DNA from: Blastocatellia bacterium
GTDB lineage: Bacteria > Acidobacteriota > Blastocatellia > UBA7656
Length of the DNA: 64,000 nucleotides
Direction: 5' to 3'
Assembly (NCBI GenBank): GCA_035455165.1
Contig: DATIFP010000007.1
Span: forward strand, 9,631 to 73,630
The position numbers were made by a program, and so were the translations under genes. How positions within the stretch are numbered: position 1 is the stretch's first letter; every line of letters begins with the position of its first letter. The notes beneath the pieces were generated by a model that saw only the letters and a program-made list of their open reading frames with translations, was not told where the DNA came from and made no database searches. This document shows, piece by piece, positions 1 to 64,000 of the stretch.

Positions 1-126
1 CGAGCGCGCGAATGTCTCCTTCATCTCGATTAGATCACGTTCAAACGTCAACAGAGTCAACCCTGCCCCCTGAGCTGTTTCTTGAATAGGCTTCTGTCTT
101 TTACAATACCGTTGAAAGGAGATGAG

Positions 127-663
127 ATGAATACACCAAATGGCCGTCAAGAGATAGAAGAAATGTTTGGGCATCCTGCAAATTCCAACGGTACATTGAA
201 CGAAGCATGGGAGGGCGCAAACATTCGCAAAGTGCCGCCTCCAGATGGATGGCAGCTCTATTATCAGGGTGACAGTGGTCTTGTGAAGGTGTCCGGGATC
301 AGGATGCACCGATTGCTGCGGGATTCGTTCGTAGCAGTCCTGGATGAGATCTGGGAGCACGCGCGAGATCAAATAGGCGGAGCAGCAACTGACGATCAAA
401 TTCGCGCCTGGTTGCACCAACGGCGTCTCGATCGACATGGGGGAGGCTTCAACTTTCGGAAGATAACTGGCGGGAGCGGCCTCTCATTACACTCCTATGG
501 GATCGCGATTGATTGGGACCCGGCGAATAATCCGCGTAAGAAACCGCTAACGAAAACGCTGCCAGATTGGTGGTACGACATTTGGGAGAAGCACGGCTGG
601 AGCGATGGCAGGCACTTTTCGACGCCTGACCCAATGCACGTCCAGTTTGCGACAGGAGCCTGA
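127..663 (+). CDS. Peptidase M15 family (zinc D-Ala-D-Ala carboxypeptidase / LAS-type) protein
   Basis: ORF 82..663. In-frame ATG at 127 sits 6 nt after an AAGGAG RBS. Motifs 'HSYGIAIDW' (H-x6-D) and 'DPMHVQF' (D-x-x-H) are typical of M15/VanY-type zinc peptidases. Confidence 0.6.
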   Translation: MNTPNGRQEIEEMFGHPANSNGTLNEAWEGANIRKVPPPDGWQLYYQGDSGLVKVSGIRMHRLLRDSFVAVLDEIWEHARDQIGGAATDDQIRAWLHQRRLDRHGGGFNFRKITGGSGLSLHSYGIAIDWDPANNPRKKPLTKTLPDWWYDIWEKHGWSDGRHFSTPDPMHVQFATGA

Positions 664-668
664 CATCG

Positions 669-1538
669 GTGAATGTGATGCGAACAGCGATGTGTACCGC
701 GGGCGCAGTCGTCTTTACATTTTTGATGGCTTATTCCGCCGACTCGCAGGTCGTGAATGTTTGGCCGGGCGTAGCTCCGGGTTCCGAAAACTGGACCCAG
801 AAGGAAAGAACGGCGGAAAACACTCCTATTGGAACAGTGATCTTCAACGTGGTGACTCCGACGTTGACCGCTTATCTTCCGGAGCGAACCAAGGCGACGG
901 GAACCGGCGTCATCGTCGCCCCCGGCGGCGCCTTTGTTGCGCTGGCCATCGATTTGGAAGGTAGCACTGTCGCGCGCTGGCTTCAGGAAAAAGGCATCGC
1001 GGCGTTCGTCCTCAAGTATCGGATCACGGAAAAGCGTCAGGAAGGCATTCCGGCGGGGATGAACATGGACGAGGCTGGTCGGTATGGCATTGCCGACGGA
1101 ATTCAGGCCCTCAAAGTCGTACGGCAGCACGCGGCGGAGTGGGGCGTCTCTCCCGACAGGGTCGGCTTCATGGGATTCTCGGCCGGGGCTATGGTCACCA
1201 GCGGAGCCCTGCTCCAAAAGGACGCCGCGGCGCGTCCGAACTTCGCGGCAATGATCTATGGCGGTCCTTTCGGAGAGATGCCGGCCATTCCGGCTAACCT
1301 GCCGCCCATATTTCTCGCTTGGGCGCAGGACGACGCAGTGGCGCTCGGGCCCGTAGTCAAGTTTTATGGCGCGCTGACATCAGCGGGACACAAACCCGAG
1401 GTCCACATTTTCAGCGCGGGTGGCCATGGCTTCGGTATGCGAAAACAGGGCACCAGCAGCGACCACTGGAACAATGCATTCTATTACTGGTTGGAAGCGC
1501 AGGGATTCATCAAGCCGGCAGGAAGATCCGATCGCTGA
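669..1538 (+). CDS. Secreted alpha/beta-hydrolase (esterase/lipase-like)
   Basis: Hydrophobic N-terminal signal peptide. Nucleophile elbow 'GFSAGA' (GxSxG). Late 'GGHGF' His region. 289 aa. Confidence 0.7.
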   Translation: MNVMRTAMCTAGAVVFTFLMAYSADSQVVNVWPGVAPGSENWTQKERTAENTPIGTVIFNVVTPTLTAYLPERTKATGTGVIVAPGGAFVALAIDLEGSTVARWLQEKGIAAFVLKYRITEKRQEGIPAGMNMDEAGRYGIADGIQALKVVRQHAAEWGVSPDRVGFMGFSAGAMVTSGALLQKDAAARPNFAAMIYGGPFGEMPAIPANLPPIFLAWAQDDAVALGPVVKFYGALTSAGHKPEVHIFSAGGHGFGMRKQGTSSDHWNNAFYYWLEAQGFIKPAGRSDR

Positions 1539-1784
1539 CCGGCACATCAACGAAAACCGTGTAGTGCTCCCCGTGATTTTCCAGCCAGATTTCGGACAAT
1601 CTAATGCTGTTTAGTATGATTCTCTGCCCCAAGTGTGACCAGTCTGATTACACATGACTGCGGCAGTCCGACCCGACGCATCAGGACTTGGAAGCGAGGG
1701 TGGAGCGCATAGTTCGAGCGCCGGCTCAACGCCCAGATAGTTTGTCTTTCACTAGCACCGAACTCAAGTTAGAAGGGAGAAGAC

Positions 1785-2483
1785 GTGAGCTCAACCCAGC
1801 ATCAAGCACGAGCCGCCGGATTCCTGTATTTGGCAATCGCACTCATCGCCCCCATCGGCCTCCTGTACGCCCCCACCAAGTTGATCGTGTCTGGGAACGC
1901 GACCGCGACGGCCGACAACATCAGGTCTTCCGAGTGGCTTCTCCGCGTCGGCATCGCGACCGAACTGATCCACCAGGTCATTCAAGTGTTTCTGGTCCTG
2001 GCGCTCTACCGCTTGTTCAAGGCGGTCAACGAGACCCTTGCCAGGCAGATGGTGATCCTGGGTGCGTTGGTCTCCGTTCCGATCGTGTTCGTCAATGTGC
2101 TCAACGAAATCGCCGCGCTGACCCTCGTCAGCGGCTCCGATTTCCTGTCCGTGTTCGAGAAGCCCCACCTGGATTCCCTGGCATACCTGTTCCTCGATCT
2201 GCACGACAAGGGCATCGCCGTGGCCCTCGTCTTCTGGGGGCTCTGGCTGTTCCCGTTCGGGATGCTGGTCATCCGCTCGAGCTTCATCCCCCGCGTGTTA
2301 GGCATCCTGCTCATGATCGCAGGAATCGGCCACCTGGCCAGTGCCTTCGCCGCCCTGGTCCTGCCACGGTACGCGGAAGTTGTTTCGCAGGTTGCGTTGC
2401 CGCTCGAGCTCGCGGAACTGCCGATCATCTTTTGGCTGGTGATCTGGGGCGCGAAGACGCGACCGGCTGACGCCCCCGCCTAG
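1785..2483 (+). CDS. DUF4386-like polytopic membrane protein
   Basis: GTG start after an AGGGAGA RBS. Six predicted TM helices. The N-terminal 'ARAAGFLYLAIAL...' pattern is recalled from DUF4386-family proteins. Confidence 0.55.
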   Translation: MSSTQHQARAAGFLYLAIALIAPIGLLYAPTKLIVSGNATATADNIRSSEWLLRVGIATELIHQVIQVFLVLALYRLFKAVNETLARQMVILGALVSVPIVFVNVLNEIAALTLVSGSDFLSVFEKPHLDSLAYLFLDLHDKGIAVALVFWGLWLFPFGMLVIRSSFIPRVLGILLMIAGIGHLASAFAALVLPRYAEVVSQVALPLELAELPIIFWLVIWGAKTRPADAPA

Positions 2484-2551
2484 AAGGCGTGGGGGGATGT
2501 TACGCGCGGGCGGGTACTGCGGGACTTGGGCGACGTTCCTCGGTCGCTTGT

Positions 2552-3556
2552 ATGGAGAGCACACAGATTCACATCGTGAACGGGGACTCGGCTGGCGGCG
2601 TCCTACGCTTGGCGTTCGGATGCAACCAGGAGCCGATCCTCGTCCAGCACGACGTACTGTCGGTTGGACCCCTCCCCCGCCTCAAATCTCTGGACGAGTG
2701 GCGAACGCTTCGCGAGGCGTTTTGGGATCGGATCGCTGGTGGATGGCGAGCCTCCGATTACGAGCGCGACCTCCTCTTGCGCGCAGGCGAACTTCGGAAG
2801 TGCGAAGCAATCACTGTCTGGGTCGGCGGTGGGGCCTCGGACCAGCTTCTACTGCCCTGGGTCGTCCATCTGTTCACGTTGCTCAATGCCCCGATCTGCA
2901 GGATGTCGGTCGTTCAGGTCGAGCGAATACCGTCGAAAGGTTTCGATGTAGCGCGCATCGGCGAGCTCTCGCCGGAGCAACTGAGAGCACATGGTCATCC
3001 CGCACCATTGTCCCAAGATGAGATCGCAGAGCTGGAGGTTTTCTGGTCGGCTCTCACAGCGCCTCGGCCGGATGAGCTTCTACGCTTGATTGGGCGAGAC
3101 GCGACCGCCTTCCCCTTGGTTCGTCGGGCGCTCCGGACGACGCTTGACCGGTTCCCTGACCTGAGGACCGGCCTCAGCCATTGGGATCAGGAATTGCTGA
3201 GCCACGTGCGGAGCCACGGGCCGAAGGCCTTGACCGTCATAGGTCAAACGCTCGCCGACTCCTACCGCACGAACTATCCCGATATCGTAGGTGATGTCTA
3301 CCTGTTCAGTCGCCTGCGCCTACTGGCGGATCGACAACTCGTCCAGCCTGCCGTTTCGATGGAAGGGGATGTGTCGTCCTACCGTGGATGCGAGGTACGA
3401 CTGACAAGCGCGGGCGAGGCTTTTCTCGAGGGCCGCAAGAACTTTGTGGAAGCCAATGGCATCGACGAGTGGGTGGCGGGACTCCATCTCTACTCGAGGA
3501 CGCGTGATGTCTGGTTTCGAGATGGCGAAACTCTGGTCGCAGGGAACGCCGTCTAG
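2552..3556 (+). CDS. Conserved hypothetical protein (DUF1835/DUF3658-like)
   Basis: ORF 2489..3556. First ATG at 2552 gives 'MESTQIHIVNGDSAGG...', which resembles the DUF1835 N-terminus. Family assignment is from memory only. Confidence 0.45.
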   Translation: MESTQIHIVNGDSAGGVLRLAFGCNQEPILVQHDVLSVGPLPRLKSLDEWRTLREAFWDRIAGGWRASDYERDLLLRAGELRKCEAITVWVGGGASDQLLLPWVVHLFTLLNAPICRMSVVQVERIPSKGFDVARIGELSPEQLRAHGHPAPLSQDEIAELEVFWSALTAPRPDELLRLIGRDATAFPLVRRALRTTLDRFPDLRTGLSHWDQELLSHVRSHGPKALTVIGQTLADSYRTNYPDIVGDVYLFSRLRLLADRQLVQPAVSMEGDVSSYRGCEVRLTSAGEAFLEGRKNFVEANGIDEWVAGLHLYSRTRDVWFRDGETLVAGNAV

Positions 3557-3673
3557 CTGATGCATCCCCCTCAGTATCGGCCGGTTGCCCGACCTTAATG
3601 CCTGACGTTCCGAGCTAAACAACAAGCAAGGTTTCCGATATCCTAAACGCTTGACCTTTTGTGAGGGACATCG

Positions 3674-4465
3674 ATGGATCTTGGCCTCAAGGACAAAGTC
3701 GCGATAGTTACCGCCGCATCCAGCGGACTGGGCAAGGCTACGGCAAGGGAGCTCGCAGCCGAAGGAGCACGAGTTGTAATCAACGCGCGTGGTAAAGAGA
3801 ATCTCAGAGATGCCGCGGCTGAGATTCACTCAGCGACCGGAGGCGAAGTCGTTGCGATTGCCGGTGACGTGTCTAGCCAGACGGAGGTTCGGAATCTCGT
3901 CTCCGAGACCATAGCTCGGTTCAGTGCGGTTGACGTACTGGTCGCCAACGCAGGAGGCCCACCCGCCGGGTTTTTCGATGACTTCGACATCGCGGACTAC
4001 CGAAGAGCCGTTGAGCTGAACCTGATCAGCACCATCAACCTGTGTCGCGAGGTCGTGCCTACAATGCGAGAGCGCGGCTGGGGTCGAATCGTTGCGATCA
4101 CTTCGATCGCCGCCAAACAGCCCGTCGAAAACCTGATACTCTCGAACACCGCACGTGCCGGAGTGCTCGGATTCATCAAGAGCCTTTCCGATCAGGTCGC
4201 TTCCCAAGGGATTACCGCGAACACGGTATGTCCGGGGTATCATCTGACCGAACGATTGAAGAGCCTGGGTTCGTCGATTGCCCAGAAAGAAGGCGTGAGC
4301 GTGGAAGACATCTATGCTCGATGGGCGGCTTCTACTCCGATGAAACGGATCGGGGATCCGAAAGAGTTTGCAGCCGTGGTCGCGTTCATCTGTTCGGAGC
4401 GCGCGAGCTTCCTGACCGGCACTGTGATTCAGATCGATGGCGGAGCATGTCGGGCGCTGTTCTAG
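3674..4465 (+). CDS. SDR family oxidoreductase (3-oxoacyl-ACP reductase-like)
   Basis: 'VAIVTAASSGLGKATA' Rossmann TGxxxGxG motif. 'NAGG' and an Yxxx K-type catalytic region. 263 aa. Confidence 0.85.
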   Translation: MDLGLKDKVAIVTAASSGLGKATARELAAEGARVVINARGKENLRDAAAEIHSATGGEVVAIAGDVSSQTEVRNLVSETIARFSAVDVLVANAGGPPAGFFDDFDIADYRRAVELNLISTINLCREVVPTMRERGWGRIVAITSIAAKQPVENLILSNTARAGVLGFIKSLSDQVASQGITANTVCPGYHLTERLKSLGSSIAQKEGVSVEDIYARWAASTPMKRIGDPKEFAAVVAFICSERASFLTGTVIQIDGGACRALF

Positions 4466-4475
4466 GCCTGGGGAG

Positions 4476-4540
4476 CTTTGCGGCTCTTTGCGTCTTTGCG
4501 TGAAACAAAACTTCGCGCAAAGACGCAAAGAGCCGCAAAG
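4476..4540. repeat. Perfect 25-bp inverted repeat built from CTTTGCG/CGCAAAG heptamers (15-nt loop); terminator-like hairpin between SDR and galU-like genes
   Basis: Left arm 4476-4500 'ctttgcggctctttgcgtctttgcg'. Right arm 4516-4540 is its exact reverse complement. Confidence 0.7.
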
Positions 4541-4558
4541 ACCGCAAAGGAGAATGCC

Positions 4559-5416
4559 ATGATAGTAGAAACGGGCGTGATTGCCGCGGCGGGTTCGGGC
4601 ACCCGAATGCTCCCGGTCACGCTGGCCTATCCGAAAGAACTTCTGCCAATCATCAACAAGCCCGCAATACACCTTATCATCGAGGAGTTCATCGACTCCG
4701 GGATCAAGAAGATCGTTATCGTTACCGGCGAGAATCCAAGTCCTCTCCGGCGTGTCTATCAGCCTTCGTTCGAGAGTCCGCGTGGCAAGCACAAAGCCCT
4801 TGACGAGTTTCTCGACAAGCTTGCAGGCACTGAAGTAGTAATGGAACCGCAAACGGGAGCCTACGGCAACGGCACGCCTCTCATAGTGGCGCGGCCTCAG
4901 ATACCCAAAAACGAGGGATTCATTTACGCCTACGGCGACGACCTCATAAAGTCGAAGACTCCGTTCACGCGACACCTGATCGAGAAGCACAATCGCACCG
5001 GCGCGCTAGTGGCGGGAGTGCAAGAGGTGGCGTGGGAGGACGTCGTTCGATACGGGATCGCTCAACTGAAGCCGGGCGGCGCTGAAGGAGAATTGGACGA
5101 CGTGGTCGAGAAGCCTTCGCGCGAAGAAGCCCGTTCGAATCTCGCGATGTTCGGGAGGTTTCTGCTCTCTGACTCGATCATCCAAATACTCACCGAAATA
5201 CCGCGCGGAAAGGCTGATGAGTTATGGCTGACCGATGCGTTGCGCGAGTACCTTCGCAGAGGCGGGCGACTGGTAGCCGAACCGGTTGTCGACGGCGAAT
5301 GGCTGACGATCGGCGATCCAGTTAATTACTTGCTCACGTCTATCGAGTACGCGTTGGCCCAACCGGAGATCAGGAGCAAGCTTGAACCCCGCGTTCGTCA
5401 GTTGCTCGGTGAATAA
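4559..5416 (+). CDS. galU: UTP--glucose-1-phosphate uridylyltransferase (GalU-like nucleotidyltransferase)
   Basis: ATG 7 nt after an AAGGAG RBS. 'AAGSGTRMLPVTLAYPKELLP' matches the GalU G-x-G-T-R-x-LP-x-T-K signature. Confidence 0.7.
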   Translation: MIVETGVIAAAGSGTRMLPVTLAYPKELLPIINKPAIHLIIEEFIDSGIKKIVIVTGENPSPLRRVYQPSFESPRGKHKALDEFLDKLAGTEVVMEPQTGAYGNGTPLIVARPQIPKNEGFIYAYGDDLIKSKTPFTRHLIEKHNRTGALVAGVQEVAWEDVVRYGIAQLKPGGAEGELDDVVEKPSREEARSNLAMFGRFLLSDSIIQILTEIPRGKADELWLTDALREYLRRGGRLVAEPVVDGEWLTIGDPVNYLLTSIEYALAQPEIRSKLEPRVRQLLGE

Positions 5417-5420
5417 GGTT

Positions 5421-5452
5421 TCGCGCAAAGACGCAAAGCACCGCAAAGACGC
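5421..5452. repeat. Half-copy of the CGCAAAG heptamer repeat (three units)
   Basis: 'cgcgcaaagacgcaaagcaccgcaaagacgcc' in the galU/ccp convergent intergenic region. Confidence 0.5.
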
Positions 5453-5462
5453 CAAGGAGAGT

Positions 5463-6620
5463 TCAACGGCGCTCGGCCAGGCGCCGAGCATCGTCGCTGG
5501 TGAGCGCCTTCAGGAATTCAACCAGGTCGCGCTGTTCTGATTCGGACAGCGCCACCGGCTCGAGCTGCCAATCGCGATTCGGATTCTGGTTGCCGCCCTT
5601 CACATAGAACTTAACAACCTCTTCGAGAGTCGCCGCGCTGCCGTCATGAAAATAAGGCGCGGTCAAACCGACGTTGCGAAGCGAAGGCGTTCTAAAGGCG
5701 CCCACATCGAGGGTGTTGCCGCTGACCAGGAAGCGGCCCAATTCGCCGGCGCGCTCGTGCCTGGTCAACAACGCCAGCGCATTGCCGGATTGGTCGCGCG
5801 TCGCGGCCATTGCCCGCCGCGCCAGTCCTTCGAAGCCTTCAAAGTTGGCGGCGACGCCAGTGTTGCGATAGTTCATATCGGTGAAAAATGGAAAGCTCGC
5901 AAATGTCGAAAAGTTTTGATTAAATGCGTGACAGATCCCGCATCGAGCCTTGCTTCTGAACAAGACCAGTCCGCTGCGGGCGGACTCGCTCAGCGCGTTC
6001 AAGTCGCCGGCAATGTAGCGATCTACGGGCGAGTCTCCCGATACGAGTGTCCGTTCAAACGCGCCGATCGCTTTTGCGACTGCGTCGATGGTCACGGAAG
6101 TTCCGAACACCCCTTGAAACTCCCTGGCGTATTCAGGACTCCCCGCCAATCTGGCCACGACTTCTTCGGGCGAGCGGTTTCCCATCTCGTCCGGATTGGT
6201 GAGCGGCATCATCGCTTGCTCTTCCAGAGTTGCGGCGCGGCCATCCCAGAATTGACCGCTGTTGAACATCGCGTTCAGGAGAGTCGGCGAGTTCCGGGTC
6301 CCCACTCTGCCGCCGATGCCCTCCGCGACTTTTCTTCCGTCGGTGAAGGCTCGTTGCGGATCGTGACAAGTAGCGCAGCTGACTGTACCGTCGGCCGATA
6401 GACGCTGATCAAAAAAGAGTTTGCGGCCAAGCTCGACCTTGCGGAACGTCATCGGGTTGTTGTTCGGCACAAAATAGGCCCAAATGTCCGAGGGAATGCC
6501 AATCGGAAGTTTGATCTCGAAACTCGCAGATCCGAGCGAATCCGCCGCACGAACCAGACTCGGCAGCAGGACCCCGAGTGAGATAACCACGACGAGTTTT
6601 ACTGCCGAGCTTCGTCTCAT
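5463..6620 (-). CDS. Di-haem cytochrome c peroxidase (CcpA/MauG family)
   Basis: Signal peptide. Two CxxCH haem motifs ('CATCHD', 'CGICHA'). 'WDGRA' and 'PTLRN' CCP family motifs. Confidence 0.85.
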   Translation of the reverse strand: MRRSSAVKLVVVISLGVLLPSLVRAADSLGSASFEIKLPIGIPSDIWAYFVPNNNPMTFRKVELGRKLFFDQRLSADGTVSCATCHDPQRAFTDGRKVAEGIGGRVGTRNSPTLLNAMFNSGQFWDGRAATLEEQAMMPLTNPDEMGNRSPEEVVARLAGSPEYAREFQGVFGTSVTIDAVAKAIGAFERTLVSGDSPVDRYIAGDLNALSESARSGLVLFRSKARCGICHAFNQNFSTFASFPFFTDMNYRNTGVAANFEGFEGLARRAMAATRDQSGNALALLTRHERAGELGRFLVSGNTLDVGAFRTPSLRNVGLTAPYFHDGSAATLEEVVKFYVKGGNQNPNRDWQLEPVALSESEQRDLVEFLKALTSDDARRLAERR

Positions 6621-6633
6621 TGGCTACAAACAC

Positions 6634-7284
6634 CTATTGTTCAGCGTGGCCCTTTACGATGAACGCGATGGGGACTTCCGCTCCCGACTGCGATTTGACC
6701 TTCGCGGTAAACACGAAGTGGCTGCCGTCTTGTTCGAGCTTGGGCGGCGACGCGCCTTCAGTCTGAACGAGACTGATGACTCCGGGGTGATTGGTGCCCG
6801 TCGACTTCGGGCTCATCTTCATCAACTCTTCAAACTTCGGCTGCGCCTCTGGATTCTGGTCCATCGCAACCGGGACCAGAACGAGAAAGTCTCGAATCGG
6901 CGAGATCCCCAGATGATTCCCGTCAGCAGGATGAATCGCGTACCGCAACGTGTATGTGCCCTGCTTCACCGCTTGTCCCCGAAAATCAGTGGTGGCTCTT
7001 GCAAAGGTGATCACCCCGACCAGAACCGATTCGCCGAGGTTGTAGACCGCGCCTTGCGCCGCATCGCTCTTCCCTGCCGGCAATCCGCTTCGGAGCCAGA
7101 TGTCACAATACGGCCCGTCGCCGATGGTCAAACGCGAGCCCTTTTGCTCGAGGACTTTTTTCAGCGCTTCGGATGCTCCCGGGTCCGCAATCGCACCGAT
7201 CGCCTCGATCCTCGCGCCCTGGCCGAGAGCCGTCGCGGGATTGACCACCAGAATCAACGTTACAAAAAACAGAGCGCGCCGCAT
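6634..7284 (-). CDS. Hypothetical secreted protein
   Basis: ORF 6634..7320. ATG at 7284 ('MRRALFFVTLILVV...') has a GGAG 8 nt upstream. Clear signal peptide. No recognisable family. Confidence 0.5.
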   Translation of the reverse strand: MRRALFFVTLILVVNPATALGQGARIEAIGAIADPGASEALKKVLEQKGSRLTIGDGPYCDIWLRSGLPAGKSDAAQGAVYNLGESVLVGVITFARATTDFRGQAVKQGTYTLRYAIHPADGNHLGISPIRDFLVLVPVAMDQNPEAQPKFEELMKMSPKSTGTNHPGVISLVQTEGASPPKLEQDGSHFVFTAKVKSQSGAEVPIAFIVKGHAEQ

Positions 7285-7312
7285 TAACATATCTCCGCTC
7301 ACATAATCACAA

Positions 7313-7355
7313 AGGCACAAAGCCCGCCAAGAGTCTTCTTGTGGTCTTTGTGCCT
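7313..7355. repeat. Inverted repeat (aggcacaaag / ctttgtgcct, 23-nt loop); CACAAAG variant of the heptamer repeat
   Basis: Arms 7313-7322 and 7346-7355 are reverse complements. Confidence 0.5.
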
Positions 7356-7377
7356 AGGTCGTCCAAGGCTGGCTTGT

Positions 7378-8052
7378 CTATCGCGAGAAGGTGCCAACAA
7401 AGGCGCTGCGCTTGCCGTGAACCGTCCAGGACACATCAAGGCCGGCGCCTTCGAATCGGTCGAGCTCGGCTACCGCGGGCATCGAGTGAACGGTCGCCGC
7501 CAGGGGCGGATAGAAGACATCCTCGTTGCCGCACAGGTGGTCCTTGCCGTTGATCGCGCGAGTCTCGATGCCGGCGATGTTTCCGGCTCGCACGAGCGTC
7601 TTCCCGTAGTGACCGTCGTGTCCGCTCACTTCGACTTTGATCGGAGCGACCTCGACTCGCACTACGTTCTTGAGCAGCTCCCCGGCCATCGCTTGAGCAA
7701 ACTCGACCAGGGCCTTTTGCTGATCGCCGCAAGCCTTCTCGTCAACGATCATCACCGCTTTTGCCGGATAGGGACTATTGAACTGATCGCCAAGTGTCGC
7801 GCTCGCCTTGACGACCCCCACCACGCTGAGCCCGTCAAGCGAAACGCCTTTCCACTCACCCTTGTTCACTCGCCACGCGAGAATCGCCTGATCGCCCGCC
7901 AGGTTCATTTCTCCGTTAGCGACGCACGCGCCGGTCCAGACGTCCGCACTGCGCGTTTCAATGTAGTCGCCCGAGATGCTCTGGGCCCTGGTCGTCGAAC
8001 CAAGGGTCAAAACAACCAACGCCAGCGCCGCGATAAACATCATCTTTCGCAT
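7378..8052 (-). CDS. Hypothetical secreted protein
   Basis: ATG at 8052 ('MRKMMFIAALALVVLTLGSTTRAQS', signal peptide) preceded by a GGAAGGAGA RBS. The +strand ORF 7339..8124 is a shadow. Confidence 0.55.
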   Translation of the reverse strand: MRKMMFIAALALVVLTLGSTTRAQSISGDYIETRSADVWTGACVANGEMNLAGDQAILAWRVNKGEWKGVSLDGLSVVGVVKASATLGDQFNSPYPAKAVMIVDEKACGDQQKALVEFAQAMAGELLKNVVRVEVAPIKVEVSGHDGHYGKTLVRAGNIAGIETRAINGKDHLCGNEDVFYPPLAATVHSMPAVAELDRFEGAGLDVSWTVHGKRSAFVGTFSR

Positions 8053-8071
8053 CGTTTGGTTTCTCCTTCCA

Positions 8072-8169
8072 ACCTTTGCGTCTTTGCGGGACTTTGCGTC
8101 CTTTGCGCGAAACCAGACTCTTAAATCCCAGGCCTCTCGCAACGAACGACAAGACCCGCAAAGAGCGCC
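8072..8169. repeat. Degenerate copy of the heptamer palindrome (4x CTTTGCG ... CGCAAAGAGCGCC)
   Basis: CTTTGCG at 8074, 8082, 8092, 8101. Complementary 'cgcaaagagcgcc' at 8157-8169. Confidence 0.5.
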
Positions 8170-8185
8170 AAGTGTTTCGATCTTA

Positions 8186-8419
8186 TCACACGTAACCTTT
8201 TCCGTAACAGCCACGTTCCGCCGACGAACAGTTTCCAGGCTCTGCAAGCTGTCCGTCCGGCCCCATGCAGGTTTGCGTGTACACACACCAGAAGTGACCG
8301 TCGTTTGAGGGCGGAACCGATGGGTCGTGGGCGACGCCGATGAACATTCCCTTCCATCGAAGACATTCGCAAAGTTGGGGATGTTCGATGTTGAAACGTT
8401 CAGCCTCGTTGACAATCAT
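8186..8419 (-). CDS. Small Cys-rich protein (77 aa), translationally coupled to the Mo-hydroxylase FAD subunit
   Basis: ATG at 8419..8417 overlaps the TGA of the upstream gene (ATGA). Six Cys ('...CEC...', 'HFWCVYTQTCMGPDG', '...NC...', '...GC...'). Confidence 0.4.
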   Translation of the reverse strand: MIVNEAERFNIEHPQLCECLRWKGMFIGVAHDPSVPPSNDGHFWCVYTQTCMGPDGQLAEPGNCSSAERGCYGKGYV

Positions 8420-9417
8420 CGTGCACCTCCTCGGGCCGCTTCAAGTATGGCCCGTTTAACCGCCACTCGCGCGAGCTGAATCTTGTACGCGTTGCGGCCA
8501 AGACTCTTCGCGCCCGATACCGCAGCTTCGCCTGCGGCCTGCGCCACCTGTTCGTTGATGGTCTTGCCCGCAAGCGCTTGTTCGGCAGCCGCAGCTCGCC
8601 AGGGGGTCGGCGCCACATGGCCCATCACAATGCGAGCCGAAGTGACTTTGCCACCGGACACCTTCAAGGCTACCGACGCGGCCGCGAGCGGCCAATCCAG
8701 CGCTTCCTTCTGTCGAACCTCGTAGGTTGCGCTCTTCACTCCTGCTTGGGCAGGCACGATGATCTCGGTGACGATCTCACCGGGCTTCAGGTCGTACTCG
8801 CGGTCGTTGTCGCTTTGGGGCAAGACGAAAAACTTCTCCGCCGCGACGTCTCGCGAGCCTTTCGAGCCGTAGACTCGAACACTCGCCCCATAAGCAATCA
8901 GCGCGGGAGCGAGGCTCGATGGGTTGACGAAGTAGGCGGGCCCGCTATTTCCAAGTATGGCGTGATAGCGGTTGTCTCCGTGAAGTACCAGTGACTCGCC
9001 GCCCTCCTCGCTGGGATTTGCTCGGGCGAGCAAACCGAAACCCGCGCGGTAGTACCAGCATCGCGGGCGCTGAGTGAGATCGCCCCCGACTGTCCCCCGG
9101 CTTCGGAGCTGCGGGCTGGTTATTCCCCTGGCGGCGCCCACAAGCGCAGGATACTCCCTCGCGACTTGCGCGTTGTCGATCAGCTCCTGAATCGTCACAG
9201 TAGCGCCGATTCGAAGCCCGCTCTTCGAGGACCTGATGCCGCCGAACTCGGCTATGTCCTTGATGTTCACCAGCCGCTTGGGGTGTACGACGTCGTCCTT
9301 CATCAGCGAGAGCAAATCAGTGCCTCCGGCCAGCACTTCGGCGTCGCCCCAACTGCTTCCGAGAAGCGCTACAGCTTGTTCTTTGGTTGTAGGGTTGGCG
9401 TATTCAAATCCGCGCAT
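8416..9417 (-). CDS. Xanthine dehydrogenase family FAD-binding subunit (PaoB/CoxM-like)
   Basis: 'VLAGGTDLLSLMK' FAD-binding motif of molybdopterin dehydrogenase medium subunits. 333 aa. Confidence 0.85.
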   Translation of the reverse strand: MRGFEYANPTTKEQAVALLGSSWGDAEVLAGGTDLLSLMKDDVVHPKRLVNIKDIAEFGGIRSSKSGLRIGATVTIQELIDNAQVAREYPALVGAARGITSPQLRSRGTVGGDLTQRPRCWYYRAGFGLLARANPSEEGGESLVLHGDNRYHAILGNSGPAYFVNPSSLAPALIAYGASVRVYGSKGSRDVAAEKFFVLPQSDNDREYDLKPGEIVTEIIVPAQAGVKSATYEVRQKEALDWPLAAASVALKVSGGKVTSARIVMGHVAPTPWRAAAAEQALAGKTINEQVAQAAGEAAVSGAKSLGRNAYKIQLARVAVKRAILEAARGGAR

Positions 9418-9418
9418 C

Positions 9419-11563
9419 TTATTTGCCTCCCTTCTGCTCGAGAGCCGCGAGCACTCGGTCAGGCGTTAACGGCAGGGTGGGGACTCGCACTCCGATGGCG
9501 TTCGCCACCGCGTTCGAGATCACCGCGCCGGGCGAAACTACCGGGGGTTCGCCCAGGCCAATCACCCCGCGTTCGTCGTAGCCCTTGCCGGTCATCATGT
9601 GAACCACCAGATCGCCGATGTCTCCGATCCCCGCCAGCTTGTAGAACTCCATGTTCGGGTTCAGCATCCGGCCGGTCTTCGCGTCCATGATCTTTTCTTC
9701 ATAGAGCGCGTAGCAGACGCCCATAATCAAGGCGCCGTAGACCTGGCTTTCGGCGGTCTTGAGATCGATGATCAATCCGCAATCCTGCACGGCAACGATC
9801 TTATTGATTCGAACGATACCGGTTTCGATATCGACCGAAACATCCGCCATCTGGACGCCGCCTACGCCCTGGTCGGTCAGCTTGCCCGGTCCCGGATTCT
9901 TGCCGCGAACGGTGATTGGAGTCACGCCGAGCTTCGAGCAGGCCTGAGCCCACGTCAACGACTTTGCCGGATTGCTCTTCACTCGGATCACTCCCCCGGC
10001 AGCTTCCAAATCCTCCGGCTTCGCGTCGAGAGCGGGAGCAGCTTTGGCGAAGATCTGATCGAGCGCATCGAGCGACGCGCGTCGCGAAGAAGCGCTGACC
10101 CCGCCGATGGTCGTGCTTCCACCGGAACCCTGGGACGGCGGGAAGCGGCTGTCGCCGATCGATATCTTCACCTTGTCCATTGGCAGGCCGAGCGTGTCGG
10201 CGACTACGATATTCAGCGCAGTCCGAGTTCCGGTTCCGAGATCCTGAGTGCCCATCTTCAACTCGACCGAACCGTCCGGTTGAATGATCAGGTCGCAATC
10301 GCTCGGATGACCCTGTCCGCCCCACGTGTGAATCGACAGGCCGAGTCCCCGTTTGACCGGGCCGGCGCCTTCGTCGCCGCGCGGGTGCCAGTTACTCTTC
10401 CAGCCGATCAGATCGGCCGCGATCTTCATCTCGTCTTCGTAGATTCGAGCGCGTTGGCCGGTCATCTCGATGTTCTTCAGGAAGAAGTCATGCGGATCCA
10501 TGCCGATCGCGGCTGCCGCGTCCTCGAGGGCCGCCATGGTGATGGCGCAGCCTTGCGGATGGGACGGTGCGCGCCACGCTCTTGCGCTGCCTATGTGATT
10601 GACGATCGCGGTGTGCTGCCTGCGCTGGTTGGGGATGTTGAAGATGTACGGTAAAGGCGGCGATCCTCCGCTTCCCAGTCCGCCGCTCGCCCACGATTGA
10701 GACTCCCACGCGGTAATCGTTCCGTCCTTCTTAAGCCCAACCTTGACTCTGGCGTAGGCCGAGGGCCGCGCGCCGGCGACCATCAACTCGGCTTCGCGGT
10801 CGTTGAACATCTTTACGGGCTTGCCGCCGGCCTTCTTGGAAAGTCGCGCGGCGGTGATATCCCACTCATCCGGACCGAACTTGCTGCCGAACCCGCCGCC
10901 GACGTGATCTTGCTGGACCCGAACGTTGGTTGCGGGAATCTCGAGCGGTCGGGCGATAGCCGCCACCGACGGGGTGACGGCCTGAGTCGACAGATGCGCA
11001 AGCACATTCTGGTCGCCCTCCCACTCCATCACCGAACCGTGCGGCTCCAGGCAACAGTGAGTGATCACCGGCAGTCCGTACATTCCCTCGACGGTAACTT
11101 CAGCCTCGCTGAAGCCTTTGTCGGGATCGCCGAGCTTGTTTTCGTTTGCGGGCCGCGCGTATTCACCGGCCATCTTTGGATCCGTGTCGACGACCAGATG
11201 CGGCAGCACCTCGTATTCGACCTTGATCGCGCGCATCGCGTCTTCAGCGGTGGGCTCGTCCACCGCGGCAAGAGCCACGACCGAAGCTCCCACCCAGTTA
11301 AGCTCGGCCGTCGGCTTGCCCGGCTCAGCCATAACGTGGATGGCTTTGACGCCCGGCATCGACTCAGCCGCGCTGGTATCGATGCTCTTGACTCGCGCGT
11401 GAGCATGCGGGCTGCGGACGATCCTGCCGAAGAGCATTCCGGGCCGATTGATGTCGAAAGAGTACTTCGCGCGGCCGGAGACCTTTTGGGGTCCGTCGAT
11501 TCTGGAAATGCGCTTGCCGATGAAGGTGCGCTTATCCGCATCCGGCCATTTATATTCAGCCAT
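9419..11563 (-). CDS. Xanthine dehydrogenase family molybdopterin-binding large subunit (PaoC-like aldehyde oxidoreductase)
   Basis: ORF 9419..11710. ATG at 11563 ('MAEYKWPD...') preceded by an AGGAGG RBS. 'FGRIVRSPHAHARV' and 'GGGFG' Mo-hydroxylase motifs. Confidence 0.9.
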   Translation of the reverse strand: MAEYKWPDADKRTFIGKRISRIDGPQKVSGRAKYSFDINRPGMLFGRIVRSPHAHARVKSIDTSAAESMPGVKAIHVMAEPGKPTAELNWVGASVVALAAVDEPTAEDAMRAIKVEYEVLPHLVVDTDPKMAGEYARPANENKLGDPDKGFSEAEVTVEGMYGLPVITHCCLEPHGSVMEWEGDQNVLAHLSTQAVTPSVAAIARPLEIPATNVRVQQDHVGGGFGSKFGPDEWDITAARLSKKAGGKPVKMFNDREAELMVAGARPSAYARVKVGLKKDGTITAWESQSWASGGLGSGGSPPLPYIFNIPNQRRQHTAIVNHIGSARAWRAPSHPQGCAITMAALEDAAAAIGMDPHDFFLKNIEMTGQRARIYEDEMKIAADLIGWKSNWHPRGDEGAGPVKRGLGLSIHTWGGQGHPSDCDLIIQPDGSVELKMGTQDLGTGTRTALNIVVADTLGLPMDKVKISIGDSRFPPSQGSGGSTTIGGVSASSRRASLDALDQIFAKAAPALDAKPEDLEAAGGVIRVKSNPAKSLTWAQACSKLGVTPITVRGKNPGPGKLTDQGVGGVQMADVSVDIETGIVRINKIVAVQDCGLIIDLKTAESQVYGALIMGVCYALYEEKIMDAKTGRMLNPNMEFYKLAGIGDIGDLVVHMMTGKGYDERGVIGLGEPPVVSPGAVISNAVANAIGVRVPTLPLTPDRVLAALEQKGGK

Positions 11564-12185
11564 TGCGCGGCCCTCCTTTCTGCGCGGTTTGCGCAACCGC
11601 GGCGCGCACGCCCATGTACGTGCCGCACCTGCAGAGATTTCCTCCGAGTCCCTCCTTGATCTGATCCGCAGTAGGGCTCGGGTTCTTGTCGAGGAACGCC
11701 TTGCTTGCAACTACGAACCCCGGAGTGCAGAAGCCGCATTGCTGGGCGTCGTTGTCAATGAACGCCTGCTGGATCGGATGCAGCTTGTCGCCCTGTAGCA
11801 ACCCTTCGACGGTCGTGATCTGTTTGCCCTGCGCTTCAATTGCGAGGACCGAGCACGAATACACCGGCTTGCCGTCGACAATCATCGTGCAAGCTCCGCA
11901 GGTAGCGCGATCGCATACGCGCTTGGCTCCGGTGATGTCCAGATCGTTGCGCAGTGCGTCGAGCAGCGTCACTCGCGGCTCCACATTCACCGTGGACGTT
12001 TTGCCGTTGATCGTCAGCTGAATTGGGACCTTGGCCGGGCCGTACACCTTGACGTCGGCTCCGGCCACTTTGATGACTCGATGACCAATCACGAGCGGGA
12101 CCGACAGCGAGATGCCGGACACCTTCAAGAAGCTGCGTCGCGATAGCCCCGAGCCTTTCTCTTTCAGATCGTCATCATCTTGCAT
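11556..12185 (-). CDS. (2Fe-2S)-binding small subunit with Tat signal (PaoA-like)
   Basis: ATG at 12185 after an AGGAGG RBS. 'SRRSFLK' twin-arginine motif. Cys clusters 'CDRATCGACT' and 'CGFCTPG...CRCGTY'. 8-nt overlap with the large subunit. Confidence 0.85.
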   Translation of the reverse strand: MQDDDDLKEKGSGLSRRSFLKVSGISLSVPLVIGHRVIKVAGADVKVYGPAKVPIQLTINGKTSTVNVEPRVTLLDALRNDLDITGAKRVCDRATCGACTMIVDGKPVYSCSVLAIEAQGKQITTVEGLLQGDKLHPIQQAFIDNDAQQCGFCTPGFVVASKAFLDKNPSPTADQIKEGLGGNLCRCGTYMGVRAAVAQTAQKGGPRNG

Positions 12186-12203
12186 CCTCGCCTCCTTTGA
12201 ATT

Positions 12204-12282
12204 GTCCGACAAACTTCAGTTTGTCGTTTCTTCCTGAGTGCGGTCGCTTCTAGATCCTTCGCCAAACTGAAGTTTGTCGGAC
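12204..12282. promoter_or_regulatory. Perfect 20-bp inverted repeat (39-nt spacer) embedding an 8-4-8 palindrome; candidate operator or RNA stem ahead of the Mo-hydroxylase operon
   Basis: 12204-12223 'gtccgacaaacttcagtttg' vs 12263-12282 'caaactgaagtttgtcggac'. Local palindrome cgacaaac-ttca-gtttgtcg at 12207-12226. Confidence 0.5.
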
Positions 12283-12292
12283 TTCGCCGAAT

Positions 12293-12748
12293 CTACGGCG
12301 GTGTTTCTCTAAACTCGAGTTCGTTACGACAACAAGGGCAAAGCCCTGGCGTGTAGGCCTTGATGTTGCAGAGCTCGCAGAAGTAATAAATATCGTAGAG
12401 CTTGCCTTCGATTATCGACTGCACCTTGATTAGTTCCAGTTGGTCCGCGCCATGAAGCCGGCCGGTGATTTGAAGCTCGCGCTCGCGTACTCGAGAATCT
12501 GTGAAGACCGGAGTCATCGTATCGGTCGGCAGGAACTTGTAGAGCTTTCCCTCACGACTCGCCAAACCAAAGCGCGGATTCGGCTGGTTGCAAGCAAAGG
12601 GCGAATCAACCGGTCGCCCCTGGGCGTCAAGGCAGACGACGCGCCCTTTCGTAACTACGAATCGCTCGTCCTGGAAACTCGCCGCCGGCGATGAGAGTAG
12701 AGCCAAGCTGGCGAAAACCACCACAAGCGAGCTTAGGAATCGACTCAT
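12293..12748 (-). CDS. Hypothetical secreted Cys-rich protein
   Basis: Signal peptide 'MSRFLSSLVVVFASLALLSSPAASF'. C-terminal 'CELCN...CPCC' cluster. Same strand as, and immediately upstream of, the Mo-hydroxylase genes. Confidence 0.5.
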   Translation of the reverse strand: MSRFLSSLVVVFASLALLSSPAASFQDERFVVTKGRVVCLDAQGRPVDSPFACNQPNPRFGLASREGKLYKFLPTDTMTPVFTDSRVRERELQITGRLHGADQLELIKVQSIIEGKLYDIYYFCELCNIKAYTPGLCPCCRNELEFRETPP

Positions 12749-13028
12749 TTGCGGCTCTTAAAACCTGAAACGAACAGCTCGCTATCCTGTGAGCGGGTGT
12801 GTTGAGGCACAGGAAAGTCCACTGAAAGCCGACCCACTATAATACGATTATCCTCGTCACCGCCTCGACTTGCTTCGGCCGCTACCTTACCATAGTCGAG
12901 GTTGGTCGAGCAACGAAGCAGAGCCCTCACGGAAGCCGTAACGATTTGGAAGCGGCCCACGTAACTGTGTTGGTGTGCTTGCGTCGCGATCGGACGTAAC
13001 GGAGCCTGGCGAGTTGCCCACGGAAGCC

Positions 13029-14267
13029 ATGACGAGCGTCGATCCAACAGAAGACCTGGCCGCTTTGAACCCTATCGATTCCACCGAAGCCGCAAAGGAA
13101 TCGTGGGAAGTGGTTGTCGTGGGAGCCGGCCCTGCGGGCTCCATGGCCGCTCTTCACCTCGCGAAACGCGGACACCGGACTCTCCTGCTCGACAAGGACA
13201 GCTTCCCCCGAGACAAGGTCTGTGGTGACGGGTTGATCGCCGACTCGGTTCGATGTCTTGCGAGGGCCGGGCTGTACGACGAGATCCGCGCGCGCAGCCG
13301 CAAGTCGGACATCGGAACTGTCTACAGCCCGTCGAGAGTCTCCTTCGACGTGCCTGGCGAGTTCCTTACGCTCAAGCGCGTTCACCTCGACGCTCTGATC
13401 GTCAAGAAGGCGGTGGAGTACGGAGCGGTCTTTTGCCAATCGCGGGCTACAGGAGTCGAGGTCCAACCGAATTCGGAGCTTCTTGTCTCGCTCGAAGGGG
13501 CCCCCACCGCCGTCGCTGCGCGAATTGTCTTCCTGGCGACGGGAGCAAACGTCGATGTGCCGTCGAAGCTCGGGCTCGTGACTGAACGACACCCAAGCGC
13601 AATAGCGCTGCGGTGCTATGTTCGATCGCCGATCGTCCTTGATCGGCTCGTTGTGTCGTACGATCGGTCTATCACTCCGGGCTACGCGTGGATCTTTCCG
13701 CTTGCGGATGGCGAGTTCAATATCGGGTGCGGTGTAAACTACCGGCGGCGTTCGAACTCGACTGTGAACCTGCGCGAGGCGTTCAAGTCATTTGTAGAGA
13801 ATTTTCCACTGGCGGCTGAGATTGTTCGTCACGCGGAAACGATCTCTCCGCTGCGGGGAGCAATGCTTCGCTGCGGCTTGAGTGGCACTAAGCCACTGGG
13901 TCCCGGCAACACTCTCGTATTGGGTGAGAGCATCGGCGCTACATTTCCCTTCACCGGCGAAGGAATCGGCAAGGCGATGGAGACGGGAGAAATCGCAGCA
14001 GAAGTCGCCGATGAAGCGCTGACGACCGGGGACTTTGAACGACTTCGCGACTTCCCTCGTCGAATAGAGCAGGAACTCAAGCCGAAGTTCCTGGGTTATA
14101 GGATTGCCGAGAACTGGTTCTCGCGCCCGTGGCTGAATGATTTCGTCGCGAGGCGTATTCGCCGAAGCCGCTTCCTCCAGGAGTTGGTGGCGGGAATTGT
14201 TAATGAGACGGTCGATCCGCGCGAAGTCTTCTCGCTGCGCGGTATGATTCGCTCATTCGTGAGTTGA
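13029..14267 (+). CDS. FAD-dependent oxidoreductase, geranylgeranyl reductase family
   Basis: 'VVVVGAGPAGSMAALHLAKRG' dinucleotide-binding motif. 'KVCGDGL' typical of the geranylgeranyl reductase family. Confidence 0.7.
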   Translation: MTSVDPTEDLAALNPIDSTEAAKESWEVVVVGAGPAGSMAALHLAKRGHRTLLLDKDSFPRDKVCGDGLIADSVRCLARAGLYDEIRARSRKSDIGTVYSPSRVSFDVPGEFLTLKRVHLDALIVKKAVEYGAVFCQSRATGVEVQPNSELLVSLEGAPTAVAARIVFLATGANVDVPSKLGLVTERHPSAIALRCYVRSPIVLDRLVVSYDRSITPGYAWIFPLADGEFNIGCGVNYRRRSNSTVNLREAFKSFVENFPLAAEIVRHAETISPLRGAMLRCGLSGTKPLGPGNTLVLGESIGATFPFTGEGIGKAMETGEIAAEVADEALTTGDFERLRDFPRRIEQELKPKFLGYRIAENWFSRPWLNDFVARRIRRSRFLQELVAGIVNETVDPREVFSLRGMIRSFVS

Positions 14268-14330
14268 ACCAACCCACCGCTGTTCGGAAGCCCTCCCGCT
14301 TCCGGCAAACTGCCGGATCGTTCACACTCC

Positions 14331-14549
14331 TCACGTTCCACCGAAGCCGATCGTCACTTGTCCGTCCTCCACGATAGTCGGCACCTTGCGCTGACCTCTC
14401 GAATAGCCGAGCATCTCCCTCAGCCGGTCTGCGTTTTTCTTTACGTCGAAGTACTGAACCGAATAACCACGCTGGCCATAGTCCTCACGGGCGGCCGCGG
14501 TGTACGGTCAGCCATCCTTGCCGAAGATCGATACTCTTCTTTTGCTCAT
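14331..14549 (-). CDS. Glutaredoxin-like protein (YruB-type) with in-frame TGA at the catalytic Cys position; candidate selenoprotein (U-P-Y-T)
   Basis: Manual reverse-complement translation: MSKRRVSIFGKDG-[TGA]-PYTAAAREDYGQRGYSVQYFDVKKNADRLREMLGYSRGQRKVPTIVEDGQVTIGFGGT*. GGAAGGAGAGAGG RBS upstream. TGA at 14510..14508. Not in the ORF track because it is split by TGA. Confidence 0.55.
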
Positions 14550-14863
14550 ATCCTCTCTCCTTCCTCGGACATTCATTCTGCCACGCCAACCGTCGCTTCG
14601 CACACGGCGTTCAGCGGCGGCGGCACAAAATTGTTGCATATTTGTTAACACAGTAGACCCGGCTTTCGAGCTGTGTTATTGTTAGGCCGATGCGAGATGC
14701 GCGAACGTCGCAGCCCCCGTTCTTCAATGTTCACGAATCGAAATGAGTGACCCTCGCAGGTTCAGACTCACCAGCGGTTCAAAGATAACGTCGCAGTAGC
14801 TGCAACGTCGAAGGCAGGACGCGCATCGGAAGCACAGATCAAAGTAGGACGGTAGCTCGGAAC

Positions 14864-16624
14864 ATGCCAGTATCAACCCCGAGGCTCAGAACTCTCTGGT
14901 TACTCGTTGCCCTCCTTCTCACCGTCACGCTCGCGTCGATAGAGCCCGCCAATGCCAGCCCAAAGGCGAAAAAGGCTGCGGCTCGGTCGAAGGGCAAAGT
15001 CTCGAAAAGCAAATCGAAAACAGCTTCTCGACTGAGCGCTCGACGCGGCGGTTCGCGATCCAAGCGCCTCAGTGCGAGGTCCGCGAGGAGGGGTGGACGC
15101 CTCTATGCTCGCGGACGTGGCCGCCGGTCGCGGTGGAAGAAGCGCGTAGTCGCAAGCGTACACGGTGTCGGGGTTCACACCTTTCTGAGCAACTCATGGA
15201 CCGAGCAAGTCGGATCTCCCGACAAGATGTCTCCCGCCTCGAACTCTGCCGATCCATCGACTAATCCCGGTGCAGGCGACGCTACGGTCAAGCCTGTGAG
15301 TCAACCGGGTGTTTTGACTCTGCCGGCTGCTTCCGCGCCGGAGGACGTGACCAGACCCCGGCTCGCGAATGCTGACGCGCCCGCGGAGCCGCCGCTGAAT
15401 CCCCTCGTTGCGGCTTACGCAGACAGCCTGGCAGCGTTCGGCTTCAGCGCTGACAACCAGGGATTCATTGTCACTACGCTGAAGGGCGAGGTGCTTGCCG
15501 AACACAATGCCGATCGGTTGTTCAATCCGGCTTCGGTCACCAAGATCGCTACCTCGCTGACCGCCATATCCCGGCTCGGGCCTGACTTCAAGTTTCGAAC
15601 TTCTCTGTACACGGACGGCACGCTTGATCCTGCCACTGGAATCCTGCACGGCTCGCTGTACGTGATCGGAAGCGGCGACCCGGCCTTGTTTCCCGAGAAC
15701 GCGATGATGATCGCTGATAAATTGAATCGAAGCGGGATTCGCGAGGTCGACGGGAACCTGGTGGTGCTCGGCCAGTTCTTCTTCATGTTCTCCGCGTCCC
15801 GCGAGGCGTCCGCGAAGGCCTTTCGGGCAGTGCTCACGCCGGACACCTGGAGTCCGCAGGTTAAGGCTTCGTATCAACGTTTCCTTGCTATTCGGGCCGC
15901 CGAAGATCGCGAAGCGAATCGTCAAGCGCCGGCGCTTTCCGGTCCTCCCGGTCTAAAGATCACCGGACAGACAATCACGGACCCAGGCGTGAACACGTCC
16001 AAGCTCTCGCCGCTGGCGGTTCATACGTCGCTTCCGCTTTTGAGAGTGCTGAAGGGCTTGAATGACTTCTCAAATAACTGGATGGCCACGGTCATCGGAA
16101 ATCTGGTTGGCGGACCCGACGCAGTGGAGCGTTTTCTGAAGACAGAGGTTGGTTTCAAGGACGATGAGGTGAGCTTTGCGACGTCATCGGGCCTTGGTGC
16201 CAACGCGATCTCGCCGCGCGGAACAATCACAATGCTCCGAAAATTGATCGCGTATCTCGGCAGCAAAGGACTCGGGCCGGAAGAGATTCTTCCGGTGGCC
16301 GGGGTCGATGGAGGCACGCTTGAAAAGCGATTCAACGACGCATACCGGGGCTCTGTGGTAGCAAAGACCGGAACTCTGAGCAGCGTAAGCGCTCTTGCGG
16401 GCGTCGCTTACACCCGGCAGCGAGGTCCGCTGCTGTTTGTGATTTACAATCACGGCGGAAGCGCGCATCGTTTCCGAGCCGCTCAGGACGAAACAATCAA
16501 GAAGCTCATAACTCTCTATGGCGGGCCCGCTCCGGTACGCTACGCTGCAAACGGCCCGGCGCGCGTTTCGGAACGCTCGGTGGAGCAAAGCGCGGCGTCG
16601 CGAGGATCTTCGAATCAGAGGTGA
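14864..16624 (+). CDS. dacB: D-alanyl-D-alanine carboxypeptidase/endopeptidase (PBP4, peptidase S13)
   Basis: 'NPASVTKIAT' SxxK motif and PBP4-family similarity throughout. Unusual ~70-aa Lys/Arg/Ser-rich low-complexity segment after the signal peptide. Confidence 0.8.
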   Translation: MPVSTPRLRTLWLLVALLLTVTLASIEPANASPKAKKAAARSKGKVSKSKSKTASRLSARRGGSRSKRLSARSARRGGRLYARGRGRRSRWKKRVVASVHGVGVHTFLSNSWTEQVGSPDKMSPASNSADPSTNPGAGDATVKPVSQPGVLTLPAASAPEDVTRPRLANADAPAEPPLNPLVAAYADSLAAFGFSADNQGFIVTTLKGEVLAEHNADRLFNPASVTKIATSLTAISRLGPDFKFRTSLYTDGTLDPATGILHGSLYVIGSGDPALFPENAMMIADKLNRSGIREVDGNLVVLGQFFFMFSASREASAKAFRAVLTPDTWSPQVKASYQRFLAIRAAEDREANRQAPALSGPPGLKITGQTITDPGVNTSKLSPLAVHTSLPLLRVLKGLNDFSNNWMATVIGNLVGGPDAVERFLKTEVGFKDDEVSFATSSGLGANAISPRGTITMLRKLIAYLGSKGLGPEEILPVAGVDGGTLEKRFNDAYRGSVVAKTGTLSSVSALAGVAYTRQRGPLLFVIYNHGGSAHRFRAAQDETIKKLITLYGGPAPVRYAANGPARVSERSVEQSAASRGSSNQR

Positions 16625-16631
16625 ATCGGTA

Positions 16632-16826
16632 ATGTCAGGAATTGATTTGTCCAAATCACAGAAGGCCCTGCTGGCCTGGACCGCGGGCTTTCTGCTTCTC
16701 GCCGAAGGCGTAAAGCGACTGCGCATCGAAGGGCGGGCGGCCACGCTCGTTGGGCTTGTCGAGCTTCTTCTCGCGATCGCGACCGGGATTGCATTCGGGT
16801 GGGCAGCGACCGCCAATAGCGAATAG
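16632..16826 (+). CDS. Possible small membrane protein (64 aa)
   Basis: ATG at 16632. One to two hydrophobic helices. No family and no clear RBS. Confidence 0.2.
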   Translation: MSGIDLSKSQKALLAWTAGFLLLAEGVKRLRIEGRAATLVGLVELLLAIATGIAFGWAATANSE

Positions 16827-17136
16827 CAGCACCCAGCCGGCCGTCTCGAAGGTAGCCGATCCCCACAAGTTCCCTTCCGGGATCCGTTGCCTTCATCCCA
16901 CCTTCCAATGCGACCGCATTGACTAAACCAGCCCGCTGTCGCGATTCAAGATCCCAATCGAGTCGCGTATAGCCGGTGTGGAACCCCGTTTTCATCACTC
17001 AAGATCTTGATGCAAATGCGGAAGCTTGCTTTTTGTAAACCGCCACATGATAATCCGACCTTGAGAGCGAAACTGAAACAAGGCTTTTCACGTCAGTAAG
17101 GATAGTATCTCGCCGCAAACGCTTGGCTGCATCTGA

Positions 17137-17622
17137 ATGCCGGACCTTTGGTACATTTGGCTGATCCTCGGCGTGCTGTTCATCGTCGCCGAGATTTTCA
17201 CTTCAGGATTCGTGCTTCTCTGGTTCGGGATAGGGGCCCTGGTGGCGGCTCTGTTAGCGCTTACGGGTCTGGTTGGGCTTCCGATTCAAATCGTAGTCTT
17301 CTTGGTCGTATCAATCGCGCTCACCATCGCATCACGAACCATATTCGAGCGGTTCCTGATGCGCGGTTCGCCCGGGCTAAAGACCGGCATGGAGACGCTG
17401 CCCGGCCAGATGGGCGTGGTGGTTGAACCTTCAAAGGGCGCGCTTCAGGAAGGCGCGGTTCGCGTATTCGGCTCAACCTGGCGAGCATTTCCCGCAGACG
17501 GCGAAGAGCCGTTGCTTGAAGGCGAGCAGGTTCAGATAGAGCGCGTGGAAGGTGCCTCGGTTTACGTCAGGCGAACCGAGGCCGAGCCGTCATGGCGCCA
17601 GCGACATCGACTGAAGGAATGA
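17137..17622 (+). CDS. NfeD-like membrane protein (short form)
   Basis: N-terminal TM helices plus a C-terminal OB-fold-like region. Precedes an SPFH gene, the classic NfeD-stomatin pairing. Confidence 0.8.
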   Translation: MPDLWYIWLILGVLFIVAEIFTSGFVLLWFGIGALVAALLALTGLVGLPIQIVVFLVVSIALTIASRTIFERFLMRGSPGLKTGMETLPGQMGVVVEPSKGALQEGAVRVFGSTWRAFPADGEEPLLEGEQVQIERVEGASVYVRRTEAEPSWRQRHRLKE

Positions 17623-17718
17623 AGGGTTCGTAGTCCCGCATTCATGCGGCATTGCTTGGTCAGCGATAAGATTCCGCCTGAAGGCGGTACTGCAGAGCGG
17701 TAAAAGGAGCGATAGGTT

Positions 17719-18738
17719 ATGCAGACATTTGGCCTCTTGGTTCTGGCATTTCTTGCGCTGGGAGTTCTGATCACTTTGTTCAAGTCATTTCGAGTCGTCG
17801 GTCAGGCTTCGGTGATGATCATCGAGCGGCTCGGCAAGTTCCACAAGATGGCAGCCAGCGGGCTCAACATCATCCTGCCCTTTCTCGACAAGCCTCGTTC
17901 GGTCTACTGGAGCGGTGTTCGGCCCGGCTTGAACACTCTTGACCTGCGCGAACAGCTTCTCGAGTTCCCTCCCCAGCCGGTTATTACTCGCGACAACGTT
18001 ACCGTCGGTGTCGACTCCGTGCTCTATTATCAAATCACCGATCCGATCAAGGCCATGTATGAGGTCGCGGACCTGACGGGCTCGATCATGCAGCTCACGA
18101 TCACCGCTATGCGGTCGATCATCGGCGACCTCGATCTGGATCACACGTTCACCTCTCGCGACGTGATCAACAACAAGCTGCGAGTCGTGCTCGATGAAGC
18201 GACCGAGCGCTGGGGTGTTAAGGTAACTCGCGTCGAGATTCGAAACATCCATCCCCCCGAGGACGTGCGCATAACGATGGAAAAACAAATGACCGCGGAG
18301 CGAAATCGCCGAGCTCTTATCCTGAATGCGGATGGCGAGAAGCAGGCGGCAATCGCGCGCGCCGAAGGCGAGAAGCAAGCGGCTATCGCTCGCGCTGAAG
18401 GTGAGAAGGAAGCCGCTGTGCTGCGAGCCGACGGTCAGGCTCAAGCCCGACTTCGCAACGCCGAAGCAGAAGCCCAGGCAATAACCCGGATAGCCGCGTC
18501 GATCACCGCCGGCCAGGGAAATCCGGCGCAGTACCTGCTGATGCAGCGGTACATCGAATCGTTGACTCACATGGCTACGAGCACCAATGCCAAGGTGGTC
18601 TTCATGCCGGTCGAGACCAGCTCGGTCCTCTCATCTGTTGGCGCGTTGAAGGAGGTATTCGGCGAGATAGGCGAGCAGCGAGAGTCGGTCGATTATCGGA
18701 GCGGGCAGGTGCTTCCGGCTGGCCGTACACAGAGGTAG
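17719..18738 (+). CDS. SPFH/band-7 (stomatin-like) protein
   Basis: N-terminal TM and SPFH domain motifs. C-terminal 11-aa tandem repeats AEGEKQAAIAR x2 and variants. Confidence 0.85.
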   Translation: MQTFGLLVLAFLALGVLITLFKSFRVVGQASVMIIERLGKFHKMAASGLNIILPFLDKPRSVYWSGVRPGLNTLDLREQLLEFPPQPVITRDNVTVGVDSVLYYQITDPIKAMYEVADLTGSIMQLTITAMRSIIGDLDLDHTFTSRDVINNKLRVVLDEATERWGVKVTRVEIRNIHPPEDVRITMEKQMTAERNRRALILNADGEKQAAIARAEGEKQAAIARAEGEKEAAVLRADGQAQARLRNAEAEAQAITRIAASITAGQGNPAQYLLMQRYIESLTHMATSTNAKVVFMPVETSSVLSSVGALKEVFGEIGEQRESVDYRSGQVLPAGRTQR

Positions 18739-18802
18739 CGTCACGATTCAATCGATGGAGTGGCTTCACGTTCGGCGCGGGGGTTTAACCCTCGACATTC
18801 AC

Positions 18803-19186
18803 TCATTCTTCCGCGATGTAATCCGTCCCCTCGTCGCTCTCGAAGTAAGCCTTGTATAACGCCCGCGCATACTCGAGTTGATTGCTGGGGACGAGAACCC
18901 GGAGTTGTCCGCCGAAGACCAGATGAGGCTGCACGGAAAGCGAATGTTCACCGTGCATCACCGCCGCTACTCCATTCTGTTCGAGTGTCTGCTTGACCAG
19001 CATCGCCACCGGATAGGTAAGAGGGCGACATAACTCCACAAATTGAACTTCCCCCCTCTCGACGGCCTCTTTCGTCGTGACGGCCGTATCGTTGAGGGTC
19101 GCTGGAACCAGCTCAAACGCGCAATTGGGACACAGGCTTGAGCCCATATCGAATTCTGCTCCACAAATCGGACACAACATCAGCAT
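18803..19186 (-). CDS. DUF2007-like protein with N-terminal zinc ribbon
   Basis: 'CPICGAEF...CPNC' zinc ribbon. The C-terminal half resembles the DUF2007 putative signal-transducing domain. Confidence 0.55.
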   Translation of the reverse strand: MLMLCPICGAEFDMGSSLCPNCAFELVPATLNDTAVTTKEAVERGEVQFVELCRPLTYPVAMLVKQTLEQNGVAAVMHGEHSLSVQPHLVFGGQLRVLVPSNQLEYARALYKAYFESDEGTDYIAEE

Positions 19187-19544
19187 AGACGTCGAATCCT
19201 AGCACAGCGCTGGGCAGAATTGCCTCCTGGGCTTCACTTTGGACGCGGCGTTACCGCCGGCCCGGGAGTTGGCCCATCAGGATCGGGCATCGGCTCCGGA
19301 GGAAGCGGCATCGGGTCTTCAGGCGCCGGTATCGGATCCGGATCCAGATGCTCATGATCGAAATTCCTCATCGCATGGTCCTCCAGCGAGTGCGTCTCTC
19401 ACAGCGTCACGCCTCTCTCGCAATAACTCATCCATCCGAAGCCATTATAACTCGCCGGCCTCAGCATAGCCTTCCTCGCCGATTTGTTTTATATTCTCGA
19501 TCTCCAAGCCCAGTGGAGATGTCAGAAGGTACCCGGAGGAAGCC

Positions 19545-22500
19545 ATGACCGGTTGGAAGCAAGTTCGCTCGCTGTTGTCTCTGATCCTGATTATTCTTGT
19601 GTCTCTGCCTCTCGCGTCGCTCGCGCAAGACCCGCAAAAAGACGACGAGAAAAAAGATGAGGCAAAGGAAAAGAAAGAAGAAGGCCTGCCGCTCAAGACC
19701 GACAAGAAGATTGAGTTCACTACCGATGAAGGCACGTGGATGTCGCTCGACGTTTCATCCGACGGAGCGACGATCCTGTTCGATCTGCTCGGCGACGTCT
19801 ACACGGTTCCAACCGCGGGCGGCGAAGCGAAGCGCATCATCGGCGGACTGTCTTTTGAGAGCCAGCCGAAGTTTTCGCCCGACGGGAAGAAGATTGCCTT
19901 CATCAGCGATCGCAGCGGCGCAGAGAATCTCTGGCTCGCGGACGCCGACGGATCTCATCCCAAGGCGCTGACCAAAGGCCGAAATCAAATGTTCCTGTCA
20001 CCGTCGTGGACGCCTGACGGCCAATATGTGATCGCGTCAAGGTCCACCGACGCGATTGGAACATTCGCTTTGTGGATGTATCACAAGGACGGAGGCTCGG
20101 GAGTCCAGATAGGGCAGCCTGATCCGCCGCCGCAGCCGCCCGGATCGGGACAGCCTCAGCCAGTTCGACGAAACAGGTTCGGCGGCATCGCCTCGCCCGA
20201 CGGGCGTTTCATCTACTATGCCCAGCGCAACGGCGCGTTCAACTACAACGCGCAGTTTCCGATCTGGCAAATAGTCCGCTTCGATCGCGAGACCAGCGAA
20301 ACATCGACAATCACCAACGCCCAGGGCAGCGCGATGCGGCCGTTACTGTCGCCCGACGGGAAGAAGCTCGTCTACGCGACTCGCTTCGAGGGCGGTACCG
20401 CGTTGCGAGCTCGCGATCTCGAGACAAGCGAGGAACGCTGGCTGATCAACAATGTGACTCGCGACGATCAGGAATCGCGCGGCACTCGCGACTTGATGCC
20501 CGGCTATTCGTTTATGCCCGACGGCAAGTCGCTCATCGTTCCGGTGAACGGAAAGATTCAACGCGTCGATTTCGAAACCGGCAAGTCAACGATCATTCCA
20601 TTCACCGCAAAAGTTGAAGCCGAGATCGCGCCGCGGGTTTATTTCGAGAACCGGGTCGACGACAGCGCGATGGTTCGCGCGCGACTGATCCGCTGGCCGG
20701 CGATGTCGCCCGACGGCAAGCGCGTGGTTTTCAGTTCTCTCAACAAACTCTGGATCTCTGATTTGCCGGCGGGCAGCGCCAGACGCCTGACTGACTCGCA
20801 AGTGGGTGAGTTCATGCCCGCCTGGTCTCCGGACGGCCGGCACATCGCTTATGTAACCTGGTCGCGAGACGGCGGGCAGATTAATCGAGTGGCCGTCGAT
20901 GGCGGGCGCCCCGAGCAACTGACTCGTCGCGCAGCGTACTATTCGTCGCCGGTCTATTCTCCGGACGGCTCGAAGATCGTGTTCGTTTCCGGGGCGACTG
21001 ACGATCAGCTCTATGCCGATCTTCACTATCGAGACACCGATGTCTTTCCCGATTCCTCCAGCGATTCTCAGGACTCTGCCGAGAGCGAGATTGGTGGAAT
21101 CGGAGGAAGCACCGGAACGGATCTTCGCTGGATTCCCGCAACCGGCGGCGACTCGAAGTTGATCGCTCCGGCGCAAGGCGGCCGATTTCCGCATTTCACA
21201 AACGACCCCGAGCGCGTCTACCTGACCACTCAACAGGGTCTGACTTCTGTCCGGCTCGATGGTTATGACCGGCGTACTCATTTCAAAGTCACCGGCGCCG
21301 CGCCCGGTCCGTTCCCCCCGAACGCCGATGCGATCCAACTTTCGCCTGATGGCCAAAAGGCTTTCGTGAGTCTCCAATCCAAGCATTATCTCGTGACGAT
21401 TCCAAAGCCAGGGAAGGAAACGGTTACCATCAGCATCACGCCAAACGGCCCCTCCGCGGTTCCAGTGAAGAAGATGTCCGTAGAGGGCGGCGACTATCTC
21501 GCGTGGTCGCCGGACGGCAAGTGGGTAACGTGGTCGTGGGGCTCGAAGTTCTACCGCCAGGATGTCTCGGCCGACAAACCGGAGATGGCCGACCTCGTCG
21601 TCGAAGCCCCGCGAGCGCGGCCCAAGGGCAGCGTCGTGCTCTCAGGCGCACGAATCGTTACGATGAACGGCAGCGAGGTCATTGAGCGAGGCGACATAGT
21701 AGTCACCGACAATCGAGTCACCGCGGTAGGCGCAAAAGGCAAAGTCGCGATCCCGGCCGGCGCAAAAGTCATCGACGTGACCGGCAAAACAATCATCCCC
21801 GGATTCGTCGACGTTCACGCGCATATGTGGCCGCCGCGCGGAGTGCATCAGACTCAGGTGTGGCAATACCTGGCAAACCTCGCTTACGGCATCACCACCA
21901 CACGCGATCCGCAGAGCTCGACTACGGACGTCTTCGAGTACACCGACCTCGTCGAGACCGGTGACATACTCGGGCCGCGTGTCTACACAACCGGGCCCGG
22001 AGTCTTCTCTGGGTCGGGGCTGGACGACAAAGAGTCGACGCGCAACTTCATCAAGCGGTACAAGGAGGCTTATCACACCACGACGCTGAAGGAATACGTC
22101 GCGGGCGATCGCATCGTCCGGCAGTGGGTTGCGATGGCGATCAAGGAGTTTGGAATTACCTCAACCACCGAAGGCGCGCTCGACATGAAGCTCGATCTGA
22201 CTCAGATGGCCGACGGCTTTTCGGGCAACGAGCACGCTCTGCCAATCCACCCCCTTTACAAGGATGTTGTCCAGTTCGTCGCGAAGACCGGGACATTCTA
22301 TACGCCCACTATTCTCGTCGCTTACGGGGCTCCGTGGTCCGAGAACTACTGGTTCGAGAACACCGACGTACACGGAAACCAGAAGCTGCGGAGATTCATT
22401 CCGCACGCGCTCCTGGACACGATGGTCAAGCGCCGGGGCCAGTGGTTCCGCGAAGACGAGTACGGCCACAAAGCAATTTCCAAGGCCGCTGCGGACATCG

Positions 22501-22859
22501 TTCACGCGGGCGGGCGAGTTTGTCTGGGAGGCCACGGTCAGATGCAAGGAATAGGGTGTCACTGGGAGATCTGGAATCTGCAGTCGGGCGGGATGACTCC
22601 GTTCGAGGCACTGCGCTCGGCGACTATCTACGGCGCGGAGGCGATCGGGCTCCAGAAGGACGTAGGGTCACTCGAAGCCGGAAAGCTTGCGGACTTGATC
22701 ATTCTGGACAAGAACCCGCTGACGGACATTCGCAACACGAACACGATCGTGTACGTGATGAAGAACGGCGAGATGTTCGAGGGTGAGACGTTGGATCAAA
22801 TCTGGCCGATTCAGAAGAAGCTAGAGAAGCAGTATTGGTGGGACCGCGACCCGCAGTGA
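19545..22859 (+). CDS. PD40/TolB-like beta-propeller fused to amidohydrolase domain (1104 aa), secreted
   Basis: GGAGG RBS. Signal peptide. Repeated 'SPDGKKIAF/SPDGKKLVY/SPDGKRVVF/SPDGRHIAY' PD40 blades. 'PGFVDVHAHMWPP' amidohydrolase metal-binding motif. Confidence 0.8.
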   Translation: MTGWKQVRSLLSLILIILVSLPLASLAQDPQKDDEKKDEAKEKKEEGLPLKTDKKIEFTTDEGTWMSLDVSSDGATILFDLLGDVYTVPTAGGEAKRIIGGLSFESQPKFSPDGKKIAFISDRSGAENLWLADADGSHPKALTKGRNQMFLSPSWTPDGQYVIASRSTDAIGTFALWMYHKDGGSGVQIGQPDPPPQPPGSGQPQPVRRNRFGGIASPDGRFIYYAQRNGAFNYNAQFPIWQIVRFDRETSETSTITNAQGSAMRPLLSPDGKKLVYATRFEGGTALRARDLETSEERWLINNVTRDDQESRGTRDLMPGYSFMPDGKSLIVPVNGKIQRVDFETGKSTIIPFTAKVEAEIAPRVYFENRVDDSAMVRARLIRWPAMSPDGKRVVFSSLNKLWISDLPAGSARRLTDSQVGEFMPAWSPDGRHIAYVTWSRDGGQINRVAVDGGRPEQLTRRAAYYSSPVYSPDGSKIVFVSGATDDQLYADLHYRDTDVFPDSSSDSQDSAESEIGGIGGSTGTDLRWIPATGGDSKLIAPAQGGRFPHFTNDPERVYLTTQQGLTSVRLDGYDRRTHFKVTGAAPGPFPPNADAIQLSPDGQKAFVSLQSKHYLVTIPKPGKETVTISITPNGPSAVPVKKMSVEGGDYLAWSPDGKWVTWSWGSKFYRQDVSADKPEMADLVVEAPRARPKGSVVLSGARIVTMNGSEVIERGDIVVTDNRVTAVGAKGKVAIPAGAKVIDVTGKTIIPGFVDVHAHMWPPRGVHQTQVWQYLANLAYGITTTRDPQSSTTDVFEYTDLVETGDILGPRVYTTGPGVFSGSGLDDKESTRNFIKRYKEAYHTTTLKEYVAGDRIVRQWVAMAIKEFGITSTTEGALDMKLDLTQMADGFSGNEHALPIHPLYKDVVQFVAKTGTFYTPTILVAYGAPWSENYWFENTDVHGNQKLRRFIPHALLDTMVKRRGQWFREDEYGHKAISKAAADIVHAGGRVCLGGHGQMQGIGCHWEIWNLQSGGMTPFEALRSATIYGAEAIGLQKDVGSLEAGKLADLIILDKNPLTDIRNTNTIVYVMKNGEMFEGETLDQIWPIQKKLEKQYWWDRDPQ

Positions 22860-22901
22860 GGGCCGGCGACACTTCGCTCGTCTTGATCCTCGTGAGCGCC
22901 G

Positions 22902-22939
22902 TTGCAACGTGTCAGCACCTCAAGGCTGACACGTTGCAA
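22902..22939 (+). terminator. Candidate rho-independent terminator (15-bp stem, 8-nt loop) after the amidohydrolase gene
   Basis: 'ttgcaacgtgtcagc' / 'gctgacacgttgcaa' perfect inverted repeat 40 nt after the stop, followed by a U-containing 'agcucucuuugug'. Confidence 0.45.
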
Positions 22940-23282
22940 AGCTCTCTTTGTGACACCACAACGGTCTAACGTTGCGTTTCGGTTGCGGCGCGCTCGCTCG
23001 CTCCGCCGCGTAGCGGTGTCCTCTCGATAGTTTGCGTACGGGCGATTGCCGTGGGCCGCGTAGCGGTTGCCTGTTCACCTCGTATATCCATTCTGTCCGC
23101 GATTGGGCGGGTCCTGCCTTTCTGCGATTTAGCAGAAACGACAAGGTATCGCAAAATCGCAGGACCGGCCCCGGCTGGCGAAATTAGACCGCGTCGCCTT
23201 CACGCCTCTCTAAATCTGGTGGTCCGATGTACATACCAACCATCTCCCAACCGCTTGTCGTTTAAGCAAGAGCAGCATGTGT

Positions 23283-23543
23283 TTAGCGATTAACTCTGTC
23301 AGCCACGACTTCTCCATTGTGAATCTCGAAGCCTGTACTCGCTCCATTCGCGTTCATCGTGATTGCACGTACGTGATATCGTTCGCCTTCAACCAATGGA
23401 GGGCATGAGGTACCTGGATTCGGATAAACCTGAGTGTATCCTGCCGGTACTTCGCCATAGCTAATTGCACCGAGGCCTTCGACATGTCGCGCTGATCCGT
23501 CTTCTCTGAATTCAATCATCCAGTATATATAAGGTTCGGTCAC
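23283..23543 (-). CDS. Hypothetical protein (86 aa, GTG start), low-GC island
   Basis: ORF only. No RBS and no family. Confidence 0.2.
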   Translation of the reverse strand: MTEPYIYWMIEFREDGSARHVEGLGAISYGEVPAGYTQVYPNPGTSCPPLVEGERYHVRAITMNANGASTGFEIHNGEVVADRVNR

Positions 23544-23766
23544 CCAAGGAAAGAACAGGGATCGGGAGGGGTCAGGCTTGACTTATTGACATTTGAACCA
23601 AGATCTAGTGGAGCTTTCCGCACTCGGATCGTCGAATGTCAATGATGTCAGGCCTGACCCTCCCTCTTTACCGCATCTATCGTCTTGCCTTCGTTGATGA
23701 GTTCTCGTGCAAGCTCAGGCTTATAGCTACTATCCGGAATGTAGGCAATTCGAGCAGACCCCGGTG

Positions 23767-24117
23767 TCACAGCAATATTCCGACAAGCGCCTTGGAGTCT
23801 TCTCTAACCGGTTCATCGGTTAGAAACGACCACCATCTCGCCATGTGATAAATGTCGAGGCTTCGCATGCCCACGTGGCCGATAAAACAGTCGGGAGAAT
23901 CCATGGTAATCCTCCCGACGTGTTTAAGCTCGTCAGCAAGAGGGATATTGCCTGTGTTACGCCACCCCCATTCATCGGGCGCGGAGCCAAAAAGCCCTCC
24001 AGCACCGGCAGGAATTGCTGGGCTTGATTCCAAGTGGAGTTTAAGCAACATTGGCAGAGCATAGAGTTGCTCCTCCTCAAGGTTGTGCCCCATTAGTGCC
24101 GCGAAATTTACACCCAT
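23767..24117 (-). CDS. Hypothetical protein (116 aa), low-GC island
   Basis: ORF only. No family recognised. Confidence 0.25.
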   Translation of the reverse strand: MGVNFAALMGHNLEEEQLYALPMLLKLHLESSPAIPAGAGGLFGSAPDEWGWRNTGNIPLADELKHVGRITMDSPDCFIGHVGMRSLDIYHMARWWSFLTDEPVREDSKALVGILL

Positions 24118-24282
24118 ATGACGGATACCCCGCGCCTAACGACTGGGTTCTCTTGCCGGGCCGGCTGCAAGGAACTGAAGTCTTGAAAAACCGTCATGCC
24201 GGCCCGGTCAAGTGCCACCCTTAGTTCAACATGAATTAGGCCGCATTCTCGGGGGCACGAACAAATTGCTTTGTCGTGCCCT

Positions 24283-24726
24283 TCATGATGCGACAGTTAC
24301 TCCATTTCGTTTGAGCACCTCCAGCACCTTTGGGATATCTGGGGGGCCAGCAGGAATCTCGTTGTTGATGGCGGTGAACATCTGAGCGGCCAACGCGCCC
24401 TGCCCGGTAATTTCGAGCATCTGGCCACCACCCCTTCCGTAGCGAAAACCATGCACCGTCCCTCGCGGCACGTGCACAAGGGTGCCGGGCATGCATATGT
24501 GGGCTTTCCCTTCGCAGAGAAACTCGACTTTGCCCTTCAGGACGTAGAAGGATTCGTCCCAGTCGTGACTATGCGGTGGCGGCCCCGTTCCCTCGTCGCC
24601 TTGTTGCAGGGTGATTCCATAGCTTTGCGTCGCGGTGTTCGACGCCAGTATCGTCACCTGCGTGCCGAGCACACTCAGCGCGGGTTCGTGCTGATCGGGC
24701 GCCAAAACAAAATGTTGAACCTTCAT
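24283..24726 (-). CDS. Cupin domain protein
   Basis: AGGAGG RBS. 'PPHSHDWDESFYVLKG' and 'HVPRGTVHGF' two-motif cupin signature. Confidence 0.75.
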   Translation of the reverse strand: MKVQHFVLAPDQHEPALSVLGTQVTILASNTATQSYGITLQQGDEGTGPPPHSHDWDESFYVLKGKVEFLCEGKAHICMPGTLVHVPRGTVHGFRYGRGGGQMLEITGQGALAAQMFTAINNEIPAGPPDIPKVLEVLKRNGVTVAS

Positions 24727-24960
24727 GATCTCACTACCTCCTGTGAATAGACGATTGAGTGTCGCGCGGCCTAACGCTAGCGATCACCCGTCGCGCGCAA
24801 CCGGACGGAACTGAGAGATAACATAGGAACTCATAACAAAGCAGCTCGCGCGCTCGGGTGCATCGCCAAGTCAGGCGGCACTCGGACTGACCGCTGATTC
24901 TGCACCTCCCTCTGGACCGGGGGAGACAATGGGCTTGGCACATGTGAAAGTCCCGTCCGC

Positions 24961-25488
24961 CTACAACAGGAAGTCTGGACGCGCTCTCCTCATCACCGCG
25001 GAAACGTCGCGGATAACCTCGGCGCAACCGCGTACGAATGCGTCGTCGACCTCAATCAGCGTTGAGATCTCTGACACGTCGCCCTCGCAGAAGAACGCGT
25101 CCCCGGGGCGCTTTATCTCGAAGCTCAAAGCCCCAGCTTTGGCGATCAGCGCATCGTAACTGCGTCCGCGTCCGTGCTTAAGCACATTGATAGCGAGCTG
25201 CAAATCGCCAAAACGTTCCTTGAGATCTGGCTCGCCTTCGCGATCCAGGATGTTGGCAGCCTCGCGAAAGCCGTCACTGCACCTGAGACCATCCTGCAGT
25301 ATGGCTTCAAAAAGCGAGAACATTCCAACAGCTGAAATCGCCTTCTGAAGCTGTACCATCTGAAGCGCCTTTACCAATGGGGTTGTCGCGCTCGTTTGCA
25401 GGGCGTCAATAATTCTCTCATGCGCTTCCCTCAGGGCTTCCAGGGTGAATGCGGTACATCGATCTAGGAGGTCCGTGAAGGTATGCAT
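24961..25488 (-). CDS. Hypothetical protein (175 aa)
   Basis: ATG at 25488 preceded by an AAAGGAG RBS. No family recognised. Confidence 0.4.
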   Translation of the reverse strand: MHTFTDLLDRCTAFTLEALREAHERIIDALQTSATTPLVKALQMVQLQKAISAVGMFSLFEAILQDGLRCSDGFREAANILDREGEPDLKERFGDLQLAINVLKHGRGRSYDALIAKAGALSFEIKRPGDAFFCEGDVSEISTLIEVDDAFVRGCAEVIRDVSAVMRRARPDFLL

Positions 25489-25570
25489 GCGTCGCTCCTT
25501 TGCCCGGCGGCCGCCAGATCCCCCTGACGGCCGTCCTGGCACACCTATGAATTTTCAAACAAGACCAGCA

Positions 25571-26008
25571 TCAACCGTCGTTTTCATTGGGTTGCGGATA
25601 GCGACGCTTCGTATCTGCTACCGATTGGGCCACCAACGTCTCTAGGACCTTCAGATCGACGTTGGCCAGGCGCCTGATGTAGACACATACCTTCCCAGTC
25701 TTGTGCTTTCCCAGCTTGGCCAACAAGACGTCACGACCTTCGAAGCACTCCGCGATGTAAACAACCAACTCCCTTCCCCGCGCGGCAAACCCAGCGAGAG
25801 CGGAATCACCTTCGTGACCACTGGCGTACTTGTAATGGTAGCTCCCGAATCCGACGATGCTTGGCCCCCACATCCTTGGTTCTTGCTTGGTAACTCTTCG
25901 CATTAGAGCAACCAGAGTCCGGGCATCATTCCGTTGCTCCTCGTTCGCAATAGCAGCGATGTGACTCTCGACACTGACTTCTGTGGGTTTGGTCTTGGGT
26001 ACCGACAC
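25571..26008 (-). CDS. DUF1801 (YdhG-like) domain protein
   Basis: GTG at 26008 lies 6 nt after a GGAGG RBS and gives 'MSVPKTKPTEVSVESHIAAI...RMWGPSIVGFG', matching DUF1801 N-termini. The longer ORF to 26122 is probably an over-call. Confidence 0.6.
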   Translation of the reverse strand: MSVPKTKPTEVSVESHIAAIANEEQRNDARTLVALMRRVTKQEPRMWGPSIVGFGSYHYKYASGHEGDSALAGFAARGRELVVYIAECFEGRDVLLAKLGKHKTGKVCVYIRRLANVDLKVLETLVAQSVADTKRRYPQPNENDG

Positions 26009-26612
26009 AATGCACCTCCGAACGGCTTCTTTCGACGCCTGACGATTGGCGTAACCGGGCGCGGCGCCGAACATTTGAAGAACGATTAGAAACTGGGTTC
26101 GCCGCGCTCCGGTTGACGCCATAGTTATGCTGCGGACTTACGAAGCGATGGCAGATACGTTGTCCTATACTCAGCTTTTGTTGTAACCTGCGGCGATTAT
26201 CGTTGCGGTCGTGCAAGTATTCCAATTCAGCGTAAACACCGATTTGTTTGTTAAGCCGCTGGTACCTGCGTGGCAGCATCTTGATGATATCCACGCCTGT
26301 GACTATTTCCAACATGACAACAGCAGTATCGCCGACAGTTGTTTTCAAATCGCCCCAGCGGGGTATCTGACGAGGATCATCCTTGAGTGTTGAATCCGTG
26401 ATTTTTCGGATGAGGCAGGGCACAGCTGATTTCCCAGCAGCGACTATCGCATCGTAATCGCCATCGAGGCCAATGTTACCTTCGGTCGGAATAATCTTGA
26501 TGCGTGAGACGTGGTCGCACACACCTTTGGCGCACGCACTGGAAATGACTATCAGAACAATTCCAATCGTCAGTATCAGTCGTGCAGTCCACATGGTGGT
26601 TAAGAGCAGCAT
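25926..26612 (-). CDS. Hypothetical exported protein/lipoprotein; 3' end uncertain (runs into DUF1801 gene, possible frameshift or over-extension)
   Basis: N-terminus 'MWTARLILTIGIVLIVISSAC' is signal/lipobox-like. The region is low-GC. The C-terminal third is Arg/Ser-rich and looks like alternate-frame read-through. Confidence 0.35.
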   Translation of the reverse strand: MLLLTTMWTARLILTIGIVLIVISSACAKGVCDHVSRIKIIPTEGNIGLDGDYDAIVAAGKSAVPCLIRKITDSTLKDDPRQIPRWGDLKTTVGDTAVVMLEIVTGVDIIKMLPRRYQRLNKQIGVYAELEYLHDRNDNRRRLQQKLSIGQRICHRFVSPQHNYGVNRSAANPVSNRSSNVRRRARLRQSSGVERSRSEVHCVGTQDQTHRSQCRESHRCYCERGATE

Positions 26613-26783
26613 AACTCAGGCGTCAGCGGGCGCGCGACGTAGCCTTCGGATCACGGCGAACACCGACTCGCGCGCTCCGCTGCACGCCCGAGTTCGGCGC
26701 TCGACCCGGAGATAGCGCACGTCATTCGATGCGCTCCCTGACTCGCTTCAACCTCGCCGGCGGCGTCATTACTATATAAATGG

Positions 26784-26918
26784 TCACTGTGCGTCGACAA
26801 AGTTCCCCGCTGCGACAAATCGCGTGACTACCTTCGGGTCGATTTGTTGCCCCAGAACGTACTCTGCACTAACTGCGGCATATAGCGCCAGAACAAGAAT
26901 TCTTAGGATCATTGTCTT
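26784..26918 (-). CDS. Small secreted peptide (45 aa)
   Basis: GGAGAGG RBS directly before the ATG. 'MKTMILRILVLALYAAVSA' signal peptide plus a ~26-aa mature peptide. Confidence 0.3.
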   Translation of the reverse strand, partial: KTMILRILVLALYAAVSAEYVLGQQIDPKVVTRFVAAGNFVDAQ

Positions 26919-27280
26919 CATGGCCTCTCCTTTCCTCTTGATGTTGTCGGAATAGTGCCTGCGCGTCCAACGAATTAGCCGTACTAAAAGCGGTGGAATA
27001 TTACCGCCGTCAGTACGCCAATACAAGATACCCTCACAGTTTTCATCAATCATCTCAATAGGTTGGCTCGAGCGCGTCCGGGATAGACCGACGAACAAAC
27101 AATGTCGTGGCATGCCGCACAGAATGATCCTCGTTTCGAGAACTTTTTTTGTGCAAGATGGTTATCAACAAGGCATAGCTTGCTGAACGCCGGTCCTGCT
27201 GAGATCTCCTGGAATGAACGCCGACAGGATGATTGATCCGGTGAACGGTGAGTGACGAGACGAACAAGTACAGGAAAGGT

Positions 27281-29560
27281 CTAAGCGGCGCCCGCGTGCT
27301 GGCCCATGCCGCCCCGGTGATAGATCTCGCTTATCAATTCTCTCATCGCGCGGCCGTCGATCGGCTTGGACAACAAGTATCCCTGCACGTACTCACAGTT
27401 CAAACCGGTTAGCTTCAGGACCTGGTCTCGCGTCTCCACCCCTTCGGCAACCACGTCCATCCCGAGATTGCCGGCCAGCGTCAGGATCGTCTTAACGATC
27501 TCAGCATTCTTTGGCAGGTTGATCCTAGAAACAAAAGAACGGTCGATCTTCAGTGTGTCTATTGGAAACCTGTGCAAGTAGCTCAACGACGAGTATCCGG
27601 TCCCGAAATCGTCCAGCGACAATCTCACGCCAAGCGCTTTGATCCGCTTCAGCATCAGGGCCGCAACGTCGATGTTCTCGATGATCGCGCTCTCCGTGAT
27701 CTCGATCTTCAGGCTGCTAGCTTCCACGTCCGTCTCTTTGAGCGTCTGTGCGATGCGATCGATGAGGTCGGGCTGCGAGAACTGTTTGCCGGATAGATTC
27801 ACACTCATACTGAGAGGCGGGTCGGACGGAAACTGTACCTGCCACGCGCGAAGTTGCTCGCACGCTTCTCTGAGAACCCACTCGCTGATCGGGATGATCA
27901 ACCCGGTCTCTTCGGCAACCGGGATGAACTTCAACGGTGACACATAGCCGTGCTCGGGGTGCTCCCATCTGAGCAGCGCCTCGAAGCCGCTGATGCGCCA
28001 GTTCTCCAACGAGATTATCGGTTGATAGTGGACGCGAAACTCGTTGTGCGCGAGCGCGCGCCGGAGGCCCGTCTCCAATTGCGAGAGGGCCGCGTTGCGA
28101 GCGTGCATTCCCTTGTCGAACAACTCATAGGACCCGCGACCCATGTCCTTGGCTCGATACATGGCCGTGTCGGCGTTGCGAAGGATCTCTTCAGGCTCTT
28201 CGGACGCCGTCTGGTTGAGCGCGATCCCGATGCTTGCCGAGATAAACACTTCGTGCCCGCTCAGATTGAACGGAGTGGCGAGATGCTCGCGAATTCTCTC
28301 GGCCGCCTGCACCGCATCGTTCACCTGCCTGACCCGATCAAGGATGATTGCAAACTCATCGCCGCCCAGCCGCGCTACGATGTCACCAGGACGCAGACAC
28401 GACTCGAGCCTGCGCGCGGTCGCCACCAGCAACTGATCTCCGATCTGGTGACCCAGGCTGTCATTGACGACTTTGAAGCGGTCCAGGTCGAGGAACAGCA
28501 CTCCAAACGAATAGCCGTCACCGTGTTTCACCTGTCCCATCGCGCTCTTGAGCCTAGCCATGAACAAGCCCCGATTCGGCAGGCCTGTCAACGCATCGTG
28601 ATAAGCGCTATGCAACAGCGCCTTTTCAGCCTGCTTCTGGTCGGTGACGTCGGTAAGCGAGCCAGTCATCCGGTAGATGTACCGGTCCGAATCCATGACC
28701 GCCAGGCCGCGGCACAACATCCATCGGTAGGTCCCATCTTTCCTCCGCACACGGTGCTCGCTTTGAAACTGAGGCGTGATGCCGAGCAGATGGGACATAA
28801 TCTCTGCCTGCACACGTTCGATGTCTTGAGGATGGACACGCCTAAACCACTCGTCCGGCCGTTCCCTGAGTTCAGTCTCGGAGTATCCCAGCATAGCCTT
28901 CCACCGCGCGCAGAAGTGCATCTGGTTGGTTTCGAGATCCCACTCCCAAAGCCCGTCGGTTGCGCCTCTAAGGAGCATCGCGCAACGGCGTTCGCTTGCA
29001 GTGAGGGACTCGAATGCTCGTTCACGCTCGGCTCTGGCTTGCTCCAGTTCGAAGGTCTTGCGCTTAAGCTCGAGTCGAGCGATCACCGCTTGCCCCAATG
29101 AGCGGAGGGTTCGCGCTTGTGTTTCATTCAATTCTCGGGGCTTGTGATCGATGATCGAAAGCACTCCGAACGCAAAGCCTTCAGGCGCCCACAAAGGGAG
29201 ACCGGCGTAGAAGCAAACATCGGGAGTTTTGATCGACTCGTTCGCGACCGTTTGTTGATTCTCAGAATCGGTTGAAGTCACAGACAAGTCAGGTTCGTGA
29301 ATCGCGCGCGAGATCAGCGTGTTGGTGGCCGTATCGCCGACGGCTGAGCCCGTCAGCGAAATGTGCTGCAGCCGGCCGCCCTGTTGCAGGATGGTGAGAA
29401 GGGCTCCCGGAGCCGAGCACGACTCAGCAGCCAGACGAGTCAGGTCATCAATCACTGGATCGGGTTCGAGGAAATGGAGCGGGGCCCAGCCGGGTACCTG
29501 GGATGGCGATCCATCAGCGTTCAGTGACTTCGTCTCAGGTTGTAAAAGCTCAGTGCTCAA
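27281..29560 (-). CDS. GAF/PAS sensor diguanylate cyclase/phosphodiesterase (GGDEF-EAL)
   Basis: 'GGDEF' ('RLGGDEFAIIL') and 'EALLRW' EAL motifs with PAS and GAF regions. TTG start after a GGAGAGG RBS. Confidence 0.9.
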   Translation of the reverse strand: MSTELLQPETKSLNADGSPSQVPGWAPLHFLEPDPVIDDLTRLAAESCSAPGALLTILQQGGRLQHISLTGSAVGDTATNTLISRAIHEPDLSVTSTDSENQQTVANESIKTPDVCFYAGLPLWAPEGFAFGVLSIIDHKPRELNETQARTLRSLGQAVIARLELKRKTFELEQARAERERAFESLTASERRCAMLLRGATDGLWEWDLETNQMHFCARWKAMLGYSETELRERPDEWFRRVHPQDIERVQAEIMSHLLGITPQFQSEHRVRRKDGTYRWMLCRGLAVMDSDRYIYRMTGSLTDVTDQKQAEKALLHSAYHDALTGLPNRGLFMARLKSAMGQVKHGDGYSFGVLFLDLDRFKVVNDSLGHQIGDQLLVATARRLESCLRPGDIVARLGGDEFAIILDRVRQVNDAVQAAERIREHLATPFNLSGHEVFISASIGIALNQTASEEPEEILRNADTAMYRAKDMGRGSYELFDKGMHARNAALSQLETGLRRALAHNEFRVHYQPIISLENWRISGFEALLRWEHPEHGYVSPLKFIPVAEETGLIIPISEWVLREACEQLRAWQVQFPSDPPLSMSVNLSGKQFSQPDLIDRIAQTLKETDVEASSLKIEITESAIIENIDVAALMLKRIKALGVRLSLDDFGTGYSSLSYLHRFPIDTLKIDRSFVSRINLPKNAEIVKTILTLAGNLGMDVVAEGVETRDQVLKLTGLNCEYVQGYLLSKPIDGRAMRELISEIYHRGGMGQHAGAA

Positions 29561-29827
29561 AACCCTCTCCGAGATCTAGACAGAAGTGCGGGCGCATTGA
29601 TCCTTTTCCCACAGGAACAATGGCAAGAACGATGCCAGTTCGAGCAACCAGAAGTTTGGGCTAAATGCGGCTAAATCAGTCTATTGTGAATCTGGCAGAG
29701 CAGCGTGTCGCGGTTGGAATGACTGACTGAAGTGAACGGAGCTTTCAATATGAATGATTGGCGCTAAGGGCGTGCGCCCAACGCGTTCGAATTGATACGG
29801 ATTGGGATCACGTTCGCGGCGGACTTG

Positions 29828-31579
29828 TCAGGACGTCACTCCTTCGAGCTTGTCTTCGAGGCTGGCGGCGATCTCCTTCAACCGCTCGAGCACCGTGTGC
29901 TCCGCTGACCAGAACCCCCGTCCGGAAGCTTCGAGCAATCGCTCAACAAGCGTTCGGGCGGAGTGCGGATTGAGTGAGCGCAAGCGGTCCAGCATCTGCC
30001 CGTCAAGCACATAAGTCGCCGCCACTTCGTCGTACACCCAATCGTCAACCGCGTCAGCAGTCGCCGACCAGCCAAACGTGTTGGTGATATGATGCTCGAT
30101 CTCGGCCACTCCGCTGAAGCCGTGCCGCAGCATCCCTTCAAACCACTTTGGATTGAGCGTCTTGGTTCGAGTCTCGAGCCGAACAGTTTCTTCAAGTGTC
30201 CTGATCTTTGAGCCCGGCGAGGTCGAGTCCGACAGATAGATGCTGGGACGTCCGCCTCCCAGTTTTTCAACTGCCTTCGAAACCCCGCCCAGATACTCGA
30301 AATAATGATCGACGTCGGTTATCCCAACCTCGGTAGTGTCGATGTTCTGGTAAGTCACATCGACTCGCGAAAGCGCTCGCTCTAACAGCTTACGCGCCTC
30401 GCGGCCGTCGAAGCTGTTGCCGTGAGAGTCGCGGCCGTAGGCGAAACACTTTCGCGTTACGAACAACTCCCCCAGCTCGCCGCTGTTCTCCCACTGGCTA
30501 TCCAGCACCATGAAATTGACATTCGTTCCATAGTTGCCGGCAGCATTCGAGAACAAGCGGACTACCGCTTCGTCGAATTCACAATTTGTATCGTTGATTT
30601 GCTCCTCGACGTGACGCTTGAGGAAATTCATGTCGGCCGGCTCGTCGAGCGCAGCAACCCTTCTAACGGCTTTGTCGAGCAATGTCATCGTGGCCCCGAA
30701 CAGATCGCGGAAGATACCAGACACGGTCATCACCACGTCGATGCGCGGCCGTCCGAGCTCTTCGAGCGGGATCACCTCAATATCCGTCGCCCGATTCATT
30801 GAATCGCGACGCGGCCTTACGCCAAGAAGCCACAATACCTGGGCAACTGCCGCCCCTTCGGTTTTGATGTTGTCGATTCCCCACAGCACCATAGCGATAG
30901 TCTCGGGGTACCGTCCGGCTTCGCGGAGATGTCGCTCGACGAGAGCACCAGCGATTGGTTCGGCGCGCTGGACCGCGGTAATCGAAGGGATGGAGTACGG
31001 ATTAACCGCGTGTGTGTTGCGCCCGGTCGGAAGGATATCGGGATTTTGAACGACGTCCGCGCCGGGACCTGGTTCGACGTATTCGCCTCGAAGCGCGCTC
31101 ATCAACCCGTCCATCTCAGTGTCGGTTTCAAGCTGTCGGCAGATTTTCTCGAGAAGTCCAAACACCCTGAGCGATTCATCCCGAGAAACTGCGGCCCGCT
31201 CAGCCAGAAAGTCTGCCGCGCGTTCCCTTCCAGACTGGCCCTTATCCCCCACAAACAGCTCGACCCCCGCCCGAACAATTGCTTCAACGCGTTCTCGTTC
31301 GCGCAAACTCTGCTCAGATTGTGCGCTTGCTTTGAGCAAAGCGGCGTAATCGGAAAGACCGAGCCCGTCGGTGACCAGATTCGGGAGCGACCGAATGCCA
31401 AGCTCCGGTCTGTCAAACGAAGCGACCATCACCAACAAGTCGGCGAGCTCAGCATCTTTCGGCGCGCGTCCAAATATGTGCAGACCCGTGGGTATAAGTC
31501 GCTGCTCAATCTCCAGCACCTTTTCATAGAGGTCGAGCACGCGCCGCTCGCGTTCCAGGTTGTTCAGGTCATCGCTCAT
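29828..31579 (-). CDS. CobN/ChlH-type chelatase large-subunit homolog, C-terminal half only (583 aa)
   Basis: 'DILPTGRNTHAVNP' and the following region match the C-terminal half of CobN/Mg-chelatase H. No N-terminal half exists between this gene and the ChlD gene stop, which lies 12 nt upstream. Confidence 0.7.
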   Translation of the reverse strand: MSDDLNNLERERRVLDLYEKVLEIEQRLIPTGLHIFGRAPKDAELADLLVMVASFDRPELGIRSLPNLVTDGLGLSDYAALLKASAQSEQSLRERERVEAIVRAGVELFVGDKGQSGRERAADFLAERAAVSRDESLRVFGLLEKICRQLETDTEMDGLMSALRGEYVEPGPGADVVQNPDILPTGRNTHAVNPYSIPSITAVQRAEPIAGALVERHLREAGRYPETIAMVLWGIDNIKTEGAAVAQVLWLLGVRPRRDSMNRATDIEVIPLEELGRPRIDVVMTVSGIFRDLFGATMTLLDKAVRRVAALDEPADMNFLKRHVEEQINDTNCEFDEAVVRLFSNAAGNYGTNVNFMVLDSQWENSGELGELFVTRKCFAYGRDSHGNSFDGREARKLLERALSRVDVTYQNIDTTEVGITDVDHYFEYLGGVSKAVEKLGGGRPSIYLSDSTSPGSKIRTLEETVRLETRTKTLNPKWFEGMLRHGFSGVAEIEHHITNTFGWSATADAVDDWVYDEVAATYVLDGQMLDRLRSLNPHSARTLVERLLEASGRGFWSAEHTVLERLKEIAASLEDKLEGVTS

Positions 31580-31591
31580 TTCAAAAACCGC

Positions 31592-33550
31592 TTAACGGCG
31601 GCGCTCCTCCGCAACCGCAAAGATTGTTCTTTGGACCGCAGCCGGGTCGAACCGCGGCAAGTACAGATAGCGCGACCCCAGCATTTGCGCCAGCGCGCGT
31701 CCTTCTCCAGAGGAGACGAACCGCGATTTCGTATCAACCACAACAGACGCGATCTCTTCGGAGTGAAGCAAGCGGCCCAGTTGCCTTAGCTCGTCCTCTA
31801 TTACTGCCGCGCTTCGGTTCGTCGGTCCTTCGGTTAGACCGATGTTGGCCCTGCCATCGGTAAACAGCACAAGCATAGCCTGCGACAACCCTCTGAGCCT
31901 CGCCATTCGAGCCAGCTCGGTGGCTTTCAGGACCCCGGCAGAGATTGGAGTTCCTCCGCCCGCCGGCAGCGCATCCACAATACGCTTGGCCAGCTCGACG
32001 CTTCGAGTCGGGGCCAGCAACACCTCCGCCTGTTCGCCGCGAAAGCTTATCAACGCAACCTTGTCGCGATAGAGATAGGCTCGGCCGAGCAGTCGCGTGA
32101 GGGCGCCTTTTGCCTGTGCCATCCTGTTTACAGCCATACTGCCACTTGCATCCACTGCGAGGATGAACAGCATTCCGGATCGATGGTTCAGTTGTTTAAA
32201 CCTGAGATCGCCTGGTTCCACTCTCACTCGGCGATCAGAAGTCGTCTTCTGAAAACTCTCGGCAACCTGAGCTCGCGAGCGCCGCAGCGATTGACTAGGC
32301 GCTGCCGCTCGGAGCGTGGCGTCGACCGCGATCCTGGCACTGCGATTCCGGTGCATCACGCTGCGTACATACCGACCACGGTTATGCGAAGTCGCCCCGA
32401 GATGCTTACCCGTCCTTGCGCGCCGAAGTGACGCCTTCCACTTCAGCAAATCGTTTGGGATCGGAGCATCGATCGCTTGAATGTTCATGTCTTCGATTGA
32501 ACCGGGCGCGAAATCCCGTTCGTCGATTCGTTGCTCAATGTAGTCGTTCTCTTCCGAGTCCCCTGCTTGCGAAGGCTGCTGACGAGGTTGTTCGTGCTCC
32601 TCGGCGGGAAGCGTAGATGCTCGTGGCGCCAGCACGAACTGTATTGCGACAACTATGTCGTCTTGGTTGATGGCGGTTCGCCCCGACAGCGCCGCGTTTG
32701 CGCGAGCGGTCTTTAGCACAGCCAGGTCCGCGCTGTTTCCCTGCACGCCAAGTTTCATGGCGATCTGCGAAATCGCTCGAACCTGTTCTCTCGAGAAGTC
32801 GATCTGTGGCAGTCTCGCTCGCGCGTCCTGGATCAGACTCCTCAATTCGGCCGTTTCGAGCATAAAACCTTCAGTAAAGCCTGCCGGATCCTTTTCAAAG
32901 CGCAGTCGGCGCGACACGGCCTCTGCTCTTTCATCAGCCGTATATTGCTCAGTCTCATTTACGATTAAGTCAACGCGCTCGATCAGCAAAGAACGCGGCT
33001 CGCCCCCTGCCGGATCGAAGCATGCGAGCAAGGTGAAATTGGCTGAATGGATCGCGCTGACTCCCTCGCGTTCAAGAACCACGTGTCGACGGTCAACCGC
33101 GTGAGCTATGTGATTAGCAGTGCCTGAGTCCAGCAGGTTGATATCACCAACCAACAGCACGCCGCCATCGGCCTCAGCAAGCAAACCGCCGAGAACTTCG
33201 CGCCTTCCGGTAGAAACCGTCCGCTCGAGGTCAATCGCGCCCAGCAGACGATCGTCACTGACATTCAAGGGAACCTCAACCACTGGCATGTCGCGACCGA
33301 GATCCGATTCATTTGACTGCGGTCCATCGATGTGGCGATTTGGAAGGATTGCCGTGAAGGAGCGAAAAAGAGTTTGCGCATCGGAGCTTCGCTCCGATGC
33401 GATCAGCGCACCTTTGAGACCCGGCTCGACCGCAAGCAGCAACAGCGCGCGCTTGGCCGCGTGACGCCCCACGATTGCGGCGAACGGGTACGTGAATCGG
33501 CGGAGCTTGTGCCGAGCTGCGCTCTTCGTTTCGGTCCGTGCGTTCATCAA
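31592..33550 (-). CDS. Chelatase subunit D (ChlD/BchD family: degenerate AAA+ plus C-terminal VWA)
   Basis: N-terminal 'YPFAAIVG' AAA+-like region. C-terminal VWA ('LFILAVDASGSM' MIDAS-type). Confidence 0.85.
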   Translation of the reverse strand: MMNARTETKSAARHKLRRFTYPFAAIVGRHAAKRALLLLAVEPGLKGALIASERSSDAQTLFRSFTAILPNRHIDGPQSNESDLGRDMPVVEVPLNVSDDRLLGAIDLERTVSTGRREVLGGLLAEADGGVLLVGDINLLDSGTANHIAHAVDRRHVVLEREGVSAIHSANFTLLACFDPAGGEPRSLLIERVDLIVNETEQYTADERAEAVSRRLRFEKDPAGFTEGFMLETAELRSLIQDARARLPQIDFSREQVRAISQIAMKLGVQGNSADLAVLKTARANAALSGRTAINQDDIVVAIQFVLAPRASTLPAEEHEQPRQQPSQAGDSEENDYIEQRIDERDFAPGSIEDMNIQAIDAPIPNDLLKWKASLRRARTGKHLGATSHNRGRYVRSVMHRNRSARIAVDATLRAAAPSQSLRRSRAQVAESFQKTTSDRRVRVEPGDLRFKQLNHRSGMLFILAVDASGSMAVNRMAQAKGALTRLLGRAYLYRDKVALISFRGEQAEVLLAPTRSVELAKRIVDALPAGGGTPISAGVLKATELARMARLRGLSQAMLVLFTDGRANIGLTEGPTNRSAAVIEDELRQLGRLLHSEEIASVVVDTKSRFVSSGEGRALAQMLGSRYLYLPRFDPAAVQRTIFAVAEERRR

Positions 33551-33574
33551 CGGAAGGAACTCGACATCAGACGG

Positions 33575-34699
33575 TCATCTGACCGCCGACAGTCGCCTCC
33601 GGGCAATACGATTAGAGATCACCTCAGCGAGCGCAAGCTCGATGCGCTCACCGCAGTCGACCGCTTCAAACGGGTCTCTGCGCAGCCGATGTCGAAGCGA
33701 CATCACCGCCACTCTTGCGGCGTCGTCGAAGTTCGTCTTCGTCCGGCCTTCAAACGCGGCAAGCGCGCGAGCCGCTCGCGCAATAGTGAGCTCTCCGCGA
33801 TGCCCGTCCACCTTCAAGGAAACACAGAGTTCAGCAATTGCGACCAGCAGGCCGCGGTCTATGGAGCCTCGCGCTAGTAGCTTCCTAGCTCGCGAGACTC
33901 GTCTTCGGAGCTGCGTCTGCTCGCCTTCCCAGCGAGCCCGAAAACCATCGGGGTCATCATCGAAGCACTCGCACCGCTCGACGATCTCGACGCGTTGATC
34001 GAGATCAACGATTGTTTCGACCTGAGCGTAGATTCCGAAGCGGTCGAGCAGTTGAGGCCTCAACTCGCCCTCCTCGGGATTGCCGGAGCCGACCAGAACG
34101 AACCGGGCCGGATGGCTGACGGAGATCCCCTCGCGCTCGACGACGTTGCGCCCCGATGCCGCCGCGTCTAGCAACACGTCAACCAGGTGATCTTCGAGGA
34201 GATTAACCTCGTCGATATAGAGGAAGCCGCGGTTCGCGCGCGCGAGCAAGCCCGGCTCGAAGGCCTTCACCCCATCGACGAGCGCGCGCTCGATGTCCAG
34301 TGTGCCGCAGATTCGATCCTCGGTCGCTCCGAGCGGTAGATCCACGACCGGCACGGTGCCCCGATCAGTCGGGAGATCGGCGATGTGCCTCGAACAGTCC
34401 TCGCAAAAGTCTTCCGGCTTATCGGGATCACACCCATAGATGCAACCCCTGACTTTCCGTATTCCAGGCAACAGATCAGCCAACGCGCGGACGGCAGTAG
34501 ACTTGCCGGTGCCGCGATGGCCCATGATGATCACTCCACCGATGTTGGGATCGATAACCGACAGCAACAGGGCGAGCTTCATCTCCTGCTGGCCGACAAT
34601 TGCGGTGAACGGATAAGAGCTTCGAAGATGCCGGGTGCCCGCTGCTTTCTTTCGCTCAAAGGAATCGCGGCTTGTCCGTCTTGTTTTTTTACTGGGCAT
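33575..34699 (-). CDS. Chelatase ATPase subunit I (ChlI/BchI family)
   Basis: 'YPFTAIVGQQEMKLALLLSVIDPNIGGVIIMGHRGTGKST' is a near-canonical ChlI N-terminus. Cys-rich insert 'CIYGCDPDKPEDFCEDC'. ATG at 34699. Confidence 0.85.
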   Translation of the reverse strand: MPSKKTRRTSRDSFERKKAAGTRHLRSSYPFTAIVGQQEMKLALLLSVIDPNIGGVIIMGHRGTGKSTAVRALADLLPGIRKVRGCIYGCDPDKPEDFCEDCSRHIADLPTDRGTVPVVDLPLGATEDRICGTLDIERALVDGVKAFEPGLLARANRGFLYIDEVNLLEDHLVDVLLDAAASGRNVVEREGISVSHPARFVLVGSGNPEEGELRPQLLDRFGIYAQVETIVDLDQRVEIVERCECFDDDPDGFRARWEGEQTQLRRRVSRARKLLARGSIDRGLLVAIAELCVSLKVDGHRGELTIARAARALAAFEGRTKTNFDDAARVAVMSLRHRLRRDPFEAVDCGERIELALAEVISNRIARRRLSAVR

Positions 34700-34939
34700 G
34701 TCGAGGTTATGGATCGCGGCGGCCGGAACGAGTCTCGACCCTGTGCACCAATATAGAAGGTGAGTCTTACATCGGTCAACCAAGCACTCAATTCGCGCAT
34801 CGAAGGGCCTGGTCACACCTCTCGCAACGGCGCTCTGGCATCAACAGGAAGTGCGTGGACCTCATGATAGTGGTCCGGATGTGTTAGACTTTCTTGGCTG
34901 GGTTGAGAGAACCTGATCAAAGGAGCGGTTGGAGGCACT

Positions 34940-35446
34940 ATGAAGTACGCAGGTCTTTTGCTTACAACTTTCGCCCTGATGTTTGGCGCCGCTGCTGCGT
35001 CCCGGCAAACCCAGGAGTACACGGATCCTGCCAAGCATTACAAGCTAACTCTCTCCGGAGACTGGCGGGCAGTTTCTTACAACGACGCGGTCGGGCGTCC
35101 GAAGACCGAGTTCGTCTATAGAGACCGCAGCGAAGGTTTGCTCAAGATAACAAGAGAGCCTCTTACCGGGTCCCTCGCCGATGCGGTGCGCCAGGAAGAA
35201 GAGACCCTCAAGATTTATCGCGGCGGGTTCGAGGGATTGTCGAGTGAGCCGTTTGGAGGCGGCCAGCTTACCGGGATACGGTTGTCGTTCTACAGCACAG
35301 AGGGTGGCCGCAAGATGGCCAACACATTCTATTACCTTCAAGACAAGAACGCGATGTGGGCGCTTCGATTCACGGGCAAACGAGGAGCGCTGGATACAAC
35401 TCGAAACATCACCGATCAGATCGCTCGCAGCTTCCGCTCGCTTTAG
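34940..35446 (+). CDS. Hypothetical secreted protein
   Basis: RBS AAAGGAG. Signal peptide. No family. Confidence 0.5.
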   Translation: MKYAGLLLTTFALMFGAAAASRQTQEYTDPAKHYKLTLSGDWRAVSYNDAVGRPKTEFVYRDRSEGLLKITREPLTGSLADAVRQEEETLKIYRGGFEGLSSEPFGGGQLTGIRLSFYSTEGGRKMANTFYYLQDKNAMWALRFTGKRGALDTTRNITDQIARSFRSL

Positions 35447-35543
35447 CGATTAAGCGGGCGCACGGCAACCTTCCTAGCGGACTGAGGCTCGTGCCTCTGG
35501 GCTTGAAACGACCACCTACACTCCTCTCGCGCAAGGTGACGCC

Positions 35544-38393
35544 TCATTGGGTCTTTTCGGGAAACAGCGACACCCTTACGTATGTGTTCGTGTTGAGATA
35601 GGTCCTGGCCGCCTGCTGAATCATCGCCCCGTCTAGTTTCCTGTAATACTCGGGGAGGTTCCAAAGCGCGGCGGGATCGTCGCCATACTGGTATCTGAGC
35701 GTCAGCTGCGCGAGCAGATAGTTGTTCAGCTTGCTGCTGGTTTCGAAGTCGCGAAGCAGCGCTTCCTTCTCGTCAGTCACCTGCTTCTCGGTCGCGCCTT
35801 TCGTCTTGAGCTCCTCAATTTCTTCAAAGACTCGCTTGACCAGATCGTCGGTCCGCTGTGGGGCGCATCCGAACTGGATGGTGATGGAGTACATAGGTTT
35901 GGGAATGATCTGATAGCTGGCACCCGCGGTGATGCTGTAGGTGCCACCCAGGTCCTCTCGAATCTTCTCGAGCAGCCGGGTTTGAAGTACTTCTCCCATT
36001 GCCCGAATAGCCACGCGTTGAGTCTGATCGGGTTGAAACGGCCCGCTGAAGGCTATTGCCGTAAGGCTCTTCGGCTCGACGCCCTTCTCCACTCTTTTCT
36101 CGACGATACCCGGTGGGTTCCTTACGCCAACGTCTTTCCAGGTTTCTTTCCGATGTATCGAGGGCAACGATCCCAAATAACGTTCGACGAGCGGCTTCAT
36201 CGTCGCCAGATCAAAAGTGCCGACGAAGACAAACGTGAAGTCGCTCGCGTCGGCGAACCGATCCTTGTAGAACGCGAGCGATTTATCAAGGTTCCACTCA
36301 TCAACTGTCGCGGGGGTAGGAAACCTTCTCCTTAAATGATTCTGGAACCGAGTTGTCGTCAGGGCTTCGAAAAACGAAAACTCCGGGCTCGCCTTCTGGT
36401 TAGCCAGCAGGGTCTTTTGCTGCGTTGCCTGCACGTTGAACGCAGTCGCGTCGGCTCTGGGCTGAGTGAACCTCAGGTAAATGAGCTGGAACATCGTCTC
36501 CAGGTCCTTACGTGAGCTGCTGCCGTTCAATCCTTCTTCGAGCTCCCCGATGAATGGACTGGCCGCCGCGACCTTCCCTGTCAGAATCTTCCTGAGATCG
36601 ATGGCGTTGAACTTGCCCAGACCTCCAGCGGTTATGAGCTGTGTCGCCGAGCTGGCTGTTATGTAGTCCTGATCGCTGGCGAGCGAGGTGCCCCCGGGGC
36701 TCGTGGCCCGAAACAGGATTTCATCAGCTTTGAATGTCGTCGGCTTCAGGACGACCTTCACCCCGTTGGACAGTTCCCACTCAGTGATGCCGACGGTGTC
36801 TTTGGTTGTAGTCCTGGTGACTGTTCCGGGCGTGGGAAGCGGGTCGAGCAGCGCCGCCGTGCCGACCATGTCGACGTAAGGCTTCAGGTCCTTCGCCGGC
36901 GCGGCCTTGATCACCGCCGCCAGCTTGGCTTCGTCCGGGACCACCAGGCCGCTCTTCTCCGGAGCGGTGATGATCACCAGCCGGTTCTGGTCGGAATACC
37001 ACTCCCTGGCGAGTTTATTGATCTCGGCAAGGGTAATCTCGGGCAGGAACCGTTTGTGCAGCGCGTACTCATCGTCGGGGCTTGGGAGAGTCTCGTTCTC
37101 AAGGAAATTTCGGATGTATTCAGCGGCCCGGCTTGCAGAGACGGTGGTGTCCTTTTCGGTGGCCATGCGCTCGTAGTTCCTCAGGACATTCTGTTTTTGG
37201 CGGTCGAGCTCCGATCCAGTGAACCCGAAGCGCGCCACGCGTTCTGCCTCGCCGAGCAACGCGTCCAGCCCCCGCTCGATGCCATCCTCCTTGACCATTG
37301 CATTGAGCGATGCAGCGTCCTTTGAGCGTCCCAGAAAACTCCCGCGTCCCGCGCCCGCAAAAAGGAACGGCGCGTCGGCCTTCTGCGCCACTTCAGAAAA
37401 CCGCGCGTTGAGCATGCCGGAGAACAGGCGGTCGACGATCTTCTGTCGGTACACGCCGACTGACCCCTGCTGGCGTGCGGGCAGCAGGTTAGTGACGGCG
37501 ACGCTCGTGGTCGTCATTTCCTTGTCGGACGTGATGGCGTAGAGCGTGCCGGGATGATCCGGGACCTCGTAGTTGACTCTGGGCCTCGGCGAGGTGGAGG
37601 CCGGAATTGAGGCGAAGTGCGTGTTGATTAGTTTCTCAATCGCCGACTTGTCGAAGTCGCCAACCGCGACTACGGCCATCAGATCGGGCCGGTACCAGTC
37701 GGCATAGAACTTCTTCAAGCGTTCCGGCTTGCCGTTCTGAATTATTTCCGGCTTCCCGATGGGAATCCGCTCAGCATAACGCGAACCTTTGAACAGGATC
37801 GGAAATATCTTGTCACGCTGACGCGCGCCCGCGCCTCGCCCGAGTCGCCACTCCTCCATTACGACGCCACGCTCTTTCTCGATTTCGGTTGGGTCGAATG
37901 AGACGTTGTGCGCCCAGTCTTCGAGAATCAACATCGCGCGATCGAGCGTTTCGAGCTTATCGGTCGGCACCTGGAGCATGTAGACCGTCTCATCAAAGCT
38001 CGTGTAAGCGTTCAGGTCGGCGCCGAAACGCATGCCTAGCGACTCGATGAAATGGACGAGTTCCTGTTTAGGGAAGTGCTGAGTGCCGTTGAAAGCCATG
38101 TGCTCAACGAGGTGCGCCATACCCTGCTGGTCGTCGTCTTCAAGGATCGAGCCCGCCCTGACCACGAGACGCAGTTCCGCCCGCTTCTCAGGTTTCTTGT
38201 TCGCCCGGACGTAGTAGCGAAGTCCATTGGCAAACTTGCCGATCGTGATATCGGGGTCGACGGGCATCTGTTGCGCAAGGGCAGGAGTCTGGACCGCAAT
38301 TGTGGCGGCCTGCTGCCGCGCAACTCCCAGGCACGTCGCAGCGAGGATGGCTGCCGTCAAAAACAATAAGCGTGTGCGGGTTCGAACACTCAT
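35544..38393 (-). CDS. M16 family zinc metallopeptidase (two-unit insulinase/pitrilysin-like), secreted
   Basis: Inverted zinc motif 'HLVEHMAFNGT' (HxxEH) plus a downstream Glu. 949 aa with signal peptide. Confidence 0.9.
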   Translation of the reverse strand: MSVRTRTRLLFLTAAILAATCLGVARQQAATIAVQTPALAQQMPVDPDITIGKFANGLRYYVRANKKPEKRAELRLVVRAGSILEDDDQQGMAHLVEHMAFNGTQHFPKQELVHFIESLGMRFGADLNAYTSFDETVYMLQVPTDKLETLDRAMLILEDWAHNVSFDPTEIEKERGVVMEEWRLGRGAGARQRDKIFPILFKGSRYAERIPIGKPEIIQNGKPERLKKFYADWYRPDLMAVVAVGDFDKSAIEKLINTHFASIPASTSPRPRVNYEVPDHPGTLYAITSDKEMTTTSVAVTNLLPARQQGSVGVYRQKIVDRLFSGMLNARFSEVAQKADAPFLFAGAGRGSFLGRSKDAASLNAMVKEDGIERGLDALLGEAERVARFGFTGSELDRQKQNVLRNYERMATEKDTTVSASRAAEYIRNFLENETLPSPDDEYALHKRFLPEITLAEINKLAREWYSDQNRLVIITAPEKSGLVVPDEAKLAAVIKAAPAKDLKPYVDMVGTAALLDPLPTPGTVTRTTTKDTVGITEWELSNGVKVVLKPTTFKADEILFRATSPGGTSLASDQDYITASSATQLITAGGLGKFNAIDLRKILTGKVAAASPFIGELEEGLNGSSSRKDLETMFQLIYLRFTQPRADATAFNVQATQQKTLLANQKASPEFSFFEALTTTRFQNHLRRRFPTPATVDEWNLDKSLAFYKDRFADASDFTFVFVGTFDLATMKPLVERYLGSLPSIHRKETWKDVGVRNPPGIVEKRVEKGVEPKSLTAIAFSGPFQPDQTQRVAIRAMGEVLQTRLLEKIREDLGGTYSITAGASYQIIPKPMYSITIQFGCAPQRTDDLVKRVFEEIEELKTKGATEKQVTDEKEALLRDFETSSKLNNYLLAQLTLRYQYGDDPAALWNLPEYYRKLDGAMIQQAARTYLNTNTYVRVSLFPEKTQ

Positions 38394-38606
38394 GGCTTAC
38401 CTCCCGGAGAAGTTCGACATTGCGCCGGCTTTTGGTGATTCCTCTTAGATGCCGGTGCCGCCGAAGGTTTACTTTCCATGAACCGATTTCACGGCGCGAG
38501 CGAAGGCTTCGATTATATGTCCGGCGTCGGCGCCGGTCAAGCAATCAGCCATTGCCGTGACATCTATTACTATGTTGACTATTACGGCTGCAAGTGTCGA
38601 CCGTTC

Positions 38607-38634
38607 GCTTGCACATCCCGCTTCCTCGGTTATA
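38607..38634 (+). promoter_or_regulatory. Sigma70-like promoter candidate for EF-G paralog (TTGCAC-16-TATAAG)
   Basis: -35 at 38607-38612, -10 at 38629-38634, about 43 nt upstream of the ATG. Confidence 0.35.
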
Positions 38635-38676
38635 AGCTCATTCAACTTCAGCAACCAACGAAAGGAGACCGCTTGT

Positions 38677-40782
38677 ATGAAGGTCTATGGCACCAAGGAG
38701 ATCAGAAACATTGGCATTGTAGGTCACGGCCACGCGGGCAAAACGTCGCTGGTTTCGGCGATGCTGTTTGACGCGGGGGCCACAACCCGATTGGGTCGCG
38801 TTGATGAAGGGACGACGGTAACCGACTACGATGAGGACGAGATCGCGCGAAAACTGACCATCATAAGTGCGCTCGCATACTGCGAGTGGAACGGGACGAA
38901 GATAAACATACTCGATACCCCTGGTTTCGCCGCATTCATACTCGATGCCAAGGCCGCGTTGCGAGCGTGTGATTCAGCGCTCGTAGTAGTCGATGCGGTC
39001 AGCGGAGTTGAGGTGCAGACAGAGAAGGCCTGGAGCTACGCCGACGAGTTCGGCATTCCTCGATTGATTGTTGTCTCAAAAATGGACCGCGAGCGCGCGG
39101 ACTTCGATGCGGCGATAGCCAGCATCACCGAGGCGTTCGGACGTTCAGCGGTGCCGATTCAAATTCCTATTGGGCGCGAGAGCGGGTTCCAGGGAGTGAT
39201 AGATCTGATTCATATGCGTGCTTATATATACGAGCCGGACGGCAGCGGCAAGATGACCGAGGGGGAGGTGCCCGCCGATTTGAGACCAGCCGCTGAAACG
39301 GCCCGCGAGAAGATAATCGACGTCGTCGCCGAGAGCTCCGAAGAATTGATGGAGAAATATTTCGCCGAGGGAACTTTAAGCGATGAAGATCTGATCCCCG
39401 GCATAAAGGCGGCAATCACCGAGCGAAGAATGTTTCCGATCCTGGTAGCGTCCGGCATTCCAAACGTCGGAATTCAGCCGCTGCTGAACTCGATTGTGGA
39501 ACTTGCCCCGGCCCCCGACGAGCTTGGGGCGGCGAAGGGCCATCCGACCCCTGAGAGCGACGAGACCATCGAGCGCGAAGTGAAAGACATCGCGCCCTTC
39601 TCCGCTCTCGTATTCAAGACGGTCGCCGATCCATTCGCAGGACGGATCAGCGTGTTCAAACTGTATTCGGGAACCGTCAAATCCGACGCAAACGTCTACA
39701 ACATTTCGAAGAGCACCAACGAGCGACTTGGCCCGCTTCACGTGATGCAGGGCAAGTCACTCGAGAAAGTTCAGGAGGCTCACGCCGGCGACATCATCGC
39801 GGTAACCAAGCTGAAAGAGACCACGACCGGCGACACGTTCTGCGACAAGGGCTCGCCGATAGCTTATGACTCCGTCCACTTCCCGACGCCGGCGATAGCT
39901 TTCGCTATCACGCCGAAGTCACGCAATGATGAAGACAAACTCTCGCAGGCCATCCACAAGATGCTCGAAGAGGATTCAGCGCTCCGGTTTAACCGTGAAC
40001 CTCAAACGAAAGAGTTTCTGCTGTCAGGCTCGGGGCAAACTCACGTAGAGGTTGCGGTGAACAAATTGAAGCGCCGCTACGGCGTCGAGGTCGAGCTTCA
40101 CCCTCCAAAAGTGGCTTATCTCGAGACGTTCAGGGGCCGGGCCGAAATCGTCGGCCGTCATAAAAAACAGACCGGCGGCCGTGGGCAGTTTGCCGAAGCT
40201 ACCTGCATTTTCGAGGGGCTGCCGCGCGGCGGCGGATTCGAGTTCGTCGACAAGATCTTCGGCGGTGCGATCCCTCAGAATTGGAGACCCGCCGTAGAAA
40301 AAGGTATCAAAGACGCGGCCGCGCGCGGGGCCATCGCCGGCTATCCGCTGGTTGATTTCAAAGTCGAGCTGATCGACGGCAAGTTCCATCCGGTGGACTC
40401 CGATGACCTCTCGTTTCAACTCGCGGGCCGCAAGGCCTTTCGCATGGCGATAGAGAAGGTCAAGCCGGTGCTGCTCGAGCCGGTGATGAATGTCGAGATC
40501 ACCGCGCCTCAAGAAGTCTCCGGCGACATCCTGGGAGACATCAACTCGCGACGGGGACGAGTTCAGGGGATGGACACAAAAGGAAACCAGGGCGTCGTAA
40601 AGGCGCAAGTGCCTTTGTCGGAGATGCTGTCTTATCAATCGACCCTGAACTCAATCACTGGCGCTCGCGGCTCGTACACGATGGAGCTAGACCACTATGA
40701 TGAAGTACCGGCTTTGATCGCACAGAAGATCATCCACAAGGCCCAAGAGGAAGGCCGCATCCGACCGACGGAAGAGGAATGA
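38677..40782 (+). CDS. Elongation factor G family protein (standalone EF-G paralog)
   Basis: AAAGGAG RBS. 'IGIVGHGHAGKTSL' G1, 'DTPGF' G3, and EF-G domains II-V. Not in an rpsL-rpsG-fusA-tuf context. Confidence 0.85.
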   Translation: MKVYGTKEIRNIGIVGHGHAGKTSLVSAMLFDAGATTRLGRVDEGTTVTDYDEDEIARKLTIISALAYCEWNGTKINILDTPGFAAFILDAKAALRACDSALVVVDAVSGVEVQTEKAWSYADEFGIPRLIVVSKMDRERADFDAAIASITEAFGRSAVPIQIPIGRESGFQGVIDLIHMRAYIYEPDGSGKMTEGEVPADLRPAAETAREKIIDVVAESSEELMEKYFAEGTLSDEDLIPGIKAAITERRMFPILVASGIPNVGIQPLLNSIVELAPAPDELGAAKGHPTPESDETIEREVKDIAPFSALVFKTVADPFAGRISVFKLYSGTVKSDANVYNISKSTNERLGPLHVMQGKSLEKVQEAHAGDIIAVTKLKETTTGDTFCDKGSPIAYDSVHFPTPAIAFAITPKSRNDEDKLSQAIHKMLEEDSALRFNREPQTKEFLLSGSGQTHVEVAVNKLKRRYGVEVELHPPKVAYLETFRGRAEIVGRHKKQTGGRGQFAEATCIFEGLPRGGGFEFVDKIFGGAIPQNWRPAVEKGIKDAAARGAIAGYPLVDFKVELIDGKFHPVDSDDLSFQLAGRKAFRMAIEKVKPVLLEPVMNVEITAPQEVSGDILGDINSRRGRVQGMDTKGNQGVVKAQVPLSEMLSYQSTLNSITGARGSYTMELDHYDEVPALIAQKIIHKAQEEGRIRPTEEE

Positions 40783-40917
40783 GTGCGGGAACGCGACTCG
40801 CAGACAGGGAGAGGATACGCGGTACGACAAGGTTCTGGCGCAGCTCGTACCAACGATCGACAACCCCGGAGAATGGACCGTTCTCTGAGGTACTAAGAAA
40901 GAGGTACCCTTCACCGA

Positions 40918-41886
40918 ATGAACCCGCACTCCGCAAAAAATCGCCCCGTCGCCGCGTCGCCTTCTCGCCCGGTTTCGCCAGCAAGCGTACTTCTCATTTT
41001 CATCGACGGCATCGGAATAGGTACTCGCGGTCCTCACAATCCGCTCGATGGGTTGTATTCGGAGTTTTTTTCGATCTTCCAGGAAGAGGAGCCACGGTTG
41101 CCGCTCGACGGCGTGATGGCTGAGACCGACGCGCGTCTGGGTGTCAATGGATTGCCGCAGAGCGCAACCGGGCAGACGGCGATTCTGACGGGAATAAACG
41201 CGTCACGACTTATCGGCCGCCACCTTCACGGCTATCCTTCGCCGCGACTCAAGCAAGCGCTTGCCGAGCACTCGGTGTACAGGAAGCTCATAGCGCTGGG
41301 CCGATCGGTCACGTTTGCGAACGCGTATACGCGCAGCTACATAAATAACCCTCCCCGTTTCATTTCCGCGACAACCGTCGCCGCTCAAACAGCCGGGGTC
41401 CGCCTGCGCATGCTGGAGGACCTCCAAGCGCACTGCGCCGTAAGCCACGACTTCACGAATCGGTTTCTGATCGAGCGGGGATTCAAAGTCGATCGGTGCA
41501 CTCCCGAGGAAGCGGGCACAAGATTAGCTCGGCTGGCCGGCGCCCATGACTTTACTCTGTACGAACACTTCATCACTGATCGCATTGGACACGCGCGGGA
41601 TCACGATCTCGCTCGCGATCATCTTATGGACTTGACGAGGTTCGTTTGGGCGGTCCTTGGAGCAGCAGACCTGACGCGGCAAACGGTTGTTTTAACCAGC
41701 GATCACGGGAACATCGAGGACCTATCCACGCGAAGCCATACGCTCAACCCCGTTGCGACGCTTGCGTTCGGCGCTTTGCGCGCGCGAATTGCCTCGCGAG
41801 TGCAATCACTCACCGACATCACACCCGCGATCGTCGAAGCACTACACGGGCAAGAACAGAGCTGTGCTCGCCCAGACACGCTTTGA
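40918..41886 (+). CDS. Alkaline-phosphatase-superfamily metalloenzyme domain protein
   Basis: 'LLIFIDGIGIG' and 'TSDHGN' metal-ligand motifs of the cofactor-independent PGM/phosphopentomutase-like metalloenzyme domain. Confidence 0.55.
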   Translation: MNPHSAKNRPVAASPSRPVSPASVLLIFIDGIGIGTRGPHNPLDGLYSEFFSIFQEEEPRLPLDGVMAETDARLGVNGLPQSATGQTAILTGINASRLIGRHLHGYPSPRLKQALAEHSVYRKLIALGRSVTFANAYTRSYINNPPRFISATTVAAQTAGVRLRMLEDLQAHCAVSHDFTNRFLIERGFKVDRCTPEEAGTRLARLAGAHDFTLYEHFITDRIGHARDHDLARDHLMDLTRFVWAVLGAADLTRQTVVLTSDHGNIEDLSTRSHTLNPVATLAFGALRARIASRVQSLTDITPAIVEALHGQEQSCARPDTL

Positions 41887-42009
41887 CCCCGCAGGCCTGC
41901 TCCGGTCAAGACGATCGCGCTATGCTCTCAACTAATTCGGGGTGGGCTGGAGGTTGGACATTTTCCGCGAAGGGGACCCGGCCCCGAGCCCAGGGTTGCC
42001 GCTGAGCAT

Positions 42010-42699
42010 CTAGCCTCCCCTCGACGAGTCCATCGGTGGAGGGTCGGAGTTGGGTAAATAATAGTGCGGACCTACGTGTTTGAGCGCTTTCTTGTGATAA
42101 CTAGGTTTCAACGAGTCGTCGGTCTTCAGCCTGACTTCGACGCTCTTGTTCCTGCTGTCCACCGACTCACTTGACCAGACAATCGTCCCGTTTGCTCTTC
42201 TCAGTCTCAGTATCTCGCCATCACGCAGGTTGTAATGTACCAAGATCTCGTTAGCGATGGGTCGGGTGTGTTTGTCATCCTGTTCATCGCCGTCGTCGGT
42301 GACACGATGTTTGGTGAACCGGCGCTCCTTTACTTTCGCACTTTCAAACTTGCCGGAGTGAAAATGAAATATGCAATCGTAAGCAGTTTCAATAAAATCC
42401 GGCACTTGTCCCTTGGCGTAGAGATCCCCCTCCTTTAACAACAGGTGCCTTTGGAAAGAGGGTGAGCGATCGAGACCTTTCTTGACGGTGCCATCGGCTT
42501 GCACGTGCTCGACCTCGATCGTCTTATTGCCCTTGCCTAGCTTCTCATCAGGTGGCGGTTGCACCTTCTGGCCATTCTCGTCGTGCACTTCGATGTCTGA
42601 TGCGAACGGCGTTTCAAAGTACCCAACGCGGATGAAGGGCTTGCCCTCTTCGACATCGTGAAGAAAGGCCCCGGTCTCGAGAATAATCGTTACTCTCAT
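42010..42699 (-). CDS. Unknown-function protein, paralog A of CHAT-flanking pair (229 aa)
   Basis: AAAGGAG RBS. About 45% identical to 46322..46999, with shared 'MRVTI', 'VGYFETP', 'TAYDC..FHSG' and a C-terminal 'YYLPNSDPPPM' tail. Confidence 0.7.
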   Translation of the reverse strand: MRVTIILETGAFLHDVEEGKPFIRVGYFETPFASDIEVHDENGQKVQPPPDEKLGKGNKTIEVEHVQADGTVKKGLDRSPSFQRHLLLKEGDLYAKGQVPDFIETAYDCIFHFHSGKFESAKVKERRFTKHRVTDDGDEQDDKHTRPIANEILVHYNLRDGEILRLRRANGTIVWSSESVDSRNKSVEVRLKTDDSLKPSYHKKALKHVGPHYYLPNSDPPPMDSSRGG

Positions 42700-42853
42700 T
42701 GGTTTGTTCTCCTTTGCTTAATCACAAACATCGAACAATCGGCGGTTGCCTAACGCGCTGCTCGCAATTTCCGCATTAGCCCCGTCAGGCGGTTTTCGTC
42801 AACGCGGTCCGAAGATGTAACTGTGGCGCTCGTCAGCCTCTCTCCCGGTTTCG

Positions 42854-45800
42854 CTAGTCGGCGCCAACGAGAATGAATGGAGCCCAGTAATACGGATGTT
42901 GAGAGGGCGCATTCTCTCTCAACTTATTCTGCGCCGCCTGGAGGGCGACGCCCGCCGGCAGATGAGCCAGCCCTCGTTGTCTGTGAAATTCGATCATCAG
43001 ATCGGCTGTGGCGGCCGAGTCCACCGGCCAGAGGCTTGCGACAACTGCCGGCACCCCCGAGATCAGAAAGGGTCGAATCAAGCTTACAATCCCCTCGCCT
43101 CTGTAGTATTGCCCAAGTCCGCTCTGGCAGGCCGAAAGCACAACCAGTTTTGTGCGAGGCAGTTTTATTCGATAGAGTTCCCGGAGGAAAAGCAAACCAT
43201 CATTTGGATCATTCACCGGCTCTTCGGGTAATGACTTTGACAGCGCGCCCCTGGAAGCGCCATTCTGGGCCGGCGCCACCGCAGGCCGCGTGAGGTTTCC
43301 GGGCTGTGACGCTCCGGCCAGCACCAGGGCCGCAAGCCCCGGCGAACCTTCTTCGACCACGCAGTGCAACGCCAGATGCACCACGTCACAACCTATCATC
43401 GACTCGACTACGGCGGCCTCCCGGGCCTTGTCTCGCAATAAGACGACTGAATCTTGTGCATAAGAGCGCCCTGATTGGATCGCCTCTCGCTCGGCGTCCG
43501 GCAAGGGCTTCAGATTCGCGAAGGATTCTCGATTAAAATCAGGATTACCGACCGCGAGCATTCTCTCCAAATCCTTCCGTGGCCTTGCGCCACTCTCCTT
43601 GATACAACGCACAAGCGCGGAAGCGGATGGGGCATAAGTTAACCGATGGGCTTTGATAAGGTACTCACCAGCCGGGTCGACCAGCGCGGCAAACGGCAGG
43701 AAATGCAGCGCTTCGTCAGGTACGATGCACAGGCTCGCATTGCCGCGGATCTCTTCTTCAGCAGGCTTGATAAGGTAATCGTAAAGAATGCGTGCCTTGC
43801 CGTTGACTTCGTCCAGCGGACCCTTTTCTTGAAGCTCGGAGACATACTCGTGTACCAGACGGTCAAGCACTGCGGTATTAGCAGGTGATTTCAGGACCTT
43901 GAACCGCGACCGTGTGACGAGAAACACGTAAGTGCACTGTTCGGTAACAACATACTCCAGGAGCGCGATCTCCTCTGGGAGCTGCGACTGCACTTCGGAC
44001 AGCTTAAGCGGGTTCACGGGTTTCGGACTGTCGGCGAACCCCTGCGGGGTCGATCCGTCCCGTTCTCGCATTGCTGCCCTGCCCGATGCTTCCTCAAGCA
44101 GCGAGCGCGCGCGAGACGACTCCGATACGCGGAAGGCTTCGGACGTTAGAGCAGGTGCCTCCGCGTTGAGTGAAATCAGCTGATCGAAGGTGCTGCGGCT
44201 GGCAGCAAAAAACTCAATTCTCTCATCGCTTGTCTCCAGTTTCGCGCGGTTCTTCTCGATGAGGTCAATTGCGCGTATCAGATCGTCACGAGCCCTCCCG
44301 GTCTGTCCGGATGCCGCATAAACTCTCGCGCGGTCGCGGAGGATATTTATCGTCGCCACTACATGCCCTTCGCCCAGCTTTGTCAGAGCTTCTGCTTTCT
44401 CGTAATACGCGAGCGCGCGTGACGTCTGGCCGCTCCGGGCAGCTATCTCACCTGCATTGATCAAAACGTCCGCCTCAGCATAGTCACGGGGTTGACCGGG
44501 CTGAAGTTTATTTACGTAATCAAACGCGCGCTGGAGTTGCGCTTCCGCTTCGTCGAGGCGATTGAGCCGCGATTGCTCAACCGCTGCAAACGATGAAAAC
44601 TCCGCGGCGTAGCTGTTGTTGTTGGCCTGGAGCGAATAAGTGACTGCTTGTTCAGCATAGAGTAACGCGAGAGGGTTGTGGCTGCGCGTGCTGTAAATCT
44701 GCGCAATAAGCGAATAATTGTAAGCAAGATTGTCCGATGCGAAGGCCCATTGATCGTTCTCTAAGAAAAGCTTCGTGGCATCGCGAAGACTGGCGAGCGC
44801 GCGGTCGAAGTCGCCCAGCCGCTGATATGGCGCGCTAACGTATTGCAGAATCTTCGCCTCGAGTTCGGGTGACTTGGTGCACAATGAAATGGCTTGCTCG
44901 GAGCACTTGATCGCAAGAGAATCCTCGCCGACTCGGGAATACTGCGCGACAAGCAGGTTGAGTATCTTGGCGCGGTCGCGAGGCCATTCATTCCGCTCGA
45001 CGAGCAAAAGGGTTTCCCGGAGCTTTTCAATACTATCCCTGAATCGTTTGGCGGAGTAATAGCACTCAGCGACCTCGAAGGCGCAAGACGCCTGAAGCGG
45101 ACGATTTCCGCTATCCCGAAACCCCTTCTCCAACCTATCGAACGCCAGCTCCGCATCTTTATCTAATCTGAACTTATACATCCTCTGCGCGTAGTCTCGG
45201 GTGAGTTCCAACTCTCCCCGGCGCTCAGACTCGGGCAGTTGTCGCAAGTGCCTGGCGACGTCGGCGACGTAGGAATCGCCTCTGGTCTCGGTGAAGACAT
45301 TGGCGATTAGATCAAGCTCAAACATTGCGCGATCCGCATTAACCTGATCGCCTTCCACTGCTGCCTGCAATTGCTGAACGATCACCTCCCAGACCGCATG
45401 TTTTCTGACGGCTTCGTAGTTGTTGTCGGCCAGTTGCTTTGCGTCGTCAAGCCTGCCATCGGCGATAGCCGCATCGAGCAGTGAGACGGCATCCCTTGAC
45501 TGTTGACTCGTTGATGGGCTGATTAGCTGCTGGACTCTTTGTTTGACCTCGATCAGCCATCCTTCATCTCGCTCGATCTCGGCAAGCTGGTTTAAATCAT
45601 TCAGCGACTGGGGCCTTAACTGCAGCCGCTCATAGCACAACGCCCGGTTGAACAGTGCTTCCGGCATCCCGGCTTTGTGTTCCAGTGCGGCGTTGAACTC
45701 GTCCAACGCATCCTCGAGCTTGTTCTGCTGAAACAGGCAAACGCCGAGGTCGTTATGCGCCTCCGGATTTTCCGGCGCGCTCGCAAGAGCGCGGCGCAGA

Positions 45801-46201
45801 TACGCGAGTGCCTCGCGCGGCTCGTCTCCAACGCTCAATACCAACCTCGCGTAAGCAAGCTGAGCGTTCGGATTACCGCTGATCAGGGAGTCCGAGATCA
45901 CCTCGCGCGCCCGCGCCAGAGCGGCCGCATCGACTGGCGGCGCATCATCCCCCGAAGGCCGAAACAGACCGGCCTTGAATCCGCCCGACAGGCGAGCTTC
46001 GATCTTTCGCCGCTTGCTGAAGGCGTCGATGAGTGTGTTTTCGCCACTCTCGAGATCCGAGCCGCCGTGCCTGCAAGCGCTGAGAGTTGCCGCGAGGCTG
46101 GCTATGAGAAGCGCGGCAGCGACGGCCAGCCATCGACGCGAGGTCGGTGCCGCACAGTTGACGAAACCAATTTGTACTCCTCCCGCGGCCATCGCAAGCA
46201 A
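42854..46201 (-). CDS. TPR-repeat CHAT-domain protease, putative (Tat-like) lipoprotein
   Basis: N-terminal 'SRRWLAVAAALLIASLAATLSAC' (RR plus lipobox LSAC). Roughly 15 TPR-like repeats. C-terminal caspase-like His ('VVHLALHCV') and Cys ('LVVLSACQS'). Confidence 0.85.
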   Translation of the reverse strand: MLAMAAGGVQIGFVNCAAPTSRRWLAVAAALLIASLAATLSACRHGGSDLESGENTLIDAFSKRRKIEARLSGGFKAGLFRPSGDDAPPVDAAALARAREVISDSLISGNPNAQLAYARLVLSVGDEPREALAYLRRALASAPENPEAHNDLGVCLFQQNKLEDALDEFNAALEHKAGMPEALFNRALCYERLQLRPQSLNDLNQLAEIERDEGWLIEVKQRVQQLISPSTSQQSRDAVSLLDAAIADGRLDDAKQLADNNYEAVRKHAVWEVIVQQLQAAVEGDQVNADRAMFELDLIANVFTETRGDSYVADVARHLRQLPESERRGELELTRDYAQRMYKFRLDKDAELAFDRLEKGFRDSGNRPLQASCAFEVAECYYSAKRFRDSIEKLRETLLLVERNEWPRDRAKILNLLVAQYSRVGEDSLAIKCSEQAISLCTKSPELEAKILQYVSAPYQRLGDFDRALASLRDATKLFLENDQWAFASDNLAYNYSLIAQIYSTRSHNPLALLYAEQAVTYSLQANNNSYAAEFSSFAAVEQSRLNRLDEAEAQLQRAFDYVNKLQPGQPRDYAEADVLINAGEIAARSGQTSRALAYYEKAEALTKLGEGHVVATINILRDRARVYAASGQTGRARDDLIRAIDLIEKNRAKLETSDERIEFFAASRSTFDQLISLNAEAPALTSEAFRVSESSRARSLLEEASGRAAMRERDGSTPQGFADSPKPVNPLKLSEVQSQLPEEIALLEYVVTEQCTYVFLVTRSRFKVLKSPANTAVLDRLVHEYVSELQEKGPLDEVNGKARILYDYLIKPAEEEIRGNASLCIVPDEALHFLPFAALVDPAGEYLIKAHRLTYAPSASALVRCIKESGARPRKDLERMLAVGNPDFNRESFANLKPLPDAEREAIQSGRSYAQDSVVLLRDKAREAAVVESMIGCDVVHLALHCVVEEGSPGLAALVLAGASQPGNLTRPAVAPAQNGASRGALSKSLPEEPVNDPNDGLLFLRELYRIKLPRTKLVVLSACQSGLGQYYRGEGIVSLIRPFLISGVPAVVASLWPVDSAATADLMIEFHRQRGLAHLPAGVALQAAQNKLRENAPSQHPYYWAPFILVGAD

Positions 46202-46321
46202 TCACCATTGTCAAAGCGGACCATATATACCACAAAGCCAGCCTCACTTGAACGAACCTCGATTACAGATACCGGGATAGTTGAAACGCTCGGGTCGCGT
46301 CAGCCATCTACCGGTGAGAAT

Positions 46322-46999
46322 TCAAGGTCCGTTCATCGGCGGAGGATCGGAGTTCGGCAGATAATAGTGTTGTACTTTGTGAGCGAGCGCCTGCTTGTGG
46401 TACACCGGATTCAACAAGTCGTCCGTCAAAAATCTGAGTACGACGCTCTTGGTTCCAGTTCCGACTGAGGAGCTTGACCAAATCTCGTTTCCGCCCGGCC
46501 CTTGCAGTCTCAGTGTTTCGCCATCAGCGAGGTCATAGTCGACGTGGATCTCGTTGGCAATGTTTTCGGTCGAAACTACGATTCCAGTCAGACTGTCGTC
46601 GGAAAGGCTGTGTTGCGTGAAGCTGCGATCCCTTACATCCGCGCTGCTGAAGTCACCGGAGTGAAAGCGCAGGACGCAATCGTACGCCGTTTTGATGAAC
46701 GCAGGCGCGTCCGCTGCCGCGTAGAGCTTGTCCTTCTTCAGGATGTCATTCTTGAAGGAGTCCGACGGATTCACCGGCTTCTTAACTGTGACTCCGTCGT
46801 TCTCAATGTGCTGCACGTCGATCCTCTTATTGCCTCGGCCCAGTTTCCGGTGAGGTTGAGGTTGTGCAATTTGACCGTCCTCGGACACTTCGATGTCGGT
46901 TGGGCCTGGTGTCTCAAAGTACCCGACATCAAGGAACGTCTGGTCATTTCTCTCCGGCGGGAAAAATCCGCCGGTGAGGAGAACGATTGTTACTCGCAT
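46322..46999 (-). CDS. Unknown-function protein, paralog B of CHAT-flanking pair (225 aa)
   Basis: GAAAGGAGA RBS. Paralog of 42010..42699. Confidence 0.7.
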   Translation of the reverse strand: MRVTIVLLTGGFFPPERNDQTFLDVGYFETPGPTDIEVSEDGQIAQPQPHRKLGRGNKRIDVQHIENDGVTVKKPVNPSDSFKNDILKKDKLYAAADAPAFIKTAYDCVLRFHSGDFSSADVRDRSFTQHSLSDDSLTGIVVSTENIANEIHVDYDLADGETLRLQGPGGNEIWSSSSVGTGTKSVVLRFLTDDLLNPVYHKQALAHKVQHYYLPNSDPPPMNGP

Positions 47000-47297
47000 T
47001 AGCTTGTCTCCTTTCGCGAATGCTCGTCATTCGACACATTGCTACTTGCAAAGCGAGAGCTGAAATCCCCGGTGATCGTTTGAATGGTCTGTACTTACGA
47101 CCTCATACATAACACAACCGCCGCGTAACATGAACTCCCTTTTGCGAAAAAGCTCGTACATCGATTGGAATCAGTTGGGAACTCACCCAAAGGCGATTCT
47201 GAGAGATCGCGCTCGGGGAGTACCAGCTGCGAGGCCGGTCAGGTTGACACCTGCTGTATCGCTGAATTACGGTGTCAGTCTTATAGAGACTCAAACG

Positions 47298-49040
47298 ATG
47301 GCCCAAAAGCAAAGCACATCGCGGCTAAGGATTATCATCGCTTTACTGTTTCTAGTCAGCCTGCTGACCCTGCAAGGCGATGCGCAACGCACGTCCGCAA
47401 CTCGAAGAAACCGCACAAGCGCAACGGCGAGATCCGATAAGCCCAAGCTCGTTCTTGTAATCGTGGTCGACCAGTTTCGCTACGATTATCTCGAACGTTT
47501 TGCCGACCTATTCGGAGACTACGGTTTCAAACGGCTGACGAGCCGCGGCGCCCTATTCACCAACGCAAACTACGATTATGTCCCGACCTTTACGGCTTGC
47601 GGTCACGCTGCAATCTTCAGCGGGTCAGTGCCCGCGCAAAACGGGATCGTCGGCAACGCGTGGTTCGATCGCGAATCGGGCAAAGTGCGAGTCATGGTCG
47701 CCGACGACTCGGCTCATCTTGTGACTCCCGACGGGCCCGCAAGCACCGGCGGTGCGGCGAGCCCGCGCACTCTGATAGGAACTACAATCGGTGATCAGAT
47801 GCGGCTGTCGAACAATTTCCAATCCAGAGTGTTCGCCGCATCCCTCAAGGACCGAGCGGCGGTCCTTCCCGGCGGCCAGCATCCGAACGGTGCCTATTGG
47901 TTCAATGACGCGAAGGGCGGTTTCGTATCCAGTGACTACTACGCAAAGGAGCTGCCCGCATGGATCAGGAGTTTCGACTCAAACGTGAAACCCGACAAAT
48001 ACTTTGGAATGAAGTGGGACCGTGCGCTTGCCGCGGACGCATACAAACGCGCACAGTCCGCATATCTTCCATTGCAGAAGACATCGCTCGGGTCGCGTCT
48101 TCCCTACGTCGTCACTGGCGGAGATGAGAAACCCGGACCAAAGTTCTACACAGCGTTCCAGCTGACCCCGTTTGCTTCAGAGTACCTCGCAGACTTCTGC
48201 AAAGCGGCGCTCGCCGAAGAATCACTCGGAGCCGATGACTACCCGGACCTCCTGTCGATAAGCTTCTCGTCGCCCGATCTGGCCGGTCACTATTACGGGC
48301 CGGACAGCGCCGAGGTTGAAGACACCTACATCAGATTGGATCGTGTGATTGCCGATTTGCTTGGGTTCATCGACGGACGAGTGGGTCTCGCAAACACCAT
48401 CGTAGTGGTGACCGGCGACCACGGAGTCGCGCCCATCCCCGAATACGCGCGCGCGAATGGGTTTGACGCCGAACGGTTGTCGGGACGAGACATGGTCGAT
48501 GCCGTGAACAAGGCTCTGGCAGCCCGCTTCGGGGAAGGCAAGTGGGTGCAGAATTTCATAAACGATCAACTCTATCTCGATCGCAAGCTCATCGCTGAGA
48601 AGAAGGTCGATGCGGCTGAAGCCGAAAAGCTGGCCGGTGAAACCGCACTCACGTTCGCCGGCGTGGTCAATTACTTCACTCGTACGCAACTGGTCGAGGG
48701 TCGAATGCCGGGCGGACCCGTCGCACGACGGGTCGGCAACGGATTCAATCGCGAGCGCTCGGGCGACGTTTGGCTGATCACAAGGCCCTTCTACTTTTTC
48801 TCGGAAGGCAACCTGCCGACCACGCACGGCTCGCCTTACAACTACGACACTCATGTTCCGATCGTGCTGTTTGGGGCAGGGGTGAAGCCCGGCCGCTATA
48901 ACGCCGCGTGCTCGCCCTCGGATATCGCCCCGACCCTTGCGGCGCTGCTCGGGATTGAGCCGCCCTCAAATAGGACTGGCCGCGTGTTGAGCGAAGCCCT
49001 GGCGTCACCAATTCAAGCGCCCACAGTCGAGGCCCGATAA
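47298..49040 (+). CDS. Alkaline phosphatase family protein (type I phosphodiesterase/nucleotide pyrophosphatase-like), secreted
   Basis: Signal peptide. 'VVDQFRYDYL' and 'TGDHG' motifs of the AlkP/sulfatase superfamily. Confidence 0.8.
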   Translation: MAQKQSTSRLRIIIALLFLVSLLTLQGDAQRTSATRRNRTSATARSDKPKLVLVIVVDQFRYDYLERFADLFGDYGFKRLTSRGALFTNANYDYVPTFTACGHAAIFSGSVPAQNGIVGNAWFDRESGKVRVMVADDSAHLVTPDGPASTGGAASPRTLIGTTIGDQMRLSNNFQSRVFAASLKDRAAVLPGGQHPNGAYWFNDAKGGFVSSDYYAKELPAWIRSFDSNVKPDKYFGMKWDRALAADAYKRAQSAYLPLQKTSLGSRLPYVVTGGDEKPGPKFYTAFQLTPFASEYLADFCKAALAEESLGADDYPDLLSISFSSPDLAGHYYGPDSAEVEDTYIRLDRVIADLLGFIDGRVGLANTIVVVTGDHGVAPIPEYARANGFDAERLSGRDMVDAVNKALAARFGEGKWVQNFINDQLYLDRKLIAEKKVDAAEAEKLAGETALTFAGVVNYFTRTQLVEGRMPGGPVARRVGNGFNRERSGDVWLITRPFYFFSEGNLPTTHGSPYNYDTHVPIVLFGAGVKPGRYNAACSPSDIAPTLAALLGIEPPSNRTGRVLSEALASPIQAPTVEAR

Positions 49041-49059
49041 TCCGGCAGTGTTCTCCGTT

Positions 49060-51189
49060 ATGCAAGCTGACAAGCCTACGGTGTTGGATGGTAAGCCAAG
49101 AGTTCGGTTATCGATCTACTGCTGCGTTGTTCTGACGATCGCAACCGTATTCAGTCTCACGCTTCTTGCGTCCGGTCAGCAACGACCGCGGCAAAAAAGA
49201 CCGGCGCCGAAACCGGCTCCAGCAACCGAACCGTCAGGCCTCTCGCCCCGAGAAGTACTGGACAAGGCTCGCAACGCCGAAGCTTCTCAACAACGAATCG
49301 ATCTGCTCGAAAAGTTTCTTGCCTCCTCCCGTGGCTCCGATCTTGAAAACGAAGCGCGCGAACTGTTGATGCGCGAATATGCGCTCAAGGGCGAGCAAGC
49401 CCTCAGAGAAGCGAACCCTCAAGCGGCGATGCGGGCTTTCAAGGCCGCGTTTCGCCACGCGGCTGATCCGATCACCGACAAGGTGTTTGCCCAGTATGTT
49501 TTTCCGTTGCCAATGGCGATGAATGCATTCGGTTACCGCGTTGAATCCAGCGAATTGATGCGCTCCTTCGAGCCGCGCTTCGCGAACGATCCGAATCGGC
49601 TGGTTGAGATTGGGTTTTTCTACGTTCAGATCGAAGCGCCGTTCGAAGCAGTGCGAGTATTGGAGAGCGCCGTCCAGCTCGCGCCTCAGGACCATCGAGC
49701 ACATAACAGTCTGGGCACCGCTTACTTGATAAGCCTCAGATTGGATGACGCCATGGCCGAGTTCTCGCGGGCCCTCGAACTCGACTCCAAAGATGAATTC
49801 GCCAATCTCAATATCGCAAACCTCGCGCGCGCTATGGGCGAGTACGAGCGTGCCATCCCTTACTATCGCAGGCAAATCGTACTCAAGCATGACGATGCCG
49901 AAGCACACGGAGGCCTGGCGATTGCCCTGCTGGCACTTGGGCGAGACGAAGAGGCGGAACCGGAGATGCGCCGGGCCATGGAACTCGCTCCCGGTGATTA
50001 TCGGTTTCTCACCCAACTCGGCTTCTTCTACATAACTCGCAAAAAGCCCTCTCTGGCCCGGCCGGTCATTGAACAGGCAGCGCGCATAGAGCCCCGCTAC
50101 GCGTGGGCATTCATTGGAAAGGCCGAAACCGACGCGCTCGAAGGCAAGTTCGGAGATGCCCTCGCCACGCTGATCGGAGCGCAGGCGCACGCGGGGTTCG
50201 CCACCCTGACTTTCGAACTGGCTAAGGCGTTTCTTGCGGTGGACGGTTACGATCAAGCTACGGAGGTGATGGGCAAGGCCTTCACCGTAAACGCCGACGG
50301 TGAATTCGAGGCACTGCTTGGAGGCGCAATCAAAACGCGATCGCCGAGGCTCGACTTGCTACTGGAACGTGAAAGACAGGCGGCCTTGTTTTTGAACTCA
50401 GACCCTACGACCACGTTTCAATACAGGTTGGTGGAAGCCATCTGCAAGATCAGCCACTTTTCGAAAGTCGCGCTGGCCAGTCGCAAGCCGGCTCAGCCAA
50501 CGGCAGCTCGAAGGCGGCCACGCCCTGGGCAGGCGAAGTCCGCAGATGCGTCTGAGGACGACGAGGCGAAAAGCGCAACACGCCCCCGTCGAGCGACGGC
50601 CGCGCCTTCGTTGGACTCGGAACTTTCAGCCGGGCGCGACAGCAACCTGCCGGGTATGACGGAGCTGATCCGAACGATCACGACATTCACAACTCTGGAC
50701 GACGGCCGGCAGGCGTTTCGGATGGTGTGGGTCTCCCGAAAGCTCACCGAGGCCGATCTGGCCCTGGACGCGGCGGAGTTACTTGCTCGCCGGGCGATCG
50801 ACCTCGCCGAAACGGCAACTGAACCCGCTGGCTCGATGCGCGATGCGCCGCTGCTCGACCGCGCCGGCCGCCGAGCGATGTTTCTTGGGCGCGCTTACGA
50901 CGCTCTGGGGTGGGCCCAGTTCAAGAAGGGCAACACGCGAGCCGCACTGGAGAGCCTGATCAAATCAGTGGACGTCTATCCGACTAGCCTGGATCGCAAG
51001 ATTGCCATCTGGCATCTGGCGGTCGCCACGCAGGAAGCGGGCGACGACCGGCGAGCGCTCGAGTTGTACATTGCGAGCTACGATCCGGGGCTGCCAACCG
51101 CCTCGGTGCGACGGGCGCAGATTGAAATGCTCTACAAAAGGCTGAACGGTTCCCTTGCGGGCCTCGAGGACAAGCTCAAGCAACAATGA
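49060..51189 (+). CDS. TPR-repeat secreted protein
   Basis: Multiple TPR units ('AHNSLGTAYL...', 'AEAHGGLAIALL...'). Signal peptide. Alternative GTG start at 49048. Stop overlaps the next ATG (ATGA). Confidence 0.75.
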   Translation: MQADKPTVLDGKPRVRLSIYCCVVLTIATVFSLTLLASGQQRPRQKRPAPKPAPATEPSGLSPREVLDKARNAEASQQRIDLLEKFLASSRGSDLENEARELLMREYALKGEQALREANPQAAMRAFKAAFRHAADPITDKVFAQYVFPLPMAMNAFGYRVESSELMRSFEPRFANDPNRLVEIGFFYVQIEAPFEAVRVLESAVQLAPQDHRAHNSLGTAYLISLRLDDAMAEFSRALELDSKDEFANLNIANLARAMGEYERAIPYYRRQIVLKHDDAEAHGGLAIALLALGRDEEAEPEMRRAMELAPGDYRFLTQLGFFYITRKKPSLARPVIEQAARIEPRYAWAFIGKAETDALEGKFGDALATLIGAQAHAGFATLTFELAKAFLAVDGYDQATEVMGKAFTVNADGEFEALLGGAIKTRSPRLDLLLERERQAALFLNSDPTTTFQYRLVEAICKISHFSKVALASRKPAQPTAARRRPRPGQAKSADASEDDEAKSATRPRRATAAPSLDSELSAGRDSNLPGMTELIRTITTFTTLDDGRQAFRMVWVSRKLTEADLALDAAELLARRAIDLAETATEPAGSMRDAPLLDRAGRRAMFLGRAYDALGWAQFKKGNTRAALESLIKSVDVYPTSLDRKIAIWHLAVATQEAGDDRRALELYIASYDPGLPTASVRRAQIEMLYKRLNGSLAGLEDKLKQQ

Positions 51190-52730
51190 CAACCAATCGC
51201 GAACTCGATGAAGCACAGCAATATCACAATCTCACAAAGCACTCCTATGTAAGCATCCGCGCTGATCGGCACTATCTCGACTGGCCGAATCAGCCCTCGC
51301 CGTTCAAGATATACACCGACCTGGAACCCATCTCGCTGCCCCGAGAGCTTGTGCAAACGCTTGCACCCGCGCTGCGCGTCATAGCGTCGGACGGCTCTGA
51401 AGCAGGCATCAATCAAGAGGTCGATCTCACGCGGCTCGCGAGTATCTTGTACTACTCGGCCGGGGTGACCAGGCATAAAACATATCCGGGAGGCGAGCTT
51501 TACTTCCGCGCAGCCGCCTGTGCCGGCGCACTCTACCCGACAGAAACCTATGTTGTCTGTGGTGACCTGGGGGGTCTCACTGCGGGCGTGTATCACTTCA
51601 ATCCCGGCGACTTCGCGTTGAGACGATTGCGAGACGGAGACCTGCGAGGAGTCTTATCACGCGCGACGGCGGACGACCCGAACGTGAGCGGCGCGGCGGC
51701 GACTCTGATCTTCACTGCGATAAGCTGGCGCAGCACGTGGAAGTATCGCGATCGGGCGTATCGTTATCACTTCTGGGACAACGGCATGATCGTGGCGAAT
51801 GCGCTGGCGATGGCGGCGGCGCACGAGCTCCCCGCCAAGGTCGTGCTGGGTTTCGTCGAGGGAGAAGTCAACAGGTTAATCGGGATTGATGGCGAGCAAG
51901 AGCTTGCCTTGAGCTTGCTCGCACTCGGCAGCTCGAGCGGCTCTTCGACTGATAGCAGGGAGATCGATTCCCTTCCCCAGATTGACTTCAGTGTGATCCC
52001 GCTTTCTCCTTCGCCGGTAGATTATCCCTCGATCCGCCGGATGCATCGCGCGTCGTCGCTCGCAAGTCGAGATGAGGTTCGTGAATGGCGCAACGTGAAA
52101 TATGGTTCGTCGTCGAGCGATGTTGCCGGAGAATTGTTTCCGCTCCCGGTGCCTTCAGATGACGATCTCCCGGGTGAAGCGATCGAGGACGTCATTCAAC
52201 GAAGAGCGTCCACGCGGCGCTTCGCACTCAAACAACTTCCATTTTCGGACCTCGCCGCAATAATAGATCGAGCGACTACGGGCATCCCCGCCGACTTCTT
52301 GCAACGAGATCCGCTCAATGAGATCTATGTGATCGTCAATCGAGTTGAAGGACTGCCCCCCGGTGCCTATTTGCATCATCGAGACGATCGCGCGCTCGAG
52401 CTGCTCAAGCCGGGCGACTTCAGCAAGCAGGCAGCATACCTCACGCTGGGCCAGGATCTGGGCGGCGACGCAAGCGCCACGTTCTTTTTCATGGCCGATT
52501 TGGAGTCGCTGCTCGAAGCTTACGGCAATCGCGGATATCGAGCCGCACAAATGGAAGCGGGCATCACCGGCGGCAAGATTTACCTGGCGTCTTATGCGCT
52601 TCGACGAGGCGCAACCGGATTGACGTTTTTTGACGACGACGTGACTGAATTCTTCTCGCCTCGCGCTGCCGGGAAGACCTGTATTTTCGTTACGAGCGTT
52701 GGCATCCCCGGGAAGCGCCCCGTCTATTGA
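51186..52730 (+). CDS. SagB/ThcOx-type dehydrogenase (double nitroreductase-fold)
   Basis: 'YHNLTKHS' SagB-family N-terminal signature and two nitroreductase-like halves. 514 aa. Confidence 0.75.
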   Translation: MTTNRELDEAQQYHNLTKHSYVSIRADRHYLDWPNQPSPFKIYTDLEPISLPRELVQTLAPALRVIASDGSEAGINQEVDLTRLASILYYSAGVTRHKTYPGGELYFRAAACAGALYPTETYVVCGDLGGLTAGVYHFNPGDFALRRLRDGDLRGVLSRATADDPNVSGAAATLIFTAISWRSTWKYRDRAYRYHFWDNGMIVANALAMAAAHELPAKVVLGFVEGEVNRLIGIDGEQELALSLLALGSSSGSSTDSREIDSLPQIDFSVIPLSPSPVDYPSIRRMHRASSLASRDEVREWRNVKYGSSSSDVAGELFPLPVPSDDDLPGEAIEDVIQRRASTRRFALKQLPFSDLAAIIDRATTGIPADFLQRDPLNEIYVIVNRVEGLPPGAYLHHRDDRALELLKPGDFSKQAAYLTLGQDLGGDASATFFFMADLESLLEAYGNRGYRAAQMEAGITGGKIYLASYALRRGATGLTFFDDDVTEFFSPRAAGKTCIFVTSVGIPGKRPVY

Positions 52731-52750
52731 TTAGCTGCGCGAAAGGGATC

Positions 52751-53686
52751 ATGCTGGGCGCCCTCATCATCGACAAACCCGCAGGCATCACTTCGCACGA
52801 CGTTGTAGATCGAGTGCGCCGCGCCACGGCTATTCGCCGCGTCGGACACGCAGGAACGCTTGATCCCTTCGCAACCGGAGTCCTGGTATGCTGCGTCGGC
52901 CGCGCCACGAGACTCGTCCAGTTCCTGGTTGGCCTCGATAAGGAATACGTCGCGAAAGTCAGGCTGGGCTTCGCAACCGATACCCAGGACGCCACCGGGA
53001 AACAGATCACCCCAATTCGCTCATCAAACGAGGTGAGCCTCGAAGACCTGCGAGGAATTCTGGAACAATTCACCGGCCCCCAGTTGCAGACGCCGCCGAT
53101 GTTCTCGGCCAAGAAAGTGGGCGGGGAGAAGCTGTATCGCGCGGCACGCGCGGGCCGCGACGTCCCGCGCGAACCGGTGAGCATAACGATCCACTCGATG
53201 GAGTTGATCGAGGGCGATGGAGCGGCGTTGACTTTGAACGAAGACGGCACTCTCGACTTTCGAATGCGCGTCCGTTGCTCATCGGGCACCTATGTCAGGA
53301 CGCTTGCTCACGACATCGGCCGGCGACTGGAGGTCGGCGGGCACTTGACCGGATTGCGCAGAACGGCAGTCGGCCACTTTCATGTCGAGGACGCGCTGAC
53401 GCTGGAGGAACTGGAATCGATAGGGCCCGATCAACTGCGTGACGCGTTGATCGATCCGACCGCGATGCTCTCGCACCTGGCGCTCCTCCGGCTCGATGAC
53501 GACCGGGTGAGACGAGTAGCGACCGGGCGGGGATTCTCGCTGCTCGAGGACGAGTCGGCGATTTCAGAGTCCACGGTCCCGATCCGCTTGTGCGATCAGT
53601 CGGGCAAGCTCGTTGGCGTAGGAACATTCGATTCGGCTCTCAGGTTGGTGAAGCCCATCGTAGTCCTCGAGGTTGGGCCGCCGTGA
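52751..53686 (+). CDS. truB: tRNA pseudouridine(55) synthase
   Basis: 'GALIIDKPAGITSHDVV' and 'GHAGTLDPFATGVL' contain the catalytic Asp motif. C-terminal PUA-like region. Confidence 0.85.
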   Translation: MLGALIIDKPAGITSHDVVDRVRRATAIRRVGHAGTLDPFATGVLVCCVGRATRLVQFLVGLDKEYVAKVRLGFATDTQDATGKQITPIRSSNEVSLEDLRGILEQFTGPQLQTPPMFSAKKVGGEKLYRAARAGRDVPREPVSITIHSMELIEGDGAALTLNEDGTLDFRMRVRCSSGTYVRTLAHDIGRRLEVGGHLTGLRRTAVGHFHVEDALTLEELESIGPDQLRDALIDPTAMLSHLALLRLDDDRVRRVATGRGFSLLEDESAISESTVPIRLCDQSGKLVGVGTFDSALRLVKPIVVLEVGPP

Positions 53687-53729
53687 GCAAATCGATCATT
53701 TGCGCAAAAAAAGCGGGCTTGCAGCGCTG

Positions 53730-53738
53730 TGCTATAAT
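53730..53738 (+). promoter_or_regulatory. Extended -10 promoter-like element (TGcTATAAT) in truB-prkA intergenic region
   Basis: Perfect TATAAT preceded by TGn. About 300 nt upstream of prkA. Confidence 0.3.
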
Positions 53739-54040
53739 GCTGCCAGCTATTGGAGCTAAGACGGATCGTTGAGTTCGAACTAAGTTTTGACAAGATGCTT
53801 CGCTTTGATTTATCGAGGTTGAGCGTGCATCCAGTCGAGCCACGAACAGCCGGATCCATACCGACTGTGCGCCCGCGAGGGCGTAGACTGAGTGTCGTCC
53901 TAACTCTCGCATTGAGTAAGCCAAATGAGCCGTTTAAGGGTGGCCCCCGCAGTGAAAACGGTTCGGATCACAATCGATCAGCGCGCACGGTTGTGGGTTG
54001 CCGCCCACGGACCAAGGCCTGAATCGATTCGGAGGTAGAC

Positions 54041-55966
54041 ATGGGAGAGAATAAGATTAACCTGAGCGACCTCCTTGAAACTCATCGCCGCGACCGCGAG
54101 CGGCTTGCCTGGGAAGGAACATTCAGAGATTACTTCGAACTGGTTACCCAAAACCCAAGCAGTTCGAAGCTCTCGCACGCGCGGATCTGCGACATGATCC
54201 TTGCGGCCGGCGTGGAGAAGATCAACGAGGGATCCAGGGACGAAATAGTAAAATACGAATTTTTCAGCGATGAGCTTTTCGGGATAGAGCGTCCGATCTC
54301 AAGAATAGTCGAGTATTTCAAATCGGCCGGCCAACGGCTCGAAGTCCGAAAGCGAATTCTGTTGCTGATGGGTCCGGTGGGCGGCGGCAAATCGACCATC
54401 GTCACGATGCTCAAGCGTGGTCTTGAGAAGTGGTCGCGCACCGGTAACGGCGCGGTGTACGCGATTAAAGACTGCCCGATGCACGAAGAGCCTCTTCATT
54501 TGATCCCTCCGGAGCTCAGGCCGGAAATAGAGAAACACTACGGGATATATATCGAAGGCGAGCTGTGCCCGCAGTGCCGCTACAACCTCGAGCACGTGTA
54601 TCGAGGACGTCACGAGGACGTGCTCGTTCATCGCATCGTGTTCTCCGAGAAGGACCGCATCGGGATCGGCACCTTCGCTCCGTCTGACCCGAAATCTCAG
54701 GACATCACCGAGCTGACCGGCTCCATAGACTTGTCGACCATCGGCGAGGTCGGCGTCGAATCCGACCCGCGCGCGTACCGCTTCGACGGCGAGTTGAACA
54801 TCGCCAATCGCGGCCTGATGGAGTTCGTCGAGATGTTGAAGGTCGATGAGAAGTTCCTCTATAGCTTGCTGACGCTAAGCCAGGAACAGAACATCAAGAC
54901 CGGCCGGTTTGCCCTGATCTATGCGGACGAGGCGATCATCTCCCACACTAACGAGAACGAATACTCAGCGTTCGTCGCGAACCGCAAGAGCGAAGCGCTG
55001 CAAGACCGGATCATAATGATCAAGGTCCCCTACAACCTGAAGGTGTCGCAAGAAGAGCGAATCTACGACAAGCTGTTGAAGCAATCGGACGCGCTTCGAA
55101 ACATTCACATCGCGCCCAGCACTCTGAAGATCGCCGCGATGTTCGCGGTAATGACCAGGCTCGAAGAACCGAAGAAGGCAAACATAGACATCGTCAAAAA
55201 GATGAAGCTATATGACGGCGAGGACGTCGAGGGCTTCAAATCCAAGGACGTGCGGGATCTCAAGGAAGACACCGTGCGCGAAGGAATGGACGGGATCAGC
55301 CCGAGGTACATCATCAATCGCCTCTCCGGCGCGCTGGTCAAAGACAATATCACCTGTATCAATCCAATCGATGCGTTGCGCGCCATCAAGGACGGGTTTG
55401 AGCAACACACCGGTATCTCCGCCGAGCAGCGGGACCGCTATTTGAACCTGGTTTCCGTCGCGCGGCGCGAATACGACGAAATCGCCAAGAATGAAGTGCA
55501 GCGGGCGTTTGTCTACTCGTTCGAGGAGATGGCCAAGACCGTATGCGACAACTACCTCGACAACGTGGAAGCGTACTGCAACAAGGAGAAGCTCAAGGAC
55601 GCCATCACCGAAGAAGAGATCGAACCGGACGAAAAGCTGATGCGCTCGATTGAGGAACAGATCGGCATCAGCGAAAACGGTAAGAATACTTTCAGGCAAG
55701 AGATTCTCATACGAATCTCCAGTCACGCGCGAAAGGGCCGGCCCTTCGAGTACAAATCGCACGAGCGGCTGAAAGAGGCGATCGAGAAGAAGATATTCTC
55801 CGACCTGAAGGACGTGGTGAAGATCACCACATCCACGAAGACGCCGGATGCGGACCAGCTTCGGCGCATCAACGAAGTGATCGATCGATTGGTATCGCAG
55901 AGCGGGTATTGCACGGTTTGCGCGAACGAGCTGCTGACTTATGTGGGGACGCTGTTGTCGCGATAG
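54041..55966 (+). CDS. prkA: PrkA family serine protein kinase (YeaG)
   Basis: 'LLMGPVGGGKST' Walker A and PrkA-family similarity throughout. 641 aa. Confidence 0.9.
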   Translation: MGENKINLSDLLETHRRDRERLAWEGTFRDYFELVTQNPSSSKLSHARICDMILAAGVEKINEGSRDEIVKYEFFSDELFGIERPISRIVEYFKSAGQRLEVRKRILLLMGPVGGGKSTIVTMLKRGLEKWSRTGNGAVYAIKDCPMHEEPLHLIPPELRPEIEKHYGIYIEGELCPQCRYNLEHVYRGRHEDVLVHRIVFSEKDRIGIGTFAPSDPKSQDITELTGSIDLSTIGEVGVESDPRAYRFDGELNIANRGLMEFVEMLKVDEKFLYSLLTLSQEQNIKTGRFALIYADEAIISHTNENEYSAFVANRKSEALQDRIIMIKVPYNLKVSQEERIYDKLLKQSDALRNIHIAPSTLKIAAMFAVMTRLEEPKKANIDIVKKMKLYDGEDVEGFKSKDVRDLKEDTVREGMDGISPRYIINRLSGALVKDNITCINPIDALRAIKDGFEQHTGISAEQRDRYLNLVSVARREYDEIAKNEVQRAFVYSFEEMAKTVCDNYLDNVEAYCNKEKLKDAITEEEIEPDEKLMRSIEEQIGISENGKNTFRQEILIRISSHARKGRPFEYKSHERLKEAIEKKIFSDLKDVVKITTSTKTPDADQLRRINEVIDRLVSQSGYCTVCANELLTYVGTLLSR

Positions 55967-56254
55967 CCCGGGCGCGAAGCTGTCGACGTTCTTGACCGGC
56001 GACCGATCGGCTGCGCTCAGCTCGTGCTAACCGTGGGCGAGGACTTGGATGGTCGTGCGGGCAAACTATTTGAAGAAGTTGCTGCTATCGGAACGGCGGT
56101 TCTTATCAACCAACTGGTTTCTCCCAAAGGTGAAACCGGGCCCTTAGGGCCGCGGCGGAAAAGCTCGATCCAGCTTTCAATCCCGGTAAGTCGTACGAGC
56201 GACCTGGCGGTGTGAATCCAGCCCACGGCTCACCGAGGGCGTTAAGTATTGCCG

Positions 56255-57712
56255 ATGACGCCAGGTACGTTTGTGAGGACGCTGATGTTTTGTCCGAAGT
56301 GCGCAACCGAAAACCCCGATGCCAACAGATACTGCCGGGCATGTCGCGAGAATCTGCAACTGGTTTCCCAAGCGATGAAGGGTCGGGCTCCGGTCGTACT
56401 TGCAGGTAAGGTTGATCAGATACTGGACAGCAGAAGCGAACGGTTTCGGCGGGACAGCCTATTGAACCTCCTGATGTTCATGGCCGTGCTGGTGGGCGGC
56501 TTGGTAAGCTGGCAGAAGGGATACTCCGGGCCTTACAGTGAGCCCCTCTTCTTCATACCTCTAGCAATTCTTTCCGCGAGGCAGGCTCTTCTAGAATATC
56601 GCGCCTACAAGCGAAGCCTGTCACCAGATTTTGATTGGAAGGGACCCGATCACGAGCACCGCGAACGCGTTGCGCACCCTGATTATCGCGTTTTTAGGGG
56701 ACGCTCTTTGGCGGATTCTGACTGGAGAGGAATCGGGCAGGAAGACTATCGAAATACTTTGGGCTATCGGCTCGGCAGGTCTGTTCGGACACTTTCTCTC
56801 AGGCTGAGGAGGCTGCTGATGTTCGGGTCGGCAGTCCCTCCCGGACTACCTCAATTTGCAGCGGGTCAAGAAGGGGCGAACGACACAGCGATGACTGCTG
56901 GATATCATGCTTCCGGTTCGCTTTCGGCGACTGCATCAACGGCTCGGCAACGCCGTGCAACGGCTGCCGCCGCTCACAGCGAATCCTTTGACCAAGCATC
57001 ACACGCCAGGTACGTTGCTGATACTTATCTGGAGAGTGCGACTGGATCGATAGGCCGACAACTCGATTCATCAAACACAGGGTTCAAAAACGAGCCGCTG
57101 ATTATCTATTGCCCGGTTTGTGGCGAGGCAAACGGCTCGCAGCCCAGCCGATGCGGTGCTTGCGGAACAAGCCTCGGTCCGATCGCCGAACGTCTGAAGC
57201 CTTCGAGCCAAAACGCTCGGACAGCTAAGCTCGATCGGTTTATCAGAGCGAAAGCCGAGGGGCTAGTTTCGGCAAGCGAGCACCTGTCGCTCTCAGTCTC
57301 GGTTGGCTTGGTGGCGCTAACCCTCCTTGTCGGCGTCTGGTCGTCGTGGTCGGCCCCCGGCTGGTGGTACAGTCTGTCTCTGTCAATCGTTGTTTGTATT
57401 GCGCATGCCTGGGACCGCATAGCCTACAGACGCATCTCTCGCGAACAGGGATCTGTTGAGATGAATGAGCACGGCATGACGCGGGGTTCCTGCGCTCGAG
57501 CAGAGATTTTCGATTCGGATGAGAGGAAGCCGCTTCACGAATGGCAACGCCTGTATCGAGGCCTGTGGCTTCTCATAGAGGTGACTTCCGAAGACGAAGC
57601 GGGAGTCTCTGACGGAAGACTGGTAGCCACAGCCGAAGACCGCTCTGCGTTCCGCGACCTCGATCAGACATATGATGAGCGCTACTTGATTGCGATCTAC
57701 GCGGGGTATTGA
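56255..57712 (+). CDS. Duplicated zinc-ribbon / transmembrane protein of unknown function
   Basis: Two modules, each a 'CPxC...CxxC' zinc ribbon ('CPKCATEN..CRAC', 'CPVCGEAN..CGAC') followed by two TM helices. Start could be 56249, 56255 or 56285. Confidence 0.55.
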   Translation: MTPGTFVRTLMFCPKCATENPDANRYCRACRENLQLVSQAMKGRAPVVLAGKVDQILDSRSERFRRDSLLNLLMFMAVLVGGLVSWQKGYSGPYSEPLFFIPLAILSARQALLEYRAYKRSLSPDFDWKGPDHEHRERVAHPDYRVFRGRSLADSDWRGIGQEDYRNTLGYRLGRSVRTLSLRLRRLLMFGSAVPPGLPQFAAGQEGANDTAMTAGYHASGSLSATASTARQRRATAAAAHSESFDQASHARYVADTYLESATGSIGRQLDSSNTGFKNEPLIIYCPVCGEANGSQPSRCGACGTSLGPIAERLKPSSQNARTAKLDRFIRAKAEGLVSASEHLSLSVSVGLVALTLLVGVWSSWSAPGWWYSLSLSIVVCIAHAWDRIAYRRISREQGSVEMNEHGMTRGSCARAEIFDSDERKPLHEWQRLYRGLWLLIEVTSEDEAGVSDGRLVATAEDRSAFRDLDQTYDERYLIAIYAGY

Positions 57713-57761
57713 TCGGGCCCATTCGATTTGTAAAAGCCATTCCCCGGTTCGGAGTGATGTT

Positions 57762-58916
57762 ATGTCAGTACAACGAAACGATTGGTCGCTTCAACGCAAG
57801 GGTCAGATAGATCAGGATCGCCACAAGGAGCGCGTGCGGGACGCGATCAAGAAGAACCTCGGCTCGATCGTATCCAACGAGTCGATCATCCTTTCGGACG
57901 GCAAACGAGTGGTAAAAGTGCCGATTCGCTCGCTCGATGAATACAAGTTCCGCTTCGACTATCGAAAGAAGAAACACGTCGGAACCGGCGACGGCAACAC
58001 GAAGGTCGGAGACGTGATCGGCCACGAGGCGCAACCCGGCCAGGGTCAGGGCCAGGGCGGCGATCAACCGGGGCAGGAATACTTTGAGGCCGAGGTAGAC
58101 ATCGATGAGATTGCCAAGCTGATCTTCGAGGACTTGCACCTGCCGTACCTCGAAGAGAAGGCAAAACATGCCGTTCCATCCAAGTCCACGAAGTTCACCG
58201 AGATTCGTCGCGCGGGCATCCTCTCGAATCTCGACAAACGCCGCAGCATTCTCGAAAACATAAAGCGCCAGGCGCGCGAAACCGGTGAGCCGCGCCTCGG
58301 CCCATTCAAGAAGGAGGATTTGCGCTACAAAACCTGGGAACAGCAGATGACCTACGAGTCGAACGCCGTCGTTATCGCGATGATGGACGTCAGCGGCTCG
58401 ATGGGCGAATTCAAAAAGTACATCGCGCGATCTTTCTACTTCTGGATGGTGCGATTTCTCAAAACCAAATACGACAACGTGAAGATAGTGTTCATCAGCC
58501 ACCACACAGAGGCGAAGGAGGTAACAGAAGAACAGTTCTTCACCCAAGGCGAGTCCGGCGGAACGGTAGTCTCGTCTGCATACCGTCTGGCGCTTGATGT
58601 GGTTGACTCGCGCTTCCCGGCCAGAGACTGGAATATCTACCCGTTTCATTTTTCCGACGGCGACAACTACTACTCGGACAACGACGAGGCGGTGAAGCTC
58701 GCAGACGAGTTGATAGCCACGTGCAATCTTTTTGGCTACGGCGAAATTGGAGAAGAAGGCGCGTCGAGCTACCGGCGCTCGTCTGGCGCATTGCTGTCAA
58801 TCTTCAAGGACAGACTCAAGAGCCAGGATCGCTTTGTCGGCGTGCGCATCGACGACAAAGAGGACGTTTATCCGGCGCTGAAGGAGTTCTTCGGCAAACG
58901 CGGCGAAGAGGCGTAG
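57762..58916 (+). CDS. YeaH/YhbH (DUF444) family protein
   Basis: GGAG RBS. Family similarity including the C-terminal VWA-like 'AMMDVSGSM' motif. Confidence 0.85.
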
Positions 58917-58920
58917 GGAT

Positions 58921-60348
58921 ATGGTCGACAAAGAAGTACTGGAACTCGAAAAGGCAGTCGAACAGATCTGGGACGTTGCCACCAACAGGTTCGGCCTCGA
59001 TCCGTTTCCCGTGCGATTTGAGATCGTCCCGGCGACTGTAATGTACGAAGTCGGGTCCTATGCGTTACCCGGCCGCTACTCGCACTGGACTTTCGGCAAG
59101 GCTTACCATCGAATGAAGATGATGTATGACTTCGGCTTGTCGAGGATATACGAAGTCGTAATCAACTCGAACCCTTCTTACGCCTTCCTGCTCGAGACAA
59201 ACTCCCCTACGCAAAACAAGATGGTTATCGCGCACGTGCTCGGCCACGTAGATTTCTTCAAGAATAACGTGTACTTCTCCAAGACCAACCGTCGAATGGT
59301 CGATGAAGCGGCTCTGCACGCCCGGCGGATGGCCGAGTACGAATTCAAGCACGGCCGCAAGGTTGTGGAAGAATTCCTTGATGCGGTGCTCTCAATTGAG
59401 GAGCACATAGATCCGAACTTCTTCATCAAGAAACCTGTTCAAGACCATCCTGACGAGACAGATAAGCAGCCGCGCCGGCGAGAAGGGCGCTATGATGATC
59501 TCCTCTCCAGGCAGGAGCTGCAGATGCAGGACGAAAGCCCGGACCTCGATTCCGAGCGACGGCACAAACCAAGTATCGACGTCCCTGAAAAAGACCTGGT
59601 CTATTTCATAATGAAGAACTCGCCCGCCCTCGAACCCTGGCAGCGCGACGTGATGGCAATGCTCCACGAGGAGATGGAGTACTTCATCCCGCAATTACAG
59701 ACGAAGATTATGAATGAAGGATGGGCGAGCATCTGGCATTCCCGAATCATGCGAGAGCTGGATTTGCCCACTGATCAATATCTCGAATTCGCCGAGTTGC
59801 ACGCCGGAGTCGTGTCGCCGCACAAAGGGCAGCTCAATCCTTACTATCTCGGCTACAAACTATTTGAAGACATCGAAAAACGTTGGGACAATCCCACCAA
59901 TGAAGAGCGCGAGAAGTTCGGCCGCACCGGAGACGAGGGCCGCGACAAAATGTTTGAGGTGCGGGAGCTCGACAACGACATTTCGTTTCTTCGCAACTAC
60001 TTGACCGAGGAAATGTGTGAGGAGCTGGATCTGTTCGTTTACCAGCTTGTCGATGAGGAAGACTGGACGGTCACCGAGAAGAACTGGGAGCGCGTTCGGA
60101 GTCAGCTTACCGCTAACATGACCAACTTCGGGTTCCCTTACATCGAAGTGATTGACGGCGATTATGACGGAAACCGCGAGTTGTACCTGATGCACCGCTA
60201 TGAGGGAGTAGAGCTGGAAATGAAATACGCCCGCAAGACCCTCGAGTACGTCTACAAGCTCTGGGGCCGCGATGTGCATCTCGAGACTCAAGTCGATGAA
60301 GAGCCTGTTGTAATGCACTACGACGGAAACGAACACGACGAAGACTGA
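58921..60348 (+). CDS. spoVR: SpoVR family protein
   Basis: '[31 protein letters not shown]' is strongly SpoVR-like. 475 aa. Confidence 0.9.
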
Positions 60349-60504
60349 AAACGCGACAAGGAGCAAGTTTCAGTTCAGAGCGCAGGCTTCAGCTCTGGTG
60401 CTGAACCCTAACATGTTGCGTTGCTCTTAGCCTCTTCCTCGTTCACTGTATTTTGGTGGATCTCAGTAGTCCGTCTCATCTAGACTTCAACAACGAGGAA
60501 CGCA

Positions 60505-61404
60505 ATGCACCAGCTAAAGCTGCCAACAATCCTGTTTGTTCTCACGCTATTGATTCTCAACGTCGTGCCCCCGGCGGCCGCGTGGGGAGAGGAGGGCCAC
60601 CGTTACATCAATCGCGTCGCCGCGGAACGCCTGCCTCCAGACATGCCCGCCTTTTTTCGGAGCGCCGGCGCGCGGCTCACTTTTCTAGGTCCCGAACCCG
60701 ATCGTTGGCGAGACGGCAGGGAACTCTATAAAGCGCTGAGCGAAGTTAACGGCCCCGATCATTTTGTCGATATCGACAAACCCGAGACCTTCGAGGCGCT
60801 CCCAAATGACCGTTACCTTTATGCCGACTGGCTTCGCTCTCAGGGAAAGGACCCGAAAGACATAGGCTATTTGCCGTATTCGATTCTCGAAGGCTTTGAG
60901 AAGGTTCAGGTCTTGTTTCGCATGTGGCGGGACCCTCGCAACGAACCCGAGCGCGATCAGATCGAGCAGAACATCATCTATTACGCCGGGGTTCTCGGTC
61001 ACTACGTCGCTGATGGTTCGCAGCCACTTCATGCCTCGATACACTACAACGGCTGGAGCACCAGCTCGAATCCGCAACTCTTCAGTCGCGAGCCCTTGCA
61101 CGGGCGATTCGAAAGCGAGTACGTCAAAGCGCAAATCAAACCCGAAGATTTTGGCGGGTTGGTCAAGGCCGCCACGAAACTGCAAGACCCGTTCGCGGAC
61201 ATCGTCAAGTACCTGATCGATTCCTACAATCACGTCCCGGAACTGTACCGAATGGAGAAGACCGCTCGATGGGACGCAAACAATCGAAATGCTGAGTCAA
61301 AGAGATTCGTGACTGAGCGCCTCGCTGCCGGCTCACAGATGCTCGCGAATCTCTGGTACACCGCCTGGCTCGGTTCGGCAACACAAAAACCTGAAGGCCA
61401 ATAA
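60505..61404 (+). CDS. S1/P1 nuclease family protein, secreted
   Basis: Signal peptide followed by 'WGEEGH', the mature N-terminus typical of S1/P1 nucleases. His/Asp zinc ligands. Confidence 0.8.
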   Translation: MHQLKLPTILFVLTLLILNVVPPAAAWGEEGHRYINRVAAERLPPDMPAFFRSAGARLTFLGPEPDRWRDGRELYKALSEVNGPDHFVDIDKPETFEALPNDRYLYADWLRSQGKDPKDIGYLPYSILEGFEKVQVLFRMWRDPRNEPERDQIEQNIIYYAGVLGHYVADGSQPLHASIHYNGWSTSSNPQLFSREPLHGRFESEYVKAQIKPEDFGGLVKAATKLQDPFADIVKYLIDSYNHVPELYRMEKTARWDANNRNAESKRFVTERLAAGSQMLANLWYTAWLGSATQKPEGQ

Positions 61405-61835
61405 GGGACGACCGATTTACTCCTTCATCCAGCGGCGAAGGTCCTTCCTCGACGGGTGCGGCAACTTTCGGTCCGCGAACGCCAGCTCCTTTCTGGAGGT
61501 GAGCTCGACCCGCGCAGCGCTCCCAAATGGCGGTTAAATCTGTAGCTCCGGAGAGGTCCCGCAAAGAGCCTAAAAAAAATTTGGCAAAGCCTTCGAACTC
61601 ATGCGTTCAATAATTGGCGGAGGCGTTCAAGCCAGAGCACGGGCTGGAAACGTTAGCGATAAAATTCTTGAGCGCCTGCGCCGCTTCCCTTCTCCCACCC
61701 TTGTCGAGCATGAACAGTGCGCCGTTTCGTAAGGAATTTGGCTTGCCTCTCAATTCGACAACCAATTAGCGTGCCACTTCCCGCAAGCGCTGAAGCTTGA
61801 TAGGGCGTAATCGCGCCGCTAGACTTCCTTTCTGT

Positions 61836-63065
61836 ATGCAAGTTCGTTCAGCAGAGATTGCGATCATCGGGGCGGGACCGGCCGGCGCGCATCTTGCGAC
61901 GCGACTCAGCGCCGACGGCCGCGATGTCGTTCTGTTCGACCCGAAAGGCGCCTGGGAGAAACCGTGCGGCGGGGGAGTTCCGACGCGAGCGCTCCGCGAG
62001 TTTGATTTCATCCTGAAGAGCTCGGGCTACCCTAAAAAACTCATCCGGCGCATCACGATGATCTCTCCTCTCAATCGCCAGGTCAGTCTGACGCTCGAGG
62101 AACCCTTCGCGGTTTATTCCCGGCAAGTCCTCAACGGTCTCGTACTCGATCGGGCGCTGGCAGCCGGAGCCCGGTTTGTGCGTGAGGCCGTGTGTGACTT
62201 TTCGCGCGATCGAGATGGTTGGGTGATCTCTACGGACGCCGGCAATCAGTACCGAACAAGTTTCCTTGTCGGAGCCGATGGCGCCGCGAGCTTCACGCGT
62301 CGCCGCCTGGTCGGCATCTTTCCAAAGCAGGACCTCGCGCTCGCATTCGGCTACAACATCCGGGATGACGAGAGCCCCTCGAGTGGGAACGGTGACGCCA
62401 AACGGCGCGGACCGGCCGTTGATGAAGTTGTTGTGCGCTTCCCACGTGACTTCACCGGCTACCTGTGGGCGTTTCCGCGGCCCGGCGTGATGAACTTCGG
62501 TGTCGCATCGAAGCTCGGCGAGCGCACATCGGACGAATTGCGTGCGCTGCTCACCGATTTTGTTTGCGACTGCTACGGCGGTTCGATGCCGGAGCCAGAG
62601 CGCGTAAGCTTCTTTGGCGCCAAGATTCCTACGCTCGATATGACGAGCTGGAGAGAACTGCAAACAATCGGAGACGGGTGGGCGCTGATTGGCGACGCCG
62701 CAGGGTTCGCCGACCCGATCACCGGCGAAGGGATTTACTACGCGTTCAAATCCGCGGATCTGCTTGCGGATGCGTTGAGCCACGCCCGGAGTACCAACGA
62801 ACCCCTGGCCGCTTACGAGCGCGCTGCATCGTCCTATGAAAACATGTGGCGCGAAGCGTTTGGCCGGGACCTCGAGCACGCGTCGTACCGGCTTCCTCAC
62901 TTTTATCACGGGCGGTTCATTGGCCGGATCTTCACCGATGCGATGGTCATGCTTGCGCGTCATCATCGCGGGGTTCGAACCATTCTCGGGCGAGCGCTTG
63001 TGGGCGAACAGAGCTATGTCACGCTCAAGCGAGATTTGCTGCGCCGGGCGTGGCAAGTCCTTTGA
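61836..63065 (+). CDS. FAD-dependent oxidoreductase, geranylgeranyl reductase family (second copy in window)
   Basis: 'IAIIGAGPAGAHLA' and 'KPCGGGV'. The antisense ORF 61848..63056 is a shadow. Confidence 0.8.
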   Translation: MQVRSAEIAIIGAGPAGAHLATRLSADGRDVVLFDPKGAWEKPCGGGVPTRALREFDFILKSSGYPKKLIRRITMISPLNRQVSLTLEEPFAVYSRQVLNGLVLDRALAAGARFVREAVCDFSRDRDGWVISTDAGNQYRTSFLVGADGAASFTRRRLVGIFPKQDLALAFGYNIRDDESPSSGNGDAKRRGPAVDEVVVRFPRDFTGYLWAFPRPGVMNFGVASKLGERTSDELRALLTDFVCDCYGGSMPEPERVSFFGAKIPTLDMTSWRELQTIGDGWALIGDAAGFADPITGEGIYYAFKSADLLADALSHARSTNEPLAAYERAASSYENMWREAFGRDLEHASYRLPHFYHGRFIGRIFTDAMVMLARHHRGVRTILGRALVGEQSYVTLKRDLLRRAWQVL

Positions 63066-63124
63066 CCCGCGCGCGCCCGTGATTCCTCAGGCGGAAGCCA
63101 CCGAGGGCGGACTTGAGAAGTCTC

Positions 63125-63544
63125 ATGAAAAGCTATCGCAAAGAGCTGTGGTTCAATGTGCCTGCGCGCCGGGGGTTCATCAACATCACCCCGCAAATCG
63201 AAACTTGTCTCCAGGAGAGCGGCGTTCGCGAAGGTCTAGCCCTGGTCAACGCGATGCACATAACGGCTTCGGTGTTCATTAACGACGATGAAGCCGGACT
63301 TCATCACGATTACGAGGTGTGGCTGGAGAACATCGCGCCGCACGAACCGGTCGACGCCTACCATCACAATCGAACGGGCGAGGACAACGCCGACGCCCAC
63401 ATCAAGCGGCAGGTCATGGGCCGCGAAGTAGTCGTGGCGATAACCCAGGGCAAGCTCGACTTCGGACCGTGGGAGCAGATCTTCTACGGCGAGTTCGACG
63501 GCCGTCGCAAGAAGCGAGTCTTAGTGAAGATAATTGGCGACTAG
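63125..63544 (+). CDS. YjbQ/UPF0047 family (secondary thiamine-phosphate synthase-like)
   Basis: 'KELWFNV...FINIT...[12 protein letters not shown]...HHDYEVWLE' matches YjbQ family motifs. Confidence 0.8.
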
Positions 63545-63670
63545 AAGGCCTCGACCGACCCCGCGCGAATGATGATTTCCCCCTGCGATTTCTGTTCAAA
63601 CCGGCTATGGTCTAATATTACTACTAGCCGCTTTGAGAACGATGAAGCAGAGGATTCGAGGTTTGGTTCC

Positions 63671-64000
63671 ATGTTTCGAGTTGTTGTGTATCTCGGCCTC
63701 GCCACGTTGTTGGCAGCTACCGTGCGTCCGATTGTCTCTTTAACTCGTCAGCAACCTCAACCGCGCGGCGCCGTTGCTGCCGCCGCCCAGCATGACAGCC
63801 GCGCTACTGATTCTGATAAGAGAGATGCTCCCGGCGCCGCCCAAAAACCAGATGACAATATCCAGCTCAAGGCGAAACTCGTCAGCCTGACCGTTACAGT
63901 CTCAGATCGATACGGCAGGTTCGTCACCGGGCTGAGCAAGAGGAATTTTGAAGCCTTCGACGACGGGGTCAGGCAGGAGATCGCTCACTTCAGCGATGAA
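63671..64000 (+). CDS. VWA domain-containing protein (partial, 3' truncated by window end)
   Basis: Signal peptide, then 'KLVSLTVTVSDRYGRFVTGL', the canonical N-terminus of Acidobacteria-type secreted VWA proteins. Confidence 0.6.
   Translation, partial: MFRVVVYLGLATLLAATVRPIVSLTRQQPQPRGAVAAAAQHDSRATDSDKRDAPGAAQKPDDNIQLKAKLVSLTVTVSDRYGRFVTGLSKRNFEAFDDGVRQEIAHFSDE

Follow-up and report, generated by a model that had tools for sequence, protein, structure and literature searches.

The locus lies on the minus strand of the window, by which we mean the whole 64-kb stretch of DNA analysed. On this strand 14331..14549 reads as MSKRRVSIFGKDG, an in-frame stop, PYTAAAREDYGQRGYSVQYFDVKKNADRLREMLGYSRGQRKVPTIVEDGQVTIGFGGT and a further stop, and this sequence, with its in-frame TGA at 14510..14508, is as a preliminary description had given it. 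That description ended the gene at 14331, which is wrong: the supposed stop is a second selenocysteine (Sec) codon, and the coding sequence (CDS) runs from 14549 to 14322. The codons at 14333..14322 on the minus strand are TGA GGA GTG TGA, giving T-U-G-V-stop, and translation with both Sec residues yields MSKRRVSIFGKDG-U-PYTAAA...GFGGT-U-GV, a product of 75 aa. The features of the locus are:

14552..14564, minus strand: Shine-Dalgarno-like sequence GGAAGGAGAGAGG, with 2 nt between its end and the ATG (direct sequence reading)
14549..14547, minus strand: ATG start, in agreement with homolog N-termini and with the start of the NCBIfam profile at residue 6
14322..14549, minus strand: full CDS, 75 codons plus the true TGA stop (translation; NF041114 at 117 bits, profile positions 1-70 of 70)
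14508..14510, minus strand: UGA no. 1, Sec14, the catalytic position of U-P-Y-T (TGA/TGC/TGT alternation among 96 loci)
14466..14501, minus strand: possible lower stem ACCGCG (14501..14496) / CGUGGU (14471..14466) flanking candidate SECIS no. 1 in the window copy (RNAfold minimum free energy (MFE) and suboptimal structures)
14476..14490, minus strand: upper hairpin of candidate SECIS no. 1, CCGUG[AGGAC]UAUGG, 5-bp stem (suboptimal fold, 1 kcal/mol above the MFE)
14331..14333, minus strand: UGA no. 2, Sec73 (TGA in 96 of 96 loci; the tail adds 9 bits to the NCBIfam score)
14322..14324, minus strand: true stop TGA after Gly-Val, two codons past Sec73 (translation; the stops of homologs are TGA, TAG or TAA)
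14301..14317, minus strand: SECIS no. 2, UCCGGCA[GUU]UGCCGGA, 7 bp, in the 3' UTR (part of the MFE structure, -10.5 kcal/mol)

The strong ribosome binding site claimed earlier is present as the GGAAGGAGAGAGG motif at 14564..14552. The remark that no ORF exists here was roughly true, apart from a 47-aa minus-strand piece at 14508..14651 and an overlapping antisense ORF. The latter (14358-14648, plus strand) is 96 aa long, GC-rich, antisense to the selenoprotein gene and most likely spurious. The locus is thus very probably a real selenoprotein gene that had been rightly spotted and incompletely delimited.

The encoded peptide was compared with curated protein families. Without its tail it matched the NCBIfam model NF041114, 'UXX-star selenoprotein family 1', with 108 bits over profile positions 1-67 of 70, and once the U-G-V tail was appended the match rose to 117.1 bits over positions 1-70 of 70 (cutoff 72 in both cases). 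Because reading through into the tail completes this profile, and TGA-x-Val-stop is kept in homologs, the gene is assigned to 14549..14322 with two UGA codons. The protein passes the curated cutoff of UXX-star selenoprotein family 1 and carries both the C-terminal U-x-x-stop and the N-terminal [C/U]-x-x-T of that family. With U replaced by C, the peptide also matched the Pfam Glutaredoxin domain PF00462 (36.5 bits against a cutoff of 22.9). The YruB model TIGR02196 gave only 31.8 bits against a cutoff of 88.55, and UPYT or CPYT stands in place of a CxxC motif, so the earlier assignment to the YruB type does not hold.

The glutaredoxin-like character proposed at the same time was supported by the Pfam match and also by structure. 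For the homolog of the Cys form that is closest to the window copy (P0001), AF2 gave a model with a pLDDT of 93 that is without the last three residues. It shows a beta-alpha-beta-alpha-beta-beta topology, and the chain ends 5-7 residues past beta-4 in a Gly-rich tail of low confidence, a C-terminal helix being absent. The best PDB matches to this homolog model in Foldseek were glutaredoxins (TM 0.77-0.79), including cGrx1/cGrx2 of C. oremlandii, and the ArsD arsenic metallochaperone, which has the same fold, was returned at lower scores. Of the classical glutaredoxin traits, the protein thus has the thioredoxin-fold core, with an active site where helix 1 begins, but not the C-terminal helix. 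In sequence alignment to Grx3 and Grx2, G68 aligns with the first Gly of the glutaredoxin 'GG' motif, which adjoins the active site in glutaredoxin structures. The residue at the resolving position, Thr17, does not vary, and CP[YF]T is found in 111 of 120 database proteins. The predicted protein is a minimal glutaredoxin fold with two selenocysteines, Sec14 in place of the nucleophilic Cys and Sec73 on a flexible Gly-rich tail, G-F-G-G-T-U-G-V-COOH.

Both UGA codons were followed across 96 loci, made up of 15 from genomes, 80 from metagenomes, those of soil among them, and the window itself; the genome loci come from Blastocatellia and other Acidobacteriota, Vicinamibacterales, Anaeromyxobacter, Planctomycetales and Anaerolineae. 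At the active site the codon is TGA in 30 of the 96 loci and TGC or TGT in the other 66, while the resolving position is Thr throughout. This bears out the earlier statement that TGA occupies the place of the nucleophilic Cys and Thr that of the resolving one. Orthologs with a Cys codon and orthologs with TGA at this site, which the preliminary description had proposed looking for, were thus both found. A neighbour-joining tree gave at least seven interchanges between Sec and Cys at residue 14. The window copy is of the minority type (30/96), with Sec at the active site besides the tail Sec.

The C-terminal codon was TGA in all 96 loci, each time followed by x-Val and a real stop; x-Val is Gly-Val in 81 of the 92 loci that could be parsed, and the six loci that were inspected one by one all have Gly-Val. 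Neither TAA nor TAG was found at either Sec site among the 96 loci. In the closest relatives (L001-L004) both TGAs and both hairpins are retained. Public gene calls reflect the two UGA codons in their own way: all 120 database homologs end exactly at ...GFGG[TS], i.e. they are truncated at UGA no. 2, and seven of the 120 are 55-aa fragments that start directly past UGA no. 1. No Cys at residue 73 was found in the database homologs or in the 96 loci, so that within the family the argument from Cys/Sec pairs cannot be made for UGA no. 2.

Two more distant loci from Anaerolineae (L013 and L014) carry a full CPFC dithiol motif, yet end in G-Y-TGA-H-V-stop. From these sequences the C-terminal Sec tail appears not to be limited to CxxT forms; the two loci may represent another UXX-star family.

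Gene decay had been raised as what scattered interruptions in close relatives would indicate, and the stops in relatives were found at the same codon, not scattered. That the locus is a glutaredoxin gene killed by a nonsense mutation at its active-site codon is hardly conceivable, for all that an in-frame stop in a short ORF skipped by gene callers looks like one: the same TGA recurs in 30 loci of at least seven independent lineages, never as TAA or TAG and with no frameshifts, the reading frame past UGA no. 1 is fully conserved in homologs, the strong ribosome binding site is kept, and codons specific to the Sec forms lie 18-27 nt past UGA no. 1.

The RNA downstream of UGA no. 2 was then compared with the published bacterial SECIS (bSECIS) model. 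The bSECISearch criteria, as quoted in a 2026 review (PMC13188914), are a loop of 3-9 nt, an upper stem of 4-16 bp, a G in loop positions 1-2, a distance of 16-37 nt from the UGA and an MFE of -7.5 or below. SECIS no. 2 agrees with every one of them; its stem begins 4 nt past the stop and its loop 20 nt past UGA no. 2. The coding sequence continues for just two codons between UGA no. 2 and the real stop, so this element lies wholly in the 3' UTR. Hairpins of homologs are likewise GC-rich and begin about 12-17 nt past the U of UGA no. 2, just beyond the true stop. Their loops are GGC, GGUC, GUU, AGUU, GGU, GUG or AGGAC, with the first loop G mostly at +20 to +23, and their stems vary in sequence between loci while complementarity is kept.

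For a comparison with background we used a rule that asks for a stem which is perfectly paired over 5 bp or more, contains three or more G-C pairs and starts at +11 to +18, together with a 3-6-nt loop that has a G at position 1 or 2. After UGA no. 2 this rule was passed by 81 of 86 distinct homolog sequences (94%), against 585 of 6551 other TGA triplets in the same loci (8.9%) and 19 of 251 real stops of long ORFs (7.6%), an enrichment with a Fisher p of about 1e-52. MAFFT with RNAalifold returned no consensus pairs after UGA no. 2; because the stems start at variable offsets that MAFFT cannot register, this is no evidence against the hairpin. No U-tract follows SECIS no. 2, and no terminator was called on the minus strand.

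A second hairpin in the window, GGAAGC[GGGAGG]GCUUCC (14286-14303, minus strand), shares 3 nt with the 3' arm of SECIS no. 2 and also has no U-tract. The two folds are in part mutually exclusive.

These data bear on whether the TGA at 14333..14331 is a genuine stop, in which case the product would have 72 aa with Sec14 only and the hairpin would either terminate transcription or stabilise the mRNA. In favour of a genuine stop, TGA ends 24 of the 40 long ORFs in the window and is thereby its most frequent ordinary stop, public gene calls of homologs all end at UGA no. 2, and a hairpin past a stop resembles a terminator. Against this, x-Val-stop follows the TGA in 96 of 96 loci across phyla, the curated profile spans the three tail residues and gains 9 bits from them, the hairpin is without a U-tract and was not called as a terminator, and its distance and G-rich loop are constrained in a way that just 7.6% of the real stops of other genes match. 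A single-Sec product is therefore very unlikely. On the comparative data from the 96 loci, the pseudogene and terminator readings were both rejected.

The region after UGA no. 1 gave a different picture. A GC-rich self-complementary segment is present there, as had been noted, and a SECIS hairpin had been proposed within it. The region was right and the geometry was not: the supported structure, a 5-bp CCGUG/UAUGG stem with an AGGAC loop, sits inside what had been taken for a 15-nt apical loop. Its loop starts 22 nt past UGA no. 1, and the suboptimal fold satisfies the published bSECIS criteria. Folding of this segment, which had been suggested as a check, hence gave a model-compliant hairpin at the right distance, but one that is suboptimal by 1 kcal/mol and shows no excess of stability.

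Codon choice sets the Sec forms apart. Codon +6 is GCC in 27 of 28 distinct Sec forms, codon +7 is CGU in 24 of 28 (CGG in the remainder), and Glu at +8 is always GAG. Cys forms with the same residues use GCC in 10 of 51 and CGU in 4 of 41 cases (Fisher 8e-12 and 1e-10, respectively, against the Sec forms, phylogeny ignored), and CGU/CGT makes up 9% of the Arg codons in the window. This GCC-CGU-GAG choice recurs in each separate Sec lineage. The candidate register joins U23 of CGU to A31 of the Tyr codon, and its loop G comes from GAG. When at least four of five pairs and the loop G were required, 22 of 28 Sec forms passed against 6 of 51 Cys forms (p = 4e-9), and 83.6% of cells were paired in this register against 19-51% in slid controls. 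Six Sec forms fail the CCGUG/UAUGG register, and alternative stems are found in those six. The AGGAC loop also recurs among the loops of SECIS no. 2.

Three further analyses of this segment were negative. Covariation in the candidate register was not significant (89 of 500 shuffles reached the observed score), RNAalifold on a codon-register alignment of the Sec forms after UGA no. 1 returned no consensus pairs, and folding energy compared with synonymous recodings showed no excess stability (mean z = 0.0 for the Sec forms and +0.78 for the window). As judged from sequence comparison, support for candidate SECIS no. 1 thus comes from conservation, namely the Sec-form-specific codons, and not from stability, and the evidence is weaker than for SECIS no. 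2.

Taken together, the locus is with high probability a member of UXX-star selenoprotein family 1 (synonym 'Distant Grx-like protein 1') in which each UGA is decoded through its own hairpin. Judging by sequence comparison, each UGA would be recoded by SelB and Sec-tRNA(Sec), guided by a hairpin about 20 nt downstream. The putative guide for UGA no. 1 would be the weak hairpin within the CDS and that for UGA no. 2 the strong hairpin in the 3' UTR.

The host is assumed to be competent for Sec insertion. A Pfam scan of 40 ORFs found no selA, selB or selD in the 64-kb window, and a tRNA scan of the window found no tRNA, tRNA-Sec included. Rfam gave no gathering-threshold match across the window and, at E <= 10 near the gene, only a chance snoRNA match. 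When the window was searched for additional ORFs that are split by a TGA and followed up by a SECIS-like hairpin, only off-frame noise came up and no further selenoprotein candidate. One could therefore suppose a host unable to insert Sec, in which the UGAs are read otherwise (with Cys or Trp mis-inserted, or under a reassigned code) or in which the gene stays silent, since neither Sec machinery, nor tRNA-Sec, nor another selenoprotein gene occurs in these 64 kb. The window is about 1% of a genome, however, and such an absence says little. TGA as the ordinary stop of 24 of 40 long ORFs indicates the standard genetic code, the closest relatives retain both TGAs together with both hairpins, and purifying selection on the SECIS-like features implies active Sec decoding. 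We consider an incompetent host quite improbable.

The gene stands alone. A PBP4-type peptidase gene lies 314 nt upstream in divergent orientation and an FAD oxidoreductase gene (12975-14267) 54 nt downstream in convergent orientation; farther on the same strand are genes for a 151-aa Cys-rich secreted protein and for subunits of the xanthine-dehydrogenase family. Analysis of conserved neighbours in the 96 loci found no family-wide partner gene, and synteny is common only to the closest clade (Blastocatellia-type loci).

Some of the surrounding genes deserve a brief description. The 151-aa protein (12293-12748, minus strand) has a signal peptide and a C-terminal CxxC...CPCC motif and matches no Pfam family. 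In L001-L004 and L021, all among the closest loci, genes for its homologs follow the UXX-star gene on the same strand at a distance of about 180 nt, and in the window the convergent FAD oxidoreductase gene sits between the two. The xanthine-dehydrogenase-family operon (8416-12212, minus strand) comprises 2Fe-2S, molybdopterin-binding and FAD subunits and is followed by a DUF1326 protein gene (7378-8415); L001, L003 and L004 likewise encode the Moco subunit in the vicinity of the UXX-star gene. Elsewhere in the window, a 583-aa ORF (29828-31579, minus strand) matches the C-terminal half only of a CobN/Mg-chelatase profile (552-1087 of 1090). Immediately upstream of this ORF are ChlD/VWA-like and ChlI-like AAA genes (31592-34816, minus strand), with no N-terminal CobN half adjacent. 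A trio of PrkA serine kinase, DUF444 and SpoVR-like genes occupies 54041-60348 on the plus strand.

With regard to function, Thr always stands at the resolving position and the C-terminal Sec is always present, so that Sec73 would be the resolving partner of residue 14. Sec73 on its tail would form an intramolecular diselenide with Sec14, or a selenenylsulfide in the Cys14 forms, and the Sec14-Sec73 diselenide would then be reduced by a partner. We infer the contact between residues 14 and 73 from fold topology alone, the homolog model being one without the tail. This redox mechanism is the most likely reading of the protein's function, and we put it forward tentatively, at a little less than an even chance.

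Alternatively, the same gene with the same decoding could provide two selenols that bind a soft metal or metalloid (Hg, As, Cu or Se species), and the protein would then be a chaperone, scavenger or delivery protein. Metal or metalloid ligation is raised for the UXX-star family in the 2026 review (PMC13188914). The ArsD metallochaperone, with the same fold, is among the lower-scoring Foldseek matches, and both the resolving Cys and the canonical C-terminal helix of glutaredoxins are missing, as might suit a metal-binding protein. On the other hand, no metal-resistance genes were found as neighbours in the window, nor consistently in the 95 other loci, and the best structural matches are bona fide glutaredoxins. 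Gene neighbourhoods do not discriminate between a redox couple and a metal ligand. Metal binding is possible but, on balance, unlikely, and the redox couple of residue 14 with Sec73 is preferred.

The preliminary description had presented the gene as a candidate for an unannotated selenoprotein, but it is not a new one. Both the family and its double-Sec architecture are already on record in NF041114, PMC9312934 and PMC13188914: a 2022 review (PMC9312934) has it under the name 'Distant Grx-like protein 1', gives UxxT as its motif and files it under the YruB domain, and Table 1 of the 2026 review (PMC13188914) lists UXX-star selenoprotein family 1 with two Sec. The GOS paper cited for the family gives only 'Grx-like, UxxC' in its text. 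Like other members of UXX-star selenoprotein family 1, the protein matches the profile, has [C/U]-P-Y-T and a C-terminal U-x-x-stop, is about 70-75 aa long and contains two Sec; no substantive difference separates it from them. As an ordinary member of a known family, with a score above threshold, the locus leaves current understanding unchanged. Related UXX-star families (families 2 and a HUGP/GUXX-star fusion) have reportedly been described by Haft and Tolstoy in mSystems in 2025.

Several known systems resemble this protein in part. The selenoprotein glutaredoxin Grx1 of Clostridium oremlandii (Kim et al. 2011, cited in PMC13188914) shares the glutaredoxin fold and Sec at the nucleophilic position. 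It has a resolving Cys in UxxC, a C-terminal helix and no C-terminal Sec, whereas Thr and a tail Sec are found here. Proteins of the YruB type (TIGR02196) have a small glutaredoxin-like fold in common with the locus, which is without the CxxC dithiol and is not a member. Mammalian thioredoxin reductase, a large flavoenzyme that uses the eukaryotic SECIS/SBP2 system, ends in -Gly-Cys-Sec-Gly-stop. It is alike in placing a redox-active Sec on a flexible C-terminal tail, with the SECIS therefore beyond the stop, but the partner of its Sec is the adjacent Cys, while the partner proposed here is the distant active-site residue. Like E. coli fdhF-type SECIS elements and the bSECISearch consensus, SECIS no. 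2 has a small apical loop that opens with G(G/U) about 20 nt past the UGA. Candidate SECIS no. 1 is much weaker than the fdhF-type stems, and no part of SECIS no. 2 is translated, in contrast to the canonical bacterial SECIS, which belongs to the coding region.

The practical consequence is that gene callers miss or truncate genes of this kind, for which the correct model here is a protein of 75 aa with two Sec. The locus is also a clean natural case of a bacterial SECIS confined to the 3' UTR. A more speculative proposal, which we hold to be possible rather than likely, is that Sec14 and Sec73 form a natural intramolecular diselenide redox centre served by an untranslated SECIS, and that the coding sequence for A-A-R-E-D-Y is a latent SECIS. 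In that case two or three synonymous changes (GCG to GCC, CGC to CGU) together with TGC to TGA would convert Cys14 to Sec14. A latent SECIS, if real, would explain the Cys/Sec switches, at least seven in number, within the family, and lineages could then tune their redox potential. The family is an example of frequent Cys/Sec toggling at an active site.

Follow-up and report, generated by a model that had tools for sequence, protein, structure and literature searches.

A probable two-piece BchH-type chelatase in Acidobacteriota, with the halves of the large subunit encoded by separate genes

Introduction

Class I tetrapyrrole chelatases are thought to act like pliers, with domains III and V of the large subunit forming jaws that are driven through the D subunit. 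To our knowledge, there is as yet no structure of a magnesium chelatase holoenzyme. [quoted passage not shown] In ChlH, H621 and E660, on the domain III side, are two of the three catalytic residues (PMC13297055). C-terminal fragments of ChlH and CobN crystallise alone (6YS9, 5EWU and 9FPC), a precedent for autonomous folding of domains V-VI, the fragments being engineered rather than natural.

The CobN-superfamily fold also acts outside chlorophyll and B12 synthesis. The haem dechelatase HmuS of Bacteroidota (PDB 9D26), the product of a gene in a haem-uptake operon, consists of one membrane-anchored chain that contains a Met-rich insertion (PMC12583661); the fold can thus serve other tetrapyrrole or metal chemistry. 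Among class II enzymes, CbiX-S is a precedent for half of a bilobal chelatase existing as its own polypeptide, with a fold unrelated to that of class I large subunits. Nothing relevant came from a literature search for split bchH or cobN genes and for chelatases of Blastocatellia or Pyrinomonadaceae.

Here we describe a locus from a Blastocatellia bacterium, contained in a 64-kb stretch of DNA (the window), in which genes for BchI-like and BchD-like motor subunits are followed by a gene for the C-terminal half of a large subunit only.

Results

Motor subunit genes and their surroundings

The preliminary description of this DNA had placed an I-type gene, a D-type gene and a gene for a 583-aa protein, hereafter Hc, in this order on the minus strand, and the ORFs are as it described them (Table 1). 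The distance of 12 nt that it gave between the bchD stop codon (31592-31594) and the Hc ATG (31579) is also correct.

Table 1. Coordinates of the chelatase genes and adjoining features in the window
Feature	Position	Strand	Remarks
bchI-like AAA+ motor subunit	33575..34699	-	374 aa from ATG; ORF open to GTG at 34816
bchD-like bridging subunit	31592..33550	-	TIGR02031, AAA_lid_2, VWA_2, MIDAS motif
Hc, 583-aa C-terminal piece of split BchH-type large subunit	29828..31579	-	
Hc-GGDEF/EAL intergenic junction	29561..29827	.	Predicted site of the Hn gene in the ancestral arrangement
PAS-GGDEF-EAL gene	27281-29560		Flank beyond Hc
Sigma-70-like promoter match (TTGACC, 18 nt, TATATT)	34750..34779	-	~50 nt upstream of bchI ATG

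Both motor subunits pass the cut-offs of their NCBIfam equivalogs. The bchI product, which contains Walker A (GHRGTGKST) and Walker B (FLYIDEVNLL) motifs, scored 518 bits against BchI-ChlI model TIGR02030 (cut-off 467), and its orthologues in related genomes are 338-381 aa long. The bchD product, scoring 552 bits against BchD-ChlD model TIGR02031 (cut-off 499.6), combines a degenerate AAA+ domain with an acidic/proline linker and a VWA (integrin-I) domain whose MIDAS motif reads DASGS (VDASGSM in the translation); its Pfam matches are those listed in Table 1. Wherever a related locus is long enough for gene order to be read, the order is I-D-Hc, and this context suggests that Hc works with the adjoining BchI and BchD. 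A read-through fusion of bchD and Hc was considered, as the two genes share a frame in the window (TAA plus four codons between them), but the corresponding genes of one related locus (L003) overlap out of frame, and the idea was dropped as a chance coincidence of frames. The sigma-70-like match upstream of bchI is a weak promoter lead, since the region contains two promoter-like sites where 1.6 are expected from shuffled sequences.

The flank on the bchI side holds a 168-aa ORF with no assigned family and an M16 peptidase gene. A scan of the other 26 large ORFs of the window revealed no bch, chl or cob gene, in line with the earlier statement that such genes are lacking nearby, and the window gave no match to any Rfam family, the cobalamin riboswitch included. 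That no N-terminal half is encoded nearby was also borne out: in a tblastn search of the whole window with full-length Chloracidobacterium BchH, only residues 683-1275 were matched, the N-terminal half being absent even at E <= 10, and no remnant of it was found at the junction between Hc and the GGDEF/EAL gene. A separate Logan assembly (L001) has a sequence identical to that of the window.

Hc is a conserved C-terminal half of a BchH-type subunit

Three comparisons agreed with the earlier view that the 583-aa protein corresponds to a C-terminal half only. Hc matches positions 552-1087 of the 1090-position Pfam CobN-Mg_chel profile, positions 698-1271 of 1271 in the NCBIfam BchH model TIGR02025, and residues 757-1350 of the Synechocystis ChlH chain (4ZHJ), a structural check that had been proposed at the outset; it thus covers only the C-terminal 45% of BchH/ChlH. 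Its TIGR02025 score of 698 bits lies under the cut-off of 829 only because half of the protein is missing. Against the CobN model TIGR02257, Hc scored 381 bits (cut-off 822), and it is 42-53% identical to the C-terminal halves of phototroph BchH/ChlH proteins. The original "CobN/ChlH" label can be refined: the protein is clearly of BchH/ChlH type and not of CobN type.

Hc consists of a helical N-terminal region (aa 1-163), a domain-V alpha/beta sandwich and a helical C-terminal domain. Judging from the ChlH alignment and published domain descriptions rather than from coordinates, residues 1-163 probably correspond to domain IV. The equivalent of the catalytic histidine H1174 is present in DHYFEYLGG (motif TDVDHYFEYLGG), and ILPTGRN occupies aa 182-188. 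An AF2 model of the monomer (pLDDT 79.5) gave a query TM-score of 0.85 against ChlH; its lowest-confidence parts are the invariant motifs LIPTGLH and ILPTGRN.

The suggestion that short genes beside I and D might recur in related genomes was borne out by more than 120 clusters of orthologues, 579-605 aa in length with identities of 73-84% (60-84% over the whole range). The protein is present in about 43 species-representative genomes, nearly all titled Acidobacteriota. The dN/dS of Hc is 0.06-0.08, with synonymous change saturated.

The N-terminal half is a separate gene downstream of Hc in relatives

With residues 1-694 of Chloracidobacterium BchH as the query, all 120 matches listed were full-length or partial BchH proteins of phototrophs. 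The acidobacterial N-terminal half was found by tblastn on flanks fetched in the genome scan. It is a separate gene, Hn, of about 715 codons. Outside the window's subclade, all 31 of the 31 species representatives that could be tested carry it directly after Hc or no more than 1.5 kb downstream, giving the order I-D-Hc-Hn; about 36 metagenome contigs show the same adjacency. At 8 of 14 inspected junctions the Hc stop and Hn start codons overlap (NTGA), which suggests that the pair was translationally coupled in the ancestral state. The end of Hn (...EEKAxxLNL) and the start of Hc (MSDDLNN...LIPTGLH) are contiguous in Chloracidobacterium BchH. Thus, both pieces are separate, intact and conserved ORFs that abut exactly in an unsplit homologue, and together they constitute a natural split gene. 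Neither the swapped order nor the BchH type had been recognised in the preliminary description.

Hn keeps VGTHGAxEFMPGKQ...NVYVYSVNNPSEG, which contains the equivalents of H621, E625, Y651, Y653 and E660; those of H621, E625 and E660 were found in Hn proteins P0443, P0421 and P0400, and also in P0492. The catalytic residues of Hn would thus be supplied in trans to the window ORF, which has the H1174 equivalent alone. Head domain PF11965, not present in the window ORF, is matched by P0443 (E = 3e-18), and PF11965 together with PF02514 occurs in 120 of the 120 Hn homologues among the matches listed. The Hn-Hc pair has evolved under purifying selection since the pieces separated (dN/dS 0.06-0.12).

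In a relative with 78% identity, both genes are on one contig; the product obtained by joining its Hn and Hc in silico covered TIGR02025 from 1 to 1271 of 1271 in a single stretch with 1433 bits (cut-off 829), scored 1496 bits against NF009140 (cut-off 1300) and also passed NF009942. Conversely, this product remained under the cut-offs of all six CobN models (TIGR02257, 607 bits; cut-off 822). We rejected an intein or trans-splicing, as the rejoined pair aligns to the model in one stretch with nothing inserted between the two pieces.

In two close relatives of the window Hn lies far from Hc

Related loci fall into two arrangements, I-D-Hc-Hn (clade A) and I-D-Hc-GGDEF/EAL (clade B), the latter including the window. 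A neighbour-joining tree, for which no support values were calculated, groups the split family as one monophyletic lineage within the BchH/ChlH radiation and nests the window clade inside the clade with adjacent genes. Two close relatives have contigs long enough to carry both pieces. On an 878,808-bp ENA contig, I-D-Hc is located at ~777 kb and Hn at ~517 kb, 260 kb apart, and on a 695,560-bp JGI contig (Ga0207699_10000001) they are located at ~52 kb and ~635 kb, ~580 kb apart. In clade B, Hn adjoins yifB/comM and lies behind a GAF-domain gene; eight more stand-alone Hn loci beside yifB were identified (L089-L094, L097 and L174). These stand-alone genes are intact and have lost none of the catalytic motifs, with 69-82% identity within the clade.

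An intact 744-aa Hn (P0492; HSB11770.1) is titled "MAG TPA: Blastocatellia bacterium"; the accession of window Hc is HSB08123.1. P0492 is 73% identical to a proven clade-B Hn, and its closest listed relative with known context, P0449, is a stand-alone gene. From the closeness of the accessions and from these relatives, P0492 probably belongs to the window's own metagenome-assembled genome, and we infer that this genome carries Hn. Among the readings initially put forward, it is that of an N-terminal half encoded elsewhere that agrees with these findings.

Gene context of the split chelatase

The window and the 10-kb flanks around related loci (about 50 loci for the chlorophyll genes) contained neither cob genes nor bchM, bchE, acsF, bchLNB or any further (bacterio)chlorophyll gene. 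A magnesium-protoporphyrin product would therefore have no obvious use. The lineages that carry the split gene, represented by metagenome-assembled genomes, are not known to us as phototrophic, and Chloracidobacterium, with its normal, full-length BchH (P0277), is the only phototrophic acidobacterial genus that we know of. A close full-length relative, P0278, was discarded as a model for the split genes; it is encoded in a true photosynthesis cluster with two bchH paralogues, bchM, bchE and pucC.

The GAF-domain proteins beside Hn and the GGDEF-EAL protein beside Hc showed no phytochrome or bilin-specific domains, and a small conserved upstream ORF had no family match. Neighbours in related genomes include a metal-type MerR regulator and a secreted His-rich protein, and in one subclade DtxR-like and FeoB-like genes, assigned by reading their sequences only, are near. 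The MerR and FeoB neighbours are set apart from the operon and are not universal.

Discussion

Comparison with known chelatases

The locus most resembles magnesium chelatase (Synechocystis ChlH, 4ZHJ/6YSG; Chloracidobacterium BchH): I and D pass the equivalog cut-offs, and Hn plus Hc span the BchH model end to end with the catalytic residues and PF11965 kept. It differs in that H is made up of two polypeptides from two genes with the C-terminal piece first, unlinked by hundreds of kb in the window clade, and in that the hosts are not known phototrophs and have no other (bacterio)chlorophyll genes nearby. With CobN-CobS-CobT, and with CobN that works with ChlI/ChlD-type motors, it shares the superfamily and the six-domain plan, and our view of motor docking is borrowed from the CobSTN structure. 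However, CobN scores are about half the BchH score and stay under cut-off even after rejoining, CobN lacks the PF11965 head domain that Hn has, and the window holds neither cob genes nor a B12 riboswitch. The similarity to HmuS is lower (26-28% identity; 239 bits versus 525 for ChlH; query TM-score 0.69 versus 0.85), and the membrane anchor, Met-rich insertion and hmu-like gene context were not found at the locus. Unlike CbiX-S, which homodimerises, the present system has two different halves, both of which are kept.

Proposed origin and mechanism

The 583-aa gene is conserved and looks like a working one, and we consider it likely that Hc and Hn form the BchH/ChlH-type large subunit of a two-piece class I tetrapyrrole chelatase. 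In an ancestor of the acidobacterial family, full-length bchH was cut about 35 residues past the catalytic NNPSE motif, and the pieces became separate cistrons in swapped order, bchI-bchD-Hc-Hn, presumably through a tandem duplication after which the outer halves were lost. The window's subclade later underwent a rearrangement, with its breakpoint between Hc and Hn, that placed I-D-Hc next to the GGDEF-EAL gene and Hn next to yifB/comM at a distance of hundreds of kb.

In the assembled enzyme, the head, neck and domain-III jaw, along with the equivalents of H621, E625 and E660, would come from Hn; Hc would add the helical region, the jaw of domain V, the helical domain at the C terminus and the equivalent of H1174. 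Since Hc appears to hold counterparts of CobN domains IV, V and VI, which touch CobT in cobalt chelatase, its predicted docking partner is the bchD product, through the VWA/MIDAS domain of that subunit, which the ATPase ring of the bchI product would drive. Both the heterodimer and this docking geometry are inferred. By family membership, the reaction would be insertion of Mg2+ into protoporphyrin IX, but the actual metal or substrate of the Hc-Hn complex may differ.

Alternative explanations

Two readings would deny that a split gene exists as a working unit, and both have very little in their favour. That sequencing or assembly errors split a normal bchH is the least probable of all; such cases do occur, and an unrelated short homologue, P0130 (670 aa), is an ordinary frameshifted full-length gene with an adjacent 546-aa N-terminal part in normal order. 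A frameshift, which had been named as something that might restore a full CobN, cannot produce a C-half followed by an N-half, and the arrangement recurs in more than 60 independent assemblies (NCBI, ENA, JGI and Logan), closed chromosomes included, besides the identity of the window in L001. Decay of a chelatase operon, with the 583-aa ORF as a bchH remnant devoid of its 5' half, was among the readings first proposed; it would agree with the lack of chlorophyll and cobalamin genes nearby and with coverage of only half of the family model, yet we regard it as highly improbable. Length is conserved in all those orthologue clusters, dN/dS is low, the catalytic histidine is retained, the I and D genes are whole and have their motifs, the other half is likewise conserved, and the range of identities excludes a single recent clone.

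Hc might instead stand alone with BchI and BchD in the window clade, either forming a homodimer in which a cleft with two jaws is restored, on the model of CbiX-S, or serving a purpose other than chelation, the distant Hn being functionally unrelated. The homodimer was our leading idea until the Hn genes turned up. In its favour, Hc is co-operonic with I and D and Hn is unlinked, C-terminal fragments of ChlH/CobN fold on their own, and Hc has counterparts of the CobT-contacting domains. We nevertheless find it improbable, as we do the "minimal half-CobN" proposed at the start: two of the three catalytic residues sit in Hn (PMC13297055), every testable related genome keeps the N-half gene, Hn of clade B is intact and conserved, the ancestral state appears to be a coupled Hc-Hn pair, and the low confidence of LIPTGLH and ILPTGRN in the monomer model is as expected if a partner is needed. 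A different question is whether the two-piece architecture serves another chemistry, such as handling of Co, Zn or Ni, use of another tetrapyrrole, or HmuS-like dechelation for metal or haem homeostasis. This is possible, though we regard it as less likely than not. The carriers belong to lineages not known for bacteriochlorophyll, neighbours such as MerR, the His-rich protein and, in one subclade, DtxR-like and FeoB-like genes are suggestive of metals, and the superfamily includes a dechelatase (PDB 9D26; PMC12583661). On the other side, all three subunits score as magnesium-chelatase equivalogs, and H once rejoined reaches none of the CobN cut-offs. In addition, Hn contains PF11965, a head domain specific to BchH, the match to HmuS is far poorer than that to ChlH, and the MerR and FeoB neighbours are neither within the operon nor universal.

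Implications

The swapped order with often overlapping stop and start codons represents a clean fission with permutation, after which the pieces were physically unlinked in one subclade and neither was lost. In terms of the pliers, the cut falls just past jaw III, and the presumed motor-docking piece stays with the motor genes. The two genes are a ready-made two-piece system for asking which half binds D, which binds the porphyrin and how the cleft closes.

The NCBI pipeline names both pieces "cobaltochelatase subunit CobN". This label and "magnesium chelatase subunit H" hide the fact that the proteins are halves of one subunit; as the labels give no sign of it, pathway inventories would score these genomes wrongly.

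As a speculative reading, apparently non-phototrophic Acidobacteriota (Blastocatellia, Pyrinomonadaceae and relatives) may keep a complete BchHID-type chelatase under strong selection, with a two-piece heterodimer as its catalytic subunit, for a use other than bacteriochlorophyll synthesis, be it another metal or tetrapyrrole, a non-photosynthetic magnesium porphyrin or metal removal; in clade B, the unlinked, separately controlled Hn might then gate a pre-assembled I-D-Hc module. A strongly conserved BchHID-type enzyme outside the known chlorophyll makers raises the question of what magnesium-type chelatases do beyond phototrophy.

Three-gene chelatase locus of the window

An ORF check confirmed the coordinates at which the preliminary description had placed three minus-strand ORFs (table below). 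The bchI-like product (I) has intact Walker A and Walker B motifs, and in the bchD-like product (D) an acidic/proline linker is present, and the VWA domain carries the MIDAS motif DASGS. The third product, Hc, covers only positions 552-1087 of the 1090 positions of the Pfam CobN-Mg_chel profile and only positions 698-1271 of the 1271 positions of the BchH model, and it aligns to chain residues 757-1350 of Synechocystis ChlH (PDB 4ZHJ). The match to a C-terminal half alone, noticed earlier, was thus seen again with each of the three references. Of the earlier "CobN/ChlH" label, the BchH-like part stands (698 bits), while the score with CobN is much weaker (381 bits). When full-length Chloracidobacterium BchH was used as a tblastn query, its C-terminal part alone matched, and the N-terminal part is absent from the window, as had been stated for the flanks. 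No bch/chl/cob genes were found among the 26 other large ORFs scanned and no Rfam family matched the window, in agreement with the reported lack of such neighbours. The bchD stop and the Hc start share a reading frame, with TAA and four codons between them (window positions 31580-31594); this is probably due to chance, since in the related locus L003 these genes are in different frames, with an overlap of 8 nt.

Features of the window and of related loci (L numbers)
Feature	Locus	Position	Strand	Remarks
bchI-like	window	33575-34699 (374 aa), or to 34816 (413 aa)	minus	TIGR02030, 518 bits (cut-off 467)
bchD-like	window	31592-33550	minus	652 aa; TIGR02031, 552 bits (cut-off 499.6)
Hc	window	29828-31579	minus	583 aa; starts 12 nt past the bchD-like stop
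Genes upstream of bchI	window	34700-40782		unknown 168-aa ORF, M16 peptidase, EF-G paralogue
NfeD / Band-7 pair and adjoining protein	window	17137-22859	plus	adjoining protein 1104 aa, PD40 (Tricorn-like) + amidohydrolase; group syntenic with L003 and L004
TPR + CHAT-domain protein	window	42854-46201	minus	1115 aa
PrkA / DUF444 (YeaH) / SpoVR (YcgB)	window	54041-60348	plus	conserved stress-response gene set
Zinc-ribbon ORF	window	56249-57712		487 aa, between PrkA and DUF444
ORF between bchD and Hc	L002	9050-9979		309 aa; signal-peptide-like start; no Pfam match
ORF between bchI and bchD	L005	7401-7949		182 aa; no Pfam match
yifB/comM after Hn	L088	13524-15068
yifB/comM after Hn	L017	14386-16062
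yifB/comM after Hn	L089, L091, L174

The H subunit is encoded in two pieces

The lack of an N-terminal half had been attributed to a decaying operon, to a minimal chelatase with a natural half-CobN, or to a split gene. Decay is not borne out by the conservation of Hc: its orthologues form more than 120 clusters at the 90% identity level, with lengths of 579-605 aa and 73-84% identity to the window Hc. Compared with other members of its clade, the window gene has a dN/dS of 0.06-0.08, and synonymous change is near saturation. Hc is, therefore, no remnant. To look for the missing half, 10-kb flanks of Hc loci were searched by tblastn with the N-terminal half of BchH. An intact gene for this half, Hn, was present on the same strand downstream of Hc in 31 out of 31 testable species (Hc 60-74% identical to that of the window; clade A), directly adjoining Hc in most and at no more than 1.5 kb in all. 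In two relatives from the window's own subclade (clade B) Hn lies elsewhere on the same contig. The split-gene reading is therefore the one upheld, and a minimal half-CobN is not supported.

Counted from the conserved MKITVLYVG start, Hn is ca. 705-725 aa long in most species. The clade A order, I-D-Hc-Hn, was also found on ca. 36 further metagenome contigs; since it places the C-terminal piece first, neither a frameshift nor read-through could rejoin the pieces. Of 14 junctions inspected, 8 had an NTGA overlap of the Hc stop and Hn start, the usual signature of translational coupling.

The Hn end (...IEEKAxxLNL) and the Hc start (MSDDLNN...LIPTGLH) are contiguous in unsplit BchH. When Hn and Hc of one contig were joined in silico, the product aligned to TIGR02025 in a single stretch (positions 1-1271 of 1271, 1433 bits), passed all three Mg-chelatase-H models and failed all CobN models. 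As nothing is missing or added at the junction, an intein is ruled out. Hn also carries the BchH-specific head domain PF11965. In a neighbour-joining tree (no support values) the split family is monophyletic inside the BchH/ChlH radiation, with the window's clade nested and derived.

A search of 1.8 billion representatives showed that the Hc family is a tight group, in which even the most distant full-length member has 67% identity; beyond it, the nearest sequences are full-length BchH/ChlH of phototrophs (no more than 53% identity), and CobN is at 32-37%. When each species was scanned through a single genome, Hc was found in ca. 43 representatives, several of them closed chromosomes, and most carriers are titled Blastocatellia, Pyrinomonadaceae, other Acidobacteriota MAGs or Candidatus Versatilivoraceae. 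Four records titled "uncultured Clostridia bacterium" (L008, L015, L027 and L049; CAZJQQ01, CAZOOE01, CAZTUB01 and CAZPQE01) contain the acidobacterial I-D-Hc locus (68-79% identical) together with the same neighbours, and the organism names in these titles look wrong.

Relocation of Hn in clade B

No Hn was found within 10 kb of Hc, or up to the contig end where this was closer, in L001-L005, L008-L015, L042, L044 and L055, whose Hc is 77-100% identical to that of the window. In the window and most of these loci the same PAS-GGDEF-EAL gene is located downstream of Hc. A homologue search with clade A Hn retrieved a large Hn family that included P0443, which shares an 878,808-bp ENA contig with the clade B Hc P0054; Hn is at ca. 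517 kb and I-D-Hc at ca. 777 kb. A metagenome scan with P0443 revealed a second such contig, Ga0207699_10000001 (695,560 bp), with Hn at ca. 635 kb and I-D-Hc-GGDEF/EAL at ca. 52 kb.

The stand-alone Hn genes share 69-82% identity with P0443 and are located just upstream of yifB/comM wherever the contig is long enough, with a GAF-domain gene before Hn in longer loci. In clade A, yifB is downstream of Hn in seven loci. This gene, coding for a "Mg chelatase-like" AAA+ protein, is 93-96% identical across the window's clade. Being next to Hn in both the adjacent and the stand-alone state, it is a marker of the ancestral gene order, which, since yifB follows Hn in clade A and in stand-alone clade B loci, would have been I-D-Hc-Hn-yifB; a rearrangement in the window's clade would then have broken the operon between Hc and Hn.

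The conserved neighbours in relatives, found upstream of bchI in L002, L003, L005, L008, L010 and L012, are genes for a CHAD protein, a 525-aa membrane molybdopterin oxidoreductase, a metal-type MerR regulator and a secreted His-rich protein of ca. 180 aa. The window genes on this side are different, hence a second rearrangement there. The ORFs inside the L002 and L005 operons are lineage-specific insertions.

The window Hc has the NCBI protein accession HSB08123.1. P0492 (HSB11770.1), an intact Hn of 744 aa, likewise comes from a "MAG TPA: Blastocatellia bacterium" and is 73% identical to the proven clade B Hn; its nearest homologue with genomic context among the matches listed, P0449 (79.5%), is a stand-alone Hn. 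Since the protein accessions of one assembly normally form a contiguous block, P0492 and the window Hc probably belong to the same MAG.

Proposed architecture of the split chelatase

In ChlH, residues H621 and E660 are essential; E625, Y651 and Y653 line the channel on the domain III side and H1174 is on the domain V side (PMC13297055, PMC12583661). Hn keeps VGTHGAxEFMPGKQ...NVYVYSVNNPSEG, i.e., every N-side residue, and Hc keeps DHYFEYLGG. In the cobalt chelatase holoenzyme structure, CobN, whose domains III-VI are compared to pliers, is held by the BchD counterpart CobT, with the largest contact surface formed by domain VI, near the MIDAS, and smaller ones by domains IV and V (bioRxiv 10.64898/2026.07.21.739949). 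The ChlD integrin-I domain binds the ChlH body (PMC6604950).

The AF2 model of Hc (pLDDT 79.5; query TM-score 0.85 with ChlH) consists of a helical region (aa 1-163), an alpha/beta sandwich and a C-terminal helical domain. Judging from its alignment to ChlH residues ca. 737-925, the helical region would be domain IV, so that Hc would comprise domains IV, V and VI and Hn domains I, II and III. The I-D-Hc operon would then encode the motor, the whole motor-docking module and one jaw, with Hn contributing the porphyrin-handling head, the neck and the second jaw. No Hc motifs are more invariant than LIPTGLH and ILPTGRN. They are the parts of the monomer model with the lowest confidence, which would fit segments ordered only against Hn. 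We infer the Hn-Hc assembly, the docking, the metal and the substrate.

Chemistry and relation to known chelatases

By family membership, I-D-Hc-Hn is a putative Mg-protoporphyrin chelatase, because all three subunits, H as the joined Hn-Hc pair, reach equivalog thresholds and Hn has PF11965. Chloracidobacterium, whose BchH is a normal single gene, is the only genus in Acidobacteriota known to be phototrophic, and the hosts of the split chelatase are not known to be so. No other pigment or cobalamin genes were found near any locus copy examined, and the conserved neighbours, which are outside the operon, hint at metal homeostasis. For these reasons our confidence in the chemistry is low; that in the two-piece architecture is high. 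Several conserved genes follow Hn in L031-L034 and L047 (titled Terriglobia or Versatilivoraceae), where sequence reading suggests a 640-aa metallo-beta-lactamase-fold protein, an OsmC-like protein, a DtxR-like regulator and a FeoB-like GTPase; this set may point to iron or metal metabolism.

The closest known system is BchHID/ChlHID, from which the present one differs in having the H subunit in two pieces with swapped gene order, unlinked in one clade, and in having hosts that are not known to be phototrophic. Membership in CobN was tested and failed, and HmuS is far more distant than BchH/ChlH. We found no description of a split bchH or cobN in the literature, and in public annotations both pieces go under the names of ordinary CobN or BchH proteins. 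These apparently non-phototrophic bacteria offer a natural example of a Mg-type class I chelatase in two pieces.

Follow-up and report, generated by a model that had tools for sequence, protein, structure and literature searches.

A duplicated zinc-ribbon membrane-protein gene inside the prkA-yeaH-spoVR module of a Blastocatellia bacterium: a possible lineage-specific accessory

The prkA-yeaH-spoVR module of a soil acidobacterium of the class Blastocatellia contains an extra membrane-protein gene. With middling confidence, and on the strength of gene neighbourhood and domain fusion, we propose that its product is a membrane-anchored, lineage-specific accessory of PrkA-YeaH-SpoVR in a subset of Blastocatellia. 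The gene lies in a 64,000-nt stretch of DNA, referred to here as the window.

PrkA/YeaG-YeaH-SpoVR modules are very widespread and matter for starvation survival and sporulation. The biochemical activity, targets and location of the PrkA module are disputed, with descriptions that range from kinase and protease to AAA+ remodeller. Module-specific accessory genes, one of them membrane-anchored, would be testable partner or client candidates and hint at action at the membrane; no accessory membrane component was found described for this module in a literature search. The genes yeaG, yeaH and ycgB act together, are cofit and in most bacteria make up a single operon (10.1101/072470), and PrkA is an AAA+ ATPase and protease-like protein (PMC9512850, PMC13001217).

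The module and its inserted gene

All three genes of the module, which an earlier note on this DNA had named, are intact in the window. Both ORFs and Pfam/NCBIfam matches identify PrkA/YeaG (PF08298, 1.6e-128, aa 27-380; PF06798, 1.4e-93, aa 385-634), YeaH/YhbH (PF04285, 4.2e-109; TIGR02877, 522 bits vs a cutoff of 468) and SpoVR/YcgB (PF04293, 5.9e-143; PF24755, 1.4e-16). The window prkA is 82-95% identical to that of 80 Blastocatellia loci. Translated YeaH carries a MIDAS-like DVSGSM motif of the vWA type (DxSxS), and its homologue-supported start, ATG 57762, has GGAG 7 nt upstream. As in known systems (YeaG-YeaH-YcgB; PrkA-YhbH-SpoVR), the trio is co-directional and in canonical order, and with TIGR02877 above its cutoff it is of the Bacillus type. 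However, the canonical arrangement has directly adjacent genes (gaps of ~100 nt or less), whereas prkA and yeaH are here separated by 1795 nt (1.8 kb) holding one 475-aa gene.

The earlier note had described this gene as encoding 487 aa. The gene is present, but its start had been placed 30 nt too early. While the maximal ORF (56249-57712) does give 487 aa from a TTG, we assign the start to ATG 56285, because all nine homologues begin MFCPKC and GAGGA lies 6 nt upstream. A 100% identical protein (P0001) comes from a Blastocatellia MAG, and an identical protein is annotated in NCBI. The proposed overlap of the stop codon with yeaH holds only for the maximal yeaH ORF (from TTG 57690); the TGA (57710-57712) is separated from the yeaH ATG by a 49-nt spacer, and yeaH from spoVR by 4 nt. 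Genes are on the same strand throughout, and no convincing terminator was found within the cluster (five terminator-like sites vs 7.9 expected by chance).

A spacer of 318 nt, which separates prkA from the inserted gene, had been overlooked. Neither blastn nor tblastn matched it to a related locus, the one ORF in it is an unsupported one of 63 aa from a GTG (56024-56215), and no promoter-like or terminator-like site was called inside it. A remnant of the small121 or retropepsin-like protease genes found at this position in relatives (see below) was sought by tblastn and blastn, and none was found. Because this unique spacer precedes the inserted gene, co-transcription is less certain in the window than in relatives.

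Table 1. Features of the prkA-yeaH-spoVR locus (window coordinates).
Feature	Coordinates	Strand	Basis
Extended -10 promoter-like element TGTGCTATAAT	53728..53738	+	sequence; 41 nt downstream of truB stop
Putative 302-nt 5' leader of prkA	53739..54040	+	-10 to prkA ATG distance
Leader core, ~120 nt, candidate cis-regulatory RNA	53791..53911	+	conservation
prkA (AAA+ PrkA/YeaG family, 641 aa)	54041..55966	+	PF08298, PF06798
Spacer, 318 nt	55967..56284	.	unique to window genome; relatives carry small121 with or without a retropepsin-like protease gene there
Inserted gene (475 aa): membrane protein of two zinc-ribbon/TM-hairpin modules and a small121-like C-terminal domain	56285..57712	+	homologues
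Module A (aa 1-118)	56285..56638	+	family profile A3, hydropathy, AF2 helices
Variable linker, probably disordered (aa 119-273)	56639..57103	+	variable length, poor conservation in alignment A1; pLDDT <50
Module B (aa 274-392)	57104..57460	+	self-alignment, profile positions, separate clade
C-terminal domain, probably cytoplasmic (about aa 405-475)	57497..57709	+	homology to stand-alone small121
yeaH/yhbH (DUF444, vWA-type, 384 aa)	57762..58916	+	PF04285, TIGR02877, homologue-set start, RBS
spoVR/ycgB (475 aa)	58921..60348	+	PF04293 and PF24755

The tandem zinc ribbons and membrane helices that had been read from the sequence of the inserted protein are there, as two CPxC-x10-CxxC ribbons, each with two hydrophobic segments behind it. 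The protein thus consists of two paralogous units, modules A and B, each combining a Cys4 zinc ribbon, a conserved basic helix and a two-helix membrane hairpin. Module A consists of a Cys4 ribbon (C3, C6, C17, C20; 475-aa numbering), a conserved helix (...SKVDQILDSRSERFRRDS), TM1 (about aa 58-78), a short loop, TM2 (about aa 86-106) and EYRAYKRSL. The linker that follows ends in a degenerate version, ESATGSIGRQLD (about aa 250-261), of a motif, (S/T)VTExTTRxL, found in the consensus of 48 family members. Module B repeats the order with a second Cys4 ribbon (C276, C279, C290, C293), a helix, TM3 (about aa 333-354), TM4 (about aa 359-379) and WDRIAYRR. All eight cysteines are invariant and both hairpins conserved across the nine full-length homologues (35-54% identity; alignment A1), and the internal duplication is significant (local self-alignment 72 vs 29.6 +/- 4.8, maximum 60, in 200 shuffles). 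Stretches rich in K/R flank both hydrophobic segments behind each ribbon, and family-averaged hydropathy has two peaks per module with basic flanks and short uncharged loops. By the positive-inside rule, both ribbons, the linker and the C-terminal domain would be cytoplasmic. AF2 puts helices at the hydrophobic segments (in module A at 40-78 and 87-112, pLDDT about 70-78); the full-length model was too poor for use (pLDDT 49.7).

Searches of the non-ribbon parts against Pfam, NCBIfam, PADLOC and PDB sequences returned only zinc-ribbon models and sub-threshold matches, and no Pfam model covers the conserved helix, the two-helix hairpin or the AYRRSL and TExTTRxL motifs. The protein scores above the DZR cutoff (PF12773; 30.1 bits vs 27.3) and resembles DZR membrane proteins such as TcaA in that membrane helices come after a CxxC-x10-CxxC ribbon at the N terminus, the TcaA model matching weakly and over the ribbon only. 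Unlike these proteins, it lacks an extracytoplasmic domain, and its unit is duplicated and fused to small121. CptA/YgfX (PF07254) is also a two-TM hairpin with both ends cytoplasmic, and it weakly matches module B (aa 329-396). Membership was rejected at 19.8 bits vs a cutoff of 27.3, and there is no SdhE/CptB partner gene; among 48 family members scanned this match was listed for P0001 only, and CptA/YgfX is absent from the 25 most-matched families. A Cys4 ribbon on a long disordered region is also found in Ruc (Rv0991c), a redox-regulated chaperone with a zinc ribbon and a disordered tail (PMC7448276). By analogy, Ruc may serve as a precedent for a ribbon acting as a redox or zinc switch, but it is soluble with a single ribbon, and we claim no sequence relationship.

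The prkA-yeaH slot and small121

The earlier note held that normally nothing lies between prkA and yeaH. This fails in the class studied here: in 40/69 species-representative Blastocatellia/Pyrinomonadaceae loci the junction holds genes of diverse and unrelated kinds over 0.3-3.7 kb, including an alpha/beta hydrolase, a methyltransferase with GNAT, a coiled-coil protein and an LRR-Roc-COR-TIR protein, while in the other 29 the gap is 16-210 nt. The yeaH-spoVR junctions are likewise interrupted in Pyrinomonadaceae. Common interruption of the module in this phylum, which the 40/69 count demonstrates, is what that note had named as evidence against its own proposal. With so many slots occupied by unrelated cargo, position alone is weak evidence of function, and such diverse gene uptake warns against reading function from it. 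The zinc-ribbon (ZnR) form occurs in only 2/69 species representatives and small121 with asp in 6/69; ZnR is therefore dispensable for the module.

Comparison of prkA loci, the check that had been suggested, nevertheless places every full-length homologue with readable context (L001/L002, L003, L084, L166, L167, L168) between prkA and DUF444, in the order prkA-small121-(asp)-ZnR-DUF444. The closest split or fused relatives (L031, L085, L169-L173) occupy the same slot, and in all of these loci, as in the window, placement is co-directional. ZnR forms in the slot are usually preceded by small121 and a retropepsin-like protease with an intact DTG motif (IDTGA); L173 lacks the protease gene. The nearest single-module relatives (49-58% identical) are tandem pairs in the slot, with or without small121/asp, L031 and L085 carry fused A/B pairs without the C-terminal domain, and L028 retains a decayed ZnR remnant. 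Relatives can have as many as five additional genes in the slot, and their genes are spaced in an operon-like way, 15-99 nt apart. Among genomes carrying ZnR A/B in the slot, PrkA is 85-95% identical.

We define the prkA-slot ZnR A/B pair subfamily as an A-type plus a B-type module, fused or adjacent. In an NJ module tree, prkA-linked first modules form one clade and prkA-linked second modules separate clades, with members not linked to prkA falling outside. The window modules lie within the prkA-linked A and B clades, which places the inserted protein in this subfamily. The broader zinc-ribbon/hairpin family comprises 523 clusters, most of them not linked to prkA and located among unrelated housekeeping genes; a search for a common neighbour theme among them found none, the neighbours being SpoU methylase, AroDE, ThiF, ABC-F and S41 peptidase.

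The C-terminal domain of about 70 aa had also been overlooked. It is homologous to small121, a family of 121-126 aa defined in this work, for which there is no Pfam model. In tblastn against the window, small121 from L001 and L003 gave 4e-12 and 6e-11, and the A1 profile matches small121 ORFs at 1e-14 to 2e-23. The window domain, HEWQRLYRGLWLLIEVTSEDEAGVSDGRLVATAEDRSAFRDLD (alignment A4), has the core motif W..LY....L.IEVT.ED....G.LIATAE....F..L, and AF2 models its core at pLDDT 74-91 in a beta-alpha-beta-beta-alpha-beta order. Stand-alone small121 (~123 aa) has a proline-rich tail, YG.P.DPRPIPLPP.FWLG; the window domain is fused, and the protein ends ...LIAIYAGY without this tail. We found 60 small121 homologues, and every context read (L001, L003, L004, L010, L012, L018, L029, L033, L084, L164-L172) is prkA-small121-...-DUF444, that of the most divergent member included. 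Neither the ZnR gene nor small121 has a paralogue elsewhere in the window. The idea that small121 is a paralogue of a PrkA, YeaH or SpoVR domain was rejected (hhalign probability <1%), and we found no similarity to these proteins or to a known fold that would hint at its binding mode. In the window lineage, two slot-specific components, the ZnR A/B pair and small121, have thus been fused. The window has neither stand-alone small121 nor the retropepsin-like protease gene, which would leave the window genome with the tethered domain alone.

Purifying selection acts on the inserted gene, whose evolution is about tenfold faster than that of prkA or yeaH (dN/dS 0.28-0.33, vs about 0.02 for prkA); accessory genes of the slot have dN/dS of 0.1-0.3. 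Between L001 and L167, dS is 0.32 for ZnR and 1.15 for prkA. This discordance indicates that the cassette moves by recombination.

Possible role and alternative explanations

The recurrence of the inserted gene in the same slot is established, and the shared slot across homologues, the separate clades and the operon-like spacing together leave the earlier suggestion of a lineage-specific membrane anchor or regulator as the best reading. Under such a role, one transcript would cover the gene together with prkA, yeaH and spoVR; the small121-like domain would contact the PrkA (AAA+)/YeaH (vWA)/SpoVR machinery as adaptor, regulator or client; and the A/B hairpin pair would hold this contact at the membrane. 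Protein binding or redox/zinc sensing may be the task of the zinc ribbons. In RavA-ViaA and MoxR-type systems, a vWA protein bridges an AAA+ ATPase to a specific client, often at the membrane. PrkA and YeaH may be compared with such pairs as a functional analogy only, resting on the AAA+ domain and the vWA motif, but neither the ZnR protein nor small121 is homologous to a known client or adaptor. We further propose, more speculatively and with failure the likelier outcome, that small121, free or fused to ZnR A/B, is an unrecognised direct partner of PrkA/YeaH/SpoVR (adaptor, regulator or client) and that a new clade-specific leader RNA of ~120 nt controls the operon. If small121 is a direct partner, these "operon-encoded clients" of Blastocatellia could reveal the activity of the module and its site, the membrane.

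Alternatively, the gene could be passenger cargo in a recombination-prone slot, a ZnR membrane protein independent of the PrkA module and possibly read through. We take this possibility seriously while doubting it. It would account for the unrelated genes at so many prkA-yeaH and yeaH-spoVR junctions, the dS mosaic between cassette and prkA, the broader ZnR family unlinked to prkA and the decayed remnant in L028, and the unique spacer of the window could carry a promoter of its own. However, the split, fused and fused-plus-C-terminal-domain forms are all confined to the slot over the range of PrkA identity given above, placement is always co-directional with tight spacing, and the fused domain otherwise occurs only as a gene in the same slot. 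Were the gene cargo only, the finding would be of local interest. That it is no gene at all, being a chance ORF, a pseudogene or an assembly artefact, is favoured only by the poor confidence of the AF2 model and a middle region of low complexity, and is effectively refuted by the conservation data, namely the cysteines and hairpins shared by nine homologues and dN/dS of about 0.3, to which the good RBS and the identical NCBI-annotated protein can be added.

The fast evolution of the accessory genes relative to prkA and the mosaic recombination of the cassette would also fit a conflict or defence system, for instance anti-phage or toxin-like, composed of small121, the retropepsin-like protease and the ZnR pair and situated in a hotspot; such a cassette may use the PrkA AAA+ module as effector or sensor. 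The retropepsin weakly matches PADLOC candidate PDC-M08B (E 1e-4), in L048 the slot holds a Roc-COR protein with a TIR domain, and module B has its sub-threshold resemblance to the CptA/YgfX toxin hairpin. We consider this very unlikely, since every supporting match is below curated thresholds, PADLOC 2.0 gave no match at E <= 0.01 for PrkA, YeaH, SpoVR, ZnR or small121, the loci contain no mobile-element genes, and the window lacks the protease and stand-alone small121. There is also a slim chance that the membrane protein serves as a client or substrate and not as an anchor, with the PrkA/YeaH machine remodelling or degrading either the protein itself or its C-terminal domain after release. 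In relatives, the retropepsin encoded immediately upstream would then cleave the disordered linker, so that the membrane tether regulates availability of the domain. The linker is long and length-variable, the DTG motif of the protease is intact, and ATP-dependent protease activity has been reported for B. subtilis PrkA (PMC9512850), but the protease activity of B. anthracis PrkA was negligible in vitro (PMC13001217), the window and L173 lack the retropepsin gene, and no cleavage site or degron was identified.

The promoter region and leader of prkA

The extended -10 that the earlier note saw upstream of prkA is present, and the putative leader has the length of about 300 nt given there. The -10 is conserved in 17 related loci as TGTG(C/A)TATA(A/C)T and lies 302 nt from the prkA ATG. 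A consensus -35/-10 scan missed it for want of a -35 at 16-18 nt; by inspection, a sigma-54 element or a standard -35 upstream was rejected for unfit spacing. The leader is 281-327 nt long in 15/16 related loci. Identity among loci is only 41-51% in its 5' and 3' parts, and in its core the mean nucleotide identity is 80% (best blocks 90%) vs 56% at prkA third codon positions. Indels in the core are not multiples of three, and one hairpin is length-variable.

The leader has no Rfam match that would make the core a known RNA, and cmscan of 53000-61000 gave a single match, LPR10 (E = 0.23), inside spoVR on the minus strand. A single-sequence fold of the core has z = -0.73. Covariance model R1 scores 140 bits at the window leader core and, in a search made to gain covariation, had no match in 68 loci at greater distance. 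The proposed 4-helix fold has 95.9% of cells paired, with only one compensatory pair; the covariation score is 0.058 vs 0.051 for shuffles, 23/500 of which reach 0.058. We regard the ~120-nt core as a candidate regulatory RNA with a predicted structure.

Organization of the prkA–yeaH–spoVR locus

ORF analysis and Pfam/NCBIfam scans of this Blastocatellia (Acidobacteriota) metagenome-assembled genome confirmed the trio of prkA, yeaH and spoVR, with a gene inserted between the first two (see table). The observation made in the earlier note is upheld with small coordinate corrections, and its interpretation is partly supported. The inserted ORF, the only long one separating prkA from yeaH, is a real gene encoding a protein 100% identical to an NCBI entry, but its coordinates needed adjustment. 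The maximal ORF spans 56249–57712; however, MFCPKC is the start in all homologues and matches the ATG at 56285, with GAGGA as the Shine-Dalgarno sequence 6 nt before it, so we place the start there. The proposed overlap of its stop with yeaH arises only if yeaH is read from a TTG at 57690. The later yeaH start, supported by homologues and a GGAG box, leaves a 49-nt spacer; only 4 nt separate yeaH from spoVR. The spacer that follows prkA stands where relatives carry small121 and a retropepsin-like protease gene (described below). It shows no similarity to any related locus, holds only an unsupported GTG ORF, and might contain an internal promoter.

Coordinates of features in the window and in related loci
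Feature	Locus	Position	Strand	Details
Extended −10	window	53728–53738		TGTGCTATAAT
Leader core	window	53791–53911	+	about 120 nt
prkA	window	54041–55966	+	PF08298 + PF06798 (ORF list, Pfam scan)
Spacer	window	55967–56284		318 nt
GTG ORF in spacer	window	56024–56215		63 aa
Inserted zinc-ribbon gene	window	56285–57712	+	475 aa
Degenerate closing motif after module A	window	~57032–57067		ESATGSIGRQLD
yeaH/yhbH (DUF444)	window	start 57762	+	TIGR02877 above curated cutoff (NCBIfam scan)
spoVR	window	58921–60348	+	ORF list + Pfam/NCBIfam scans
Retropepsin-like gene	L001	7599–7985		equivalents in L004, L010, L012, L018, L029, L033, L084, L166–L172
prkA split by intein	L164	2651–5923
yeaH split by intein	L014	9009–11461
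yeaH split by intein	L020	9004–11459
yeaH split by intein	L169/L171
spoVR split by intein	L016	10186–12830
spoVR split by intein	L042	11423–14049

The extended −10 element reported upstream of prkA is real, and it is kept in 17 loci with a PrkA identity of at least 92%. Downstream of it, a leader core averages 80% identity across these loci (90% in the best blocks), compared to 56% at prkA third codon positions and 41–51% in the remainder of the leader. Indel lengths within the core are not divisible by three, and one hairpin is missing in two loci (L014/L015) and longer in another (L005). The alignment is consistent with a four-helix fold, in which 95.9% of cells pair. Sequence variation is too low for covariation to be informative (one compensatory pair; observed score reached by 23 of 500 shuffles), and folding of the single sequence gives nothing unusual (z = −0.73). 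The core had no match in Rfam, and its covariance model found nothing in 68 more distant loci. Since it is present in loci with and without the accessory cassette between prkA and yeaH, the core belongs to prkA rather than to the insertion, and we consider it a candidate clade-specific regulatory RNA.

Architecture of the inserted protein and its family

As the earlier note had described, the zinc ribbon is duplicated: the protein contains two CPxC-x10-CxxC ribbons (Cys 3/6/17/20 and Cys 276/279/290/293), and its two halves are homologous (local alignment score 72 versus 29.6 +/- 4.8 in shuffles). The repeating unit, defined by a profile of the first ~113 residues, combines the ribbon with a conserved helix (SK-DxxLxxxSERFRRD), a pair of hydrophobic helices with a short, uncharged loop between them, and the basic motif AYRRSL. 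Hydropathy averaged over the family and the flanking K/R residues fit an N-in/C-in hairpin, a topology that would place both ribbons and all linkers in the cytoplasm. The linker joining modules A and B varies in length and is of low confidence. Across the wider family, each unit is closed by (S/T)VTExTTRxL, often at the extreme C-terminus (48 aligned members), and this motif may serve as a signal for docking or degradation. The window's copy after module A is degenerate, and after module B a 70-residue domain takes the motif's place. This C-terminal domain is modelled with fair confidence as beta-alpha-beta-beta-alpha-beta (core pLDDT 74–91); a search for a structural neighbour in the PDB returned none.

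The C-terminal domain is homologous (tblastn 4e-12; profile 1e-14 to 2e-23) to the product of small121, an ORF of 121–126 aa lying directly 3' of prkA in relatives. The small121 product has at least 60 detectable homologues and no Pfam family. Among the matches listed, every readable context, including that of the most divergent member, is prkA-small121-...-DUF444. Neither a free small121 nor a remnant was found in the window. The window-type protein arose by gain of a small121 copy.

The ribbon+hairpin family is not specific to prkA. The unit occurs widely, in 523 clusters at E <= 1e-3, mostly as single units or two-unit fusions; apart from the ribbon, no Pfam model covers it. Among the 80 metagenome loci listed that were recovered with the module profile, prkA adjoins only the two closest members (L084 and L085); the remainder, often tandem pairs, neighbour unrelated housekeeping genes. 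Single-unit members outside prkA loci are typically encoded by two adjacent paralogous genes (L087, L089, L092, L110, L124), which suggests that two hairpin units function together as a heterodimer. In a neighbour-joining tree of the units, the A modules linked to prkA group in one clade and the B modules linked to prkA in separate clades, with members lacking prkA linkage falling outside both. The A/B duplication is therefore older than the subfamily found at prkA.

Conservation and variability of the prkA–yeaH junction

Comparison of prkA loci showed that the insertion is conserved within a lineage. All full-length homologues whose surroundings could be read (L001/L002, L003, L084, L166, L167 and L168) lie in the order prkA-small121-(retropepsin-like Asp_protease_2)-inserted gene-DUF444-spoVR, with gene-to-gene gaps of 15–99 nt; the retropepsin-like gene directly follows small121 in many relatives. 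The closest single-module relatives of module A (49–58% identical) belong to tandem A+B gene pairs at the same junction, with small121 and the protease gene (L171, L172) or without them (L173). Other loci have both a fused and a split pair (L169/L170), fused pairs without the C-terminal domain (L031, L085) or a truncated remnant (L028).

The earlier note had assumed that nothing normally lies between prkA and yeaH, and had named common interruption as evidence against its reading. In 69 species-representative Blastocatellia/Pyrinomonadaceae loci that include the end of prkA together with the start of yeaH, the gap is 16–210 nt in 29 and 0.3–3.7 kb in 40, so the junction is commonly interrupted. 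Six of the 69 carry small121 and the retropepsin-like gene and two carry forms of the inserted gene. A survey of Pyrinomonadaceae junctions (L036–L083) found, between prkA and yeaH, an alpha/beta hydrolase bearing an N-terminal TM helix (in at least 13 loci), a methyltransferase accompanied by a GNAT (L049, L063, L073), coiled-coil proteins of 150–175 aa (L038, L043, L053, L065) and one 835-aa LRR-Roc-COR-TIR protein (L048). In several of these loci yeaH and spoVR are 3–5 kb apart, and both junctions of the module behave as variable slots.

Estimates of dN/dS are about 0.02 for prkA, 0.014–0.038 for yeaH, 0.09–0.16 for small121 and 0.28–0.33 for the inserted gene, which is real and constrained, yet fast-evolving. 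Synonymous divergence is discordant within loci: between L001 and L167, dS is 0.32 for the inserted gene and 1.15 for prkA, and between L167 and L166 the values are 0.08 (small121) and 0.31 (prkA). These differences indicate that the accessory cassette is mosaic, with recombinational exchange between related genomes.

Possible roles and features of the core genes

Kinase and protease activities of PrkA, an AAA+ ATPase, are disputed (PMC9512850, PMC13001217). The genes for the three core proteins usually share one operon, and the proteins are cofit (10.1101/072470). YeaH carries a vWA/MIDAS-type motif. In the best-supported account, the inserted protein would serve the PrkA module as a lineage-specific accessory anchored in the membrane. 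The main alternative would make the gene mere cargo of a variable slot. By the earlier note's own standard, frequent occupation of the slot counts against a membrane anchor or regulator of the PrkA system, and it weakens any argument from position alone; what favours the accessory role is that the subfamily is confined to this slot in several architectures. Moreover, fusion of one slot-restricted component to a second suggests joint function by the usual domain-fusion logic.

Two lesser alternatives involve the retropepsin-like protein. The genes could form a conflict-type cassette, and this protein has weak matches to the PADLOC candidate family PDC-M08B. Alternatively, the inserted protein could be a protease substrate: the retropepsin-like protein (125–128 aa) is cytoplasmic with an intact IDTGA motif, and no gene for such a protease was found in the window. 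AAA+/vWA systems offer a model for the accessory role, in which a small domain encoded in the operon could serve the PrkA machinery as adaptor or regulator, or be its client, and the A/B hairpins would keep the small121-like domain at the membrane. The finding supplies testable candidate partners for a widespread, poorly understood stress machine.

Inteins with LAGLIDADG homing-endonuclease domains split all three core genes in various relatives; the window's own prkA, yeaH and spoVR contain none. The YeaH intein lies within the MIDAS-like motif (DVSG|C...HN|SM). The SpoVR intein lies within a conserved motif (NEGWA|C...HN|SIWHS), which marks this motif as a probable functional centre of SpoVR. 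Two distinct prkA loci were found in each of two MAGs (L005/L006 in SMAG_U9503; L079/L081 in MFD09206.bin.2.183), which may reflect two module copies or mixed strains in the bin.
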